A stretch of DNA of 64,000 bases, taken from NCBI GenBank assembly GCA_977020255.1, contig CDROCS010002096.1, forward strand, positions 1 to 64,000. The letters are read 5' to 3'. Below are positions 1 to 64,000 of the stretch, piece by piece. How positions within the stretch are numbered: position 1 is the first letter of the stretch; each line of letters begins with the position of its first letter. The position numbers were made by a program, and so were the translations under genes. The DNA is from Obrimoposthia wandeli (Eukaryota). The notes beneath the pieces are model-generated. The model had not been told where the DNA came from. It saw only the letters and a program-made list of their open reading frames with translations, and did not search any database.

Positions 1-3000
1 ATTCTTACTAACCCATCTCCTTTTATCGTCAAAAAGATTTTAAAGCAACTTTAGAGATAAATGTTGTATGAAGCTGATGGTTAACCGATGCTATATACGT
101 ACTGGCTAACACACAATTTCTTCATTTTCATAAAAAATTGAGGTAGTCTGGATGTCTTAAGTTAGTTTGTTTTAAAGAAATACCCTTAGCCCTTAATTTA
201 TTTTGAAGTGAATATTATTTTGATTTTAAGAAAACCCATTCATTTCTAATCAGTACCATCACTTAAATCTTTAAATTTTCCAATTACAGCTTTAAAGTTT
301 TCTTTCTGAATACAAGGATGTGTTTTAGGATACTACTGTATCTAAATACCCATCCTTAAATCATTTCTTTGAGTAATTTATCCTTATTAATATTCACACA
401 CTCAAGGAAAAAGAATCTGTGTCCATAGCTACAATTCGAATACTACAATTAAAAGTTTGCCTATACCGTTCAAGCTCAACATATTGTAATTGGATACTGT
501 AATTTAGATAGATCAAATAGAGCTTCACTCTGATATATGAAGGCCGATCTAAACATGTTTCCTTGTTTCTGTATTAAAACTAAATTTAAATCATCATTTA
601 TTTGAGTATGACGTTTAAACCAAGGACTCGAAACTAATTTTTCAAACCGTTTATCATTATCACATAATCTGATATCAAGTCGCCTCTTTAAGATTCTCAA
701 CCGTTTTACCTTAAACGGAATTATTTTTTAATTTGTGAAACTCATATTCAAACTTATTAACACTAGTTGCCCGCTTTTTGAATCAAAAATCTATATATTG
801 TTTAAAACGGGTGCTTGTCTAAACTGAATCGTACTATGACTTTTTAAGATTTCAGCACCAAGAAAACATAGAATTGTAGTAAACGGAAATGTATTACATA
901 ATGTTCTTTATCATTATGTGTTAAAAGTAATTTAGGAGTTTTTGAGTTTGGTGAACACATCTTATGTGGTCCAATAGGGTATGTCATCAACTTTATCATG
1001 TATACGATCCGGAATATGTAAATCTACTTCAACAAGAAAACTCCATACGGTTTTACTTTAAATCCTTTTCACTCTTCTAACTAAATTCAAAATAGAATCA
1101 AAATTATCATGCACCCATTTAAATTCCATATGTGGTAAAGGTTGACTTAAAGCCCATCCGTATAAGTTATTCACATATATATAGAGAAGTGACGTATTAT
1201 CATCGGACTTACAATAATGTTTATTAACAAAAGTCATACCTCCTCTAATACCTGCTTCAAATAGATTAAACATTTCTGGATCATGTAGCAATTCTATTTT
1301 ATGTTTTAATGATTTGATTGCACTACACCAACTAAGACCGGGAATACTAGAAATTAAGAAACTCAAGATTATCATCAAATCTAACTTTCTGTCTAAAAGC
1401 CTCAAATACATCGCAAAGGAAGTATACATCAAGACGCATATATTCCATCATATAGTCTTTAATATTAGTGCAAGCTAGTTTTGTCCACATTGTTTGAGCT
1501 AAATTATATTTATCATCTGTAACACTATCAGGAAATTTACATTTTGGAGGTAATTTATCTTCCTTACAACTGGAAATATATTCATAGGGAAAAACACCTT
1601 TACTAGATATCAAATCAGTACTAAAATATCTTGATGTATACAGTGAATTTGGAAGATAACTAACCAATCTTTCAAGACTAGTTGTTGTAAAAAGATATGA
1701 ATCTAAAAATTTCAATGTTCCAGTTGATAATTCTATTTTGAGAGCAATACATTTTTCACTAGATTTGGGTATGATTGAATAACTTTTCCCTTTTAATTTT
1801 GCAAATTTTAAAATATGATGAATATCGTAACCCATTAAGTTGTGAAAATGTACTGGTAATATAGGTATATTATCGAATCTACGAGATAAATTACATTTAT
1901 TACAGGGTGCACCCAAGAATACACCTGAAATATGAATATATACACGTACTAATTCTCTAGTGATTTTATAACAAAGGTAACATATACGACTATCTCGAAA
2001 AGCTAACCGATTTTCATTTGTCATTATTAGTAGTGTATGCATGTTATTTCGCCAAAAGGTGCAAAGATTTCATTAAAAAATTTCAGTTAATTTATCAATA
2101 AAGTTGGTAGCACAATCTAAACCAAAATAAGAACAGTATTCTATTGTGTCAGTAACATTATATTTCAACAACAGTCCAACTGCAATGGGAGTATGTATAT
2201 GTTTAACAGTCACATCAGGTTCTAAAATACTTTCAAATTCAGCATAAACTACAAAAGGAGATTGAACTGACTTTGACCAATCTGTGAATTCACAATATTT
2301 TTTATCCAGCATAGCGAATAAAGTTGTAGTATCAGTATTAAAATTGCAATGGATTATATGTTTATCATAAGCAGCCCCTGCTTGAAAACCAAAAAGACAT
2401 TTCGGACACCAGTAAAGGCGTAAACCATAACTATGGCAATTAAATAGTCTATTTAAATTAGGAACACCACAATAATGATAAGTGTTACGGTCTTCTAATA
2501 AAATTAAATTAACAATTTGATTACATGCCCGTAGTTTTGTTCGGTAAATTATACTAACCTCAGGATTTTTCAACAAATCCTTATTCAAATACTTTTAATT
2601 TCGGAATACTTAAGAACTGTAATTGCTATTTGATTATCCCGTTCAAATTACGGTATTGAGGCTAAGGGCATAGAATCTGACTGATATTTTTACTCATTTA
2701 AATATTGATTATAAGAAGTTTATCGATCTCTATGACAAATTTCATTATCATTTTTTAATACGCTAAGGATAGCATAGAGAAAACATTTATTATCGCTGTT
2801 TTTTACATTGATTATTACCCTTTTATTTATTAAATTAAGTGGTGTTGGTATATATGAGGAACCCGAAACACTGGATAATTTAGTTAATTTAAAGGAAATT
2901 TGTAATATTTTAGAGATTGACTAACTACTCTCAATTCTGAGTACTTTTCAATACAATTATTTAACTTATCTGTTCTAATGATAATGAAATCATCATCGAA

Positions 3001-4180
3001 AATATTCGCCTTACAACTAATATGCCATGTTTCAAAATTTATAAATAGAGCTTGAATACCAAATTGAATTTTACAAGGTCCAAATGCGTTAATTTTTTAC
3101 TAAATCATTTTTCATATCATTATTATAAACCAGTTTCAGCATATTCTGGTTAGATGTAGTATCAAAAATAAGATTATCTTGAAGTGCACCACATATTTTA
3201 TTGCTTCAAGGCCTACAGTTGCTACAAAATCATTATATAATTCATCAACAAATGGCTTTTCATGTGTATAAAGTAAATCATTAAAATTTAGAGATTCATC
3301 TAAATACTTATCTAATTCATCATCATTATTTAAAAATGTAGTGAAATCAAAATTAGGGAGGAAATTTTTGGACTATTAGGACGTGACCAACTATCAACAA
3401 CTTTGAAATCAAAACTATTATCTAGATCAGTGATTCCCAATCTATGCGTCGCGACACACTAGTGTGTCGCCAAGCATATATAAGTGTGTCGCGAAAATGT
3501 CCCAGAATTGAACGTTTGTGTGCAGAAAAACAAGCACATATTTCGCATTAATTGATTTTTAAACGTTCGTTTTTAATTTTGGTTATCAGAATGATTTTGT
3601 TATTTAATTTTAGGTTATTCGGACAGTGGTTGCATTTTTTTTTGGTGAGGAGGGAGAAAAAGAAACTCTTTTATGGAAACTGTAAAACTTTATCGATTTT
3701 GTTACAAATATTATTAAAGCGAATAATAAAGTGACGAATTATTTAATAATCCATTTTTTATTTATTTAGCATTTATATCCATTTGTAACTGGTTTAGTTT
3801 CTTAAAATTTTAAATTTGATGTGTCGCGACATTAAGCGAAAAAAAAAAGTGTGTCGTTATTAAAAAAAGATTGGGAAACACTGATCTAGATTATCAACTA
3901 GTATTATATTATTAATTGTTTCTAGTGATGATGATGATGGTGATGATTTACGTTTATAATTTGATTTCTTGGTATTAAAGTAAGTTAAGTGATTTTTATG
4001 AATTGAATAAAAATCTAAAAATTTTATGTTTGTGAACGATATATCACACGAGGGACATATGTACCCGTTTTTAAACTTATAATATTTTTCCATTACATTA
4101 TGACAATTTAAGTCATGACAATTATTAGTACAATAGTTATAAAGTTTACATGATGGTGGTGGTGGTGGAAAACCACTAAA
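1..4180 (-). pseudogene. Protein-primed family B DNA polymerase (pPolB) of E1, heavily frameshifted, interrupted by a hAT MITE
   Basis: Fragments: FHNLMGYDIHH, FLDS (exonuclease), GIRGGMTFVNKH, YVNNLYGWALSQPLP, KLRAKG, KVALKSFDDKR. N-terminal YICPSC..HKNH matches E2's FVCPFC..HRAH. The C-terminus runs off the window edge. Confidence 0.9.
3428..3883. mobile_element. hAT (Buster-like) MITE, 456 bp
   Basis: TIRs CAGTGATTCCCAATCT / AGATTGGGAAACACTG. The 8-bp TSD ATCTAGAT at 3420-3427 and 3884-3891 has the central TA typical of Buster-type hATs. No coding capacity. Confidence 0.9.
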
Positions 4181-4560
4181 TACTTTAAGAAAAACACTAA
4201 TTAAGGCGCCATCAAACAGTACATCACCTAACCTATCATCAAGGTTAAATGATGTATCTAAACGATTAAAATATAATTTACGGGTTCCATATATTGAGTA
4301 AATTTTTCTCAGCTAAGTCTTTTATCCAGGCATCCTGTGAAGGTTTTACAACTTTAAAACAATTCATTAAATTTGTATTGATATTCATAAAACGATCATT
4401 AGAACTACAATTAACACCAAACATTTTAGGAAAAACAGTGACAAGTGCTTCGTCATATAAGACATCGCTAAGCTTGTCATAAAAATTAAAATACTTGCCA
4501 TTTAGTTTAAAATATAATTTGCGTGAAAGATTTTGTCAGCCAGGTCCCTAATTATTTTAT
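4170..4560 (-). pseudogene. Tandem ~80-aa repeat, possibly ubiquitin-like, running into the E1 pPolB N-terminus
   Basis: RKLYFKLNGKYFNFYDKLSDVLYDEALVTVFPKMFG and RKLYFNRLDTSFNLDDRLGDVLFDGALISVFLKVFSG recur with a 241-nt period. The repeat is seen directly; the fold is inference. Confidence 0.45.
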
Positions 4561-5843
4561 CAGTTTTAATTTTTATTTGTTAATAAATCAGCATGAATTG
4601 TCAATTGTTCTAGCTTCTTTTAGTTACCTTCTTTTTAAAACGTCGTTTCAGCTTATTCTTAAGGCGCTTACCCCGTTTACATAGCACTTTAACTTTAGTT
4701 ATCGGTTCTGTGTTAATATTATTTCGTGCATCACGATGATACTTTTATATGGGGTTTTATTATAGCTATTATCTACTAAAAAAATGGCTTATATCCTTAA
4801 AATTATATGTGTTTGGGCTTCCTAACGGTGTAAATAGATACGGTTTTTTGAATGAGAAATATTTATTGTTATAACTGTTGTTGTTATTTTTTAAAGTGGA
4901 TGATAACACCTCCATTACGGAGCTGCCTAAGGCGGGGAGCCCTTCGTCCTAAGACAGTACAGCAATGTTATCATTATTACAATTTAAATTATTTATTATA
5001 AAATATAATAGAGAAATACACACAAGAGATAATAACACACAAAAGAGATAATAAAGAGTCAAAATAGTAAACTTCTTCTTCTTATTCTCAACTTTTCAAT
5101 AAACTTCTCAACTTACAACTTCTAATCAAATAACACAATAATAGTCAACTTCTTCTTCTTCTTCTTCTTCTCAACTTTTCAATAAACTTCTCAAATTCAA
5201 TTTTCAAGCAAATTCAACTTCTCAACTTCTAATCAATTCGCAATTCAACTTCTCGATCAATTTCTAATAAATGAATCTAAATAAAATAAAATGCTAATAA
5301 AAAAATCCTTACATAAAAATCAAGGGGCGATCATTAATGAAATGTGATATTGTTCATATCGAAACAAACACTCACACCGTAGGATATTTTTAAAAACTTA
5401 CAAAAATAAAAATTTCAATACTTAACGCCTACAACGTAGTATATTTAAAAAAATTATTTTCTCAAAATTTTATTTTATGTTTGTAAAATTATTTTTTTAA
5501 ATCTTAAATTTCATTTAAAGTATTAATTTTTAAATAAAACCTTTAGATAATTTAAATCTATATACATTTTAGATTCTAAAAATGTAAATTATTTTTATTT
5601 TTAAAATTTATTTTTAGTTGTTTTATTTATGTAATTTAGTATTATCATACAGTATTATTTAGAATTTTTTAAAATTTTGAATTGATATTTTTAAAAAGGT
5701 TTCTTATTATTTTTATAAAACTAGTTTGTAAACGATTTTAAAACATGGAATTTATAAATGTATTACAAATTTTATTGAAATGATTATTATTTATAATCTT
5801 TATATATACTTTTATAAAATAAGTCGTTTAAAATCGTAAAAGT

Positions 5844-6229
5844 TTATTGAGAAACTTGATGATACAACCATAAAAGACATAAAGGGCCACAATTAGTAGT
5901 TAATGGATTTTGAATACTAGTTTTATTATAGAATACATGGCGTTTCCCTTGAGTTTCTACATGTCTGATGAGTGCTGATAGATAATAAATTCCTAGGGGG
6001 TCGAATACGTGTACACTATCACGTCTCACGAATAGCGCAATCCAGTGTTCACCAGGTAAATTACTCGTATCAGTATTTACAACATATCCCGAGATTTTAG
6101 AATTGGTATTTTATCCATGGGAAACACTCCTTTGAATTTCTGTTCTAATAATTCAATTCCCACAGTATTAACCTGTTTAGAACTACATTAATTATTAAGA
6201 TTATTAAGATCAATAAACACTTACTTCAT
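5844..6229 (-). pseudogene. Adenain-like cysteine protease of E1; 42-nt intron 6224-6183; one frameshift
   Basis: ATG AA|gtaag...tag|T TCT gives MNSKQV. Catalytic motifs LPGEHWIA, FDPLG, QNPLTTNCG are present. Confidence 0.9.
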
Positions 6230-6580
6230 CCAAAAATTGCACGTTTACCTTTAGTTACTTGAATTTCAGTATCGAAAACACCGTAAATTATAATGTTTGA
6301 TGGCTGTGTCAATCCTTAGAGAAACTTTACGTCGAGTCTTAGATTACCTTGTCTCGGTAATTGATGTTGATGTATATGAAAGTCAGGGGCCAATACGAAT
6401 GTAAAAAATGGATAACGTTCCTTAAAATCTTCAGATGTTATACCTATGCTTATATTCTTATCCAATAATCCCATGTTTTTAACCAGTAATTGAATATACG
6501 CAAACATGAACTCATCTTTTCAAAGTTTGTAGTGTACGTTTCAACAAAATCAGTGTTTCTACTAAGGGAAATTGAACCGA
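6226..6580 (-). pseudogene. C-terminal fragment of the E1 major capsid protein
   Basis: VGSISLSRNTD...YPFFTFVLAPDF...GNLRLDVKF...YGVFDTEIQ is clearly homologous to the E2 MCP C-terminus. Confidence 0.85.
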
Positions 6581-6624
6581 CTAGGTCCAACTATCTGATA
6601 TACAGCATCATTTATAAGTTTCAT
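6578..6624 (-). pseudogene. 5' stub of the E1 packaging ATPase, fused by deletion to the MCP fragment
   Basis: MKLINDAVYQIVGPS matches E2 ATPase MELNNNAVFQIVGPS. Confidence 0.75.
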
Positions 6625-6687
6625 AATAAGAATAAGAATAAGAATAAGAATAAGAATAAGAATAAGAATAAGAATAAAAATAAGAAT
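6625..6687. repeat. (AATAAG)n microsatellite, about 10 units
   Basis: Direct reading of the sequence. Confidence 0.9.
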
Positions 6688-6806
6688 ATTGTTTATAAGC
6701 ATTTTATTAATATATACAACATAAATGACTTAAAAATTGATAGAGAAAATGTTATATACATCATATTTGAACGAATAATCTGAAATAATTTTTCAAAATC
6801 CAATTT

Positions 6807-6959
6807 TCATTTGAGATCTCTGTAGACATGTGAGCGAACTATTTCTTTAAGATGATCACGACTATCTTCATTAAAACTTGAAAAGAATTGAACACCATTT
6901 ATTGTTCCTTTTATAATTTCATCAACATTTTTATTAACTAATTTATCGTATTTCTCCAT
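6807..6959 (-). CDS. Small conserved Polinton ORF, homologue of E2 27416-27688; appears truncated
   Basis: DEIIKGTINGVQFFSSFNEDSRDHLKEIVRSHVYRD aligns with DEIFSGKIRGKEILSELKNNDITRDNIEILVRSHVIRE, in the same position upstream of the ATPase. Confidence 0.65.
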   Translation of the reverse strand: MEKYDKLVNKNVDEIIKGTINGVQFFSSFNEDSRDHLKEIVRSHVYRDLK

Positions 6960-6983
6960 TCTTATATAAATCATCATCAAATT

Positions 6984-7835
6984 TCAATTGTTTATACCAT
7001 TAAATTTTACATTTTTTACTCTCCTTTCAATTATATGTCATCATACTGGACATGAATGTAACCTTATAGAACATGAAATACATGTTTTCACATGTCCGCA
7101 TGGTAGAAATACTACTAATATGATTATTTAAACATACTACACAATCAGGTTCTTTTAACATGTATGAAAGTATATTTATATATTGTTTTTCAGGGTTTAT
7201 TTCTAAATTAGATAAATCACAAATAATTTCAAATAGTAAATTGTATTCTCCATATTGCATCATTTTATATTTTAAAACAGATTTTATTCTATCTTTCGTG
7301 AAAAACCTTTTCAAGTATCTGATGTTGTTGGTATACATCTACATATTGAATTTTTCCGTAGTTAAAGGATATTCAATTATACAATCTGTTTCGATTTTCT
7401 CAATAACATTAGCATCATAATAGGGTTCTAAACATTTTATATAACATATATCAGGTAATTTTACAACAATATCTGATACATATACTTTTCCAATCAATGG
7501 TACATTTGAAACATTTAACTTTAAAAGAAATGGAAATTTAGGAAAAAATTCATATGTTGCTTCATTGGTTTAAGATATCATTCTCATTCGGATATTGCAC
7601 CTTGACAGTATATACATTTTACTTTATCAGTTGAATCATCATCATGTTTATAAAATCCAGCTTTAGCTAAATTATATACAGATTGTTTTCCTTTAAAATT
7701 TATAATTAACGATCTTAATCTTTAACTTTCAGATTTATATGTCCAATGTAAAACTTTCATTCTAGAATAATCTACTTTTCGTCTAAATAAAACATCATCA
7801 ACAGTTTTATAATGAAGTATATAATCAATAAGCAT
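6984..7835 (-). pseudogene. Inhibitor-of-apoptosis (IAP)-like gene: BIR domain plus C-terminal RING
   Basis: BIR: YKSES*RLRS...LAKAGFY...DKVKCIYC...E*E...P..QH. RING after a +1 frameshift: CVVCLNNHI-VVFLPCGHVKTCISCSIRLHSCPV**. Several nonsense codons. Confidence 0.85.
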
Positions 7836-7863
7836 TTTTAAAAATTCAAAAACATATATTTGT

Positions 7864-8530
7864 TCATAAGAAACTTTCAAGCAAAAACACAATAGACTCA
7901 ACTTGACAATGATAATCAAAATCTTTAATACCATGAATAATCGCTTTTCTACTAGCAAACACATAACACATAGAGTATTAAACTTTAAAATTCTGAGTGC
8001 TGGAAACAATTCTGGTTCAAACATACAATTTCTTCCCATTTTCATAGATATCTTATACAAATTAACCTTCTTGTTGATATTCACTAGGATACTTAGAGAT
8101 TGAATACGTTCAATTTCTATATTTTGAGCATGTTTGATTGGTTGTTTGCAACCCATAATNNNNNNNNNNNNNNNNNNNNNNNNNNNNNNNNNNNNNNNNN
8201 NNNNNNNNNNNNNNNNNNNNNNNNNNNNNNNNNNNNNNNNNNNNNNNNNNNNNNNNNNNNNNNNNNNNNNNNNNNNNNNNNNNNNNNNNNNNNNNNNNNN
8301 NNNNNNNNNNNNNNNNNNNNNNNNNNNNNNNNNNNNNNNNNNNNNNNNNNNNNNNNNNNNNNNNNNNNNNNNNNNNNNNNNNNNNNNNNNNNNNNNNNNN
8401 NNNNNNNNNNNNNNNNNNTAGTATAATCCTTTAACTTTTCAAGATATTGTATAGGTTTCTTTGATCGAAAAGGTAAGTGACTAACACTTCCCTTAAATTT
8501 ACTTTTATAATTTATATTGATTATTTTCAT
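7864..8530 (-). pseudogene. TBP-like gene of E1; assembly gap 8160-8418; one frameshift
   Basis: MKIININYK...MGCK...IQSLSILVNINKKVNL...CMFEPELFPAL...VFAS(R)KAIIHG...ESFL* follows the TBP repeat pattern. Confidence 0.85.
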
Positions 8531-8650
8531 TATGTGATAATAATTGATGATGTCACACATATAGTTTCATATTATCAAATGAGAATCAACCAATCAGATT
8601 CAAGTAGTCAACTATAACTACCGAAACATTTCAGTTTACTCTCATTCATC

Positions 8651-9151
8651 ATGTTCAATTTACAAAAACCGATTTTGAAGAACACAAAGAATGAAATTTT
8701 AAATACAAGCAAAGTTGTACAGATAGATTCTGATGATACAGAATTAGAGGATATTTTTAATGGAGAAAAAGAAGATTTATTCAAAGAATCTGTACCTTAT
8801 TTCAGTTATACAATGAATTTTCTCAAGATGCCTGTTACCTTGGGATTAAAATACCCTGTTATGCTAACAAAGTCCAAGTTTGACTATGTCATCTCAAGGA
8901 TCCATCAAAAATATATTAATAATATCAATGCTATTTTCAAAAGAATGAAATTAGATATCAAAATGGAAAACTTTAGTGCTTTTATTAAAGCTGATGAAAA
9001 TATGTTTCAAGGTATAAATACTTACTCTGGCGAAGAATTTCCCAAGGGCAAATACTGGACTTTATTTGTTCAAATTCAAGGATTCAAAGTCGATAGACTC
9101 GGGAGACAGAAGCCTATTTGGAGAATCACTGAAGGACTTAAGAGAGTTTAA
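8651..9151 (+). CDS. Conserved Polinton protein, possibly an OB-fold ssDNA-binding protein
   Basis: Intact 166-aa ORF. FPKGKYWTLFVQIQGFKVDRLGRQKPIWRI aligns with E2 FPKKKQWTVTIRLYGYKKDEMGTKLPMWKI. Function is inference. Confidence 0.65.
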   Translation: MFNLQKPILKNTKNEILNTSKVVQIDSDDTELEDIFNGEKEDLFKESVPYFSYTMNFLKMPVTLGLKYPVMLTKSKFDYVISRIHQKYINNINAIFKRMKLDIKMENFSAFIKADENMFQGINTYSGEEFPKGKYWTLFVQIQGFKVDRLGRQKPIWRITEGLKRV

Positions 9152-9284
9152 TAAATATTGATTTAGTGTATTATTATCTTTTTATCATATGAATAAATAA
9201 TTAATTGATTTTATTATTCTTTCAAGGTTTACTATAAAATAAAGTAATATAAATATATAATATTTGCCAAAGGTGCTGCCCGGT

Positions 9285-9560
9285 CATGCAGGGCTCCCCT
9301 CTTAGGAGGCTCCGCAAGGGAGACTTTGGCCACTTAAAATCTATTTAATCTACTTTTGTTTTAAACGGCACGATATTTAGCGCGATATTTGAAAATAGTC
9401 TTGAAATCACGCATACAACGCCAAAAATGATTTTGCAGTAAAGGGTACCCCCCAGCGAGGGAGGACCTATTACCGTTGGCGTAGTATGCGTGATTTTCAG
9501 ATCAAATGTAGGTCAAGTGTTGAAATCCTGCATGTTGTATGAAGGATTTTGAGTCATTTT
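9285..9560. repeat. GC-rich hairpin cluster, probable remnant of the E1 right TIR
   Basis: About 22-bp stem GAAATCACGCATACAACGCCAA / TTGGCGTAGTATGCGTGATTTTC (about 9402-9498). Its loop contains GGGTACCCCCC, resembling the G/C run in the E2 TIR. Confidence 0.5.
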
Positions 9561-9699
9561 GATTCATTTTAAGCTATTTTAACGACATTCTGTCTAAAAA
9601 TGACTATATGTAGACTTTTTAGGCACTATAGTGTTGGTACTAAATCAAAGCGACTAAATCATCCCTTTCTTAGCCTATTCGACGGCAATCTGTGTGTTA

Positions 9700-10870
9700 T
9701 AATTTCTCCAGATTGCATGTCGATTTTTGTCCTGATGGACTAAGAAATGGTGTTTTGTGTGGCAATCAGCACTCGTTCGATCTATGTACATTAAACAATT
9801 GAAACACAAAACATTCTTCTTAACCATCTGTAACCGATCTTCTCAACAATAATTGTTTAAAGGCTGTGATTGACTGAGTTCGTAATTTTGCTCACATTTT
9901 AGACATTTTCTTTGTTTTGACCAATTTGTCCTTGGATATGATAAACCCTCTTGTCTCGCTCCTTTTTGACCATCAGTCTACAAACCCCTCTGGACACATC
10001 CACCGCTTTCCTTATAATAACTGGTATCATCTCGTACCCAAGTGGCTAAGACTCCCATATTTTTTGGCTCTTTGCTCGTGTGGATGTATCTTCTCCACTG
10101 ATAATGGCTGTTTCCGGCATTCATTTTAAGATCTTGTAAGATTTTGCAACTTACTTTCTTTCTTTATCACTGTCATTTTCACTATAACAGTCTCCAGAAA
10201 TTCTGAAAACCATTCTTAATCTCGGTCCTCTCTATGCCGTATAGGTTTGAATCTTTTTATTTCCTCCAAAATAAGGTTATACCTCTTCTCCTTCTCTGCA
10301 TACCTTAACTACAGTTTTTTAAATGGTACTTCATAAGCCCTTACCGAGAATCACAAGTTTTCTATCCACCTTAATGACTCGCCTTTTAAGCAGTCCCTTG
10401 GATATAAAAGTTTCTCGTTTTTTCTCTATTGGTGTCGTGAATATAAACATCAAATACGGCTTTCCAAGCTTCGTATTCTTTCACATTTCTAATGAATATT
10501 GAGACTGACAACTTTTTCATTTTCTTAAACTCGTTTTCGTTTTTTTTATTTCCACCCTTCTGTTACCATTTCATCCAACGTTTGAATTCGCCTCCGATGA
10601 CCTCTTGATCAACAACTTATTAGTCTCTTCATACTTTCCTTCTATCTCTTCCAATTCATCCTCAATATCCAACGCTTTTCTTCTTTCTCGTTTTCAACGT
10701 ACCAATTCATTATTTTGGTCGTTTTTATTACTGTCTCCATATATCTATCTCGCCACTCCTTCAAATCGCTCGATGTTATTCCCTCTATCACCCTGTTTCT
10801 CAGTTTTGTCAGCTGGCCTTTTATTAATCGTTTCTTCAGCATCCAGTCTCTCAGCTCTTTCTCCATCGTT
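9700..10870 (-). mobile_element. Decayed Bel/Pao LTR retrotransposon gag fragment
   Basis: Broken frames give KRLIKGQLTKL, YEAWKAVFDVYI and KGESLRWIENL (DUF1759-like), plus Cys/His knuckles CLKCEQ and DRLQMVKKNVLCFNCL. No LTR was identified. Confidence 0.65.
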
Positions 10871-11399
10871 CCACACCTGATCTTGAATGTTAAATGCAGT
10901 GTGTTTCCTTGTCGAACTCCGCAGCCAGATACCCTCTATAATCCAGTAAGAACAATCCAGGTGAAAGAAACCCCGGGTCAATGCTAAAACATCCGACCGC
11001 ACGTCAAAACATTAAGTGAATAATGAAAGTCTGACATTGAATTCTATTTTTATTTGATAACGTTGAGACAAATCTGAAATAACATCTTGAACTAAATAGG
11101 CTTCAGTCGATGTTTGACAATAATAAAAACACGCTTAATGATGAAGCAACAATAAATACTTATGATAATAAAAAATTTATGTCTATAATGAAAATGCTAC
11201 AGAGTTGAGGGAGTAACTTACATAATATTTTTTAATAGTTAAAGCTATTCCTATGATTCAAGTAAGCTTTTTGAACACTAAAATCAAATCTCTCTAGCAT
11301 TTATAAAATTGATGAACCGAAAACTGAACACAAAATATTTATTTTTAAAAGCTATCAATTTTTATATATACTTAAGCAACATAAAAATTACTTTTTTAA

Positions 11400-13600
11400 A
11401 ACAAACTTATTCTGGCTAGTACACAAATTACTTCGCCGGGTCTCCCACTTTGCCAAAACTAGGTGAAAATGATACCTCAACTTCATCGAATAAACAAGAC
11501 TCAACAAAGAAAAATGTGTATTGTCCATTTGTGTAGAAATAAGTCCTCTTCAATTTATGAATAGTTACGAGTTATTTTGTAAGTCTCATTCTTATACAAA
11601 AAATCTTTGTAATTTTTCAGAAGAAATTTCTGATGTCTGTTTATTTCTCTTATAAATAATATTTTCATCTATAAAAGTACGGATATAAAATTATTGGTAA
11701 TTCTAGTGTTAAAAAAGCATATAATTTGAAATTATATGATCTTAAAACAATACTTTAAATCAATTTAATTTCTGAATTTTTCTTTTCAAATACTAAGCAT
11801 AGATTCTTTGTCAATTTAAAAGTATTGATCTATAAAATTAAAATAATTAAGATTGAAGATTATTTCCTTGTAAAGTTAAATTTTAATTTACATATATTTT
11901 CTTTTATCTAGAATAGCGTTAAAAACTGCTTCGTTTATATATATTTATATATAATTTATATTGATTGCACTATTATTTAATTTATTTTGTAAAAAGTATT
12001 CTCAAGTAATGTTTTTAGTTAAGATTTTTGGTTTAAGTGATTTTATACTTTTCATCTTATAGATTATTATTCAGCACATATAATTAATATTTTTATATTT
12101 GTTTGAAAATATTCCAAATAACTTATAGAACTTTGTAGTGAAATGTTTGTGTTCCAATGTCTATACACGAATTATTGTTTGTTTTATTATTTATATCAGG
12201 TGAAATTTTTGCAGTTCTACCTATTTGAAGTTAATAGTCAAGTTTATAGTGGTATTAAAGCCAAGTAAATGGGAATAATGTGTATTTATAAATGTTGAAA
12301 GTTTTAATTAATTTAAAATTAGTTGTTAAAAATAAATATTTTTTCTTTGCATAATGATATTTAATGTAACTTATATATTTTAGAAATAATGTTTCAAAGA
12401 AGAATGGTTCAAATTTTCCACATTTAAAACATTTATATTTAAAAAATTGTGAAGGAATGGAGAAAATCACAATTTATGAGTTTATTAAATTCCGGAATAT
12501 CGTTGATATTAGTATTCATAATTGTAAGTTTTATGCATATTTTTCTTTTATTGTAGAGTATAGAAGATCACTTTATCTGTCATTCAAAACTTATTATGAG
12601 GCAGATGAAGATTTTTTTCATTTAAAAAATAATTACATTTGAACAAATATTAAATGATACATGTGTAACTTTACTTGAATTATCATTTTCACTCATAATG
12701 TTTGCAGAAGACGAAATAATCATTTCCATTATTGAATAATTTTCGCGCTTCAGATAATTGCTATTTACAACCGGTTAAATTTATAATGAGAAAAAAAATT
12801 AACCTAGAAATAGAACAGTTTTTAATTTTATTTTTTTGAACTAAATTGACTTTTGCAAAATTATGTACAAAAAATAATGGTATTTAAAAATGTCTATAAT
12901 TTCCGAGGAAATTTTTAAAAAATCAAGGAAACAAAAAAACTTAATAAGGACTACAACAAAATATTCTTCGTTCATGTCTGTTGAATAATGAAGAAGTTTA
13001 AACAATTTTAAAACAGGAGGTTGTAAATTGTGTGTTTTATAATATTTAGATAGGTTTTAAAAATGTTTTAGTTCTTGGATTTAAATAAATTAAATATTAT
13101 TAATTTTCAAAATATATTACTGCCTTTGAGATACTTTGTTTTCCATTTCACGTAGACATCTCCAAAGCCTGCAGATAGAACTAATTTAATTACAGTGCAA
13201 CATTGAATTAAAACACATTTAGACTATGACATCAAAAGTCGACTTTTACAACAATTTTGTAATAACCGCAAAATATCCCTACTTGATATAGCTTCCACAA
13301 AAAATAGTTAGCGCTTTCGGAACAACATGTTTGTGAAATGTTTTTTCAAAAGTGAAATTTATTAATATCACATCTTCAGCTGCACTAACAAAGGAAGATT
13401 TCATAAACCAATTAAAAAATGCTCCTTTCAGTATTGAATTAGATTTACAAATGCCAAAGAAAATTAATAGGAATTTTACATATTAAAACTTTTCAACATA
13501 GAGAAATAAATATTTACACAAAACCTAATAATAGTAGAAACAACTAAAAATGGCATAATCTATAGCTGAGGTTCAATGCATTTCTTTTTTCCCGAGTACA
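11400..13600 (-). other. Possible multi-exon host gene, unidentified
   Basis: Several short coding-like islands, e.g. SCLFDEVEVSFSPSFGKVGDPA and KLVLSAGFGDVYVKWKT, followed by GT donor-like sites. No recognisable domain. Confidence 0.25.
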
Positions 13601-14047
13601 CGGCTAGGATTTAAATAAAACGTATGTAGATTTCGATTTTATTTAATATGTTTCGAATTTTAAAAAATCACGCATTCACTGTAAAATATATTTCAACAGA
13701 AATTTTGATATTTCTTTAACTTTCAAATATAAATTTTAAACAATATTTTACTTACAATTTCAAAACGTTAACGTATGTGTGACCCAACCATCCATGAATA
13801 ATTTCCAAAATTAAAGTGCGTATGGAGTGTGGAAACACCAGTCAAAAAATTGAATTTTATTTATTTTCTGGAAGTACCTAAATTCCTTGTTTACTTTTCA
13901 AAATAACTTTTAAATAATTTCTATTTTTCTGCTATTTTTCGTTTACCGTATAAAAAAACCTATTTTGCAATATTAAACTAAAAAATATATTTATAAAACT
14001 TTAATTTATAATAAAAAAATTACAAAAGAAAAATTCAAAACGACATA

Positions 14048-14535
14048 AGTAGGTGGATGTGTCCGGTCTAATCCACACACCCCCTCCCCCCTTGTCCTTT
14101 AAAACCGTACATGTGTGTGGAGTGAAATTTCGTGTAGGCGTGTGGAGTGAAATTTCACTCCACACACATGCACGGTTTTAAAGGACAAGGGGGGGTTACC
14201 CCCCCCCACTAAAAATTTTTCGCGCCTTTCGGCGCGAAGGCTCGGGACAGATATAGGTCACAGACTAGCTCTGCGATGTACGGATGTCTCGCTCTCATAT
14301 ATGTCACAGACTAGCTCTGCGATGTACGGATGTCTCGCTCTCATATATGTCACAGACTAGCTTGGCGATGTACGAATGTCTCGCTCTCGTGTATATCACT
14401 AACTACCTCGGGTGATGGGTGAAAGTCGACGGGTGTTGGATGGAAACACCCAACCGACGACAACCCGCCCCTACGGGGCGGGCTCTATTCTCACGAAAAT
14501 AACAAAGATGGGCATCTACAGGCACGAAAAAACAT
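14048..14535 (+). repeat. Left TIR of E2, with nested palindrome and 3 x 46-bp tandem repeats
   Basis: Palindrome at about 14088-14193; 46-bp units start at 14251, 14297 and 14343; hairpin CCCGCCCC-TACG-GGGCGGG near 14464. Confidence 0.9.
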
Positions 14536-14683
14536 TACAAAAAATAAATTATTTGAATAAGAGGCTCTCATTGGACAATAAAAGAGGGTTAGTAAGATGT
14601 TTGTGTATATAAAGACACCCCCGTTCATTATTTTTCATAAATCAACAATCCCATTCTACAACAACGTTGACCTAGACGAAGAG

Positions 14684-16049
14684 ATGGAGGTTCAACTCTA
14701 TGGGGATCTCTCTCCAGTGCAGCAGCGAACGCCACCATCGTCGCAATACGTTGACTTAGATAGTCAAGAGTCATCGGTGGTGAGCGAAGGAGAAGCAGCA
14801 GCAAGAGCAAACCTGTTACAAGAAGAAGCCTCATTGGCCAGCTCAACTCCAAGAGAAGAACCAATGGACGTGAGAGGTGGGGTACAGAGATCCCAATATA
14901 TCGATCTGACTAGTCAGGATTCGATAGAGAATTGGGAAGACTGTACTCCCAGACAAAACACAAAACCCAATCGTCCGGCAACTTCAGCAGTAGCAGCAGG
15001 GAGATCCAATCTCTTCGACAATTTTGAGGCGGCAATCAAATGCCCCTGGAAATTGATCCCGCTGTCTCAACTGGAGAAAGTCCTCGCACCAGACTCAGAC
15101 AAGGAGCTGTTCACCGATGATGTACCTTCGGATTGGGAGGAGGACTTGACTTCATTTATCAACGAATGGATACAGCCAAGTAGGCGACGCCTATTCAACC
15201 GGTGGATAGGAAGCAAGCGGCAGTTAAGAAACCGCAACGCCATAGGGTCAAAACCCTCACTCGGAAGAAGGCCAAGTTGGTGAAACAGGCTAACCTGCCC
15301 ATCATTGAGGTAAATTATTTATATGTTTAAATTTTATTAATATTTTGCAGGAACCCGTCCAGATATTTGAGGAGACTTGGGGAGAAATTACTCCTTTCTC
15401 GCGGAAACGGACGAAGAGGGCAGAGGTGAAGAAGACGAGGCACTCGAGAAAATGTAAAACCTCAATTGGCCATTATTCTGAGGCGGTGATTGGCCAGCAG
15501 GAGATTCTCCAATCTCCAGTGGACGACGGACCAATCCTATATGAGAGGATCCCAGTCTCGCCGATCGAGATAAGTCCGCAATCAAGTCAACGACGCCTGC
15601 AGGAGACTGCTTCTCCTCATCCAACAACCAGCCAGAACTTGAAGAGGGCCTGGGATGAAGCTGGATTGGATGAATTCCTGGCGGAACTGGATTCACCGGC
15701 AATGCTTCCAGATTTGCGTGGGCAACAAGATGCCGTCTCACGCCAGCTTCAACGTGAGAAGGAGGAGAAACAGAAGAAAGCTCCGCGGAAGAGAAAGAGG
15801 ACTTCTATGACAGGGCCATCAACATCGGCTGCACCTCCTCCCAAAAAGTTGCGGCAACTATTGCCAAAACCTGAGGGAAGGACAATTGCTACAAAGCAAC
15901 CGGTGAAGCCGAAAAAGAAACCGGGCCGGCCAAAGAAGAAGGAACCAGTACCGATTTCTCCTATAATACTTAGTCGGAGGGATTACGACCCGAATGATCC
16001 CAATGATGACTTCGTAAAGATGTTTAAAAATATAATTTATAAAAATTAG
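14684..16049 (+). pseudogene. E2 early ORF1: disordered protein with SIM-like, acidic, NLS and AT-hook-like motifs; 41-nt intron 15310-15350
   Basis: TATATAAAG at 14606. ATC ATT GAG|gtaaat...ttgcag|GAA CCC splices in frame with ORF 15345. This join requires a frameshift and a stop near 15165-15185. Motifs: YVDLD, YIDLT, PRKRKR, KKPGRPKKK. Confidence 0.55.
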
Positions 16050-16243
16050 TTTCATATGTTTTCTTCTTAATATTTATTTTTTTAAATGTAGAAATACTAT
16101 CTTTAAGTTTATTTGCAATGATAAGTTATAGATTTATTAAACTCTCATTTGATAAATAAAAATATATCATTTAATTGGATTAAAAAATATCTTAAATTTA
16201 TATATATAGGTTCAAATTTATTAACCTCTTCATAATTAAAAAA

Positions 16244-16606
16244 ATGGAATTCATTAAAATGAAGAGTCTGGTGACGAAGATTGAAGCAAACATCAGAATA
16301 AATGAGAAGAAAGGGGACTTAAGAAAGAGGGTCCTCAACCAGAATTTGTATACTGCTGTCGCGACAGAGTGGAATCATCGGGTGGAGATACAGGATAGGA
16401 GGCTAGCAGAACGCCGTCGAATCGTGGAGTGGAATAAGAAGATCGAATTGGAAAAAAGGAAGGTGGATGAAAAAAGAAGAGAAGAGATGGAGGATGTTCG
16501 GCGAGCAGCAAGAAAGAGAATCCTCCAGATTAAACCGGAAGAGGGTCCTTCTACAAAAAAATTAATTTTTGATTATTATTTTGTCTTTATTGATTATGTT
16601 ACATAG
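16244..16606 (+). CDS. E2 early ORF2, coiled-coil K/R/E-rich protein with weak SERTA-like motif
   Basis: Intact 120-aa ORF with GC-richer coding composition; LRKRVLNQN. Confidence 0.6.
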   Translation: MEFIKMKSLVTKIEANIRINEKKGDLRKRVLNQNLYTAVATEWNHRVEIQDRRLAERRRIVEWNKKIELEKRKVDEKRREEMEDVRRAARKRILQIKPEEGPSTKKLIFDYYFVFIDYVT

Positions 16607-16686
16607 GAGAATTGACAAAATATACCAATCTTATCATGAAAGTACTTCGTTATAAACAACGGGATTTGCTGCAAATTTAGATAATT

Positions 16687-17175
16687 ATGCAGGAATATAT
16701 CATAGATTTTGAGGCTTTCATTAACAAAAATGGGGATTATATTATAAAAGAATTATGTATTATGGATGTATGCGACGTTTTTCATCCATTGCATTTCATA
16801 TTTCAAATAGATATCCCGTTTAAAAGTTTAGATTATAAGAAAAGATTTACTAATTTATATCTAACTAATTATTTTCATTTATTAAAATGGAAAGAAGGAC
16901 ATAAGGCTTTTTGTGAAATATGTATTTTCGATACTATTAAATCTAATTTTGATATTGAAAATGGATTTTTTTATGTTTTAGATGAAATGGATGGCAAAAA
17001 GTATAAGACTTTAAAAAAATATTTTTCCAAATTGAGGTTGAATACTTTAAATATTTCACGCGATCATCTATTAAAAATTCCACGAAATATTTGCTGTCCA
17101 TATTGTAATCATGGTGACCATTGCGCATATAAAAAATGTTTAAGTCTTTCTTATTATTACTGGAAATTCTTCTAA
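16687..17175 (+). CDS. E2 ORF3, putative DnaQ/DEDD-like nuclease-fold protein with C-terminal Cys/His cluster
   Basis: N-terminal IIDFEAF...IIKEL (DxE motif) and CCPYCNHGDHCAYKKC. Family assignment is from recalled pattern only. Confidence 0.55.
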   Translation: MQEYIIDFEAFINKNGDYIIKELCIMDVCDVFHPLHFIFQIDIPFKSLDYKKRFTNLYLTNYFHLLKWKEGHKAFCEICIFDTIKSNFDIENGFFYVLDEMDGKKYKTLKKYFSKLRLNTLNISRDHLLKIPRNICCPYCNHGDHCAYKKCLSLSYYYWKFF

Positions 17176-17400
17176 TTGGATAAATTCATTATTAAAATTT
17201 TACAATTATTTAGATAAACAATTCTTCTAATTGGAGAAATTCATTATTAAAATTTTACAATTATTTACAAATAAGCCATTTGATTGGAGGAATAAAAAAA
17301 TATTTTTTTCGACCATTTAACAGATAAACAAACCTTCTCAATTTTTTAATCCAATAGGAAAAGAGCATGTGTGCATAAATTTTTGTATATAAGCAAACAC
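17171..17400 (+). promoter_or_regulatory. pPolB promoter: 55-bp-period duplication, four CCAAT boxes and a TATA box
   Basis: TCTAATTGG(A)..AAATTCATTATTAAAATTTTACAATTATTTA at 17171 and 17226; ATTGG near 17284; CCAAT near 17352; TATATAAG near 17386. Confidence 0.55.
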
Positions 17401-17433
17401 TTTCTTCATTTAAATCCCCGACAATTTGAAATA

Positions 17434-20400
17434 ATGCCTATGGTAAGAATTTATTTTTATTATTTCCTTATTAATATTTATTATTTCAGATTACTTGTAA
17501 CCTATTCCCTGCGTATTGTGGTGCTTCGGCTCCACATGGAGGAGAGACCTGCATGGAGACAATGTCTGCATACTACCGGACAAAGTCTCAAGGTGTTCAC
17601 TTCTTTGTCTGCCCCTTCTGCAGAACAATGGAGGAGAAGGAGTTTCGAGACTTCTTCAGTGAACATCGAGCTCATCTATCGTGTTTCACGGCCAACAAGA
17701 AGAGGGATATCGTCCAGTTGGTGCGCGATTCGCAGGTCGCTCCACCTCCAATTCCAGTTGCAGTCGATCAACCCTTTTACGGTCCTGCGATTGGTCTCCC
17801 GGCTCCTGATTCTGACCCATCCACTCAAATGTCTGAATGGGTGAATGACATATCCCAGTCAGATTTCGAGATAGAGCAGTGCAGCGATAACTCATGGTTG
17901 GAGACCATCGAGGAATCCGGTTTTGTCGAGTCAACGGACGACAGCTGGATGGATTCCATCAATGAAGAGGACTTCATTCCAGCTCAACTTGGATTGTCAT
18001 CATTAGGTTTTTTTTTTTTTTTGTAAATTGTAATTATATATTTTATTTTTTAATATATATATTTTATTTTTTATTCAGGAAATACCGTTCTACAATCGGC
18101 ATCTGCTACAACAGATATGCCTCCACCATCGCGAGTGCCTACATCGATGTTAGCACGCCTTAGAGGTCATTTTTAAAAATATATTTATTTTTTAATATAT
18201 TAATTTCAGCACATGCATCATCGACGTCCACAACAGTCGCTTCAATGACATCAGCTACTGATGATCGAGTGACCATGACGTCTACAAGCGCATCATCTGC
18301 GAAACCAGCATTAGTTGCCTCACCTACAACACGAGCTGCAATTGCCTCAACATCGGCAGCATGTCCAATAGCAGCACCTACAACCTCAGCTGCGATTGTG
18401 TCAACTATTAATATAAATAGTTGTCTTCCCGTTCAATTAGGGGGAGGTTTGTCAGCGACAAACGGAAGAAAGAGGCGAGGCCAATTTCTTAATAAGGTCC
18501 CACCAAAAAAACGTAGAGAAAACGGTGCTACTATAGAGTATCACCTAAATAATAAATATGTTATAGTTAAGGTGCCATTAGGAAATGAAATTTTATTAAA
18601 TGTAGGTGTAGATTCAAATATTGAAAATCTTTTAAAATCAGAATTGACTAAATTAGGACAGGCTAAGGTTCAATTTTGCGCAACAGTGCAGTTTAAAAAT
18701 GTCAATGAGAAAACTAAAACTTGGGTAATTTCACATAAAGCAACTGTTTTCTATGATAATTTTGTAACTGAAATTGGAAGAAACCTGGATGAAAAAATTG
18801 CTAATTATAGCGAGTTAAGTAGTGGATGGACTCTAGTTAGAATTCACGATGTTAGCTTTGTTCTAACAAAGTTCACTGACATGATATATCTTTCGGGGAG
18901 TTCATACATTCCTTCACCTAGATCTCTTCAACTTTTACGTTCCATTGTTAACGTACAAAACAGTGATAACCTTTGCTTTCTGTATAGCGTGTTGGCCATC
19001 CTCGAAAGGGATGTAATTACTGAACATAGAGAGCGTGTCAGTAAATATACCCCTTTTTTAAATGAATTGCAGTATCATGGAATAGATTTTCCAGTTAAAT
19101 TAACTGCGATATCAAGATTTGAACATCTTAATAACTTGAGTATTAATGTATTCAAATATAATACTGATATCCCAGTTAATGTAACAGATGAAGAAATTTT
19201 TAAAAATCCTTTTGTAGATGTAATTTATAGGAGCAAAAATGAGGTGACTCAGGTCAACTTAATTTTGCTCGAACATAATAAAAAATTCCATTATGCTGCA
19301 ATTCCCAATTTAGATCGTCTTCTAAATTTAGATATTGGAGCCTTACCGGTTAGGATAAGGTGTAAGTGGTGTCATAGATGTTTGCATGCTCTAATCCGAG
19401 CTCTCTTACAGCAAACATCTGACATTATGTTCACTGAATCCTGATGACAATACGCTATATAGCATGCCTAAGGATAAGGATTTAAAATTCAGGGATTGGG
19501 CAAAATGCATACCCGTGGAATTCAGGGTGTATGCAGATTTTGAGTCAATTTTAGCATTGCACGACCAGTATGAGAGTATTCACCTACCGGCTTCGGCAGG
19601 ACTACTATTCTTAAGCCCCAATATTACCCAGTATCATAAATTTTCCGGTCCAAATTGTATTTTAGATTTTATGTTAAAATTAGAGGAATTAAGAACAACA
19701 ATTGTCAAACCGTGGTATGATCTCAATGCTCATCAAGCAATGATCATGACAGGCATAGACTGGGTTAATTTTAATTCTTGTAGATTATGTTATTTGTGTG
19801 GAACCCAGTCTAAGTTAGTCAGAGATCACGATCATGTTACGGGGCGATACTTGGGAGCGGCATGCAACCTTTGTAACCTTGGCCGTCGTCTCCCTAAAAA
19901 ACCACGCATTCCCATCGTGTTTCATAACCTTAAAGGATATGATTTGCATCATATACTTAAATACGCGTTGGGTACATTAAGCTCTTGGGAAATTTCATGT
20001 ATACCTCAAACTTCAGAGAAATATTAATCTTTAACTGCATATACTGAATTCTGCAGTTTAAGATTCATAGATTCTCTGCAGTTTTTGAGCAGGTCTTTAA
20101 AAAATTTAACGGCATCTTTAAATGCATGGCCAATTACACAGTCAGTGTTCCCAGCTTCGGTTAACGATAAGGGGATTTTTCCGTATAAATTTGCGAAAAC
20201 TTTCGCAGATTTAGAAAATACAACGGAAATCCCACCCATAACTGAATTTGAAAGTCTAAGTCTTCAAGACTATAATGAGGCCCGTAAATTTTGGGTGAAT
20301 AATTGTCGAAATCTTTAGAATATATGCTTTATTATATGAAGTTAGACATTTATCTTTTAGCTGATGTTTTTGAGTCCTTTCGTGTAAAGTCTTTAGCAGA

Positions 20401-21820
20401 AGATGGGCTAGATCCCATGCATTTCTTTATTTTACCTGGTCTTTCATGGGCAACAGCAATAAAAACTCTTAAAATTAATATCGAGTTACTGCAAGATCCC
20501 GCGATGTATCAAATGTATGATTATGGTATACGCGGTGGAATGACTTTTGTCAACAAACATCATGTTGTCAAAAATCAATCCACAGAGATTCTGTACATCG
20601 ATATTAATAATTTGTATGGGTGGGCGCTTACTCAACCTCTACCTCATGCCAACTTTAAGTGGGTTTATGATGTGGATCAGTTGAATAAGTTGATGACAGA
20701 TTTGGCTACTGTTGATACAGTTTCATCCGACGTTGGCTATTTGGTTGAGGTGGACATAAAGATCCCTCCCAATGTGCATGATAAATTAGATGATTTTCCA
20801 GCAGCGCCTGTTCATCAATGCCCACCTAATTCAAAGGTTAAGAAATTATTGTTAACCCATGAAGACAAGTTGAATTATGTTGTGCATTGGCGGCTTCTTC
20901 AATTCTACTTAAAGTTGGGAGCGAAAGTTACTCGAATTCATCGTGCTATAAGCTTCAGTCAAAACTTTGTGTTTAAAGACTATATTGAGAAGAATTCAAG
21001 AAAACGTAATTTGGCCACTAGCAAATTCGATCGAGATTTTTACAAGTTAAAAAGTAATAGTCTCTTTGGAAAAACGGTAGAGGACTTGCGGAAACGTATT
21101 TGTCTACGGTTTTGCAATGATGAGCGTAAACTAATAACATATACTAGCAAGTACAACTTCAAGCGTAATCTTTCAATTGCATATGATTTGGTAGCAGTGG
21201 TATTAGGAAAACAGAGTATTTGTCTCGATCGACCGAGTTATATAGGTCAAACGGTTTTAAACATTTCCAAACTCAGAATGTACAAGCTCCAATATATAGA
21301 ATTAGAGAAATATCGCCACGAATTCAATTGTGAGATTAAAATCGCAGCTGGGGACACTGACTCTTTCTTTTTAGAATGTAGGAATGTTAGTTTAAATAAT
21401 CAATTATTACCAGCAATGTTTAGGGACAACTTACTAGATACCCATAAATATCCCGCTAACCATCCTCTACACTCTATGAGTTTAAAGGACATTATCGGGA
21501 AATTTAAGGATGAAAGCGAGGGACAGGTTTCGTATGATGATTGTATTTTCCTACGCCCTAAATGCTACAGTTTACATACATCTAATAATACATGTTCAAT
21601 GAGAGCAAAGGGTGTTGGAAGAAACAATCTTACACATGAGGCCTACCGGAAAGTTTATGATACTGGGTGTATTGAAAGCGTTGAGCAAACTAGATTTATT
21701 TCAAGAGCCCATCAACTGTATTCCCATAAATCAACAAAGATCGCTTTGAGTAGTAATGACGACAAGCGCTTTTGGGTAAAAAAGAACGCTAGCTTGGCTT
21801 ATGGACACTTCAGAATTTAA
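17434..21820 (+). pseudogene. pPolB of E2 with spliced N-terminal extension; exons 17434-17442, 17490-18006, 18079-18165, 18210-21820
   Basis: All three GT-AG introns (47, 72, 44 nt) keep the frame. vOTU-like NVQNSDNLCF...HYAAI; YADFES; RDHDHVTG; FHNLKGYD; YIDINNLYG; KSNSLFGK; DTDS. Frameshifts near 19390 and 20312; TAA at 20025. Confidence 0.93.
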
Positions 21821-22096
21821 ACGGTTTTCATATTTTGATTTTTTTAGTTTAGTTTTTTTAAATTTTAGATCCCTATGGCACCTAGACTCTAACTTATTTG
21901 TTATTGCAATACTTTTTAGGATGGACCTTATTTATTATGCCTTATCTTTGCTGACATATCTCATTGTGATGTTGTTTTTAATAAATGTATTAAAAAAAAA
22001 TTCGTCTTATGTCTTTTATTATTTTACCCTTATATTTTTAGGGATTTAAAAAATAATTCAAAATAAAACATTTAAAATTTTTATTTTTATAACACA

Positions 22097-22477
22097 CTAA
22101 TCGTTTTGCAACGATAACCATAAAATACATAAATGTCCACAGTTTCTCGTCGCAGGATCCTGATATTGTATCTTGTTGTAAAATACTCTTCTTCGTCCTT
22201 TTTGAATAGTTGAAACAAGTTTGTAGGGATAATACATTGCAAGTGGATCAAATACATGTATTGTCCACTCTCTAACATAAATAGCTATCCAATGTTCTCC
22301 TGGTAAATTCGAAGTATGAGTATTGATAATGTAACCTCCATATTGAAAAAATGGAATCATATCAATAGGATAAACTCCATTGAATTTATCACCCAGGACC
22401 TTCTCTGCTGATTTTTTTACTTGTTTTGAACTAAATAAAATTTAATAAATATAAATTTAAAATATGTCTTACTCCAT
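22097..22477 (-). CDS. Adenain-like cysteine protease of E2; 5-nt first exon, 42-nt intron 22472-22431
   Basis: ATG GA|gtaag...ttag|T TCA gives MDSKQVKK...GVYPIDMIP. Catalytic GEHW, FDP, QDPATRNCG. ORF intact. Confidence 0.92.
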
Positions 22478-22478
22478 T

Positions 22479-23709
22479 CTATAATATGACAGTTCTGTTT
22501 TTATTGATTTGTATTTCCGAATCAAATACTCCGTAAATAAGCACCGTAGTAGGATGGGTTAAAGCTGCATTGAACTTAATTTCTAGTCGTAAATTTCCAT
22601 CCTTTGGTAGTTGGCATTGGTTTATATCAAAGTCTGGTGCTAAAACAAATGTGAAGAACGGGCAGCTATTTTTAAAGTCAGTGAAAGAAATACCATTGTT
22701 TATATTTTTATCTAGTTGACCCAAATTCCGAATAATAGATTGGGTATAAGCCAAAGCATAAGCGTTACCTTCGAAATCTGTTTTATATGTTTCACGACAA
22801 TCAGTATTTCTTGAAAGTGTCACTGAACCAACATTAAGATTGTCAAATTGAGTTGCATCTGTCGTATAATTTCCTAGAAACTTTGCAGTTTTTTAAAAAG
22901 AAATTAAAATGAATTTCGGTAATCTTACATCACCAAAAATTTGATCCTTATTAAAAGCTTATGTACCCGTACCTAAAGAATAAGATATAAGTTTAGTTTC
23001 TCTAATAGGATAACAAGCATTGTTTTTTTCCATTCCTATATTATGCGCCATTAAAACTGACTGCTCGGTTTTAACTCTTCGAACATACAATTTTGCATCC
23101 AAAATATCAAGTCTAGGTTTTATAAATGTCCGTGCTTATCAAAGAAAATTTCCATTTATTATGTTTCAAACGAAGATGTACATTAACACCGGGAATTAAA
23201 TATTTCGGTTGTTCAAAGAAATTCAATCTCAAAGACCCACACATTTCGTAAGCTTTAGAACCTGCAATCCATTCTTTGCGAGTTGCAACAGTTTTATCAT
23301 AACCAATGGTTGCCAAATTAGTATTTTGAGTATCAGTACTATAATTCAAAAGACTTTCAATCAAAGCTTTATGAGCATAGGAAGAATTTCCACCTTTAAT
23401 TTTGACATTATTAAGAGTAACAATGGCATCATTAAATAAAGAATTAAAGAGATAATTTACAGGTGTTACATCGGCATTTTCATCTAAATTAGTACCATCC
23501 CGATTTAATACTTTTATTTGAACATAAAGCAAAGTATCATTCAAATCTAAATACTCGCTATTGGAACCATTAATATTAAATTCTAAATCGGTTAAAGTGG
23601 TTCCTGAAACTGAGTTAACTAGGAATATTTCTTCAAAGGAAGCATTATCTACAACTACTTGTGGAAGCGGTTTATCAAAAATACATAATTCAGTTTTGGC
23701 GCAACTCAT
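22479..23709 (-). pseudogene. Major capsid protein (double jelly-roll) of E2
   Basis: MSCAKTELCIFDKP, LDLNDTLLY, KYLIPGV, GNLRLEIKF. One frameshift near 23120 and two in-frame TAA codons near 22960 and 22893. Confidence 0.92.
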
Positions 23710-24083
23710 TTTGCAAATATTGTTCCTTCAACTTTCTTACGTTTGTTTATATTAATTTTTAGCTTCTTTTTACTTTTAAATCCACTACCTCCTTGGCTTT
23801 TATTTGATTTACGTTTTCTAATCAAATTTACAACTTCAGGTAAAACATTATCAAGTTCATCAAGCGCATGCTTCTTAAAAGTTGGTATTAGTTTATTGTC
23901 ATTAGATGAAAGGTAATCCTTTCCTAATTTTGATATAAATCACCCGAGTCTCTTTAAAAGAGGAAAGGCAAATCTACCTAATGTTCTAAGCCAGCCAGAT
24001 CAGTATTGTTTACCAACAAAATATGGTAATTCTCCACCTTGTTGGCTTTGACTATAAGCTTCAATTATTGCTGGATTCGCCAT
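23706..24083 (-). pseudogene. Small basic virion core-type protein with Q-x-G-G sites
   Basis: MANPAIIEAYSQSQQGGELPYFVGKQY*SGWLRTLGRFAFPLLKRLG*...SQGGSG plus a K-rich tail. Its stop overlaps the MCP ATG (ATGA). Not in the ORF track because of two stops. Confidence 0.8.
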
Positions 24084-25115
24084 TTTGTTTTCTTAAATGT
24101 ATTGTTAAACTTGTCTTGGCTCCGTACGTGAAATCTATTAGTTGTCCGGAATCATCTCTAATATTTACTTCAATATTGTTTATAGAAAAGAGAGAAACTG
24201 GAAGATACATTGGTTGATCTATACACATACCGACAGTGTCCCCATCTCTAGTTTCATTTTTAGATATCCATATTATTCTCAAAAGTGGAACTCGCTGTCC
24301 TCCTACAAGCGTTGGTTCTATTAAATTAGTATAAATATATAAATGATTAACAGCATTTAAATGTTTTGCCTTATTTTTAGCTTTTATGGTTTTTATTGTA
24401 TGGGTTTCAAAGGTATTTCTGTTTAAATCAAGGTTTTTAGCGAGTTTATCATCAAATGAAACTCGTTTTATATTGCTCTTTACTGTAAACGTTAATTTAC
24501 CATTTAATGTTTCACATTTATCGAAATATTCACTACATTCCTTCTGTATTAATTTACAGAAATTCACTTCACTATCTATTTTATAATCTTTTGAAAACGT
24601 TTTCAGTTCCACAGTCTTTGGTCTCGTTTCAAGTAACAAAACTTTTGCTACTCTACCAGGAACATTTCTAACCAAATTAGATGAGATAATATCCCGTTTA
24701 TTACGAGCTACTGTTTGTTCACTATCAAAACTGAATTGAAGAGCTTCTTTTTTAGATTCAAAATTAATTTTCATAACTTGAAGAAATTTTAATCGATTTT
24801 TAAATCTGACTTTGTTATTTTCAAATATTACTTTCACTTCTTTATCTATACAATTGTAATAGAATTGTCCTTTACTATCAAACCCGATCACAACTTCAGT
24901 TGTTTTTTCATGATCAACTTCTTTTGTAAACGAAATATGTGAGTTTTTTTGATGGTAATTGGAGAATAATAAAAAGAAAATTCTGTTAAAGCCGCTTCCC
25001 ATTCTCCTTGGAGATTTATAGAATTTTCCCAATCGATAATAAAGCTACTAGCGTCATTATCTGGTTGAGTCTTCGGACATCCGTTACTTGGTAAAACCAT
25101 ATACATAGACTTCAT
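24061..25115 (-). pseudogene. Minor capsid (penton-like) protein of E2
   Basis: MYMVLPSN...QGEWEAALTEFSF, then a frameshift near 24930, then YIYTNLIEPTLVGGQRVPLLR...YLPVS...IEVNIRDDSG. Confidence 0.88.
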
Positions 25116-26191
25116 ATTATATTAGATGCTGATATCCTAGTTGGGTCTGAATAACCATGCCATTTAACAAAGTATTGTTTATGTTTACCTGTACCCTTAG
25201 ATTTTAATATTTTTTGAATACGGAAAACGCTAGGTTTATTTGATATTACTTGTAATTCTTGCTCATAAAATTTACCGTGAACGATATTATTGTCAGCATC
25301 TTTAATAGTATACATTATTGGATTACTCTTTTGATCAATTTTACTTATACAAAATATTTCATCGCTCCAATTCTGATCAAAGTTTTTAATAAATGGAGTA
25401 GAGCTAATTTTCGAAATTCGAACATATTCGTTTTTCTTATATTAAGCTTTTTTAATTTTATCTTTTTTATTGCTGTTCATCCAAATTTCCATAGAGTTTT
25501 TATTAGTAACATCAACAGGTCTCATTCCCTTGAGACCTCTATGTTCAGAGTGATTATATGCATGTATTATTTTAGGTAAAACTTGGATCCATTTTTTATT
25601 TCCTTCTTTTGTGAAATACTTTTTTATTCGATCTCTTAGAGTACGATTAAATCTTTCTACTACTGCTGCTTTGTATTGTGAAAATACACAGTAATGATTT
25701 ATATTATTTTGTTTAAATAATGATTGAACTTGCTTATTATAAAATTCTTTTCCTAAATCAGTTTGCACATTTTGTGGAATGTCCTCTTTTAATATTTCTT
25801 TAATGGCTTCAAGCATAGCTATTGAAGACTTTGCTTTAACTGGAATTGCACGAGCAAACCTGCTAAATACATCAATACATGTTAAAATATATCGATATCC
25901 CTTATTAATGGAAGAATATGGGATCATCTCCATCAAATCCATTTGCCATAAATTATTAGGACCGCTGGTTTTGTAAGCTCTAGTTGGAAACCTTCTCATC
26001 GGCTTGTTCAGACTGTAGGCTAACTGGTCGCTCAGCCATTTCTGCGTTTTCTTGTAATTTTGTTTTGTTCTTTTTGCTAATTTTGAAACTCCTGTGTAGC
26101 CAATTGGATCTTTTGGATTGAACCATATCTTCTCCATTACAACAATTTGAATAGAAAGAAAATTTAAGTTTAAGTAAAGAAGGGCTAGCAC
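25112..26191 (-). pseudogene. Retroviral-like (rve) integrase with C-terminal chromodomain-like region
   Basis: WQMDL, IDVFSRF, QTDLGKEF, VERFNRTL; tail IQKILKSKGTGKHKQYFVKWHGY. One in-frame TAA at 25442; the frame continues to 25112. Confidence 0.93.
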
Positions 26192-26223
26192 CCATATCTT
26201 TAGCTGATTTTAGAAATAATTGT

Positions 26224-26550
26224 TTATGAACGTGTCGCAGCTATAATACTACTGATAATTGAAGCAACTGGAATAACAGCCCCTATGAAACCACCATTCT
26301 GTTTAAGAATAATATTTCGTTTCCTTTTTTTACTTTTTACATTAGCAATATCTAGAAGAGTTTTTCTATATTTCTTTAATATATTTTTACGATTTCCAAC
26401 TTTTACTCGACCCAAAACTATATTATACAAAACTTCCAATAAATCATCTACAACAAAGAATGGAAATGCTTTAAGAATAATCATTCTCTTATTAGAAGAG
26501 GCTTTGACTAAAGCTTTAAAATAGGGTATGCTTCTTTGTATTTTCTTCAT
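26224..26550 (-). CDS. Conserved Polinton small protein (PX / gasdermin-X-type) with amphipathic tail after QNGG
   Basis: LLEVLYNIVLGRV...KQNGGFIGAVIPVASIISSII; intact ORF. Confidence 0.7.
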   Translation of the reverse strand: MKKIQRSIPYFKALVKASSNKRMIILKAFPFFVVDDLLEVLYNIVLGRVKVGNRKNILKKYRKTLLDIANVKSKKRKRNIILKQNGGFIGAVIPVASIISSIIAATRS

Positions 26551-26729
26551 TTTAATAAAAAAGGTTCAATTTAAATATTGTTTATATTCGAAGCCATTTA
26601 AGTTTTATTTTATTTTTAACTAATGATTTGATTAATTTTTTCACTTCTTTTTTCTTAATGATTCTTTTTTTTGATTTCTTAGATTTTACTTTACGTTTTA
26701 CTATCAACTTTGTAAAAGGCATTGCGAAT

Positions 26730-27378
26730 TTATTTTTTATAATTGTTCTCTATTTGTTTATAAACAGTTACTCCCTTAGAATTAAATATGTCTGTTAAAA
26801 CACGTAAATCATCTGGGCAAGCTTGTGTAAAGTCAATAAATATATACCCATGTGCTTGTTTAGCAGCATCGTGGAATGAATCAACTAGAAAGTTCTTATT
26901 TTGAGGAAATGCCTGTCTGGCCACAAAATCAACAACTGTTTGATCTCTAGGATTTTTAAATAAAACTAAGTAATGTACATTAAGATTTCTTGTTCTATGG
27001 TGACCTCCTTTGGTGAAACAGATTTTGAGTGATAAATATAACTGTTACTTCACGATGTCTTGCAATCTTTGTAAATAAATTATTAAAGTCCGATTCCTTG
27101 TTAGCCTCCTCATACAAATCATCAATTATTATTACATCTTCTTTTTTCAATCTTTCACAACAATTTGCATCAAATCCTTCAATAAATTTTATACCCTTCA
27201 ACTTGCAAACTTCTGTTTTGGTTAACCCGCTTTCCCCTCCTCCACCATGATGCCAATAAATATTTTTGAAACTAGATTTGAAAAGAGAATCATTTTGCAA
27301 CAATTTACAGACGAAATGTGTCTTTCCACTTCCACTTGGGCCAACTATTTGAAATACAGCATTATTATTTAGCTCCAT
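26730..27378 (-). pseudogene. A32/FtsK-like genome packaging ATPase of E2
   Basis: Walker A GPSGSGKT, Walker B IIIDD, RH..VTVIFITQNLF. A frameshift near 27000 leads into LNVHYLVLFKNPRD...GYIFID. Confidence 0.92.
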
Positions 27379-27415
27379 TGCATATACTCTTTCATTTTTA
27401 ATATTGTTTATATTA

Positions 27416-27688
27416 TCATAGAAGTTTCCTTATTGAAATGTACAATGTTAGAGCTATTGTAGATGAAATACAAAAATTAATTAATGAATATTTGACTATA
27501 ATTTTATTTATTTGTGTACGATTTCTAAATTCTCGAATAACGTGTGATCTAACCAATATTTCAATGTTATCTCTTGTTATATCATTATTTTTTAATTCTG
27601 ATAAAATTTCTTTACCCCTAATTTTTCCAGAAAATATTTCATCGGCAAGCCGATCCACTTCATTGTCTCTATTTATAGTATTATTCAT
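27416..27688 (-). CDS. Small conserved Polinton protein with hydrophobic C-terminus
   Basis: 90 aa from ATG 27688; homologue at 6807-6959. It appears fused to TBP only through two extra T residues near 27722. Confidence 0.65.
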   Translation of the reverse strand: MNNTINRDNEVDRLADEIFSGKIRGKEILSELKNNDITRDNIEILVRSHVIREFRNRTQINKIIVKYSLINFCISSTIALTLYISIRKLL

Positions 27689-27716
27689 TTGAAACAATAA
27701 GTTTAAACGGGTTTGT

Positions 27717-28218
27717 TTATAGAAAAAAGATAACAAGATGTAATAAGATATATTTTCTAAAATCAAATCAGCTATATCTGGATAATCAAAATTTTTCAAT
27801 CCCAATATCATAACTTTACCACTGGAAAATATATTTACACATAGCGGTTTAAACTTCAAATAACTGAGAGCAGGAAAAATTTCTGGTTCAAACATGCATT
27901 CTTCTTTCACTTTCTCTGCAGTTTTAAAAAGATTTATCTTTTTCCCAAGATTAGCCGAAATCGTGATTGATTGTATTGCAGTGATTTGAATTCCAAATGG
28001 TAAATTGAACCCAAGCATGGGTATTTTGCATCCCATAACACGACAATTTCCTAAAGAATTCAATATGAAAATAAAATAAAAAACTAACCTGTAGGAAAAA
28101 TAACAACTGTGAAATTGTCAAACTTTTCTACATATTGTCTCGGCTTCCATTCATTGAATGGTAAGTACGAAACATCATCTTCTGTTCTACCTTTATAATT
28201 TATATTTACGAGTTTCAT
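27717..28218 (-). CDS. TATA-binding-protein-like gene of E2; exons 28218-28089 and 28050-27717; 38-nt intron
   Basis: Spliced product MKLVNINYK...TVVIFPT-G-NCRVMGCK...IQSITISANLGKKINL...FEPEIFPAL...VNIFSSGKVMILGLK shows both TBP repeats. The natural stop is inferred from E1 and E3 (both end FL*). Confidence 0.88.
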
Positions 28219-28464
28219 TAGACTGAAATTGTATTCTGTAAAATCTTCTTTATATATGTCTGAACCTGCTTTTTTATTGGACGTTTCTTGTAATTATCTT
28301 GCAAACCTATTATAATTGGATGATATATTTAGTCCAATCAAATTCAATGCTTTTGTTATATTAACCAATGAGATTCATGTTTTTGTTAGAAATTAGTATA
28401 AAAGAATGCGCCATTGGAGGACAAATCACAGTAAATGCATTCATATCAAAGACAATTATCAACG
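28219..28464. promoter_or_regulatory. Divergent promoter between the TBP-like and SSB-like genes
   Basis: TATATAAAG on minus (28256-28248), TATAAAAG on plus (28397-28404), five CCAAT/ATTGG boxes (28276, 28315, 28334, 28365, 28413). Both TATA boxes are retained in E3. Confidence 0.65.
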
Positions 28465-28911
28465 ATGGACGATAGCCAACGGGTATTAGGCGATGACGAA
28501 GAAATGTTTGAAGAATCGGATAAGGATATGTATGAAGAAGTGAAACAATATTTCAAATACAAATACAAATTCTTGAAGAAGGCTCAGCTGATTGCTTTAG
28601 TAAATCCTGTGACAATTGAAAGAAGAAAGTTTAGCTACTATCTATCCGGTATTCAAAAACCTGATTTTCAATATCTTAAACAGAAAATAGAAAAGGCAGT
28701 TCCGAATTTTACTTTCAATAAGAACGAATTTTATATCCGAGGAGCCGATGAAGCATTTCTAGATGACTATGGAAGATATGTTGATATTGATGCGTTTCCG
28801 AAAAAGAAGCAATGGACTGTAACAATTCGACTTTATGGTTACAAGAAAGATGAAATGGGAACAAAGTTGCCTATGTGGAAAATTGAACGTGCTCATATTT
28901 CTATGTTTTAA
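28435..28911 (+). CDS. Conserved Polinton protein, possible SSB, copy 1
   Basis: Intact ORF, likely start 28465; homologous to 8651-9151 and to E3 44744-45187. Confidence 0.7.
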   Translation: MHSYQRQLSTMDDSQRVLGDDEEMFEESDKDMYEEVKQYFKYKYKFLKKAQLIALVNPVTIERRKFSYYLSGIQKPDFQYLKQKIEKAVPNFTFNKNEFYIRGADEAFLDDYGRYVDIDAFPKKKQWTVTIRLYGYKKDEMGTKLPMWKIERAHISMF

Positions 28912-29043
28912 CTTTTGTGTGTAATAAATTGTAATCGGTTTTACTATGTTTCTTTCATTTAATAATCAGTTTTATTTGTATCTTATTTATATCCTATGTG
29001 TATTTTTTATAAACATTGTTTTTAATCAGTTTCCTTATTTTAG

Positions 29044-29422
29044 AATGGATAAGAGATGTGTAGCAAATTTTTATTATTCAGAAAGAATTTCAAAAGGAAA
29101 ACTATGTAATATATTAAAGAGGCATCAAATTATACGAATTATGAATCCTGTGAAAATATCAAAAGTGGAGAAAAAATATCTCATCGAAATTTTAACAACA
29201 ACTGATTTTGATCAACTGAAAAATATTTTGGGATTTTACATTCCTGATTATGTATATGAAGGAAATTGTTTCGAGCTTGAAACTGATCCCAGTCTGGATT
29301 TTAAAGATGATCTAGGATATTTGATTGCTCCAATTCTAGATGAAGAACTATGGAATATCTCAATACGTCTGAATGGATATTTTGCTGATGACGGGAAAAT
29401 GCAGCCTCTGGACTTTGAGTGA
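29044..29422 (+). CDS. Paralogue of the preceding gene, copy 2
   Basis: Starts MDKRC after an AG acceptor-like site. WNISIRLNGYFADDGKMQP resembles WTVTIRLYGYKKDEMGTKLP. Also present in E3. Confidence 0.65.
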
Positions 29423-29517
29423 AGCCAATATGTTGTTTTATGTTTAATAAATATTTTGAAAAATAATTTTGTCTCGTATTTTATTTTTGCTCCTCTAAAT
29501 TATATAGATCTGATCGA

Positions 29518-30287
29518 TGTTTTTCGTGCCTGTAGATCAAGAATGAAGCCCGCCCCGAAGGGACGGATGGTGTATGTTAGGGTATGACACGGGTCGTTTA
29601 CATTTGTAGTTGTGAGAGTAGCATGTTTTTGTAGTTATTTTCGCGAGAATGGAGNNNNNNNNNNNNNNNNNNNNNNNNNNNNNNNNNNNNNNNNNNNNNN
29701 NNNNNNNNNNNNNNNNNNNNNNNNNNNNNNNNNNNNNNNNNNNNNNNNNNNNNNNNNNNNNNNNNNNNNNNNNNNNNNNNNNNNNNNNNNNNNNNNNNNN
29801 NNNNNNNNNNNNNNNNNNNGCCCCAAAGGGGCGGGTGGTGGTCGGTTGGGTGTTTCCATCCAACACCCGTCAACTTTCACCCATCACCCGAGGTAGTTAG
29901 TGATATACACGAGAGCGAGACATCCGTACATCGCAGAGCTAGTCTGTGACCTATATGAGAGCGAGACATTCGTACATCGCAGAGCTAGTCTGTGACATAT
30001 ATGAGAGCGAGACATCCGTACATCGCAGAGCTAGTCTGTGACCTATATGAGAGCGAGACATCCGTACATTGCAGAGCTAGTCTGTGACCTATATCAGTCC
30101 CGAGCCCTTCGCGCCAAAAGGCGCGAAAAATGTTTAGGGGGGTACCCCCACCCCCTGTCCTTTAAAACTGTGCATGTGTGTGGAGTGAAATTTTACTCCA
30201 CACACCTACACGAATTTTCACTCCACACACCTACACGGTTTTAAAGGACAAGGGGGGTGTGGATTAGACCGGACACATCCACCTACT
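29518..30287 (-). repeat. Right TIR of E2, with 4 x 46-bp repeats; assembly gap 29655-29819
   Basis: Reverse complement of the left TIR. Units start at 29911, 29957, 30003 and 30049. About 100 extra nt at the inner edge. Confidence 0.9.
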
Positions 30288-30344
30288 GACATAGTATTAA
30301 ATAACAAATAATTTTGCTTGAGGAAGTTTTAAAAAAGAAAAAGA

Positions 30345-30870
30345 TGTGCTCAGAAGCAGAAAGAAATTCAGTTAAATATTTAAGAAAAGAAGGAAAATCT
30401 TTACGGGAAATTTTGAATTTTCTGTATAATACAATAACCAAAGTTTTAATTGGAAAAATCCAAAAATCCTCTATTAAAAGGTCTTTTGATAAAATAAAAA
30501 ATATGTATCAAAGTGAATTGCATAAAATTAAACAATAGTTCCATCCAAGTGTTTCTTCTCGAACTTTACACAAGAAAAGACTCGATCTTAAATATAATAA
30601 TAATATAAAAGTGATTTGTCTTTCAAAGAAAAGCAATAAAAAATAACCGAAATTGTTAATATGTAATTAATTAACATTCAACCCTGGCATAAGATGATTT
30701 TTAGTGACGAGAAAGGATCCAATTTGAATGGTCCTGACAATTGGATGCCATATGAATATAAACATGAAGAGTATTTTCGAGACAAAAGCCAATGTGGGGC
30801 TCAAGTGTTATGATTTGGTTAATATGTCTTCCGAATGGATTATCAACGAGATTTATTGAAGATAAATGGT
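30345..30870 (+). mobile_element. Degenerate Tc1-like transposase fragment
   Basis: HTH-like ERNSVKYLRKEGKSLREI and IFSDEKGSNLNGPD resemble FSDEKRFNLDGPD of the element at 54056. Confidence 0.65.
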
Positions 30871-31719
30871 GTCATCTATGACATAAACAGAAATAGAAAA
30901 AGTGAAATAATACATTTATTAAAACGAGATATGTAAAGTTTTATCTACTAATGGAAATTTGTGTAATATAAACTTTTACTATATTTCTTAGTCTTCATTA
31001 ATTATAACATTTTTGATTTACCCATATTTTTAATAAAAATCGAATAATTAGTTACCACAAATTAATAATTTAAATATTTGTGACATAATAAAAGGTATTA
31101 ATGTATAGTTAAGTTATTACGTTAGTATGTATTTTATTTCAAATAATTTAAGGATGACAAGATAAAAATAAAATTTATTTAAAAATTATGTTGAATTTCT
31201 GTTGAAATATCCTTGAAAGTTCTGAACTTCTTATTCTGGAACAAGGGAATATGAGGTATATCTGAATGCATATAACCTCCAAGTTTCAGCTGAATAGGAC
31301 TTAAGGGATATTTTCCAATAAATTGAATAATATAAAATTTTAATTACGGTTTGGACTAACAATTCTTCCGTTTTTTTATCAACAATCACTGCCTAAGATA
31401 CAACATGTACATCTATATATCTTATCTTATCTATTTATATTACTTTATAAAACAGTCATATGGATATCATATTTGGAATCCACCAAGAACCACAACATAA
31501 CGTTTATAACTAGAAATAACTGAATATGTAAACACATATACACTTTGATATGAAAAGTAAATTTATATGATTATCAATTTAATAGTATATCAGGTGTGGT
31601 TGAGGTTGCAGATTTATTTTATTAGTAAAGTATCAAATGAGAAACACAAGTTTTAAATTCATATATGAATTAATTTGAATTGTATTGAAATTTATGTGTA
31701 GCAAAAATAAATTTACGGA

Positions 31720-32298
31720 ATTAAAATTTGATAAGTTTTTCTAAAAATCTAAACCAGATATTGTCCAATTCAGTTTCCACATCCATAGTCAGTATGATTA
31801 TCTCACATTGTGACAATCTCATTTCTGTTCGACTGCAATTTATTACAAAATCATCACGACAAGACTTCCTTGACTTCTCAAAATGGCCGTCTTCAATAAA
31901 ATATATCGATATTCGACACACTGAAACAAGTCTGTTTTCTTCCAACAAGTAAGTCCCAATTAGTTAAACGAAATATTTATTTTTATGTTTGTATTCATAA
32001 ATCTTATTGGCGGACTAAAGTATTTAGTTTTTAAATTAATATTTAAAATCGGTGTTGTCCAACCATTTTCAGCCGTCGACAACAAATTATATCCAAAAAA
32101 AGTCCAAGGATCATCACAAATATTACATACTATTTATTATTCAAATAAAAGCCAAGACTAATTACTGGACAAATGATATATTTATAAAACGCAAATAGTA
32201 ATCAATGCACAAAAACGAATAGTTAATATTAATAATCTTGTTTAGTCCCAATCGTATGATTCCTCGTTCATTTATATTCATTTTGTTTTGTTTATTTG

Positions 32299-32335
<37 letters not shown>

Positions 32336-35300
32336 TGTATAAGAAAACTCTATTTCTACTAGCCAAGTAGTTGTAAAAAAATACGCTTGCTTTAACTAAT
32401 TCCTAAAACAATGGATTTGTTATTTTTATTTCTATATATCCATAAATGTCTTTATTTTGAACTCTTCTTACTAATTTTGAGTTTTCCTTCAAATCTAAAT
32501 CTCCTGAGCTACCTTGGAATTTATATCATTTTATTAAAATCTGTTAACTCTTCAAACCATCAAGGATATTTTGTTTTGATAATCTCTTGAAGTCTCTGCT
32601 CGAAATATGTATGAAGACCAACCAAATTTTCTATACACTCAATGATAAAGTTTAAAGTTGGGTTAAATCTTTCAAAAAATTAAACTAATGAGAGATTGCT
32701 TTTCGACAATTTTTTCAGTACTTCAGTTTGTTGAAGAAGTCTTATGCTATGTGAATAGTTGACCAGATATGACTTTATTTGGAGTTGAAAATTAGATTCA
32801 TTTACAAATTTGAAAAGAACACTTGTACAGTTTTTTGCTTTTAAAGGACTTTTGTTTTAGTTTTATCGTTAGCTTAATATGTTTATTTTGAAGTATTAGT
32901 GCAAAGTTAACTTTACATAGTTAACGTTAGTAAACTAGTACTCGTCACATCGAGGTTAACACTTTACAAGTCAAGGCAAAAATATTATTGTAAAAAAAAC
33001 ACTACACAATTATAAAAATGTCCCGTACTTGTCTTTTCTGTGTTGTAAAAGTACTGCGTAAACTCATCCTAAGTAGTGACTTGTTGATTTTCCACATAAT
33101 TTCAAAACTTGCTCCAAGTAGATTTAGATGGCAGCAACATTTCTATACAAATTGACATAAGTTCTTTCATTTTTAAAATTAACCGATTTATTCTTAAACA
33201 TTTATAAAACAAATTTTAATTATTTTATTAAATACTCTGACCGTTTTCTGTGTATAATTTATTTACTAATCTTTATATTAATACAAAAATTACATTCGTT
33301 TTCTTTTATATATCTATCAAAAGATACCACAACAGTGTTATTGAATGATATTAACGCTTCTAGACGATTTCTTACAACTCATTGTCGTACAATCTTCCAC
33401 AATTTTATCTAAACAGATTATGTAATTATGATCAACTCAGGGACATTTTTTTATAAATTATATATCAAAGAGGGTTGAAAACTATACTTTTTAACTACAT
33501 TGGCTGCTGATAATAACATACTTTTGTTCATTCAAAATTGTTTCGTTTTAAAGTCTCCTTCTTTATCTAAAATTATAGAAATTTAAATTTAAATTTCATT
33601 TAGTTTGTGAGAATCATAGAAGACTAATAAACAAATGTATAAATCGAAGATACGACACCATGTTTTGTAGGTATATACATACAAGATTTACAATAGTTTG
33701 CCATTTGCTGTAAGAAAGTGCATTAATTATGAAGACTTCAGAAGACATCTCAAGACGCTTCTATTTAAAAAGTATTACAGTTAACTGCTCAAAGCTGCTG
33801 AACTGTAAAGCACTTTTGAATAATAATTTGTACAATTATTAATAAATTAGTGCTATATGAAATATATATGTTATATTTCAATCCATAAAATGTATTAATT
33901 CAAAAATTCGTTAATTTTACAGACTGAAACTAAATATTAATAAATTTTTTAATTAAATTAGTCTTAAAACAACTTTAAAAATATTTTCGTTAAGTTATTT
34001 TGTTAATTAGTTTATTGTTGCTTTAAAACCTACTTTCCAGGCATCATAAAAATAGTTTTAAATTTTCCTAAATAATCACGAGTAATTTCACTATTTTTCA
34101 CAAATGTGCAATTAAATACTTCCCTTGTTGTGTAATTCTTGAGTAATTATTTATTTGGGGAATTTTATCTACTTTCATATTAAGCCAGAATTTAGTTAAA
34201 ATAAAATATTATTCATGTAGTATATTTTCATTAAAATTAAATGTTTACTAAAGATTGCAATAATGGTTGTGTTTCAGACTGTATCTATTTCAATAGTACG
34301 TTAAGTCTTTAATTTATATAATGCTTTATGAAGATCTGAAAACTGTATAACCACTCTCATTCTGAAAAATCAATTGCCTCAAAATAAAAAAGTATTATTA
34401 AATTAATTTACAATTAAACTTTTAACCTCTATTGAATTATCACAAATTCGTATTTTTTATTTATTATATCATGAGCATCGAGCTTCAATTTCCCATCTGA
34501 TCCTCTAAGCTTAGTGATCAAATAAAAACAACAGCATTTTTGAACTACTTAAATGGATAACTTCTACTCAACTTTTTTGTATTTTATGTAAATTTGTAAC
34601 TTTGATTTTACATAGTCAAATTAGTTGCTAATTAATCATGAATTTGTGACCAGTAAATACCATTTTACATATATTTCATCTGCACTACTTTACAAATTAT
34701 CATCAATTCGATAAGGGTGTTAACAGATGTGGGTAAAAGTAATTGAATTGAATATTTATATTTTTCATATAATTTTAGTCAAATTTTAACAACAATTCTT
34801 TTTTGATAATTATTCTCAAAATTGCTGCATATTTGGCTTTAATTTTAAATTTAAATTTTATATATTTTTAGAAATATCTTTATCGCAACTGACTTTTATC
34901 ATAAATTGAATCAAATCTATAACTATATAACTATATATATAACCACATAAAATTATATCAAAATGTTGTAAAATGCACTTGCATGTTAGTTACAACTAAC
35001 TGAAATAAGGTAAGTGTGGTGTAGCTGTATCACTTACTTTCCAGGCCAATTGACAAAATCTCCCGGAATCAGAAGACTGTCAGTCTATTCCCGTCATTGC
35101 AGGAACTGCATCTGACTTGTTGTCCCGGCTTCTCTCACATGGACTTATTGGCCCTCGGTCCAAACCGGAACCTCACCTCCATGACTCCGGTTCCGTCTAT
35201 GATCAATGCACAGGCAAATCTACGGCATTTGTTTCCCAATCTGATACGTATCAATATACGATCTGCGCAGTGTGTAGAACTTGATATCCTACTCAATTGG

Positions 35301-35621
35301 TTGTTCTTCTCGACAGCGAACCAGTTTGAAATCGTCGACCAGGAGTTCTTCAACTTCAACTTGTCGGATCTGATCCTGGGGCTGGTAAAAAGTCGTCTGC
35401 AGGAAAAAATAGCTCCTGTATGCTGGATCCGGTTGCTGCTCGTAAGGAATCTTCTGCCCAGTACCTTGCTTCCGGCCCTGTCAGAATTACTAAAGTCGGA
35501 GACGAATCCACTCACCCTGATTATCGACGTGTCTGATGAGGAGTCAAACTGTCTCTGGACACGACACCAGAACTGCATCAAACAAAATAGGTCTTCATTG
35601 AATGTTATAATCGATGGTTAA
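31720..35621 (+). CDS. Host multi-exon leucine-rich-repeat-like gene; exon structure only partly resolved
   Basis: Exon 31720-31949 ends in gtaagt. The last exon (about 35045-35621) has LFPSLQELHL and LFPNLIRINI. Confidence 0.45.
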
Positions 35622-36189
35622 GGTCATGAACTTTTCCTTTCTGATCATTGCGAACATTTTCAGTTCCCCCTCCCAACGTTTGATAAATGCTCGATAATAG
35701 GAACGTGTGTCTGAACATTATCCGGCTGAATTATCGCACTTGGAATTTGTGTGAAAGAAATAAGTAAAATGGACTCGAAAGGCAATTAATAATAAACTAT
35801 CGAATTTAATAGTATCTACGTTCTATATATTTTCCATCATATTTTACTTCTTTCATTTACACTTTCACATGCATTAAGTATCCAAAATATTTTGGATACA
35901 TAAAATGCATTTTTCTTTTTAATATGTTTATTAAACTTTATTGGTTTTCAAGAATATTTTAAGTTATTGGGTTGATCATTTTTTCATGTTATTGTACATC
36001 AAGAATATGTGTCTACGATTTTCAATTCTCCATTAATTTGTTTGTTTTTTAAAACTGTTGCCATCTGCTGAATTATTAACTCTTGGAAATATTACTTGTG
36101 AATTTTTAATTATTCCTATTCATTGGGGTAGAGGACGAAAAATTATAGCTTATTGAAGTTCACAATCTACAAATTTAGAATTACAAAAT

Positions 36190-37520
36190 TTTGCGTCTAG
36201 TTCTGTCTATGATACATAATCAAGATTCAATTTGTATGGCTAGAACTATAATAATAACACTAACTTATGATAATGACTCTAATGCAAATTATTTTAACTT
36301 TGGCAAAAATAATAAGAAAACTAATCATTTATATAAATATAATGATAATAGAATAAGATATATTAGAAGAGGAGACCCAATTCAACAAGAATGGGCTTGT
36401 CACTTACACAATAAAGCCAATGTAGAAATTAAAGAAGGCAATAATATGGATGATTTAAAAATATTTGAAAACCTTTTAAAGGTAAGAATTATAATTTATT
36501 CTCAAAATAACATTGATTATATTTTATATAGGGGGCAATGAAAATTATACCAAACAAACATTTCCTTATTGTGAAAACAATCACTTTAATGTCATTTCAA
36601 AAATTCATATATTTTTAAAAGAAAATAGTGTCATAAATTTTTAACATTTATGTTAAGATGGAACTTTTCAATCAAGACTCCAATTGCAAAAATGTGAAGA
36701 CTGTGGAAAAGAATATTCACCCCAATATGTTCATGAATGTAATAAAAAACATGTATAATTTGTTATGAAAAATATGAAGGCTCTTTTAATCAACATAAAT
36801 GTTATTTAAAAAATAATAAAGGAAATTTTAAAATAGATGATCATTTTGTTTTCTTTGACTTTGAAGCCACTCAAGAAACAGGCTATCATGAAATGACTTA
36901 TGCAATTACCTATGACACAAAAAGACACTTTTTGAAATACGAAAACATACTGTTAAAGTAATTAAAATATATTATGAAAATATTAATGAAGTAGAAATAA
37001 GACTTCAATATTTAAATAATGAATTTGACAATCAAATAAAATATCAAAACAAATTATCACCTTACAAAAGAAAATAACAAAAGAAAAATATGAACATCAA
37101 GGACAATTAAGAGCCGTTGAAGATCAAATAATTGAACTTCAACAAGTTGTCAATTCATTTACTTTAACACCCATTGAAAATAAAGAATATGAAAAATTAT
37201 CCCATATTAATTATAGTGTTAAAAAATTAAGTATAAAAGATTTTAATATCAATAATATGGATACCAAAATTCTTTTTGTAGCGGAAATTCTTTTTGACGA
37301 GTCACCTTCATTAATCAATAGATTCTGTAGATTTTACATATCTAATTATTTTTCACATTATACAATTTTAGCCCATTACGCAAAAGGTTATGATAATCAA
37401 CCTATATAAAACAAAAATAAAGCATTGATCAAATATCATCAGGATCATAAATAACAAGTATTACAGTAAAATATTTTAAAATTACATTTATAGATTCAAT
37501 AAACTTTACAGGCTGCTCTT
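36190..37520 (+). pseudogene. pPolB fragment from a different (group-2-type) Polinton clade
   Basis: DSICMAR, DDLKIFENLL, FVFFDFEATQETGYH, ILAHYAKGYDNQPI, FIDSINFTGCSLKAFPKSFGF. These motifs differ from the E1/E2 YADFES/FHNL type. Confidence 0.75.
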
Positions 37521-37685
37521 TGAAAGCTTTTCCAAAATCTTTTGGATTTGATGGCAATCAAGGAAATTTGTTGGGAATATATTGTGGACTGAATCGGGCT
37601 CGGGAAAATCATATCAATGTTTGTGTTTGTACTAATTAAAATTTATTTAATTAAAATAATCATGGAATTAATTTTTTGCACTAGA

Positions 37686-38035
37686 ACGTCTCGTTTCGTC
37701 TATGATCAATTCACAGGAAAATCTAAAGCATATGTTTCTCAATCAAAATACGATCTGCGCAATAATTTTTACCATTTTATGAGAAATTGAAAAATTGACA
37801 TTTTTGAGAATTTACCACATTTTGTAAAATTGAGAAATTTAAGATTTTTTAGATTTTTTTAATTTTTCACGCTGTGTCTGAAATATTACTAATTAATCTT
37901 GAATTAAATTAATCATTGATGTGTCTCGTTTCGTCTACGATCAATTCACAAGAAAATCAAAATCATATGTTTATCAATCAAAATACGATCTGTACAATGT
38001 GTAGAACTTGATACCTTACTCAATTGGCGGTTCTA
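37686..38035 (+). repeat. Two decayed copies of part of the 35190-35310 exon
   Basis: CGTCTA(T/C)GATCAATTCAC..GAAAATC...AATACGATCTG...TGTGTAGAACTTGATA..TACTCAATTGG matches 35194-35302. Confidence 0.7.
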
Positions 38036-39897
38036 GTTAGAGTTTGAACAAAAACAAACTCTTTTAAAAGTAATTATTATTATTTGCTAAATAAATAAAT
38101 GTAACTAAAATGAATTTGAACTTCAAATTATTAGAAATAATTAATATTATTAACTAAAATTTGATTAAAATATATAAAATTAGAAAAGCTTATTTATTAG
38201 TTTAACCTGCATGCATAATTGTAGAAAAATACTTTTAAAACTGGTTTAGCAATTTTGACTGCTTCAGACCATTTAACATAATTTATTTAATTGTGTAGTG
38301 AAACCTTTTCTCAGTTAGAAGTTATGAACGATATTATAAACATTATTCTTTATTTAAGATTGATTATTTTATATTCAGAGGTGCCCAGTTGGGAATATTC
38401 CCTTGTTAAACTAGAAATGAAGCTTGTTACGTTTGATTAGATTACAACTGTTTTGAACATTGTTTTTCAAGTAGCAAAATAATAAAAAAGTGAAATAAAT
38501 TTATTCATCACAATATTTAATGCTTTTTATATGCATTCATTTTATTTTAAAATATGTAACTCATAATATCACGTAAATTAAACACTTTTGGTATGTGAAA
38601 TTCATTATTATTAAACTATCAGATGTCTCAGGTATCTCAAATACGTCTCAAGAATCAAAATCTTAAAATATTCATTCTTTTTAAATTATTTAGAGGTTAA
38701 AATAACTATAAAAATAAATTATATAATGCACATTACATAAAATTAAACAATCATAATTGTACAGTGTAAACACAAGCAAATGTCATCTTGTTGATACAGT
38801 AGTTTGAACAAATACGTTTAAAAGTATTTACAGATAACATATGACCAATTTAATATCTTAGTTTCTGTATATAATATCAGATATATCAGAAAGTGGTTAA
38901 GAGATTTGTATATCATTTAATGTCTATTTATAAGTATCTTAACTCATATTTACAGAATGCATGAATGGTAGCGTAAATGAAATAGTACTCTGATTTCCTT
39001 TCTGACAACTCCTTGGCAATCACTTATAAGATAAAAAAAATCTGTAGTCATTATTTTCAGATAAAACTATTTTTAATATAAATATGTCAGAAATCATTTT
39101 AAACTTTCTATCATTTTATCTAATTGAAGTTTTGTGACAGTTTATTTAAAATATTTTTGAATAAATTTGATATGGACTGCTTCCACTATGGGTGTACATA
39201 TTACTGAACTTAAAATTATGCGCCATATTTTTGTATATTGTAGATTTTTGTCAAAATATCATATGAATATTAAAATTAAACAATTTATAAATATATAGCT
39301 TTTTTTAGCAGTAAAAAACATTATTAAGCAATTTTATTAAAAAGCTTAGGAAAAATATTAGATTTTTCCAATGTAAATATTTTAATTTGTATATTTATAA
39401 TTCATCTTTATTCATATATTTGGATTTTTAGTTTGAAATTCTACCATTTAATCTGTTATTTTCTTAAAATACAACTATTTTAAAATCCTTTGCGTCTTTA
39501 AAAATGTTTAATACAATTTTTTGAAATGAAGTTTAAATAATAATAATAATACTAATAATTTAACTGAAAAATTTTTAATAATCAAAATAAAACAAATACG
39601 GAAAAAAATTGAAACAAAAACAAAGTATAAAATTAGCTGTAGTTCCCAAAATTATAATTAAGAAAGACTGTTAAAATTTTGTGAAAAGCAAAATAATTTA
39701 GGTCAAAATTTATTAATTTTTAGATAAATTCAAAAACAAACAAGACCAATTTGATATTTTATTTCTCATAAAACATTACGCATACATTTGTACATGCATT
39801 AAATCAATATTTACAAATGTTACGCCTGAATCTGTAACAGCAATCTGAAATAAATTAATTTTTTGTTCGATTTTCTAATCAGGAAATAGAATTTTTA

Positions 39898-40851
39898 TTA
39901 CACCTGGTCTTTCTTTAACAGCAAATCTTTTGTAGCCTGATCTATCTCAACACTTCTCGGTTTTTTATTATTTCTGATAATCAGAACAGTGGATACAATA
40001 ACAATTAAAATAATAACTAAAGAAATCGAACTGATTAATATGACTGTTAAATTAGAGGTTTGGCCAGTATAAACTTTAGGTAATTCTGTAACCTTTGAGT
40101 TCTTCAATTTTAAATTCTTTCTTTCATATTGAATTTCTGCGGAAACTTCGACAACTGATTTCTCCACGATTAGATCTGTTTCTTCATATTCAAACTCGCA
40201 CTTTTCTTCGTCATACTCTAATGGGCAATCTGACGCTGAAATGCTGTTGACAACTGCAGTTGTAGAGTTAAAACTAACGACGAATTTCGGTGATGATGTA
40301 TTGTTGCATCTTATACAGGTTGTATTATAATATAAATCGACTCTATCGTAATCCGATATTTTGTTGAAAATCAGATATTTTCCCACAAGTACATCAGGAT
40401 TATAGCCTATTCGGATCTGCTGTAAATTTGACAAATCTGCAAAAGCATCGGGAGATATTTCGTCTACTTTGAAAATAGACAAACTGGACAATTTCTTTAA
40501 TGACTTTGATACAGAGGATGGATTTAGTTCTTTTATTTTTAAATTTATCCCCAAATGATTTATTTTTTCTGTAATATTGTCTATGAAATTCCAAGTTCTC
40601 ATGTTTATTTGATCGACCATTTCGCCATTTCCAATATATAGATATATTGAGTTTTGTTTTTCATATATTGTTGCTTGGCATTTTAGCAGTACTGAATCTT
40701 CGGGTAGCTTGTCCGCTTTCGGTAAACATAGTAGGCTTCTTAATTGAGAATTCTTCGTATAGAAGCAATTCACAGGACACTCTGAAGCAAGTACTTCTCT
40801 CTCGGATAACAAAATCAGAAAAAATGCTGTTGATAGGATAAAGAAATTCAT
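39898..40851 (-). CDS. Single-exon type I membrane protein with short LRR-like ectodomain
   Basis: Signal peptide MNFFILSTAFFLILLS; LRR-like ISPDAFADLSNLQQIRIGYNP; Cys-rich flank; TM LTVILISSISLVIILIVIVSTVLII; basic cytoplasmic tail. Confidence 0.75.
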   Translation of the reverse strand: MNFFILSTAFFLILLSEREVLASECPVNCFYTKNSQLRSLLCLPKADKLPEDSVLLKCQATIYEKQNSIYLYIGNGEMVDQINMRTWNFIDNITEKINHLGINLKIKELNPSSVSKSLKKLSSLSIFKVDEISPDAFADLSNLQQIRIGYNPDVLVGKYLIFNKISDYDRVDLYYNTTCIRCNNTSSPKFVVSFNSTTAVVNSISASDCPLEYDEEKCEFEYEETDLIVEKSVVEVSAEIQYERKNLKLKNSKVTELPKVYTGQTSNLTVILISSISLVIILIVIVSTVLIIRNNKKPRSVEIDQATKDLLLKKDQV

Positions 40852-43204
40852 GATTTGGAAATATAACTTGAAAAAAGTATTTTCTTTACTTAATATACAA
40901 AATAGTAGTGAGAAAAGTATTGCGTAATAATAATGTACTTCGATTTTATGCAACAAATTCCAGCACAAAAGAATTAGCAGCTTTAATTGTTGTAATAAAT
41001 CATAATTAATTTCATTCGAAGCACAATGAACTAATTGAAGAATATGAACTATAAAATTGTACTTCATTTGTTGTAAAATTGATTTTTGTAAAGTATGTAC
41101 TATAAAACATAAACAATTGAGGTTGTTTCGAATAGTGCTAATTAGGGTTCATAATAGATGAGAATATTGACTGCTAAAATTTTAACCCAATTAAAAGTAC
41201 GAATAAATATAATGTTAATTTTCAAATTATTTTTGTAAAATAAAGATTACACAAAACTTATTTATTAAAAAAATAATAACTAAAAAGATAATTTTTGCTT
41301 TATGTGATCAGACAGTCTAAATTTATTAATTCAATAATAAGATGAATTTCTCCGAGGCAGATTTTTAAATTGTATTCTATTTCAATAAGTGAGAATTTAA
41401 GAAATATTGAATGTATAAAATTTGTACTCCCATTTAGAGGCTTTGAACAAATTTGAAAATTTTGAAAATTTATGGTTCGTGAGAAAAAAATATTCATGTA
41501 AATCTTGCTAATGTTAATTTTTATTTTCCACTTACAAAATGAAATTGAATTAATAATTTTAAAATTTAAATTACAAATACATAAAATAAAACCATATTAA
41601 ATTTTGCTTTGATATATACCTTTTTTTCAAATTGCAATGATTCAAATGAACAGATATATAGTTCTCATGAGCGACTTTACAAAATAAATTAACTTATTAA
41701 ACAAAGAAGAAAATTTTGTTGAAATTATATTAATTTTTGATTGTAAAAATGGACAGAAAGCGTAGTTGTGCAGTTGACAGATGAACTGAAATTTATATAG
41801 AAGAAATGCTACATGTGAAGAATTCAGCACAACTACGACAGCTGCAAACTTAATATTCCCACTATCTAAAAATCTGGTACTATTATTGTTGTTATTATTT
41901 TTGTTGTGTATGGCTGAAATTTGCCATAGGCATAATTTTGTGAGAAAGAAATTGTGCATAAAGTACATTTGGTGTGGAGTAAATCCCATTCATGACAAGT
42001 TTAGACACAGAGGCAGGAAATATTAAATCACTTAAAAACATTAGTTTGTGAGATACATTTTTCATCCAAGGTGTATCAATAGATTTGTGAAGGATCTCTA
42101 ATGAAGATCACATTCCTAAGGTTTGATTCAGTGTAAGTATAACTGTCACCTACCTATCTGTAGAAGCGAACCCTGCTCTGATAACAAATAGCAGCAAATA
42201 TTTTAATTTGTCAGGCTAAATTGACATCATTCTTCAAATCATTTTGAATAATTATGATGAGATCAAAGTGAATAATTCTGTGATTTCAATTACTATTAAA
42301 ACGTTTTAAAGTCTTAACAAAATATGTTTTGTTATTAATCTTTGCTGAAATTTCTTAAAGTAATTAAGCATGTTTTTCTATGAACTATTTAAATGAAATG
42401 TAAAATTATGAGTTTGCAGAAAACCAATCGAGACATCCTAGTTTGGATTAAAATGTGGATAAGATGCTATAATATGACATAAATAGCAATTAAAATCTGA
42501 TATTGCACCGTAAAACTGTTAGCAATACTAATTTCCAGGTAATTTAAATACAGAAGTTTTGGGCTTCTAGATATAATTTATGAAATTTAATTAATTCAGA
42601 TAATTTCCTTACCCAACATTACACAAGTAACCACCAACATAAGTTGAATTATTTAATAAGGGAAGGTTAATACCCTAGTTGGACTTTTATTTCAAGAAGC
42701 CTGACATAACTGATCAACAGAATTAGACAATATTGTACTTTTGTAAAGTCCTGATAAAAATAAAAATATTAAAAATACTCTCCATATCAATCAAATGTTT
42801 ATGTTTATATAGTTTTAAATGGTGTTTTACATTCTACTAAAAAAATGAATTACAACTTTGTGCAGTTGTAATATTTTAAACTGTATTTTTTAATGGGTTT
42901 TTTATTAGCCATTTAATTTTTTATATCACGATTTGTTGAATAGTGTCATAGGTGAATTTGAGGATGAAAGTGAATGATGTAAATGTAAAAAATAAGTGTT
43001 TTTGAGACCAAAATTATATTGTTTAAAATATTTTGATGGTACAAAAAATCATAAAGCTGTTAGAATTGGGAAAGTTTAAAATAATAAAATACATATAAAT
43101 ATAGGCTAGAAATAATCTTTCAGAGAATATTATAAATTTAAAAAATTTAATAAAATTAAAATAAAAATAAATGTTTTATAAAACTCAAAAACATAATAAT
43201 TTTA

Positions 43205-43444
43205 GGACCTTGAAAAGGTCATGAAAATGCGTTTCTATGTAAGGAAGTAAAATGTTTTAAATAAGGTCGTCGTGGGAAATAGTATTTGAAAGAAGTACGA
43301 AGAAATAATCTGTGAAAAACTCACAGTTATTGAAATTCTCACAAATAGCGAGCCTCACACATTGACAGATTAGCCGCAGTGGTATCCGGCTGATTATGGC
43401 TTTCTTATATAAAACGCTTTCAACACTTGACCTCTTCAAGGTCC
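43205..43444. mobile_element. 240-bp MITE with TA TSD
   Basis: TA|GGACCTTGAAAAGGTCA...TGACCTCTTCAAGGTCC|TA; imperfect IR of about 45 bp. Confidence 0.7.
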
Positions 43445-43583
43445 TAAATACTTTTTGATTTTATTATATTTAATTTTAATTTCTATTTCAATTTTATTTT
43501 ATTTTTACCTTGCATTCAAGGTTTTATTTTCATATATAAATAAATTAATTATTTTCAAAAATATTAAAATCCTAGTCCTAACA

Positions 43584-46020
43584 ATTATATGCATGTATTA
43601 TTTTAGGCAAAACTTGGTTCCACTTTTTATTTATTTCTTTTGTTAAATACATTTTATTCGATCTCTTAAAGTACTATTAAATCTTTCAACTACTGCTGCT
43701 TTGTACTGTGAAAATACTTACTAGTGATTTATATTATTTTGTTTAAGTAATTATTGAACTTGCTTTAACTAGAACTGCACGAGAAAACCTGCTAAATACA
43801 TCAATACATGTTAAAATATATATATATCCCTTATTAATGGAAGAATATGGAATCATCTCCATCAAATCCATTTGCTATAAATTATAAGGCCCACTGGTTT
43901 TGTATGCTCTAGTTAGAAACCTTCTTCTCGTCGGCTTGTTCAGACTGTAAGCTAAATGATTTGAAACAATTATTAATTTAAACGGGTTTGTTTATAGAAA
44001 AGATAACAAAATGTACCAAAATATATTTTCTAAAATCGATTCAACAGTGTATTGATAATCCAAATTTCTCAATCCCAATATCATAAGTTTTCCACTGGAA
44101 AATATATTTACATGTAGCGGTGTAAACTTCAATATCTGAGTACAAGAAAAAATTTCAGGTTTAAACATGCATTCTTCTTTCATTTTCTTTGCAATTTTAT
44201 AAAGATTTATTGGTTTCCCGATATTGCCTTAAACTGTGATATATTGTATGATGTTGATTTAAATTCCAAATGGTAAATTAATCTCATTCAACGAAGTTTT
44301 GCATCCCATAACACGCCAACTTCCTAAAAATTATATATGAAAATAAAATAAAAACTAACCTGAAGGAAAAATTAAAACTGTGAAATAATCAAACTTTTTC
44401 ATCTATAGTCTCAGCTTCTAATCAATGAATGGTAAGTGCGAAATATCATCTTCTATTCTTCCTTTATAATACATATTTACGAATTTCATTAGACTCAAAT
44501 ATTTTTCTGTAAATTGTTCTTTATATATGACTGAACATGCTTTTATAGTTAACATGTCTTGTAAATTTCATGCAAACCTATTATAATTGGATGATATAAT
44601 TCTTCAAATCAATTTCATTCTTTAATATGGATTTAGTCGAATCAAATTGAGGTTAATGTCTTTGTTACAAATTAATATAAAAGAATGAGCCATTGGAGGA
44701 CAAATCATAATAAATGCATTCATATCAAAGACAATTATCAATTATGAACGATAGCCAATGGATATTGAGCGATGATGAAGATTTGGAAATGTGTGAAGAT
44801 TCGGATAAGAATATGTATGAAGAAGTGAAACAATATTTCAAATCCAAAGTTAGATTCTTGAAGAAGGCTTAACTGATTGCTTTAGTAAATCCTGACAATT
44901 GAAACAAAGATGGTTTAACTATTATCTATAAAATATTCAAAAACCAGATTTTCAATATCTTAAACAGAAAGTTGAAAAGGCAGTTCCAAATTTTACATTC
45001 AATAAGAACGAATTTTATATCCGAGGAGCTGATTTTAGATGAATATAGAAGAAAAATATATGTCGATGCGTTTCCGAAAAAGAAGCAATGGACTGTAACA
45101 ATTCGGCTTTATGGTTACAAGAAAGATGAAATTAGAACAAAGCTACCTATGTGGAAAATTGAACATGCTCATGTCCCTATGTTTTAACTATTTCTTTTAC
45201 CATGTTTATTTTATTTTGCATGTAATAAATTGTAATCAGGTTTATTTATTTCATAATATTTGATTCGTATATGTATTTTTTTATAAACATTGTTTTTTTA
45301 TCAATTTATTTATTTTAGAATGGATCCTCTTCTGAGATATGTAGGAAATTTTTATTATCCTGAAAGAATTTCAAAAGGAAAACCGTGTAATATATTAAAT
45401 AGGCATCAAATTATGCGAGTTATGAATACTGTTAAAAGATCAAAATGGAAAAATAAATATCCAATTGAAATTTTAACATCTGATATTTATCAATTGAAAA
45501 ATATTTTGGGATTTTACATGACTGATTCTTCCAGCTTGAAACTGATCCCAGTCTGGCCTTTAAAGATGATCTAGGTTATGTGATTGCTTCAATTTTAGAT
45601 GAAGAACTATGGAATATTTCAATACAACTTAATGGATATTATGCTGATGACGAGAAAATACAGCCTCTTTGAACTTTGAGTGAAACTAATATGGTGTTTA
45701 TATCTGATTTGTTTAATAAATGTATTGAAATGAAATTATATAAATCTGACCTAGATATTTTAAAATACATGTAGTAATTTATTAATCTAAAATATGTTCC
45801 TTCTTAAAAATAGTAGTCATATATTCACATAAAAGTGTTATCTGAAATCTCGTCTACGATATATCGACGAGGTCAATATGGATTTCCGTGGTCTTCTCTA
45901 ATCAATTTTGATCAAAATACACATGCACTAAATTTCACTCCACACACATGCACGGTTTTAAAGGACAGTTGTACTCCCTAAGGCCGAGGGGGTGGATTAG
46001 ACCGAACATATCCACCTACT
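43584..46020. mobile_element. Deleted copy E3 of the E2 Polinton family: integrase fragment, TBP-like, two SSB-like genes, right terminus
   Basis: Clear nucleotide similarity to 25555-26025 and 27686-29460. Ends TGGATTAGACCGAACATATCCACCTACT at 46020. No left end found. Confidence 0.92.
43992..44489 (-). pseudogene. TBP-like gene of E3 with in-frame stops; same intron as E2
   Basis: ECMFKPEIF...VNIFSSGKLMILG...LSFL*; CCTTCAG|gttag...ttag|GAAG. Confidence 0.85.
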
Positions 46021-47949
46021 TGTAGCTTCGTTTAAATGGTGACTTCTTGTCACTTATTCTCAGCTCACTTAAATAGTGACTTCATGTCACTGACTCCCGT
46101 CGCTGTTATTGGGGTTATAAACTTCCTCAGTAAATGGTGACTTCCTGTCAGTTACTTTCGCCGTTAATTGCGATATTAGATTTAAATAGATGAAGAATGA
46201 CGTTATGTAATACTTATATAGTGATGATTCAATTTTTTTCTTATGCCTCTGGTGTATCATTTGGGCAGGGTAATGGCCACACATGATTGTTATCACATCA
46301 CGTTATGTATGAGATTGATTGACCGATACTCATTGGGGGAAGGGACAGTGGCATATAAGCCTCAAATATCTTTACTTCAGTCGAATAACAAATTGCAATA
46401 TTATTAATAACTATTTACAACTTTCAATATCATCCCTGATCAAGAAGCTTTATAATGAAGAATAATTGAAACATAAATTATGAATAGCTTTATCGGCTAG
46501 TTTCTACCGCTTTATAAAATATTATGTTATGTTAATATGGTTTCAAATGAGTATAAAAATTAAGCATTTTCTTTCAAACTTTTAAAAAATCACATAAATA
46601 TATTAAAGCATGTGTTATCGTATTTTAATCATGTTGAAATAACATTCATAGCACTTACAATAGAATTAGTAAAATTACAACGTATATAACATGTTAAAAG
46701 ATTATATTCCTACAAAGAATGTCTGAAAACATTCAAGAAAAGATTTTGAATTTAGATAATCAATTACAGAAATTTTAATCAAACGGCGCAGTATGAAAGA
46801 GAAAAATATTACTGGTTGGCTGCTACCTTGTCCAGGACTCGTGTTTTCCTGACAACTTTTTGATGTGAAATCAGTCATATAAAAATTAATACAAAAAAAT
46901 CAGTTATCATATGAATATTATTTTATTAAATTTTATAAAGTGGTCATCTATAAAAAATATTTAGTATACAAATGTAACTATTTTAATCAAAAATATATGT
47001 ATAATTTAAATATTTTTTAAAACAAAAATTGAGATACAAATAAGCAAATAAACAAAGTTTTATTATAAATAAAATATATAATATATTAACAAACATTATT
47101 AATTTAAAATTAAACTTTGAATGTATTTTCATATAATTTTAAATCTGTAATCTAACCTATAAAAATAAATAAAAATCCTTCAAAACTAAATAGTTTACTT
47201 TTCCTGATATTCATACGGTATCCTTCCATAACATCTTCTTCAGAAATAATGTAAAATCAAACTATTCTATTTCCGTACAGATAATATTTTTAGGCATAAC
47301 TGTACACTTTTTTTAAAAACCTAAACAATTTTGAAAATATGAATTCTAACAAAATATTAAGCAAATTTAGAAAATATATCTTATTTTAGGTAAAGTTAAG
47401 GGTAATGTCTACTTTTGAACGGAATATCTCCTTAAGGTTTCTGTTATATCAAAAGCAAATAGTTTTATTAGAATTTGCTAGTATGGGACGAGTGATTCTA
47501 AGAATTATATGTTTTAAATGTATTTATTTATAAAGATATTTGTTTATGAATATCTAAATTATCTATTTAATCATGTGGTTTTAATTTAGGCTACTTTTTA
47601 CAGTGGAAACTCGAGTCCTGACCTTGTCTACTCTTAAAATGAGTCATAATGTATTGAAATAAATCATAATATGACAATATAGATTATGTAATTTTATTGT
47701 ATATTTTCAATTACTGTATAACATTTTATTTATAATCTGAAACAAATTATAATTTAGAATAATTAATTAAATATTTTTAGGAAATATAATCAAATCGTTT
47801 CAAGTAGAAAAGGAATATTGATGTTTTATTATAATTTTGAAAGTACCGATATGTTTTACTAAAAATTAATAAAACTAAATGTTTTATTATCTCTTAAACC
47901 TTTAAAATTTGATGGTCTAAGTTAATGTTCTACTTGTGTTTTATTTTAG

Positions 47950-49171
47950 GAAAAAATATCAGAGAAGGATTACAATGAATTTAAAGTTGATGAAATGGTT
48001 AAAAACATCAAACGGTTTCTTTCGGGAAACTTATTTGAAAAGAATTCTAAAAAGATTGTTATGATTTCGTCCGGTGGCACTACAGTGCCGTTGGAAGCCA
48101 AAACTGTACGGTATTTGGATAATTTTAGGTACTCTATTTTTACTTCTATGTAAAAATTTATATATTTAGTTCAGGCACGCGTGGGGCTGTTTCGGGCGAA
48201 CACTTTCTTAAAGAATCTTATTTTGTTATATTTTTCCACAGAAAGGGATCGTTGACACCGTTTAAACGGAAGTTGGACAAGGATATTATACTGGACAGTT
48301 TAAACGTTAATGATTCCACACAGAAATTGGAAATCTCGTCGAATTATTCGAGTCTATTTCTGGATTTGATTAATGATTACAATAGTTATAGTAAGAATTT
48401 TGATATTTTTTATATTTAATGCAATAAAAGACGATGACTTCATGCTGACATGTTTTTTTTAAATTTAATTGTTCATAGCATATTTATGAATTGATAATTA
48501 TCAATATTTTTCTAAATATACACACAGGATCATTTTATGAGCATATTATAATATATTACATGTTTATCTCTCAATCACACAGAAAATCGGCTGTTGTGCA
48601 TCGATTTCATCACAATTCAGGAGTACCTTGTGAAGCTGCAGCATATTTGTCTCACTCTAGCTCCATTTGAAAGCTCTGTTTTGCTTTATCTGGCAGCTGC
48701 CGTATCTGACTTCTACATTCCCAGTGAGAATCTGTCTCAGCACAAGATTCAGTCAAGCGACGGCCCTCTTAATCTGCGTCTGCAGATGGTGCCTAAGATG
48801 CTGGGACCGCTCACCTGCAACTGGATACCCCACGCATTTATCACTTCTTTCAAAGTAAATTTTTTTGTAAAAATTAAAGACTGATATTGTCTGCTACAAC
48901 AAACTATTGCCTGATTAATCTCGTGTCTCAGTTGGAGACAGATCCAGACTTACTGCGCGGCAAATGTGCGGACTCGTTGGCCCGCTACCGTCACCACCTT
49001 GTCATCGGCAACATACTGGAGACCCGCAAACGAGAGGTGTGGTTCGCGAGTGGTGTGACGCCCAACTTTGTCATGACTCACATCACTCTGGATGACGACA
49101 GCAAGGAGATCGAGCAACTGATCATTCACAGACTTGTCGAACTTCATGAGACATTTCAACAAAAAAGCTAG
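47950..49171 (+). CDS. PPCS: Phosphopantothenate--cysteine ligase; exons 47950-48128, 48170-48390, 48583-48854, 48932-49171; first exon not located
   Basis: SSGGTTVPLE, YLDNFSSGTRGAVSGEHFL, LYLAAAVSDFYIP, VPKML, SFK|LETD, VIGNIL. All splice junctions are in frame. Confidence 0.93.
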
Positions 49172-51790
49172 CACTTATATTTCTTATTATTTATAGTAAT
49201 ATGAATAAATTTTCTATTTATTTTTCTAGAATTTCGTGGCTCATATTTGCAATAATTGCTCTTTTATCCCGTTGTAAATCCTGCTTATATGAATAAAACT
49301 GTGATTTGTAAATATCATTATTTAAACTCACAAAATTCTCATCTGACTAGAATCTATAGGAAGAAGTGCAAGGAATATTTTATTACTGATGGGTGCGATC
49401 AAATAAGAGATAATTTGTCAGAAATGTATTCAGTGAAGATTTTCAATTTTTAGAATTAGAATTTGATAACAAATACTTAAATTAACCTTTAACTTAAATT
49501 TGAAACTTGAAATCCCAAATGATTATGAAAGTGCAATTTATTTATCAGTCTTTTCTCACCACTTCCGTATTATTGTTGTATTCTCAACTGTTACCATTTA
49601 ATGAAACCAATCCCTTTGATGACTACATATGAGAATAATTTTAAAGGTTGTATAAATCACGAGATTAGTTTAATTTCCAAAAATGAAAACGCCAACAGAT
49701 TCAAAAACAACATGGGTATATAAATGTATATCAAAGTTGGAAACGGCTGGTATAATATTCTTGTTGGTGAATATCGTTAACATTGGCTTATAATATGCTT
49801 CCCTCAAACTTTTGACTAGTGAGATATTGATGGAATATTTTAATTCCTAAAAGTATATAAATAATTTTTTTTGTGCAAAATTTTGCTCAGAATGGTTTGT
49901 GTTGTTTATCAAAATGCTACGTAACATTTGTTTCAATAGCTGTCTTGGATTTATTGATTTTTTCCTGAATATTGGAAAATTAATTTTAACATAAAATTCG
50001 AGGAGACTTCTTCAGTATAGGTTTTTTTTTACCATTTTCAGAAATAACATTGACCTGTGATCATCCAGTATCCACTTTTAACTTAATTTTTTTATTGTTG
50101 ATAATGAACTTAATAAACAACATGTTCCCTTCTGTTTGACAATTAGTAAGACGTAGAAAGAAAAAATATCTAACACACTTTATTTGTTATTTTATATTAA
50201 CTTGTCTTTAACATTCATATCCACTTTCCAATTGTCCACTATGAATAGCTAATATTCATTCATTTTTGCACACTTCTTTCCATGGCTGGAAAATTTCTTC
50301 TTTGATGAGATGATTAGCAAAATTTTCATTGATTTATCATGCTTGGAGAATGGCTATTTATTTTGTAAATGCATCAATATTGTCGATATTAACACCCAAA
50401 GACGCACTAGTGTCCTGTTCTAATTAAATTTTAATTATTTCATATGGATCTGCATTTTTTTTCCAATGCTCTATGAATATATATGGCTCCATAAGTTGTC
50501 TACCAGGAATTCTCTTGTTATCAAAACCACAAAAATATAGTTTTTTAAAGCTTTTTTTCAATTCTCATTGACTTTATTTCTCAAGTCAAAAGTAAAATCT
50601 TCAATCGTGTATTTCTTGTTGAAGTGAATTAAAAAATTCATATCTTTGAAGGGTTAAATTCTTCATATTAGAAAAAATAGTCATAAAATTCAAAAATCAC
50701 TGACTAGATTCGAATGTTTTCTTGTATTACAAATACAAAGTATTATATTTGTCTACCCTTTACACCAATAATTAATGGAGGATTATATGTTTTAACCACA
50801 TTTGATTTTCCGACTTCTGATTACATAACTCAAACGTTCCGTTGTCAATTAAACTAACTGAAATGTATTTTTCTTCAATTGGAGCAGTATTTATTTTACA
50901 ATTTTATTCACAATATGGGTGAAATTTTATCATAACACCATAACATTATTCAAAAGACAAACCGAAATCACAAAAAAATGTATTTTTACGATGACAGTTC
51001 TTTTGTACACTAGACATAAAGCCAAAACATTTAACCAAATTCTAACATTTTCATTAGTAGTCAGCCGAAAATCTTTATTGGATGGAATTAAAACGTAAAT
51101 TAACACAAATTAAAATTTAAAAATATGAAGTATTTATAATGTTCTACTTTTATTTATAAGTGAAAAACTTAAAAATAACTTAAGTTTAACTTTTCAATAT
51201 TTTGCTAATTTATTACAAAATCTGTTATAGATAAATAAAACTACTTAACTAAATAAATACTTTTATTTAAATTGAATATTGTCAATAAATGCTTCTTTAA
51301 AATACAGATTTTATATTATTTCATATTTTTAACCAAAATAGTGAGAACATACTTCAATAACAGATTTGGAACCATTTTAGTCTATAATTAGTTTGGTCAC
51401 CCCATGAAATTTTTGATTGAAAACAACGTGTAACCATAATTTTTTTAATATTTAGATTTACTATAAAAAATTGTTAAAATAAACAAAATTTTAACTAAAA
51501 ACTATCATCAGAAAAAAAAATGAAATGGGAGATTCAAATAACAAAAATATCGAAATGAATTATAATGATTAAAAGTCAACACTATAATCTTTAGACATAT
51601 ACAACATTAATGCATACAACCGAATAGCAATAAAAATGTAAATTTTGTAATAGTTACTTACAAAACTTTCTATAAAAATACATTAAATATCCTCTATACA
51701 AATAAACTGTATTGGTAAAATGCGAATTGTACAGAAAATGGCTTAATTACACTAAATCTAACAGCGAGCGATTACAACAGAGAATCTTTG

Positions 51791-54700
51791 TCAAAGGGTA
51801 GAATCAAATTCCAAGTTTTCCAAACCCGCTTGACTGGGAGGGGTTCCGGCGGCGGCCTTTTTGCGCTTGAAGCGAGGATCAAGCAGGTAGGACCTGTTGA
51901 GAGCGCCCTTGTTGCCAGAGGAGTCTGTGGAGTCAAGTGAGTTCATGCGGTTGGCAAATGCGAATCCGGTATCTAGAGGCGATATTAGCGACGACTCGTC
52001 CAGGGAGTCCGGTACGGACAGCTGTTGCAAGGGTGAAGTAACATCATCGGCTGAAGTCGAAGCAGATGGGTTAATGACACTGGGGTGCCCGCGTAACCGC
52101 GGGTCCGTGTACTTGTGCGGCAGCTCGCACGTCTCGATGTTCATCAGCGGGTAAGGAATCTTTACAGGCACCTCCAACAGCACTGCCTTCCATACCCGCT
52201 CGAAGTTGATAGACTCCGGAGGGTTGTGGTAATAGTGGAAAGCGGACATGTTGATCAATTCCATCATGTTGGGATGCTCGTAACCACCATACATCATCTG
52301 GTCACAGCCCTGCAACATGATTCTTCATTGTAGAAGTTCATAATATAACAGATAGATACTAAAAAAGTTTCCAGAAACAAAATGATTATGTTAATTGAAA
52401 AAAAAATCGAAAAACTTAAAACTTGAAATAATGATTTTTATTAAACAATCCTTTAAAACAACAAGCCTTGTTATTTATTAGCAGTATGGGATATTCATGC
52501 ATCCATGCACAATTTTAAAGTAGATCCGGAGGGTTAAATTGTATTTAATTAATCTGGCATTTACTATCATCTATTTAGCTGTTAAATTTCATTAACATTT
52601 TTGCAATAAATCGTCCATGGACATTTTAAACAAATTTATATTTACCTTTCAGCATAGTGGAAATATATCGTCTAACTATACCTTTTCAAATTCAATATGG
52701 GAATAGTCAAATTCAATATGGGAATAGTCAAATTCAATATGGGAATAGTCAAATTCAATATGGGAATAGTCAAATTCATTATGGGAATATTATTTAAATA
52801 TAAATAAATTATTAATCAGAAATCATTAAAAATTTAAAAAAACCCTTAAATGCCTAATCCTAGAATCAAGAAAGATGAGACCAAGGAAAAGAGAGCACAG
52901 ATCCTTGCAGTTTATGCATCCGGCGGGGATTGGAGGGCTTTGGCTGAAACATTAGGTGTAAAGTCCAGTACCTATTATAGGTGGATTAAAAACGGTGATG
53001 TACAAGACGCAAGAGGGGAAGTTCGTGTCCAAAAGATTTTTGAAACTCATGAATCATTTATGATAAATGAGATTGAAAAAAATCCCAGGGTTTCCCTCGA
53101 GGAGTTGACAGCACTTCTCAGAGGTGAGTATGATTTGGAAGTTACCAAAGAATGCGTGCGTCTACACCTTGACGCACATCTTTATACTCTCAGGGCAATA
53201 CGTTATGAACCTGAAAGGGGGAATTGTCTTGAGAATAAAGAAAAAAGAAGGCTGTTCGCAGTTGATCTTTTAAACCACCAGTCAGGTACCCTTCCAATTC
53301 TTTTTATGGATGAAACGAATTTTAATATTCACATCTCCAGGAAAGAAGGAAGATCAAGGAGGGGAACCAGGTGTACAGTGGTCACCAGTGGGTCGAGAGG
53401 GGCTAATGTACATCTAATAGGATGTATAGGGCCACTGGGCATGGTACACCATGAGATAAAAAGGGGATCGTTCAGGATGGACGCAGCTAATGAATGGATC
53501 AGGGTGTGTTTAAGGAAAGGCATGCAATTACACCAAAGCAAGGTTGTCTTGGTAATTGACAATGCGCCTTGCCATTCCAGAATACAGGATGTTCTTGGCG
53601 AGGCCGAATTTGAGGGAAATGTGATTTTAAGGCTGGCGCCTTATAGTCCTATGTTAAACCCCATAGAGCATGCTTGGTCCAAAATTAAAGCATCTGTGGA
53701 AAGTTGGTTAGCCGTTGAAATGCCCGGAATTTTACGAGGAAATGGGCAAGGAGCTCTTACAACAACCGAGTTTCGTCTTCAGAAGCTTAAAGGGTTTGTT
53801 TCTGCCGCTTTGGCTGAAATTACTCCATTTGTTTGTAACAATTTCATTGCATCTATTCAAAGATTACTGCCGGATGCATTGAATATGGTCAACATGACCT
53901 ATTAATAAATTGAGCTGGACTAATTTTTATTTTTATAATACCTTTGTAAATTTTCATAATGCCTTTTACTATTCCCATAATGAATTTGACTATTCCCATA
54001 TTGATTTTGACTATTCCCATATTGAATTTGACTATTCCCATATTGAATTTGACTACAGTGCTGGACAAAATATAAGCCAGTAAAAAATATGTTCACAATT
54101 ATTCAAAATTAAATAATTTGTAAGAGATTTAAAAATACAATTTTAGAATCTACTATGAGACATAATATCTTAGTTTCAATATCAATTTATTTTTCGGCAA
54201 AATCTCTATCGGTTTTTGAAAAAAATAGGTTTAAGTAAACAAAGACGTATTTTTTTATTTATTTACATTGGACAAAAGTGGCTTATAATTTTTTTAAATT
54301 TACAATTATTGGTAATTAATAATTTTATAAATATAATTGATTATTTTTTTTTAATAATTTGGTTTCTTGAATGTGTGATCTACATTTTTCATAAATTTTT
54401 TTTAGATTTATGGCACGTGGAAATGGTTTAACAGAAGAAGAGAAGTGTAACATTGACCGTTATAATAATGAAGGCTTGAACCCATCTCAGATTGCAGAAA
54501 AGTTGACAAGAAGTAGAGGTGCTGTTAGAAATTATTTAGAAAATAAAACAAGTGGGCAATTGGGCCGTCCTAGGTCATTAGATGACCGATCTGTGAGATT
54601 ATTATGCAGAAAAGCCTCTAATTCTACTAAAAGCTCAGCTCAGTTAAAATCCAACTTAAACCTAAGCTGTTCCTCTCGAACAATAAGACGCAGATTATCC

Positions 54701-57700
54701 GATAACCCAAATCTTGTATTCTTAAAAATGTTATCAAAACCAAATTTGACATCCAGGCACATTGAAAGACGACTTCTGTTTGCTAGAAATAATCTTAGTA
54801 CTAATTGGTCAAGAATCATGTTTTCCGATGAAAAAAGATTCAATCTTGATGGTCCAGATGGTCTAAGCAGCTATTGGCACAACAAAAGAATGCCTCCCAT
54901 GTCAAAAATTAGAAGACAGTGTAAAGGCGGTGGTATCATGATTTGGGGTGGATTTTCGAAAGAAGGGTTAACTAGTTTATCATTCATAAATGTTAGGATG
55001 AACTCTGAAAAATACCAAGAAGTTTTGATAGACCATCTTCTACCTTTTACGCAAAAATTTGATATTTTTCAACAGGATAATGCGAGTGTACATGCTTCTC
55101 CAATCCACTAGAACATGGTTAGCCGAAAACAATATCAATATTTTAGACTGGCCAGCATGTAGTCCTGATTTAAATCCAATAGAAAATCTTTGGGGCATTA
55201 TGGTTAGAGATGTTTATGCAGATTCAAAACAATATGCATCTGTTAATGAACTGAAAACTGGCGTTTTAAGAGCCTGGGAGAAAATAGGACAAAACACAAT
55301 TGATACACTAATTCATTCAATGCCTAATAGGATTTTTGAATTAATTTTAAAGAAAGGAGCAAGCACGCATTATTAGATTTTGTAATTTGTAATTATTTAT
55401 TTATTAAAATATCATAAATTAATTAAGTGGCTTATATTTTGTCCAATATAAATAAACTAAATTTTGTTAGTTTTTTATATTTTTGATGATAAAATTTAAA
55501 TTAATTATCAAAATTTCTAAAAAATAAAAATATTATATTAATAAATGTAATAATAATTATGTTATTCAATATCACTTCGATTCTACTATTATTTATTTCC
55601 TATTTTTACAAAAAACATGAATAAAATATACTGGCTTATATTTTGTCCAGCACTGTATTCCCATATTGAATTTGACTATTCCCATATTGAATTTGAAAAG
55701 GTATAGATCGCTTCATTTGATTTAATTGTCTAATATCTCATTCCTCGATCAAATTATGTTTTATAAAAGTATTATTGAACAATTCCCAGACTAGGGTATT
55801 AATTTTTCTTATCATAACTAAATAAGTCATAGTGATTTTTCAGCAAATAATTTATGCAAATTCTCAAATCTTATCAAGCTCCTCTAAAAAATTTTATATA
55901 AACGACTGAGTATTGTTTCTAAATAAAAAATTAATATAATTGAATTTTCTTGTATAATAGTGCTTCAACATTCTGCATAAATTACACATTGACAAAATTG
56001 ATAAAATTTGAGATATGTTTAACATGTTGACCAAATGTTTACTACACTCGCTAAATATTCGTCAAAAACTATTTATTAAAGCTAAGTAATACGGTTTTAG
56101 AGAAGTACGAACAAGACAATAGGTGTCGTAAATTTTATAAATCTAAACACATTCGATGTGGTATAAGTGACAATTGTAAAGCTAGACGCTTAAAAACGTA
56201 AAAAATAGGAAACATTTTCTGTCAGGTATTTTAGAAATTTTAGCGATATTGTGATATATATTTAAATTAAAATTAAGTTCATATGGAAAGAAATTATATT
56301 TGAACAATGTAATATGATATTATAAATTATAATGACGTACCAGTCTGACATTAGCCTGAGCAGCATTGATGTTGGTGCTGGGTACATAAGTGCCCGGGGG
56401 TACCTCCGGTGACTTGGTTTTGATAGGTGAGGCCAAGGGTGGTGCCACAGACATGGGGAAGTCAGCCTCGAGGCGCGGAGCATAGTCATCATCATCACAT
56501 TGCTGCACGGACGGGTCGAGAATGTCCACGAGACGTTTAGGAGACTGAGTGTCTCTTTTGAGGCTGTCTTTCGTGGTGACAATCTGGGCCAGATTACCAA
56601 TGTAGGGGTCAGGTCCGGCTTCCATACCTCCGTGGCCCATCATGTCCATCTTGGCACCCGGGATGTTCATCTGCATCAGGGGCGGCACTGGGTACGGGAT
56701 TCTGGAGCGGCAAAATCACATTTAGTATCACACATCAAATAAATTTTTATGTGAATAATTAACAAATTAGTTTTTTGGAATGGCTGTCAATTTCTAAACT
56801 TAAATCCAATCAAAATGTTTGGGTATTATTATTGAGACGAATACTTACTGTAAAAAATGATATCAGAACGAAATATCAATAAACAGGAAGATAATCATGT
56901 ACAACTGATGAGACCCAGAAACTTAAAATATCTTCTGTTTAATGAAGGTAAAGTAGAATTATAATGACCTAAGCTGTATATAATATCGAATTAATTATAT
57001 ATATAGGTTAAAGGAACATTTTTTCGTTTATAGGAAAATCATTTTCAAAATGTATATTTATTTATCAATGTTTTAAATGGAATGGTTCTTTCATTTTAAG
57101 ATCTTTAACCACAAGCATAATTTATACACCAATGCTAAACAAAAACAACCTAATGGAGATTTTCCATTAGATAAATAGAGAAGCGTAGAATATTGACGAA
57201 TATATAAAAGATTATTTAACAAGCTTTCCTTAGGCAACCAGTGGAAAATCGCATTAGCTATGGGTGTTTTCAAGTCACCTCTAGGGTTGTATCTTGTCAT
57301 GTATACCATTGCCTCACTAATGATAACAGATAATGTCAAATCAACAAACTACTTGTTTGAATAAATTATGCCGAGTCATTTTTGTTGACATATATTATTG
57401 AATTATATGCAGAAACAAATATATTTCTCGAATGTAGCTAATTACGTCAACTCTGGTAAGAGATTTTTAAAATAATTTAACTGATAGATGTTGGGGATAG
57501 CATCGAAATTATGGCAAACGGATGAATGTATAAAATTGTAATCCAATTTCAATATACATAGTACACATATTGTAAATTAGTAAGTTAAATTCAGACATTT
57601 ACTAAATTAAAAAGAAATAATAATTGTAGTTAATATGAATTTAACAGAAAGCAAGATTAAATATTGTGGTAAATTTTATTGACTTTTTAGTATGAATTGA

Positions 57701-60700
57701 AGTCAAAATAAAAGCCCTTTTCAAATTCTACTTTCAAGTAAGTTTTTATTTTTTATTAAAATTAAGCATTTGTGAAAAAAATTATAATTTTCCAATAAAT
57801 TGATTTAAATCCTAACTAAATATTATTTTAAAAATCCGTTAAAATGTCAAAGCTCTAAATTATATTTTAATGATTATAATATTTAAATTACTAGCTTCCT
57901 AATGCGTCTCGTTTGATTTTTATTTGATGCTTTTCAGTGCTCATCCGTGTATGTTTGTGCCATTTTAATTTAGCATACAATTTAATAGAGTAAATTACTT
58001 TTTAACCTAATATCTGGAACAGAAACGATAAGATATCGTATCATCGATAGGATCTAAACTTAGACTATCACATCAACTACATGTATTAATTTAGTTACTG
58101 CTTCATTTTAACTTAGTAATGAACAATAGTTGTAATAACAGGAAATCCAAATTAATATTAGACAAAAATAACTAGTCAAACATGTCCAATGAGACAGTTT
58201 ACTTTGACAGGTATTAGAAAACTTTATAATGCTATTCTTTTAAAATAGTCGTTTATATATTAGTATTTTTGATATAAAAAAAATTCCAAAAAATAAACAC
58301 GTGAACCGAAATGGCATTTTGTTGAAACAAAAAGCTACAAATTTTCGGTTAATAACTCAGTTTAATTAATTTTTTTTTTATGTATGGAAAATTTAATTTG
58401 GACATTTGTGATTAAATTATGTATCACAAAGCATTTAAAATGTATATCCTTGAATATTTTTGTTTTTATATATTAAAGGATATTTCATTATTTCTATTTA
58501 ACTACTACTTTTCAAATTAAATTTGTTGAAAAAGATCTATCACAAACTTTGTATTTGTATATAATAACTGCTACGCTCTTATTGGTTAGCAAAATTCATA
58601 TGATTAATATTATGCGTTATTTCAAGCTACGTAAATAAATATAAGTTCGTTTTAAACCACTTTGGGATGTGAATATTCAAATAAATAACAGAGCATTACA
58701 CTTTATATTGTCAGATTACTAAAAATTGTGAATTAGAAACATTTATACAATTATATTCAAGAATATTAGTTAGAAAATACTTTTTTATGTACATAAAAGT
58801 TTTTATTATCATAATAAACCTATGAACAATTAATGTCACGAAATAGACGATAAAAGCAAAAATCTTGACTCACCCATTGACATTTGGCATCATCATTCTT
58901 TGAACGCCTCTTTGAAACATTCGATTGGGGCTGGGAACGGGGTAGGGATATCTATCAAACATAAATCTCTGTCTGTGTGCCATATCCATTTGCATTTCGG
59001 GGAATCGCATCATGGGATTATATCCGTACCTATAGGGCATTCTCATGACATCTTGACCGACCGGGAATCTTTGATGCATATCCATGAAATTCGGATCTGG
59101 GTGTTCCATCATGTTCCTGAAACAAAGTCATATTAGAACCAAGACGGTAAAATTGCAGTCTCACCGATTGAAATCATCTCTACCGAATTTCTCCATCCGT
59201 TGATCTTCGTGGTCTAATGAACAATTAGAAATGGAAGTTAAATTTACTAACTTACTGGCCATGGAGTCACAATTGCCTTTGTCTTTTCGTTCGTCAATCT
59301 AAAGAGAAATATTATATTAAAATTTTAAATAACTATATCACCATTTCAATTTTTTATTATTTCCTTTAAAATGGGTTGTTATATAAAGTAAGTTTATATG
59401 TTTGTCGGGACGTGAAAAACGTATTTTATTTTGTGAAATCATCAATATTGGGAAATAAGCAAAAATAATATGCAACTTAAATTAAACATCAAGTGTGCAA
59501 AAAAAAATATCTACAAGGCTGTATTGATTTGTAAACAAATGTTATCGAGAACCAATAAAATAACATCAATATGTTGCAAACATTGCCTAATTTCCTGAGA
59601 TCCTTGGGGAATAACTAAATTTTTAATAAAAAGTTCTAGACTGACATTAAGGGTAATTTTGACTTAAGCCAATTTAAAATATTAAAACACGCTACTAACT
59701 ATTGAATTGACTTAAAAATATAGATAAATTATTATTTTATGCTAGTAATTTTCTATGATTTCTTAAAGAAAAAAAATATTTAAGTATAAAAGTCAAAATT
59801 TCCTGTAAACTGACAAAAACTTTATGAAAATGAAAACCTCAGAATAAACTTGACCTTTGAAAAACAGTTTTTGTTACGATTTAGAAATTTGAAAATGCGA
59901 TCATAATATGTAAACTGCATTTTAAATACACACCTTAAAATAAGCAGAATAAAATTTTCATTTCAGAAATCACACATTCACATACAATCTGAAATATATA
60001 TTTTTAAATAATTTAGCTAAATACATACAAAGAATATTTTGATGTGTCGTATTTTAAAATGTGGAAATGTTTTATTATTTTATGCTTTCACATTCACTCT
60101 TTTGGATTTGACAGCTGACAAGGGGAATATTTTTTGTATATTTTTATTAATACAGTTGAATTCTAGTATATTTTAATAATATTTAAAATAATGCAATATA
60201 TACCCCAAAACAGTTTTCAAATGGTAAAAATATGTCATTATTTAAATGTATTTTTTTAAGATTGTTATAAGGAAATCGATTTTTGTATTAGTATTTTCGA
60301 TAAATGTTCAAATTGTCCAACCAAAAAAAATTCTCACCTTCTCATCCAAATATCTCTCCAACAATTCCTTGGACTCCGGAGTTAGAGACGAATGCGAATA
60401 CTTGCAGCTGTCGCCAGATGGACACATCTTTGATCCAGCGTGGTACAATTTACAGGGAAATTCTTCGTGCATATAATTGCACTCGCCGCGCTTATAGCAG
60501 TCTTGGTGCTCGTAAAATTTACACAATTCTTTGATGGATGCTTCCTTCCGATGTTGTTGGGTATTATGACTGTCGTTTGAGTAGCTGTTGTTGTTATTCG
60601 AGTAACTATTGCTATTATTAGAGTAGCTATTGCTATTATTAGAGTAGCTATTGCTATTATTGGAGTAGCTATTGTTGTTGTTTGAATAGGTATTATTATT

Positions 60701-63012
60701 AGAATAGCTATTATTGTTATTTCCACCATTACCACCGCTGCCACCGCCGGCCGATTCGTGAAGAAATGTACAGTTATCGCCGTGTCTACACGAACCCATC
60801 GCAAAGTACTTACAAACGCTTTTCTTACCACCACCTCCACCTCGATTATTCCATCCTCCGCGTCCTCTTCCACCACCTCTACCTCCATCATCATTACGCC
60901 TATAGCCTCCTCTTCCTCTTCCTCCAAACGAGTTCGACTGCTCACTGTCACTATTATTATTATCCCACTTGTTATAGCCTCCGCCACCTTTCTGAGGACT
61001 GCTGTCGTTATTACCCCATTCGCTTCTCTTGGGACTGCTGCCCCATTTTGGGGCATCATCATTATTGGTTCCCCATGCTGTATTTGTGGTCGGTTTCAAA
61101 GAGCTGGTATTGTCAGCTCCCCATTTCCCAAATTCTTCTTCATCATCACCACATCCACCCCACTTCTCGAATTTATTTCCCGTATCCTCCGCTTGACTAA
61201 TTGGAGCTTCTTTCTTAAAATCATTGGGAAAAAACGATTGAGTTTTTACTGGCTCGCTTGGTTTAGGAGCACTAACATCATCGTCACTGTCATAGCCCCA
61301 TTTTGCAGTCTCCACTGGAGATAAAGCACACATTGAAATTGGTTTTGGTGCGTCATCCACGAGTTCTTCTGACATTTGCTTCTTTTCCTCAAATGGCTTC
61401 GGTTTCTCTGTTGTTTTGGCTGGTTCATCATCACTCTCGTAGCCTCCCCATTTCTCTACACTCCTACTACGGGATCTTGCCTTCTCTTCTTTTATTTCTG
61501 AATCTTTGTCACCCCACTTATTCTCAAAGTCAGAAGGTTTGCTGTCTAAAATTGGAGAATCTTGTTTGAATCCGCCTTTGTCAGGGGAAGATTCTTTGTT
61601 TCCCCAACTGTTTTTGTTGCTGTCATGGCTATACGAAGAATTATCATTGTCATTATTGTCCTTCTGCCAGCTGTTGCGATTATTAAAGCCTCTATTGTTG
61701 CCTCTGCCTCTCCAATTATCATTACGATCACCTCTACGGTCACCCCGCCAGCCACCTCTATTTCCTCTCCATCCGCCTCGATTATTATCCTTATTATCGT
61801 CTCTGTTATTATTCCATCGATTTCCACGGCTGCCACTTCTACTGTCACTTGGACTTCTAGATTTGTTGTCCGAATTTCCTCCCCAGTTATTACGCTGTAC
61901 TGGACTTTGGTTTCGTCCCCAAGAGCTTTTGTTGTTGTTTGGACTATCGCTTCTTCCCCAGGAACTTTTATTTTTTTCTGGACTGTCGTTTCTTCCCCAG
62001 GAACTTTTATTTTTATCTGGACTATCGTTTCTTCCCCAGGAATTCTTATTTTTCTCTAGACTGTCGTTTCTTCCCCAGGAATTCTTATTTTTATCTGGAC
62101 TATCATTTCTTCCCCGGGAACTTTTAGTATCATTGGGACTGTCACTTTTTCCCCAAGAGCTTTTATTTTTATCAGGACTATCACTTCTTCCCCAGGAACT
62201 TTTAGTATTACTGGGACTGCTACCTCGTCCCCAAGAGTTTTTATTTCCGTCATTATTTTTAGTCTCATTCGGTTCATTTGGCTTAGTCGAAGATGTAGCT
62301 TCATCATCACTGTCATACGACCATTTTACCGTTTCTACGGGAGATTTAGGTATCTCATCGACAAAAGTATTCGATGCAGCAACAGGGGAGGTTGTTGGTA
62401 CTTTCTCCTCATCACTATTATATCCATCCCATTTCTCAAGAACATTACTTTTATTATCAAAATCCGGTTTACTACTCTCCTCAAAAAAGGGACTCTTAAA
62501 TGCATCATTAGAAATAGCGGTGGTGTCATCATCTTTGCTCTCTTCATCGATTCTAGACTTTTTCCATGCATCACTAGATTCGTCTGATTCAATATGACGT
62601 TTACGATGTGGCAGATTTTTATCAAGTGACGTTGAATATTTATCAGGTTCCCTAGAAAAATTACTATTAACGGAACTTAATTTAATTTTACATACTCATC
62701 ATTATTTGGATTTAGTTTAAATTGATTATCATTTAAACTTTCATTATTTATCGGCTCTACTTCAGGCTCAACTTCCTCATCTTCAATTTCACCATCTTCT
62801 AACTCAATTTGACTAAAAAATTACAAAAGCACATTAAATTAAAATAAATACAGCAAATTACTAATTAAATGTAAAATAAATTAATTAAAATAAAACCCAT
62901 TTTGAATTATATCACAATTTCAATGTAATACCAATGCTAACATAAGTTCAAATAATCAATAATGACAAATTTCTAGTTAGTACCTCAGTGGTTTTACGTC
63001 TTCGTCGGCCAT
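51791..63012 (-). CDS. ZC3H4/ZC3H6: CCCH zinc-finger protein of the ZC3H4/ZC3H6 (Su(sable)) family; exons 63012-62984, 62812-62696, 62651-60338, 59298-59256, 59213-59165, 59116-58874, 56701-56341, 52309-51791
   Basis: ELEDGEIED N-terminus. CKYFAMGSCRHGDNCTFLH, then ELCKFY...CNYMHEEFPCKLYH...CKYSHSSLTPESKELL, matches the family's three-finger block. All junctions are GT-AG and in frame. Confidence 0.88.
52850..53905 (+). CDS. Intact IS630-like DD35E transposase, 351 aa
   Basis: HTH N-terminus; FMDETNF, VIDNAPCH, YSPMLNPIE; 35 residues between the second D and E by manual count. Confidence 0.93.
   Translation: MPNPRIKKDETKEKRAQILAVYASGGDWRALAETLGVKSSTYYRWIKNGDVQDARGEVRVQKIFETHESFMINEIEKNPRVSLEELTALLRGEYDLEVTKECVRLHLDAHLYTLRAIRYEPERGNCLENKEKRRLFAVDLLNHQSGTLPILFMDETNFNIHISRKEGRSRRGTRCTVVTSGSRGANVHLIGCIGPLGMVHHEIKRGSFRMDAANEWIRVCLRKGMQLHQSKVVLVIDNAPCHSRIQDVLGEAEFEGNVILRLAPYSPMLNPIEHAWSKIKASVESWLAVEMPGILRGNGQGALTTTEFRLQKLKGFVSAALAEITPFVCNNFIASIQRLLPDALNMVNMTY
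54056..55655 (+). mobile_element. Tc1-like element, 1.6 kb, IR/DR-type ends, nested in the TIR above
   Basis: TA|CAGTGCTGGACAAAATATAAGCCAGTA...TACTGGCTTATATTTTGTCCAGCACTG|TA. Inner DR-like copies near 54265 and 55427. Confidence 0.93.
54410..55376 (+). pseudogene. Tc1/Tc3-type DD34E transposase with one frameshift near 55100
   Basis: GRPR, FSDEKRFNLDGPDG, FQQDNA, WPACSPDLNPIENLW. Confidence 0.92.
61875..62245 (-). repeat. Coding 39-bp (13-aa) tandem repeat SSWGRNDSPDKNK, about 9.5 units
   Basis: Direct reading; in frame with the CCCH exon. Confidence 0.9.
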
Positions 63013-64000
63013 GTTGTCAAATTATTCCTTTTATTTTGCTAATCTATGTAAATAATGAAAGTAATCGTTGCTTAATAAATATACTTTAAACAAATCTTGA
63101 TTCGGGAAAAATATAAATTTCAGATCAAAAATTACCAAAAGGTTTTGCTGCAACAAATTTCTAATTTGTACAAATACAACAAAATCACAATAATTACTTC
63201 ACAAAATATAAAAAAATTCAAAATTTCCAAAAATATAAACAAACTATATAATAACTAAATAAGTCATTATATAGTATGTAATAATTAATATTAATTTTTG
63301 AAGGATAAGCTATATTTTCAATTTATAAAAAATAAGAGTTCAATTCATTTTCATAATAAACAATAAAAAATAATAGTAACGAAAATTTAGTAACGACTTT
63401 ATTTATCGGTTAAACCGATTTAGTCATGCAGTACATACCATTCACTCAGAACACCATTTACAGCGTTTTAAGTAACACCATCTTGGAGTTCCAAGGTTCA
63501 GCTTTCTGTTTTTAATACATTTGTTGTGTTTTTTACTGTTTGAATATGTTTAATATCTTTAATCATTTATTTTTTACCGACATTATAGATAATCAATACA
63601 TTTTTATATTATAATAATTATAAAGGACTAAGTTAGGGCTATATTTATCAGAATCACAGTATAAGAGACAGTTTATATTAGCACCACTTTAACGTTTGAC
63701 CACTTGTATTATCCGTAACAAACTGTTGACTGGAAATGTCAACAAAGTGTTTTAATTATTTCATTTGAACAAATTTTAATTCCTTCATAAAATTTTTTAA
63801 TTAAGTTCAAACTGAAACACTAGTTTTAACATTAGCAAAATGTTAATAAATATTAGAAACATTTTTTGGTTTATATTATTATTTTAAAAAAATATTTTAT
63901 TACATTTAAAATTTTAATTTTATAACAAATGTTTGAAGTTTTATAATAATTTAATTTAATTGTGCTATTTGATATTATATATTTGATATAGTCTATTTAG

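What the first reader, a model, noticed from the sequence alone, without database searches (positions are those of the whole stretch)
6984..7835. Decayed IAP (BIR+RING) cargo gene in E1, absent from E2
Seen: a BIR pattern (RLRS, LAKAGFY, D.VKC.YC, WE mutated to *E, H) and a complete IAP-type RING (CVVC, VVFLPCGH, CISC, CPV**), hidden by stops and a frameshift. It sits between TBP and the small ORF, which are adjacent in E2. Known: baculoviruses and entomopoxviruses use captured IAPs to block apoptosis. Inference: an accessory anti-apoptotic gene that supports a true viral phase.
Basis: partly seen in the sequence, partly recalled or inferred. Interest (0 to 1): 0.75.

Follow-up and report, generated by a model that had tools for sequence, protein, structure and literature searches.

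The report
Broken anti-death gene swapped among transposons
This is a broken copy of a gene for a cell-death-inhibitor-type protein (IAP) that several virus-like Maverick transposons and a giant retrotransposon in this animal genome all carry; it likely helps keep the host cell alive while the element multiplies, but it does not by itself show that the element spreads as a virus.

Summary
Observation confirmed. 6984-7835 (minus) is a decayed BIR-UBA-RING IAP gene (Pfam BIR E 2.6e-8, RING E 2.2e-6) with 6 stops, 2 frameshifts and a 45-nt deletion, in a dead, internally deleted Maverick (E1). It is not a retrocopy: 27 of 27 siblings found via the TBP gene carry it; no poly(A). Siblings decay neutrally (dN/dS 0.98). 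Divergence from family B, where it is often open, was purifying (net 0.32).

IAPs in adintoviruses are published. No RNA data. 'Supports a viral phase' is not established: IAP-less lineages keep the same virion-type genes, and a retrotransposon carries the same gene. Best reading: a selected pro-survival ubiquitin-ligase cargo, here a pseudogene.

The parts
6984..7835 (-). Decayed IAP gene (N-terminal extension, BIR, linker, UBA-like, RING); 6 stops, 2 frameshifts, one 45-nt in-frame deletion
   Evidence: 91% nt to the natural open family-B ORF L025
7530..7721 (-). BIR domain; three zinc ligands present, fourth position not Cys; no acidic residue at the XIAP-E314-equivalent site (family-wide)
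   Evidence: Pfam PF00653 E 2.6e-8
7194..7359 (-).
   Evidence: Family-B model residues 171-220 pLDDT 91-95; XIAP UBA 2KNA Z 4.6, rmsd 3.6, 55 aligned; weak blastp hits fall on UBA-like regions of cellular IAPs; no Pfam or phmmer hit
7010..7143 (-). IAP-type C3HC4 RING, split by a frameshift; last ligand position is a stop
   Evidence: Pfam PF13920 E 2.2e-6
7868..8156 (-). TBP-like ORF (single TBP repeat), broken; upstream neighbour
   Evidence: Pfam PF00352 E 2.9e-4 here, 1.3e-11 in E2
6807..6959 (-). Small ORF, 24 nt downstream of the IAP stop; partly co-transferred with the IAP between lineages A and B
   Evidence: no Pfam hit
6580..6625 (-). 5' stub of the packaging ATPase, joined to the 3' part of the capsid-type gene by an internal deletion that removed the rest of the ATPase, PW, integrase and the minor-capsid-type gene
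5844..6581 (-). 3' part of the major-capsid-type gene and the adenain-like protease remnant
   Evidence: tblastx to E2; Peptidase_C5 E 0.045 for the E2 homologue; capsid label rests on Capsid_N E 0.022, position and recall
1..3100 (-). Broken B-family DNA polymerase of E1
   Evidence: tblastx to E2 polymerase; E2 polymerase hits phrog_1907 DNA polymerase E 7e-11
8651..9151 (+). 166-aa ORF of unknown function, with homologues in E2 (28435-29422) and other families
9184..9658 (.). Right terminal inverted repeat of E1; its partner lies just beyond the window start (C6600:50923-51361, 81.5% identical)
14048..30287 (.). E2: IAP-less Maverick of another lineage, with TIRs and a 6-bp target-site duplication (comparison element)

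Best explanation
The stretch is a pseudogene copy of a BIR-UBA-RING IAP that is fixed cargo of its Maverick family, was swapped between Maverick lineages, shares ancestry with the IAP inside a Burro-like retrotransposon, and likely acted as a pro-survival ubiquitin ligase in the host cells where these elements multiply. Shown: identity, lesions, presence in siblings, neutral decay after insertion, purifying selection before it, the lineage swap, and the clade with the Gypsy IAP. Inferred mechanism: when an element is transcribed, copied as linear DNA and integrated in stem or germ cells (the only cells that pass copies on), the RING recruits an E2, the UBA binds ubiquitin chains and the BIR picks a substrate, damping caspase-dependent death. 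Because the acidic pocket residue is gone, substrate capture is predicted not to follow the classical Smac/Reaper/caspase-9 IBM route. That benefit holds whether spread is inside the cell or by particles. The copy in this window has no function of its own.
For: Pfam BIR and RING pass their cut-offs. Model of the natural family-B protein: mean pLDDT 75.8, best Foldseek match cIAP1 3T6P E 7e-8; BIR Z up to 13.8, RING Z 7.7. IAP present behind TBP in 27 of 27 loci found with a TBP-only query, 0 of 27 uninterrupted. 31 of 32 family-A copies broken; A-A dN/dS 0.98 (95% 0.72-1.31); net A-B 0.32 (0.17-0.55); 11 diverged family-C-type copies 0.37-0.63 including decay. 24 of 30 top-ranked loci from a homologue search have the full 301-codon family-B frame (ranking favours intact copies). 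Lineage swap: A vs B dS 0.14-0.18 at IAP against TBP 1.8-4.4, ATPase 1.06-1.21, integrase 0.79-0.91, with a sharp 62% to 86-97% step at the TBP/IAP border. Family C has the gene on the other side of TBP and nests among IAP-less lineages in the ATPase tree. Gypsy link: tblastn E 4e-48 over residues 4-329; 46% identity over UBA-RING; shared motifs outside BIR and RING; clade 99.9/98 in a 23-taxon IQ-TREE and 0.991 in a 134-taxon FastTree. [quoted passage not shown]
Against: No expression or activity data: the four runs found behave as DNA. The XIAP-E314-equivalent residue is never acidic in Maverick BIRs (0 of 70), and that site matters for Smac binding (PMC2173256 section 7), so a death-blocking role is less certain than the domain names suggest. 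Families A and B have lost the second BIR-like module that C and the Gypsy keep in degenerate form. Young family-B copies show dN/dS about 1 among themselves, as expected of inserted copies but giving no sign of host co-option. Several successful Maverick lineages, E2's among them, have no IAP. The transposon clade sits on a long branch, so attraction cannot be fully excluded. Schmidtea B-IAP itself and named baculovirus, entomopoxvirus or adintovirus IAPs were not in the tree.
Confidence: 0.6

Rival explanations
1. One reading: an anti-apoptotic accessory gene kept because the element infects cells as a virus, as with baculovirus and entomopoxvirus IAPs.
For: Family B keeps open ATPase, integrase, protease-like, capsid-type and polymerase frames. 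The capsid-type gene shows dN 0.39 / dS 1.18 between lineages. IAPs are reported in adintoviruses (PMC8502044; 10.64898/2026.07.28.741253). Module swapping between lineages is easiest during co-replication, and the Gypsy partner has an envelope gene too.
Against: The evidence for a viral phase is the virion gene set, which IAP-less lineages also have. The closest relative is in a retrotransposon, not among the 4 viral IAPs in the tree. A PolB-less family carries two IAP copies. No particles or free genomes were testable here.
Confidence: 0.2
2. A non-apoptotic E3 ligase: the altered BIR binds a host restriction, silencing or signalling protein and the RING ubiquitinates it, helping the element escape control without blocking caspases.
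For: Pocket acid lost in all Maverick lineages, with Leu-Lys kept at positions 314-315; the Gypsy BIR has Arg at 319, as in type I BIRs. UBA and RING are the parts best shared with the Gypsy protein (46%). Type I BIRs act in signalling (PMC6360406); not all baculovirus IAPs block apoptosis (PMC4966970).
Against: The related Burro1 B-IAP is reported as anti-apoptotic (second-hand). Gln319 and an aromatic residue at 323 are type-II-like in most Maverick copies. No substrate was identified.
Confidence: 0.17
3. A host retrocopy or neutral passenger that landed in E1 (or its family) and never mattered to the element.
For: Intronless; dead in nearly all family-A copies; dispensable in other lineages.
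Against: Present in 27 of 27 TBP-anchored siblings. No poly(A) or flanking duplication; 18-24 nt to the next start codon. Net dN/dS 0.32 with an upper bound of 0.55. Kept across lineages at 42-47% protein identity with all zinc ligands.
Confidence: 0.03

Closest known systems
Adintovirus / Maverick-Polinton accessory IAP homologues (Starrett et al. 2021, PMC8502044: passages, section 3.1 and a supplement search; leafhopper adintoviruses, bioRxiv 10.64898/2026.07.28.741253: passages)
   Same: An IAP homologue carried as an accessory ORF by an element with PolB, rve integrase, packaging ATPase and adenain-like protease.
   Different: Those passages only list the gene. Domain make-up, selection, swapping between lineages, the altered pocket and a retrotransposon link are not described there.
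Burro/GYPSM1 giant Gypsy elements of dugesiid planarians and the Burro1 B-IAP (PMC6431247: passages; Lee et al. 2026 Dev Cell: not held, known only from PMC13465017 passages)
   Same: This genome has a giant Gypsy with an in-frame envelope, BIR and RING in a 4,633-codon frame; its IAP module is the sister of the Maverick IAPs.
   Different: In the Mavericks the IAP is a stand-alone ORF in a DNA element, with a more canonical first BIR and a more eroded or absent second BIR. The Schmidtea sequence was not compared, so orthology with B-IAP is inferred from architecture only.
Baculovirus IAP-3 and related viral IAPs (PMC4966970: passages)
   Same: Host-derived BIR plus RING protein of about 300 aa with a short leader, carried by a dsDNA element.
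   Different: Those have two BIRs and a RING. This one has one intact BIR, a UBA-like domain and no pocket acid, and it does not group with the 4 unnamed viral IAPs sampled.
Cellular BIR-UBA-RING IAPs (cIAP1, XIAP, DIAP; PMC6360406, PMC13159474: passages)
   Same: BIR, UBA and RING folds in the same order; top structural match is cIAP1 3T6P.
   Different: Only 26% identity to the best cellular hit; intronless; long branch. No cellular RING-IAP surfaced in this genome's scored candidates, but those searches were swamped by transposon copies and miss intron-split BIRs.

Membership tests
IAP (BIR-containing protein) | At least one BIR domain above the Pfam cut-off | tested here: met
   PF00653 34.7 bits vs 22.9 in the window copy; 53 bits in open relatives
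IAP (BIR-containing protein) | Cys-Cys-His-Cys zinc ligands in the BIR | tested here: met
   All four in open family-B/C copies and in 28-30 of 32 family-A copies per site; only three in the window copy itself
RING-type IAP | C-terminal C3HC4 RING | tested here: met
   PF13920 E 2.2e-6, E 3e-11 in open copies; broken in the window copy
RING-type IAP | UBA domain between BIR and RING | tested here: inconclusive
   Confident three-helix bundle; 2KNA Z 4.6; weak blastp; no Pfam or phmmer hit. The model used cellular IAPs in its alignment, so the test is partly circular.
Type II (IBM-binding) BIR | Acidic residue at the XIAP E314 position of the N-terminal binding cavity | tested here: not met
   0 of 70 Maverick cores (66 Leu; a few loci counted twice) vs 401 of 435 other BIR cores; site defined in PMC6360406 and PMC2173256
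Anti-apoptotic viral IAP (baculovirus IAP-3 type) | Two intact BIRs plus RING | tested here: not met
   One BIR in families A/B; family C has a degenerate second module (own-HMM E 0.08-0.11, ligands kept in 10 of 11 copies)
Anti-apoptotic viral IAP (baculovirus IAP-3 type) | Demonstrated inhibition of apoptosis during infection | not testable with these tools
   No RNA run listed; no assay possible
Maverick/Polinton (adintovirus-like) | B-family polymerase, rve integrase and A32-like ATPase | tested here: met
   E2 and family B: rve E 1e-13 and 3e-12, Pox_A32 E 1e-6 and 6e-7, phrog DNA polymerase E 7e-11. E1 keeps polymerase remnants but has lost the integrase and most of the ATPase.
Maverick/Polinton (adintovirus-like) | Adenain-like protease and jelly-roll capsid genes | tested here: inconclusive
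   Peptidase_C5 E 0.045, Capsid_N E 0.022; no PHROG or PDB support. Labels rest on position, size and recall.
Maverick/Polinton (adintovirus-like) | Terminal inverted repeats with a 6-bp target-site duplication | tested here: inconclusive
   E2: TIRs and a 6-bp duplication present. E1: TIRs present at 81.5%, ends eroded, no duplication recognisable.
Processed host retrocopy | Poly(A) tail, flanking duplication, absence from sibling copies | tested here: not met
Burro1 B-IAP lineage | Groups with the IAP module of a Burro-type Gypsy polyprotein | tested here: met
   With this genome's Burro-like element:
Burro1 B-IAP lineage | Orthology to the Schmidtea Burro1 B-IAP sequence | not testable with these tools
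   Paper not held; no such protein returned

The most novel reading that the evidence does not exclude
A single captured IAP lineage circulates as shared cargo between a DNA-virus-like Maverick and an enveloped retrotransposon in a flatworm-like genome. It is swapped between Maverick lineages, doubled in a polymerase-less parasite family, and re-tooled to bind something other than IBM peptides. In a host lineage reported to lack RING-IAPs, these thousands of transposon copies would be the main source of RING-IAP activity in stem cells, so the Burro1 mutualism would extend to Mavericks.
Probability: 0.15. Interest if true: 0.8.

Novelty: new variant of a known kind. Interest (0 to 1): 0.5.

Why it matters
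The copy itself is an ordinary pseudogene, and IAP cargo in Mavericks/adintoviruses is published. The family around it is informative. It shows cargo moving between co-resident Maverick lineages with a measurable sequence island. It shows one IAP lineage shared across transposon classes. It also shows that an anti-death gene cannot be read as proof of a viral life cycle. It makes a testable extension of the Burro1 result: if Maverick IAPs are expressed in stem cells, a second transposon class contributes to host cell survival, through a BIR whose peptide pocket has changed.

Tried and rejected
Retrocopy: rejected. Assembly artefact: rejected for the 6 stops; laying DNA contigs at 100% identity covered 30 of 30 bins but only in short pieces and settled nothing more. 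Expression: no RNA holder listed; the four runs cover introns and intergenic DNA and behave as DNA; summed contig depth was not used as a copy number. Close relatives in public protein sets: none. Best was 26% identity; the top 150 of 5,063 HMMER hits were multi-BIR proteins at 30-42% identity; profile searches returned 2 and 5 generic IAPs (polyproteins over 2,000 aa are outside the searched range). IMG/VR: 8 loci, none with Maverick core genes near the IAP. Host RING-IAP: none among scored candidates, which is inconclusive. A Bcl-2 search to find Burro elements gave 11 low-copy hits that were not examined further; the DSPc search found them. First structure model with 5 sequences was poor (pLDDT 45) and was not searched. 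UBA by Pfam and phmmer: no hit. Two rows of alignment A2 were out of frame and were ignored. The full IQ-TREE timed out and a 33-taxon run ended without supports. The family-A open copy and one viral IAP dropped out of the tree input. The protein atlas was unavailable. Direction of transfer between Gypsy and Maverick: unresolved, since each side is monophyletic (Maverick 85.2/92). Literature searches listed no paper on a Maverick IAP shared with a retrotransposon; the Burro1 paper itself could not be read and may discuss it. No complex prediction was run.

Full report
1. Observation. With X at stops, Pfam gives BIR at E 2.6e-8 (34.7 bits, cut-off 22.9) and RING zf-C3HC4_3 at E 2.2e-6 (27.8, cut-off 27). 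Compared with a natural open relative from the same genome (L025), the copy is 91% identical in DNA and has 6 stops, 2 frameshifts and a 45-nt in-frame deletion. Three of four BIR ligand positions and seven of eight RING positions are intact. Two other assembled versions of this insertion share the six stops.

2. Context. E1 is a dead Maverick/Polinton of about 10 kb: right TIR at 9184-9658, left TIR just off the window, polymerase remnants at 1-3100, and an internal deletion that joins the ATPase start to the end of the capsid-type gene. E2 (14048-30287) has TIRs, a 6-bp target duplication, rve integrase, A32-like ATPase and polymerase, but no IAP. Trees of TBP-like, ATPase and integrase genes place E2's lineage apart from E1's. 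The protease and capsid labels have only weak profile support. The host is an AT-rich 1.35-Gb animal genome. It is probably a dugesiid-type planarian, inferred only from the Burro-type element below and from earlier scan notes; I did not test this with host genes.

3. Not a retrocopy. A DNA search with the cassette gave 43 matches (40 of 3,469 candidates scored). A search with the TBP-like gene alone, blind to the IAP, gave 30 loci. Three are this insertion; the other 27 all carry IAP sequence behind TBP, none uninterrupted. There is no poly(A) and no flanking duplication, and the next start codon is 24 nt away (18 nt in family B). Of 32 family-A copies, 31 are broken, mostly at different places (L002, L003 and L062 left out as duplicates).

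4. Selection. Pairwise dN/dS among family-A copies is 0.98 (bootstrap 0.72-1.31), which is neutral decay. Net divergence between A and the younger family B is dN 0.040, dS 0.125, ratio 0.32 (0.17-0.55) (my own Nei-Gojobori count with kappa 2). A Pfam BIR search returned 12,110 candidates; all 150 scored passed the cut-off, and 28 of the 30 fetched were Maverick-type. These are not copy numbers. Family B (299 aa) had the full open frame in 24 of 30 top-ranked loci, and the one element examined in full had open core genes. Family C (333 aa, 42-47% identical) was uninterrupted in 4 of 8. Both counts are biased towards intact copies by the ranking.

5. Anatomy. A model of the natural family-B protein (41-sequence alignment) has confident BIR, three-helix and RING blocks. 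Foldseek's top match is cIAP1 BIR3-UBA-CARD-RING, 3T6P (E 7e-8). VIA-align gives BIR Z 13.8 and RING Z 7.7, and the only listed match to residues 175-230 is the XIAP UBA (Z 4.6), a middling and partly circular result. Family C has an eroded second BIR-like module whose Cys/His are kept in 10 of 11 diverged copies; A and B have lost it. At the XIAP-E314 position, which lines the IBM cavity (PMC6360406, passages) and whose mutation impairs Smac binding (PMC2173256, abstract and section 7), 0 of 70 Maverick cores are acidic against 401 of 435 in other IAPs; position 315 is Lys in 70 of 70.

6. The gene moves. Families A and B are distant elements: TBP 60-62%, ATPase 73-75%, integrase 71-72% DNA identity, dS 0.8-4.4. 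Their IAPs are 90-91% identical with dS 0.14-0.18, with a sharp step at the TBP border and a fading edge through the small ORF (5 family-A copies). This is a module swap between co-resident lineages. In family C the gene lies on the other side of TBP, and C nests among IAP-less lineages in the ATPase tree, which suggests a separate insertion or several losses. A polymerase-less derivative of C has the gene twice, in 4-5 kb inverted arms (5 of 5 examined).

7. Origin. Public searches found no close relative. An earlier scan note (e1-8577180) pointed to a retrotransposon, and I tested it. A DSPc search led to a giant Gypsy whose 4,633-codon frame holds envelope, BIR, RING, protease, RT and integrase, the layout described for Burro (PMC6431247, passages). 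Its IAP module matches family C over residues 4-329 (E 4e-48) and family B at 46% over UBA-RING. It shares the N-terminal extension, the post-BIR motif, the pre-UBA motif, the short UBA-RING linker and the C-terminal tail. BIR+RING trees join the Maverick and Gypsy IAPs (FastTree 0.991, 134 taxa; IQ-TREE 99.9/98, 23 taxa), apart from the cellular IAPs and 4 unnamed viral IAPs. The branch is long, each side is monophyletic, and direction is unresolved. Named baculovirus, entomopoxvirus and adintovirus IAPs and Schmidtea B-IAP were not in the tree.

8. How it most likely works (inferred). A RING/UBA ubiquitin ligase made from active elements lowers caspase-dependent death of the stem or germ cell in which the element replicates and integrates, using a BIR surface other than the classical IBM contact. 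Support is indirect: purifying selection, repeated uptake, and the report that Burro1's BIR-RING module protects planarian stem cells (seen only second-hand in PMC13465017, passages; the paper was not held). Against it: no RNA data, the altered pocket, and not all baculovirus IAPs are anti-apoptotic (PMC4966970, passages). The gene does not decide between viral and intracellular spread; virion genes and particles do.

9. Novelty. IAP homologues in adintoviruses are stated in Starrett et al. 2021 (PMC8502044: passages, section 3.1, supplement search on a file cut when stored) and drawn for leafhopper adintoviruses (10.64898/2026.07.28.741253, passages). Maverick expansion in Dugesia is reported without mention of IAP (10.64898/2025.12.11.693146, passages; bioRxiv supplements are closed). 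RING-IAPs are reported lost in the Platyhelminthes sampled (PMC13159474, passages; the word 'planari' does not occur in its text). Six searches listed nothing on a Maverick IAP shared with a retrotransposon, but this scan had noted that link on another piece of the genome. The lineage swap, the pocket change and the double-IAP polymerase-less family were not in the notes I saw. Verdict: real feature, new variant of a known kind, interest 0.5.

Noticed in passing
G000:C609:145755-160039; also C777, C873, C2408, C4062: Polymerase-less Maverick derivative: 4.0-5.3 kb inverted arms (97.7-99.9% identical), each with ORF, IAP, TBP-like and part of a phosphatase-like gene, around a 6.0-kb core (ATPase, PW, integrase, capsid-type genes, protease). 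The inner junction is the same in 5 of 5 copies examined, and more such IAP pairs about 10.5 kb apart appear. It looks like a successful non-autonomous family in which one arm replaced the polymerase arm.
   Followed up: partly
G000:C609:149402-150124 (L066/L067): Family C carries a dual-specificity-phosphatase-like ORF (Pfam DSPc E 3e-7) with a degenerate catalytic motif, 30% identical to the phosphatase of the Burro-like Gypsy: possibly a second cargo shared by the two classes.
   Followed up: partly
G000:C399:422088-441839 (L147-L149): Burro-like giant Gypsy with 99% identical LTR parts and a 4,633-codon frame: zinc knuckle, fusion glycoprotein, IAP between two aspartyl-protease domains, RT, RNase H, integrase, two DSPc stretches. 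108 of 108 scored matches were 97-100% identical.
   Followed up: partly
window 7868-8156 and 27790-28036: The TBP-like ORF is a single TBP repeat of about 100 aa and is present in every Maverick lineage seen in this genome.
   Followed up: no
window 14048-30287: E2: complete-length but broken Maverick with TIRs containing internal hairpins and a 6-bp target-site duplication; polymerase on the strand opposite to the structural genes, unlike families A and B.
   Followed up: partly
window 43584-46020: Internally deleted remnant of an E2-type element (81-91% to E2 segments).
   Followed up: no
window 52686-54055 and 54395-55376: A Tc1/mariner-type element with about 90-bp inverted ends and an open 351-aa DDE transposase (Pfam DDE_3 E 1e-18), followed by a second, frameshifted transposase-like remnant.
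   Followed up: no
window 3860-4535: Cys/His-rich ORF upstream of the E1 polymerase; in family B the homologous module is in frame with the polymerase N-terminus.
   Followed up: no
G000:C6600 and C4144: Two further assembled versions of the E1 insertion with shared flanks (93-97%): alleles, haplotigs or segmental duplicates.
   Followed up: partly
L016 (G000:C694:435434) and L017 (G000:C6834:49196): The only non-transposon BIRs among 30 fetched top Pfam hits; they look survivin-like and BRUCE-like (labels recalled, not from a call).
   Followed up: no
window 60308-62695 and 39898-41067: Host-like genes: a low-complexity CCCH zinc-finger exon and a single-frame LRR membrane-protein-like ORF.
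   Followed up: no

Follow-up and report, generated by a model that had tools for sequence, protein, structure and literature searches.

Animal Polintons or Mavericks (PMC8097293; 10.1101/2022.07.12.499685), including adintoviruses (PMC8502044), are described in passages of these reports with the same equipment as the element analyzed here, namely inverted ends, a 6-bp target duplication, pPolB, an rve integrase, an A32-type ATPase and an adenain-like protease located after the capsid gene. In the passages of PMC8097293 on a vertebrate set, "intact" elements are defined by intronless frames and are reported to contain no introns, in agreement with Kapitonov and Jurka 2006. In those of the report on nematode Mavericks (bioRxiv 10.1101/2022.07.12.499685), the core genes are intronless and introns are confined to captured cargo genes, and in those of PMC10120064 prokaryotic gene callers were used for surveys of Polintons and related endogenous viruses on the ground that introns are absent.

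Spliceosomal-type introns inside Polinton-like elements are described in passages on dinoflagellate eupolintoviral proviruses (PMC12166617), where they are repeated transposon-derived introners, mostly judged to have been inserted after integration and mostly outside coding regions; the introns reported here, in contrast, are unrelated in sequence, conserved in position across lineages and inherited with the element. Mirusviruses, pandoraviruses and chloroviruses are intron-rich in the passages of PMC12768974, and introns in their late morphogenesis genes are read there as a ratchet tying the virus to the nucleus; these DNA viruses also need the host spliceosome, but they are different virus groups. 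Group I introns are reported in a passage of PMC12220804. No description of position-conserved spliceosomal introns in Polinton core genes was found in passages of PMC10748475, PMC12166617, PMC8502044, PMC6431247, PMC12220804, PMC5803895, PMC10120064, PMC8097293, 10.1101/2022.07.12.499685, PMC12768974, 10.1101/2024.03.25.586562, PMC8363768, PMC8532177 and 10.64898/2026.10.13.758929. Repbase entries and supplements could mention them.

In adenoviruses, each late gene has an upstream acceptor to which a common leader is spliced, whereas the intron described here interrupts coding sequence. Ginger and many cut-and-paste transposases contain introns, and mobile DNA that is copied without an RNA step keeps them, but these transposons are single-enzyme elements without virion genes. 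As Polintons encode no RNA polymerase gene, any of them would be expected to be transcribed by RNA polymerase II of the host, and this is not the new point.

In the Polintons analyzed here, the protease, pPolB, TBP-like and ORF1 genes are very probably interrupted by short GT-AG introns, which would be removed by the spliceosome of the host, and the protease intron was probably gained once, long ago, in the ancestor of the clade and has since been carried by transposition. An intron-free core is a described trait of Polintons, not a defining one, and in contrast to the described elements, core genes (protease, pPolB) carry introns here.

Results

Element E2 and the surrounding genome

The window, i.e. 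the whole stretch of DNA analyzed, comprises 64,000 nt of Obrimoposthia wandeli, whose genome is A+T-rich and 1.35 Gb in size. The element and its capsid gene are located as follows.

14048..30287, no strand assigned, element E2, a Polinton/Maverick copy whose ends are inverted and which is flanked by a 6-bp target duplication (14042-14047 and 30288-30293)
22479..23709, minus strand, probable major capsid gene, directly upstream of the protease gene here and in relatives, broken in E2, no intron seen

E2 is 16,240 bp (~16.2 kb) long with inverted-repeat arms of up to 229 nt at 96% identity, and several of its genes are broken by stops or frameshifts. An integrase of retroviral type (Pfam rve, E 1.1e-13), an A32-like packaging ATPase (Pox_A32, E 1.5e-06) and a TBP-like protein (Pfam TBP, E 1.6e-11) were recognized, and the family profile of the adenain-like protease matched adenovirus proteinase at E 6.6e-06 with the catalytic His and Cys aligned. 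The C-terminal frame of pPolB in E2 gave an endonuclease VII match (E 1.3e-05) and no Pfam polymerase match, and contains what we take to be polymerase motifs; a piece of pPolB from element E1 matched DNA_pol_B_2 at E 2.2e-10. The capsid candidates (double jelly-roll major and single jelly-roll minor) gave no Pfam match and are putative, conserved genes standing in the expected order; 22479..23709 is presumed from gene order and motifs to be the major capsid gene. Judged by its sequence, E2 is a Polinton. Elements of this kind abound in the genome: 28,398 protease candidates (candidates, not copy numbers) were obtained in the first search, and the 19 stretches retrieved hold several distinct families.

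Some further features were observed. A conserved ORF at 16681-17172 (plus strand), which gave no Pfam match and presumably carries an acidic exonuclease-like motif, lies before pPolB in E2 and after the protease in many relatives. Motifs that we take to be degraded BIR-like and RING-like ones occur at ~7050-7700 (minus strand), in the part of E1 that separates the TBP-like gene from the capsid end. Decayed fragments at ~36200-37550 (plus strand) resemble by eye the exonuclease part of another pPolB type, and nested Tc1/mariner-type elements at 52676-55706 contain 21-nt tandem repeats within their inverted ends.

Protease intron in E1 and E2

The protease gene was resolved into the following parts in the two elements.

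22473..22477, minus strand, E2 protease exon 1, coding part (ATG plus 2 nt), the ATG lying 1 nt past the capsid-gene stop
22431..22472, minus strand, E2 protease intron of 42 nt with GT-AG ends and 90% A+T, in phase 2 of codon 2
22097..22430, minus strand, E2 protease exon 2, adenain-like cysteine protease, open frame
6225..6229, minus strand, E1 protease exon 1, coding part, the ATG overlapping the capsid-gene stop
6183..6224, minus strand, E1 protease intron, 42 nt in this copy and 33-45 nt across the family
5844..6182, minus strand, E1 protease exon 2, frameshifted in this copy

An earlier, sequence-only reading had let both proteases begin with a 5-nt exon followed by a 42-nt GTAAG intron. 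The places, the length and the GTAAG...TAG form after ATG plus 2 nt were recovered, but the 5 nt are the coding bases and not the whole exon: with just 5 coding bases before the donor, and with the capsid stop 1 nt before the ATG (E2) or overlapping it (E1), exon 1 must overlap the end of the capsid gene. The possibility that an acceptor at the capsid stop is followed by a micro-exon of 6 nt was rejected, the AG not being conserved. The intron interiors of E1 and E2 were no more alike than shuffled sequences (z -0.73), as expected from the claim that they are otherwise unrelated, and among 11 lineages only 2 of 55 pairs of interiors exceeded z 2 against shuffles (median z 0.02), with GT(A/G)A and AG kept. 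Conservation between E1 and E2 holds for the position in codon 2, but the equal length of 42 nt is partly coincidence, since the E1 family ranges over 33-45 nt. In that family (30 copies examined, 27 scored) 42 nt was found in 11, with GT kept in 26 and AG in 27; in the E2 family (60 examined, 57 scored) the intron measured 42 nt in 53 copies and 41 nt in 4, with GT kept in 55 and AG in 57.

Precise intron-free copies of the E2 family were sought genome-wide by a pattern of exact exon flanks with a gap of 0-30 nt, and none was found among the 98 matches, the shortest gap being 23 nt. These short-gap matches (e.g. L061-L080) mostly contain a stretch of ~28 nt in which both intron ends are retained. 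One ~28-nt variant, shorter than any host intron placed, recurs in about a dozen E2-family copies, so this variant has spread. Four read runs of one sample, which resemble DNA and are uninformative on splicing, covered the protease intron at the depth of the exons over 22095-24100; in the same DNA-like runs substitutions and indels of the copy type were frequent, and a joint at the protease intron was not among the 15 listed of ~500.

When read unspliced, the protease ATG gives Met-Lys/Glu-stop, a frame of two codons in all 17 intron-bearing loci. An alternative in-frame Met as the start was rejected: the stretch ahead of the first downstream Met can be aligned both with intron-free homologues and with the helix and strand at the N-terminus of adenovirus proteinase, and as this helix and strand precede any downstream Met, no alternative ATG can substitute for exon 1. 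In-frame ATGs that would make the introns unnecessary, which had been named as evidence against the earlier reading, were thus not found for the protease.

Host introns for comparison

Introns of host genes were placed by motif and frame, including those in the following genes.

48129..48169, plus strand, host intron of 41 nt in a gene that we take from its motifs to be CoaB/PPCS-like
59117..62695, minus strand, host CCCH zinc-finger gene with introns of 44 nt (62695-62652), 42 nt (59255-59214) and 48 nt (59164-59117)

The 11 host introns measured 41, 42, 44, 47, 48, 48, 54, 77, 171, 192 and 1039 nt. Six of the 11 lie within 41-48 nt, and in this small sample, placed by motif and frame, the view that host introns include many of that size held. 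Many element introns, at 35-40 nt and with the common 28-nt variant, are below the shortest host intron placed (41 nt, n=11), and their A+T content is 81-95% as against 62-83% for host introns. They possess a U2-type GT(A/G)AG-like donor and an AG acceptor, and their removal restores the reading of intron-free homologues for the protease, the TBP-like gene and the first pPolB intron. The element introns appear to belong to the same small class as the host introns, being somewhat shorter and richer in A+T.

Codon-2 intron across families and public contigs

Comparison of intron positions across copies and relatives, which had been proposed as a check, showed that the codon-2 position recurs. 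In this genome the intron is common to five families (E1, E2, L155/157/162, L164/166 and L159), the last three having it at the same base of codon 2 with a length of 39-44 nt. Public contigs were scanned with an alignment of the closest protease homologues, by which 38 metagenome loci and 1 viral locus were obtained. By eye, 9 of these 39 loci, in about six distinct lineages, have a codon-2 intron of 37-43 nt, in 26 the frame continues uninterrupted to a Met a few codons further upstream, and the remaining 4 are truncated or ambiguous. Lineages sharing the position are 44-58% identical. Two intron-free relatives, L169 and L170 (49-51% identity to E2), begin with an uninterrupted Met-Asp-Ser straight after the capsid stop, which is exactly the joined reading. 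In IMG/VR, a single-protein scan gave 7 short matches of 21 residues and the alignment scan 1 weak match. When a third family was sought with P0001, all 30 loci (30/30) were E2-family copies.

Among 23 protease loci scored by script, an ATGnn|GT..AG intron of 37-44 nt before codon 3 was present in 17, and the other 6 had an in-frame Met-Asp/Asn start. The background motif, ATGnn|GT[AG]..AG of 36-48 nt, which is slightly stricter than the form scored in these loci, occurred at 16 of 61,840 positions of non-element DNA and at 5 of 30,240 in E2. These results bear on whether the A+T-rich stretches are spacers or products of decay, with the genes starting at other codons. The copies in the window are damaged and no junction read was seen in the DNA-like reads, as such a reading would expect, but it is highly improbable in view of the exact colinearity with intron-free relatives at three genes, the conservation of GT/AG ends across lineages, the chance rate of ~2 in 10,000 positions and the conserved N-terminal helix that a downstream Met would lose.

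In a protease tree of 49 rows, all intron-bearing rows fell in one group of 25 (support 85/94), which also holds the intron-free L169, L170, P0010, P0014 and P0016. A tree of 20 rows, restricted to loci with DNA and drawn without F5 (whose frame stops early), near-duplicates and proteins without DNA, placed the intron-bearing rows with L169/L170 on one side of a branch (56/91), and two changes suffice on it; holding the ten intron-bearing rows together was not rejected (p-AU 0.18). One old gain of the protease intron would be the simplest reading, and the tree fits one gain with losses as well as a gain after the split of L169/L170.

TBP-like gene

The intron of the TBP-like gene was located in E2 and in a degraded copy, E3.

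27722..28218, minus strand, TBP-like gene of E2 with two exons and a start codon placed by inference at 28218
28051..28088, minus strand, TBP-like intron of E2, 38 nt long, splitting the Gly codon of the IFxxG motif in phase 1
44324..44359, minus strand, TBP-like intron in E3, 36 nt

The length of 38 nt previously given for both copies applies to E2 (28088-28051), but the intron of E3 has 36 nt; in E1 the junction position lies under N. The 20 element loci L121-L140 comprise 9 that are intron-free, 10 with an insert of ~35-41 nt at the same Gly, in three families and with different sequences, and 1 that is rearranged; L165 and L179 likewise lack an intron in the TBP-like gene. The two canonical TBP genes of the host (L111, L112) are uninterrupted at this site, which argues that the TBP-like intron arose in the element. 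Its acquisition together with a captured host TBP gene was rejected, the introns of L111/L112 lying elsewhere and the element fragment giving no BLAST match to them.

Members of this Polinton clade regularly carry a diverged TBP-like gene, as observed in the set of window 27722-28218 (minus strand), L121-L140, L165, L179 and proteins P0166 and P0167: it occurs in at least five families here with mutual identity of 40-56%, and the fragment compared gave no BLAST match to host TBPs. Among titles retrieved for polinton and TATA-binding protein, none treated a TBP-like gene in Polintons. A second TBP-like gene, in L114 and L115 (contigs C60 and C1092), is intron-free, has both repeats, is closer to cellular TBP and lies beside pPolB-like and integrase-like fragments; it is possibly an independent capture by another element. 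The host TBP is of what we take to be the metazoan type, by which the genome was judged to be that of an animal; its paralogues L111 and L112 (contig C238) are arranged head to head ~1 kb apart, each with an intron of 47-48 nt at the same site.

pPolB and ORF1

Four further introns were located in the left arm of E2.

17443..17489, plus strand, pPolB intron 1 of 47 nt, in phase 0 behind a coding exon of 9 nt (ATG at 17434)
18007..18078, plus strand, pPolB intron 2, phase 1, 72 nt here and 74-80 nt in sister copies
18166..18209, plus strand, pPolB intron 3, phase 1, 44 nt here and 44-48 nt in sister copies
15310..15350, plus strand, ORF1 intron, 41 nt, phase 0, with further intron candidates in sister copies

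The pPolB introns agree in length with the frame-preserving 47, 72 and 44 nt read earlier, and the four exons chain with 0 stops in the implied frame as compared with 1-56 in the other frames. A counterpart of intron 1, 43 nt long, stands right after the ATG in family F5 (L159 having an intron of this type); intron 1 is absent from L165 and L169, and L169 aligns without a gap, by eye, once the intron is removed. At least one of the three pPolB introns was found by motif in 16 of 20 sister left arms, with lengths of 47, 74-80 and 44-48 nt. Exon 3 remains 87 nt in four sister copies while the flanking introns change to 75-76 and 47-48 nt, and is disturbed in two damaged ones (L213 and L225). The Cys/His module runs on into the polymerase without a break in other families, which supports the E2 exons as the polymerase N-terminus. 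The metagenome relatives L167, L168 and L169 each have two other introns, of 41-45 nt, in the same module, so L169 is intron-bearing though without the protease intron. In family F4 (L164, 8700-8830) the first intron is replaced by an in-frame stretch before the pPolB N-terminus that ends in LRGG, which we take to be a ubiquitin-like motif.

The ORF1 intron had been read as a frame-preserving one of 41 nt. The length stood, whereas the frame is preserved in sister copies and not in E2, which is without ~416 nt present upstream of the intron in the sisters. It recurs in 6 of 21 compared stretches, and the sisters show further frame-keeping candidates. The 72-nt and 44-nt introns of pPolB and the ORF1 intron were recognized by frame, composition and ends and lack an intron-free homologue. 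No intron was seen, by eye and from continuous matches, in the integrase, ATPase and capsid frames. Over the left arm (from ORF1 to the pPolB start), copies L206-L225 with a ~97% identical protease differ by 5-18% and form two subtypes by number of ORF1 introns; this divergence suggests module exchange or faster change of the arm.

With these positions in hand, the single-origin reading can be set against one in which introns were gained repeatedly at favored sites or inserted after integration in the manner of introners, as in dinoflagellate proviruses. Such repeated gain would account for the unrelated intron interiors, for the AG|GT proto-splice site at the insertion point in the intron-free TBP-like gene, for pPolB introns at differing places among relatives and for the weak support in the trees. 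We nevertheless regard it as improbable: the protease intron is present in all 57 scored E2-family and all 27 scored E1-family copies and hence predates their spread, its site is not a proto-splice site, and distant proteases outside the clade all lack a codon-2 intron. Nor were many near-identical introns at unrelated sites found, the protease intron interiors being unrelated among the 11 lineages, and the introns, unlike introners, have no family likeness.

Gene starts in public annotation

That introns hide gene starts from ORF-based annotation, as had been suggested, was seen in database protein P0006, which starts at a downstream Met of the L178 protease. P0002, P0004, P0007 and P0013 appear to begin with read-through intron letters, which are hydrophobic and typical of intron ends (the DNA was compared for P0006 only). 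As surveys assume that introns are absent or define intact elements by intronless frames, a clade with core-gene introns would be mis-annotated or scored as dead, an effect visible in public proteins.

Discussion

Old spliceosomal introns of this element lineage are well supported by comparison, i.e. by the shared position at 44-58% identity and by intron-free relatives. The proposal that the lineage has long been transcribed by RNA polymerase II and spliced is upheld to this extent, whereas splicing itself is what we infer from it. After nuclear transcription by host RNA polymerase II, removal of the protease intron would create the Met-Asp/Asn-Ser/Thr start of the family; the unspliced ATG yields Met-Lys/Glu-stop, so that without removal the maturation protease would not be produced. 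Low cost and the rarity of precise loss most likely explain why the introns persist: the element being copied from DNA to DNA, they would be inherited and seldom lost exactly, forming a ratchet by which the element is tied to hosts that can splice introns of ~40 nt. With an intron in a late gene, the cycle would need the spliceosome, a ratchet like that proposed in passages on mirusviruses (PMC12768974). Gains and losses of the other introns would have taken place separately in individual lineages, close to 5' ends and in N-terminal regions that vary.

The protease intron might instead be kept as a switch, along the lines of the splicing-level control suggested earlier, its retention silencing the maturation protease with the upstream capsid frame intact, so that splicing would time particle maturation. 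It is the sole intron common to all five families with a protease, those of the TBP-like gene and pPolB coming and going, and the two-codon frame from the unspliced ATG is seen in 17 of 17 intron-bearing loci. The junction lies, by eye, within ~10 nt of the capsid stop, where by the established rule a junction would not be expected to bring about nonsense-mediated decay of a shared message. This role is rather unlikely, however, as any phase-2 intron with a GT(A/G)A donor produces this stop, without any need for selection, as close relatives (L169, L170, P0014) are intron-free, and as the intron interiors contain no conserved motif. A broader picture is similarly doubtful, namely a widespread undescribed clade of animal Polintons, obligately dependent on the spliceosome and equipped with its own diverged TBP, in which the codon-2 protease intron would be a splice switch timing virion maturation against capsid synthesis and a minimal intron size would restrict the clade to hosts splicing ~40 nt.

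Core genes of these Polintons carry introns despite being described as intron-free in the passages cited above, but spliceosomal introns are already known from other nuclear DNA viruses. The codon-2 intron provides a position marker for dating and ordering lineages, and sister families that differ in the introns they hold make a compact system for following intron gain and loss. With an intron in a late virion-maturation gene, the whole cycle would depend on the host nucleus and spliceosome, and this may limit the hosts to which the element can jump.

What the first reader, a model, noticed from the sequence alone, without database searches (positions are those of the whole stretch)
27717..28218. 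Polintons encoding their own TATA-binding-protein homologue, retained in two divergent families
Seen: after removing a 38-nt intron, E2 encodes an ~155-aa protein with both TBP repeats (LVNIN..TVVIFPTGNCRVMGCK and IQSITIS..FEPEIFPAL..VNIFSSGKVMILG). Three of the four intercalating Phe positions appear conserved; the first-repeat stirrup Phe is not evident. Syntenic homologues occur in divergent E1 (7864-8530) and in E3 (43992-44489). Known: TBP-like genes occur in some large DNA viruses, but they are not part of the canonical Polinton gene set I know. Inference: an ancestral element gene acting as a private or late promoter-recognition factor, or as a decoy for host TFIID/TFIIB.
Basis: partly seen in the sequence, partly recalled or inferred. 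Interest (0 to 1): 0.92.

Follow-up and report, generated by a model that had tools for sequence, protein, structure and literature searches.

The report
Polinton gene for a shortened TBP
A virus-like mobile element in this genome carries its own stripped-down TATA-binding protein; the gene is a standard, conserved part of a whole lineage of such elements, and it probably switches on their particle-building genes through a shared TATAAACA promoter motif.

Summary
The gene is real. It lies on the minus strand: exon 1 is 28218-28089, a 38-nt GT..AG intron is 28088-28051, and exon 2 starts at 28050. The spliced product matches a family profile end to end (177 bits) and keeps every invariant residue. 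Pfam TBP hits exon 2 (46 bits, cutoff 22.9). Two AlphaFold models of close relatives (pLDDT 93 and 97) match only TBPs in the PDB.

"Both TBP repeats" is only half right. The C half is a complete repeat. The N half is about 55 residues of four strands with no helices.

E2 (14048-30287) is a true Polinton. It has a 6-bp target duplication, inverted terminal repeats, protein-primed PolB, rve integrase, A32-like ATPase and an adenain-like protease. Several E2 genes are broken. E3 is a decayed E2-like fragment, and E1 is a divergent, decayed relative.

At least 279 clusters of roughly 150-residue homologues exist, nearly all in metagenomes. Every contig long enough to judge places the gene among the same Polinton genes.

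New here: TATAAACA sits about 34 nt before 31 of 94 element genes (1.2 expected). It precedes the ATPase and the candidate capsid gene, but never the TBP, integrase or PolB genes.

One 2021 figure legend already labels a "TBP" gene. I rate this a new variant of a known kind.

The parts
14048..30287 (.). Element E2: a 16.2-kb Polinton flanked by the 6-bp target-site duplication GACATA (14042-14047 and 30288-30293). Its termini read AGTAGG...
   Evidence: The inverted terminal repeats align from 14048 and to 30287 with identical outermost bases, and GACATA flanks both ends. The TIR arms are 96% complementary over 229 nt.
14048..14479 (.). Left terminal inverted repeat of E2, containing 46-nt tandem sub-repeats
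29820..30287 (.). Right terminal inverted repeat of E2. It adjoins the N gap at 29655-29819, which was left unfilled.
28089..28218 (-). TBP-like gene, exon 1 (43 codons plus 1 nt). It encodes the first three strands of the helix-less N half.
   Evidence: It scores 39 bits alone against the family HMM.
28051..28088 (-). 38-nt intron (GTTAGT...CTTTAG, 84% A+T)
   Evidence: There are exactly 38 extra nt relative to intronless relatives. E3 shares it with GT/AG kept. The unspliced frame stops at codon 44.
27416..28050 (-). TBP-like gene, exon 2 as assembled. The family-homologous body ends near 27746 (residue 145 of the spliced product). The frame then stays open to 27416, about 100 codons beyond where relatives end, running through a small downstream ORF.
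28248..28256 (-). TATA-like box (TATATAAAG) 38 nt before the TBP-like ATG; conserved in E3
28397..28404 (+). TATA-like box (TATAAAAG) 38 nt before the ATG of the divergent gene 28435-28911; conserved in E3
27714..27721 (-). TATAAACA promoter-like motif at the end of the TBP-like body, upstream of the small downstream ORF
27405..27412 (-). TATAAACA motif 27-34 nt before the ATPase ATG
23744..23751 (-). TATAAACA motif before the ORF~407-like (candidate capsid) gene
16651..16658 (+). TATAAACA motif before the Cys/His-rich ORF16x gene
26745..27378 (-). A32-like packaging ATPase (broken: 1 frameshift)
   Evidence: Pfam Pox_A32. It is 75% identical to the intact L007/L008 ATPases and lies in two frames with 1 extra nt.
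25115..26209 (-). rve integrase (broken: 1 in-frame stop)
   Evidence: Pfam rve E=1e-13
22482..23709 (-). Homologue of the conserved ORF~405-412, a candidate capsid protein whose fold was not tested (broken: 2 stops, 1 frameshift)
22100..22441 (-). Adenain-like (Peptidase_C5) protease homologue
   Evidence: The Pfam hit is weak. Intact relatives carry Peptidase_C5 marks rated 'weak' or 'faint'. Homology is shown.
18497..21817 (+). [quoted passage not shown]
   Evidence: It covers 97% of L008 ORF1135. It is 53% identical to the L009 PolB fragment, which hits Pfam DNA_pol_B_2 at E=3e-9. Endonuclease_7 appears.
16687..17175 (+). Cys/His-rich ORF16x, the gene that adjoins the TBP-like gene in L002, L003, L005 and L006
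28435..28911 (+). Divergently transcribed gene of unknown function. It is syntenic with the TBP-like gene in E1, E3, L008 and L009 and has a paralogue at 28946-29422.
7864..8530 (-). E1 copy of the TBP-like gene. It is 52% aa identical to E2 over 117 codons, has 1 frameshift and no stop in the alignable parts. The N gap 8160-8418 hides the exon junction and was left unfilled.
43992..44489 (-). E3 copy of the TBP-like gene, a pseudogene. It is 83% nt identical to E2. Against the E2 frame it has 3 frameshifting length differences and 4 stops. The intron is kept.

Best explanation
The gene encodes a lineage-specific, structurally reduced paralogue of TATA-binding protein. It is a core gene of one lineage of Polintons (Mavericks, 'MELD' viruses).

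Shown:
- It has the TBP saddle fold: a complete C-terminal repeat plus a helix-less four-stranded N-terminal half.
- Three of the four TBP DNA-kinking Phe positions are invariant.
- The acidic 'EPE-x-FP' stirrup motif of the C repeat is kept.
- It is conserved in synteny across many intact metagenomic relatives and has been under long-term purifying selection.
- The elements carry a strand-specific TATAAACA(A) motif about 34 nt before the start codons of the ATPase, the candidate capsid gene, the protease, ORF16x and small ORFs. The motif is absent before the TBP-like, integrase and PolB genes. The TBP-like gene instead has a plain TATA[AT]A box in 4 of 6 cases.

Inferred:
- Host TBP and RNA polymerase II first express the element's TBP-like gene from its ordinary TATA promoter.
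- The product then binds the TATAAACA boxes through its concave sheet.
- Through its intact C-terminal stirrup it recruits host TFIIB and RNA polymerase II to turn on the morphogenesis ('late') genes.
- Because the N-half helices are gone, it would lack the surfaces that host TBP regulators use. By textbook knowledge of TBP complexes these are the TFIIA side and the NC2, Mot1 and TAF1 contacts. That would make the switch private to the element.

In this particular genome the three copies are relics of past integrations. Only the E2 gene body is still intact.
For: Fold:
- Pfam TBP gives 46 bits against a cutoff of 22.9.
- A profile search of PDB sequences returns only TBPs; the best is 1mp9 at E=4e-18.
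- AlphaFold models have pLDDT 92.6 and 96.7 with the same topology.
- The Foldseek PDB top 44 hits are all TBP, E about 2e-8, query-normalised TM 0.57-0.71.
- The BFVD search returns giant-virus TBP-likes and the herpesvirus BcRF1/UL87 class.

Conserved residues:
- F43, M51, E100, F102, N116 and F118 are invariant in 52 members, and all are present in E2.

Family and context:
- The representative search gives 55 hits at E<=1e-30. Most of the 150 best-scoring proteins listed are about 140-180 residues long and match the profile nearly end to end.
- The word-indexed search gives 279 clusters.
- The gene neighbourhood is Polinton-type in L002, L005-L010, L013, L014, L017 and L021.
- E2 itself is a Polinton, with TSD, TIRs, PolB, integrase, ATPase and protease.

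Selection:
- E1 versus E2 gives dN/dS 0.23.

Motif:
- The window has 21 matches against 9.4 +/- 3.2 expected, and no shuffle of 100 reaches 21. Sixteen matches lie inside E1, E2 or E3.
- In relatives, 31 of 94 genes carry it against 1.2 expected, and it is the top 8-mer found de novo.
- The modal distance to the ATG is 34 nt, and the strand bias is 36:4.
- By gene family: ATPase 5/6, small ORF 5/5, ORF~405-412 6/6, ORF16x 3/4, protease 2/4; TBP-like 0/6, integrase 0/5, PolB 0/3.
- The motif persists in relatives with G+C from 0.29 to 0.43.
Against: - No binding, expression or timing data exist. The link between the protein and the motif is co-occurrence only.
- TATAAACA contains an ordinary TATA box that host TBP could read.
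- Integrase genes overlap the preceding ORF. Their lack of the motif may simply reflect co-transcription.
- One sub-lineage of contigs carrying a TBP-like gene (L018, L019, L022, L028) lacks the motif.
- Every relative I could examine has both the gene and the motif or lacks the motif. I have no lineage with the motif but without the gene, so the association was not tested by absence.
- The N half may not position an intercalating residue, so DNA bending could differ from TBP.
- In this window E2 has six other genes with at least one break each, and its TBP-like frame overruns the family's end. Function in this host is therefore unlikely.
Confidence: 0.45

Rival explanations
1. General TBP substitute or competitor. 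The protein binds ordinary TATA boxes or host TFIIB. It either boosts all element transcription or acts as a decoy that damps host TATA-dependent transcription. On this view TATAAACA is simply the element's version of a host TATA box, read by host TBP.
For: The TBP fold and the conserved C-repeat stirrup motif are present. The loss of the N-half helices would remove regulator-binding surfaces, as expected for a dominant competitor. The motif contains a canonical TATAAA core.
Against: The 'ACA(A)' extension is conserved across relatives of very different base composition. It is confined to a subset of gene families at a fixed distance. A generic TATA box would not need that. The window's non-element DNA shows no excess of the motif: 5 matches in about 36 kb, roughly the chance rate.
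Confidence: 0.2
2. A DNA-bending architectural protein with a non-transcriptional role. It would use the TBP sheet to bend A+T-rich DNA at the termini or origin, or in genome packaging or condensation.
For: The gene sits directly upstream of the packaging ATPase in E2 and in L007-L010. TBP-fold domains are used for other nucleic-acid tasks elsewhere; this is general knowledge and was not tested here.
Against: The position next to the ATPase is not universal. In L005, L006, L013 and L017 the gene follows protease-ORF16x. The E2 TIR sub-repeats are not TATA-like. The retained TFIIB-type stirrup motif has no obvious use in packaging.
Confidence: 0.12
3. For the window itself the copies are non-functional relics. 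Nothing here is 'retained' by the host, and the intact E2 body reflects only the youth of that insertion.
For: - E3 has 3 frameshifting length differences and 4 stops against the E2 frame. E2-E3 dN/dS is 0.67.
- E1 has 1 frameshift, and its PolB has 19-26 stops.
- In E2 the ATPase, integrase, ORF~407, ORF~109, ORF~350 and PolB each carry at least one break. The TBP-like frame overruns the family end.
Against: This is compatible with the best explanation, which concerns the active viral lineage. It is a rival only to a claim of host-level retention or domestication. The E2 gene body has no stop or frameshift and keeps all 17 conserved residues.
Confidence: 0.75
4. A recent one-off capture of the host's own TBP gene by one element.
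For: The gene carries a spliceosomal-type intron in E2 and E3.
Against: Identity to any solved cellular TBP is 20-26%. The N half is remodelled in the same way in more than 50 diverse members. Synteny is conserved in many intronless relatives. The divergent E1 also has the gene. The intron is therefore a later gain in the E2/E3 line.
Confidence: 0.02

Closest known systems
Cellular and archaeal TATA-binding protein (Pfam PF00352; e.g. PDB 1mp9, 2z8u, 3eik, 1ytb, 1cdw as returned by the searches)
   Same: It has the saddle fold and a complete C-terminal repeat, S1-H1-S2-S3-S4-S5-H2. Both Phe of the C repeat and the 'EPE-x-FP' stirrup motif are conserved. The 'IF-x-SGK' hairpin is present in both halves.
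   Different: It is about 150 residues against a core of about 180. The N half has four strands and no helices. There is no N-terminal low-complexity domain. Identity is 20-26%. It is encoded by a mobile virus-like element.
Herpesvirus late-gene TBP mimics (BcRF1 / ORF24 / UL87 class). These read a variant TATT box and recruit RNA polymerase II. Their role is from my own knowledge of the literature; the structural hits are.
   Same: The proposed logic is the same: a virus-encoded TBP-fold protein plus a variant TATA-like late promoter in a nuclear DNA virus that uses the host polymerase.
   Different: Those proteins are far larger, with a TBP-like domain embedded in a 500-1000-residue protein. 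Structural similarity is weaker (E about 3e-3, TM about 0.3). The motif differs, and no accessory complex was identified here.
TBP-like proteins of giant viruses (the Heterosigma akashiwo virus, mimivirus-relative, marseillevirus and asfarvirus B263R-like entries returned by BFVD)
   Same: They are virus-encoded TBP homologues, and Foldseek E-values reach 2e-7.
   Different: Those are about 190-400 residues with two helix-bearing repeats. They work with a virus-encoded RNA polymerase in the cytoplasm. Polintons encode no RNA polymerase.
'TBP' gene label on a MELD-virus map in Starrett et al. 2021, Virus Evolution 7:veaa055 (PMC8502044, Fig. 5 legend)
   Same: It is a Polinton-like element with adintovirus-like PolB and integrase from non-animal datasets, carrying a gene 'similar to TATA binding proteins'. 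The same legend lists TRAF, and L007 also carries TRAF/MATH genes.
   Different: It is only a label. No structure, family, synteny, promoter or selection analysis is given. I could not see the figure, so identity with this family is probable but unverified.

Membership tests
TBP family (Pfam PF00352, TBP-like saddle) | Significant match to the TBP repeat profile | tested here: met
   The E2 exon-2 product scores 46.3 bits, E=3.7e-12, against a cutoff of 22.9. Relatives score 47-74 bits.
TBP family (Pfam PF00352, TBP-like saddle) | Two complete tandem repeats, each S1-H1-S2-S3-S4-S5-H2, forming a pseudo-symmetric saddle | tested here: not met
   In both models the C half is complete, while the N half has four strands and no helices. 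N-half to C-half profile similarity covers 14 columns only. PDB profile hits align only to profile positions of about 56-150.
TBP family (Pfam PF00352, TBP-like saddle) | Overall 3D similarity to solved TBPs | tested here: met
   The Foldseek top 44 PDB hits are all TBP: E from 2e-8 to 3e-6, probability 1.00, query-normalised TM 0.57-0.71. The next hit has E=0.036. These are models of relatives (P0002, P0018), not of the window's own product.
TBP family (Pfam PF00352, TBP-like saddle) | A pair of DNA-kinking Phe residues in each repeat | tested here: inconclusive
   The C-half pair is invariant (F102, F118). The N half has one invariant Phe (F43). A majority-conserved Phe lies about 21 residues upstream in a loop, and its geometry could not be checked.
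TBP family (Pfam PF00352, TBP-like saddle) | Acidic C-terminal stirrup used for TFIIB contact (sequence motif) | tested here: met
   The 'EPE-x-FP' motif is conserved, E100 is invariant, and it aligns with 'YEPEQFPGL' of archaeal TBP. Actual TFIIB binding is not testable here.
TBP family (Pfam PF00352, TBP-like saddle) | Sequence-specific binding and bending of TATA DNA | not testable with these tools
   The only evidence is indirect: TATAAACA is enriched upstream of element genes.
Polinton / Maverick elements | [quoted passage not shown] | tested here: met
   E2 18497-21817 covers 97% of L008 ORF1135. It matches the L009 and L010 proteins that hit Pfam DNA_pol_B_2. The E2 copy has 1 stop and 1 frame change.
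Polinton / Maverick elements | Retrovirus-like (rve) integrase | tested here: met
   Pfam rve E=1e-13. Relatives add a chromodomain. The E2 copy has 1 stop.
Polinton / Maverick elements | Long terminal inverted repeats and a 6-bp target-site duplication | tested here: met
   TIRs of about 430 nt. GACATA lies on both flanks.
Polinton / Maverick elements | A32/FtsK-type packaging ATPase and adenain-like cysteine protease | tested here: met
   Pox_A32 E=1.3e-6. The Peptidase_C5 signal is weak in E2 (E=0.045). In relatives the precomputed Peptidase_C5 mark is 'weak' or 'faint'.
Polinton / Maverick elements | Double jelly-roll major and single jelly-roll minor capsid proteins | not tested
   The candidate ORFs (~405-412 and ~346-370 residues) have no Pfam or PDB sequence hit.

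The most novel reading that the evidence does not exclude
One Polinton lineage runs a self-contained two-step transcription programme in the host nucleus. A minimal 'one-and-a-half-repeat' TBP, made early from an ordinary TATA promoter, specifically reads a private TATAAACA box and redirects host RNA polymerase II to the capsid and packaging genes. This would be the first temporal switch described for Polintons. It would also be the smallest natural TBP, showing that half of the saddle's helical upper surface is dispensable.
Probability: 0.35. Interest if true: 0.8.

Novelty: new variant of a known kind. Interest (0 to 1): 0.62.

Why it matters
Polintons are thought to be ancestral to several groups of eukaryotic DNA viruses, yet how they control their own genes is essentially unknown. 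A conserved element-encoded TBP, together with a conserved, class-specific promoter box, gives a concrete model that can be tested by sequence and expression data. The model is an early/late switch of the kind known from large nuclear DNA viruses.

The protein is also a natural experiment on TBP itself. It keeps the DNA-facing sheet and the TFIIB-side stirrup but has lost the helices of the first repeat.

Practically, the roughly 150-residue family and the TATAAACA box are new markers for recognising and annotating this Polinton lineage in genomes and metagenomes. At present these proteins are unnamed or auto-named as cellular TBP.

Tried and rejected
- Exon 1 alone gives no Pfam TBP hit.
- Two pattern scans of IMG/VR viral contigs found no relative. 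The family is not in that catalogue at this sensitivity.
- I could not identify the host. Exact look-ups of two window proteins found nothing. Rfam and tRNA scans of the window were empty. The host remains unknown: 28% G+C, Tc1/mariner elements, sparse ORFs.
- Pfam and PDB sequence searches of the candidate capsid ORFs, of the syntenic upstream gene family (A3) and of the Cys/His ORF16x family (A4) gave nothing.
- A nucleotide-level E1-E2 alignment was too noisy at about 70% identity. I replaced it with piecewise protein-guided codon comparison.
- A CCAAT-like TGATTGG box upstream of the TBP-like gene is seen only in E1, E2 and L007 and is not general.
- The bacterial promoter/terminator scan is uninformative here.
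- I made no phylogeny with TRF2, TRF3 and giant-virus TBPs. Comparators cannot be fetched by name, and only about 80 alignable columns exist. The argument against recent capture rests on architecture, score gap and synteny.
- Literature searches for Polinton or Maverick with TBP or TATA found only the Starrett et al. label.

- While reading ORF lists I also worked out, in my reasoning, where some frame breaks lie. None of those places is given in notes, script output or this report.
Full report
**1. The observation**

The finding's gene is on the minus strand. An ATG at 28218 opens a 44-codon ORF (MKLVNINYKG...FPTG) that runs into a stop. Downstream lies a 38-nt, 84% A+T stretch with GTTAGT...CTTTAG ends (28088-28051). 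After it the frame reopens with NCRVMGCK....

Joining the two exons as they stand gives a product whose junction (FPTG|NCRVMGCK) is uninterrupted in every intronless relative recovered. Four further results support the splice model:
- tblastn with relatives' proteins shows exactly 38 extra genomic nt at that point. The frame changes in two other E2 genes, the ATPase and the ORF~407 homologue, involve 1 extra nt.
- E3 keeps the insert (36 nt) with GT and AG.
- A family HMM matches the spliced product as one domain: 177 bits, profile 1-150 of 154, residues 1-145. Exon 1 alone scores 39 bits and exon 2 alone 122 bits.
- All 6 invariant and 11 near-invariant family residues are present.

The splice model is therefore supported by relatives. 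E1 cannot be checked, because the N gap 8160-8418 covers the junction. I left that gap alone.

Two details differ from the finding. In E2 as assembled, the frame set by the splice model does not meet the stop at 27717. It stays open for 254 codons, to 27416, and runs through a small downstream ORF. E3 and the relatives end at about 145-160 residues.

**2. What the protein is**

- Pfam TBP (PF00352) hits the exon-2 product at 46 bits against a cutoff of 22.9, and hits relatives at 47-74 bits.
- A family profile searched against PDB sequences returns only TBPs. The best is Sulfolobus 1mp9 at E=4e-18. Only profile positions of about 56-150 align, and they align to both repeats of TBP.
- I made AlphaFold models of two relatives: P0002 (52% identical to E2 over the exon-2 region; pLDDT 92.6) and P0018 from the closest related element, L007 (pLDDT 96.7, 52-sequence alignment).
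- Both models give the same topology. The N half is about 55 residues, with four strands and no helices. The C half has the full S1-H1-S2-S3-S4-S5-H2 repeat.
- The Foldseek top 44 PDB hits are all TBPs (E about 2e-8, TM 0.57-0.71, identity 20-26%). The next hit has E=0.036.
- Against viral models the hits are giant-virus TBP-likes and, more weakly, the herpesvirus BcRF1/UL87 class.
- hhalign of the N half against the C half finds only a 14-column match, the IF-x-SGK...MG hairpin (probability 86%).

So 'both TBP repeats' is half right. This is a one-and-a-half-repeat TBP.

F43, F102 and F118 are invariant in 52 diverse members. F102 and F118 align with the Phe of 'FPGL' and of 'IFSSGK' in archaeal TBP. 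These are 17 residues apart, as for the known kinking pair. The acidic 'EPE-x-FP' stirrup motif, the TFIIB-contact region in textbook TBP complexes, is conserved, and E100 is invariant.

I could not submit the window's own spliced product by reference, so the structural statements rest on the relatives and on the HMM match.

**3. The element**

E2 spans 14048-30287. Its termini read AGTAGG..., its TIRs are about 430 nt and carry 46-nt sub-repeats, and the 6-bp duplication GACATA lies on both flanks. It encodes:
- an rve integrase (Pfam E=1e-13) and an A32-like ATPase;
- an adenain-like protease (weak in E2; 'weak' or 'faint' precomputed marks in relatives);
- a protein-primed PolB with an Endonuclease-VII-like insert. 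E2 18497-21817 covers 97% of an intact 1135-residue relative, and relatives hit Pfam DNA_pol_B_2.

It is a genuine Polinton. Capsid proteins were not recognisable by sequence.

Break counts against intact relatives:

| E2 gene | Breaks |
|---|---|
| ATPase | 1 frameshift |
| Integrase | 1 stop |
| ORF~407 homologue | 2 stops, 1 frameshift |
| ORF~109 homologue | 2 stops |
| ORF~350 homologue | 1 frame change |
| PolB | 1 stop, 1 frame change |
| TBP-like gene | None in the family-length body; one frame difference at the extreme 3' end, so the usual stop is missed |

E3 (about 43584-46000) is a fragment 79-92% identical to E2, with about 1.7 kb missing between the integrase and the TBP-like gene. 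Against the E2 frame its TBP-like copy has 3 frameshifting length differences and 4 stops. E2-E3 dN/dS is 0.67.

E1 (from the window start to about 9150) is a divergent relative:
- Its TBP-like copy is 52% identical to E2 over 117 codons, with 1 frameshift and no stop.
- dN/dS is 0.23 with saturated dS.
- Its PolB carries 19-26 stops.
- No ATPase or integrase is detectable.

**4. The family beyond this genome**

A single-sequence search found 8 metagenomic proteins. An exhaustive profile search of 1.84 billion representatives found 2572 hits at E<=1e-3, 423 at E<=1e-10 and 55 at E<=1e-30. Most of the 150 best-scoring proteins listed are about 140-180 residues long and match the profile nearly end to end. 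A profile search through the word index found 279 clusters at E<=1e-8. Nearly all come from ENA, JGI, Logan or MGnify assemblies. JGI auto-names them 'TATA-box binding protein'.

Contexts:
- L005, L006, L013 and L017 read ATPase - small ORF - integrase (rve plus chromodomain) - ORF~346 - ORF~409 - protease - ORF16x - TBP.
- L007, L008, L009 and L010 read TBP - (small ORFs) - ATPase - small ORF - integrase - ... - ORF~405-412 - ... - PolB. This is the E2 order.
- L008 and L009 were chosen by integrase similarity, yet both carry the gene.
- Of 25 close loci from the JGI scan, 17 have at least one gene of this set beside the TBP-like gene. The other eight are all 3 kb or shorter.
- All these relatives are intronless, so the E2/E3 intron is a later gain.
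- IMG/VR holds no relative.

**5. A promoter motif (new here)**

Upstream regions of the relatives' genes share TATAAACA(A).
- In the window the 8-mer occurs 21 times against 9.4 +/- 3.2 expected, and no shuffle of 100 reaches 21. Sixteen of the matches lie inside E1, E2 or E3, nearly all on the strand of the neighbouring element genes.
- In L006-L010 it is the top 8-mer in the -60..-16 window: 31 of 94 called genes against 1.2 expected.
- The first T lies a modal 34 nt before the ATG. Occurrences are 36:4 in favour of the gene strand.

| Gene family | Genes with the exact motif |
|---|---|
| ATPase | 5 of 6 (6 of 6 relaxed) |
| Small ORF before the integrase | 5 of 5 |
| ORF~405-412 | 6 of 6 |
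| ORF16x | 3 of 4 |
| Protease | 2 of 4 |
| TBP-like | 0 of 6 |
| Integrase | 0 of 5 |
| PolB | 0 of 3 |

The TBP-like genes instead have a plain TATA[AT]A box in 4 of 6 cases.

The motif persists in relatives with G+C from 0.29 to 0.43. It is absent from one sub-lineage, the L018 type, where TCATAATT abuts the ATG.

**6. Mechanism**

The best-supported reading is a private late-promoter factor. Host machinery expresses the TBP-like gene. Its product binds the TATAAACA boxes and nucleates host polymerase II complexes on the morphogenesis genes.

Shown: the fold, the conservation, the synteny, the selection, and the motif with its class distribution. Inferred: DNA specificity, TFIIB recruitment, timing, and insulation from host TBP regulators through loss of the N-half helices. 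Confidence is about 0.45.

Rivals are a general substitute or decoy (0.2), an architectural or packaging role (0.12), and recent host capture (0.02, contradicted). Separately, the window's own copies are most likely relics (0.75).

**7. Comparison and novelty**

The closest functional analogue is the herpesvirus late-gene TBP mimic with its variant TATT box (my knowledge; structural hits). The closest sequence and fold relatives are cellular and archaeal TBPs. Giant-virus TBP-likes are the nearest viral precedent.

For Polintons the only precedent I found is a 'TBP' label in the Fig. 5 legend of Starrett et al. 2021 (PMC8502044). Two foundational Polinton-like-virus papers do not mention TBP, TATA or promoters, and other searches were empty.

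I therefore rate it a new variant of a known kind: virus-encoded TBP homologues. The unreported features are the reduced architecture, the size and synteny of the family, and the associated promoter motif.

**8. Declared slips**

While reading ORF lists I located some frame breaks in my reasoning. No such place appears in notes, script output or this report.

Noticed in passing
window 14251-14399 and 29911-30094: The E2 terminal inverted repeats contain 3-4 tandem copies of a 46-nt unit (93-96% matches). This could be a binding array for a replication or integration protein.
   Followed up: partly
window 14597-16049: There is a G+C-rich island (0.48 against 0.28 overall) just inside the left TIR of E2. 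Its two ORFs (228 and 234 residues) are rich in Ser, Pro, Glu and Lys and look disordered. They have no Pfam hit and could be terminal or core proteins.
   Followed up: partly
window 19464-20027; L008 11383-14790: The protein-primed PolB of this lineage carries an Endonuclease-VII-like domain (Pfam PF02945, E about 1e-5) in its N-terminal third.
   Followed up: partly
window 16687-17175; alignment A4: The ORF16x family has invariant Cys/His positions and an N-terminal 'F-x-D-F-E' stretch. It may be a zinc-binding nuclease or exonuclease. It is the immediate neighbour of the TBP-like gene in several relatives. It has no PDB sequence hit.
   Followed up: partly
L005 6071-6078, L006 6855-6862, window 43989-43996: In several relatives and in E3 the stop codon of the TBP-like gene is the TAA embedded in the next gene's TATAAACA box. 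The gene end and the next promoter overlap.
   Followed up: yes
L007 854-1858 and 5476-6447: Two TRAF/MATH-domain genes sit on a relative's contig, each preceded by TATAAACA at the usual distance. They are likely cargo genes of the element. The Starrett et al. legend also lists TRAF.
   Followed up: partly
L018, L019, L022, L028: This sub-lineage of contigs carries a TBP-like gene but lacks TATAAACA. Several of its genes, including the TBP-like one, have TCATAATT directly before the ATG. This may be a different promoter grammar co-varying with the protein.
   Followed up: no
window 28280-28340 and 8590-8600; L007 about 7315-7340: CCAAT-box-like TGATTGG/CCAATCA lies 60-120 nt upstream of the TBP-like gene in E2, E1 and L007 only. 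The background rate is 0.04 per 150 nt.
   Followed up: yes
window 52686-54055: A Tc1/mariner element has TIRs of about 100 nt (93-98% complementary) and an uninterrupted 351-residue DDE_3 transposase ORF (52850-53905). A second Tc3-type HTH ORF lies at 54410-55111.
   Followed up: partly
window 61822-62289: Nine tandem copies of a 39-nt unit (a 13-residue repeat) lie inside a 363-codon ORF. The ORF is next to a CCCH zinc-finger/Torus-domain gene (60308-61375, minus strand), which is probably a host gene.
   Followed up: no
window 28946-29422: This is a tandem paralogue (about 29% identity) of the divergent gene 28435-28911. The family (A3) is syntenic with the TBP-like gene in E1, E3, L008 and L009 and has unknown function.
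   Followed up: partly
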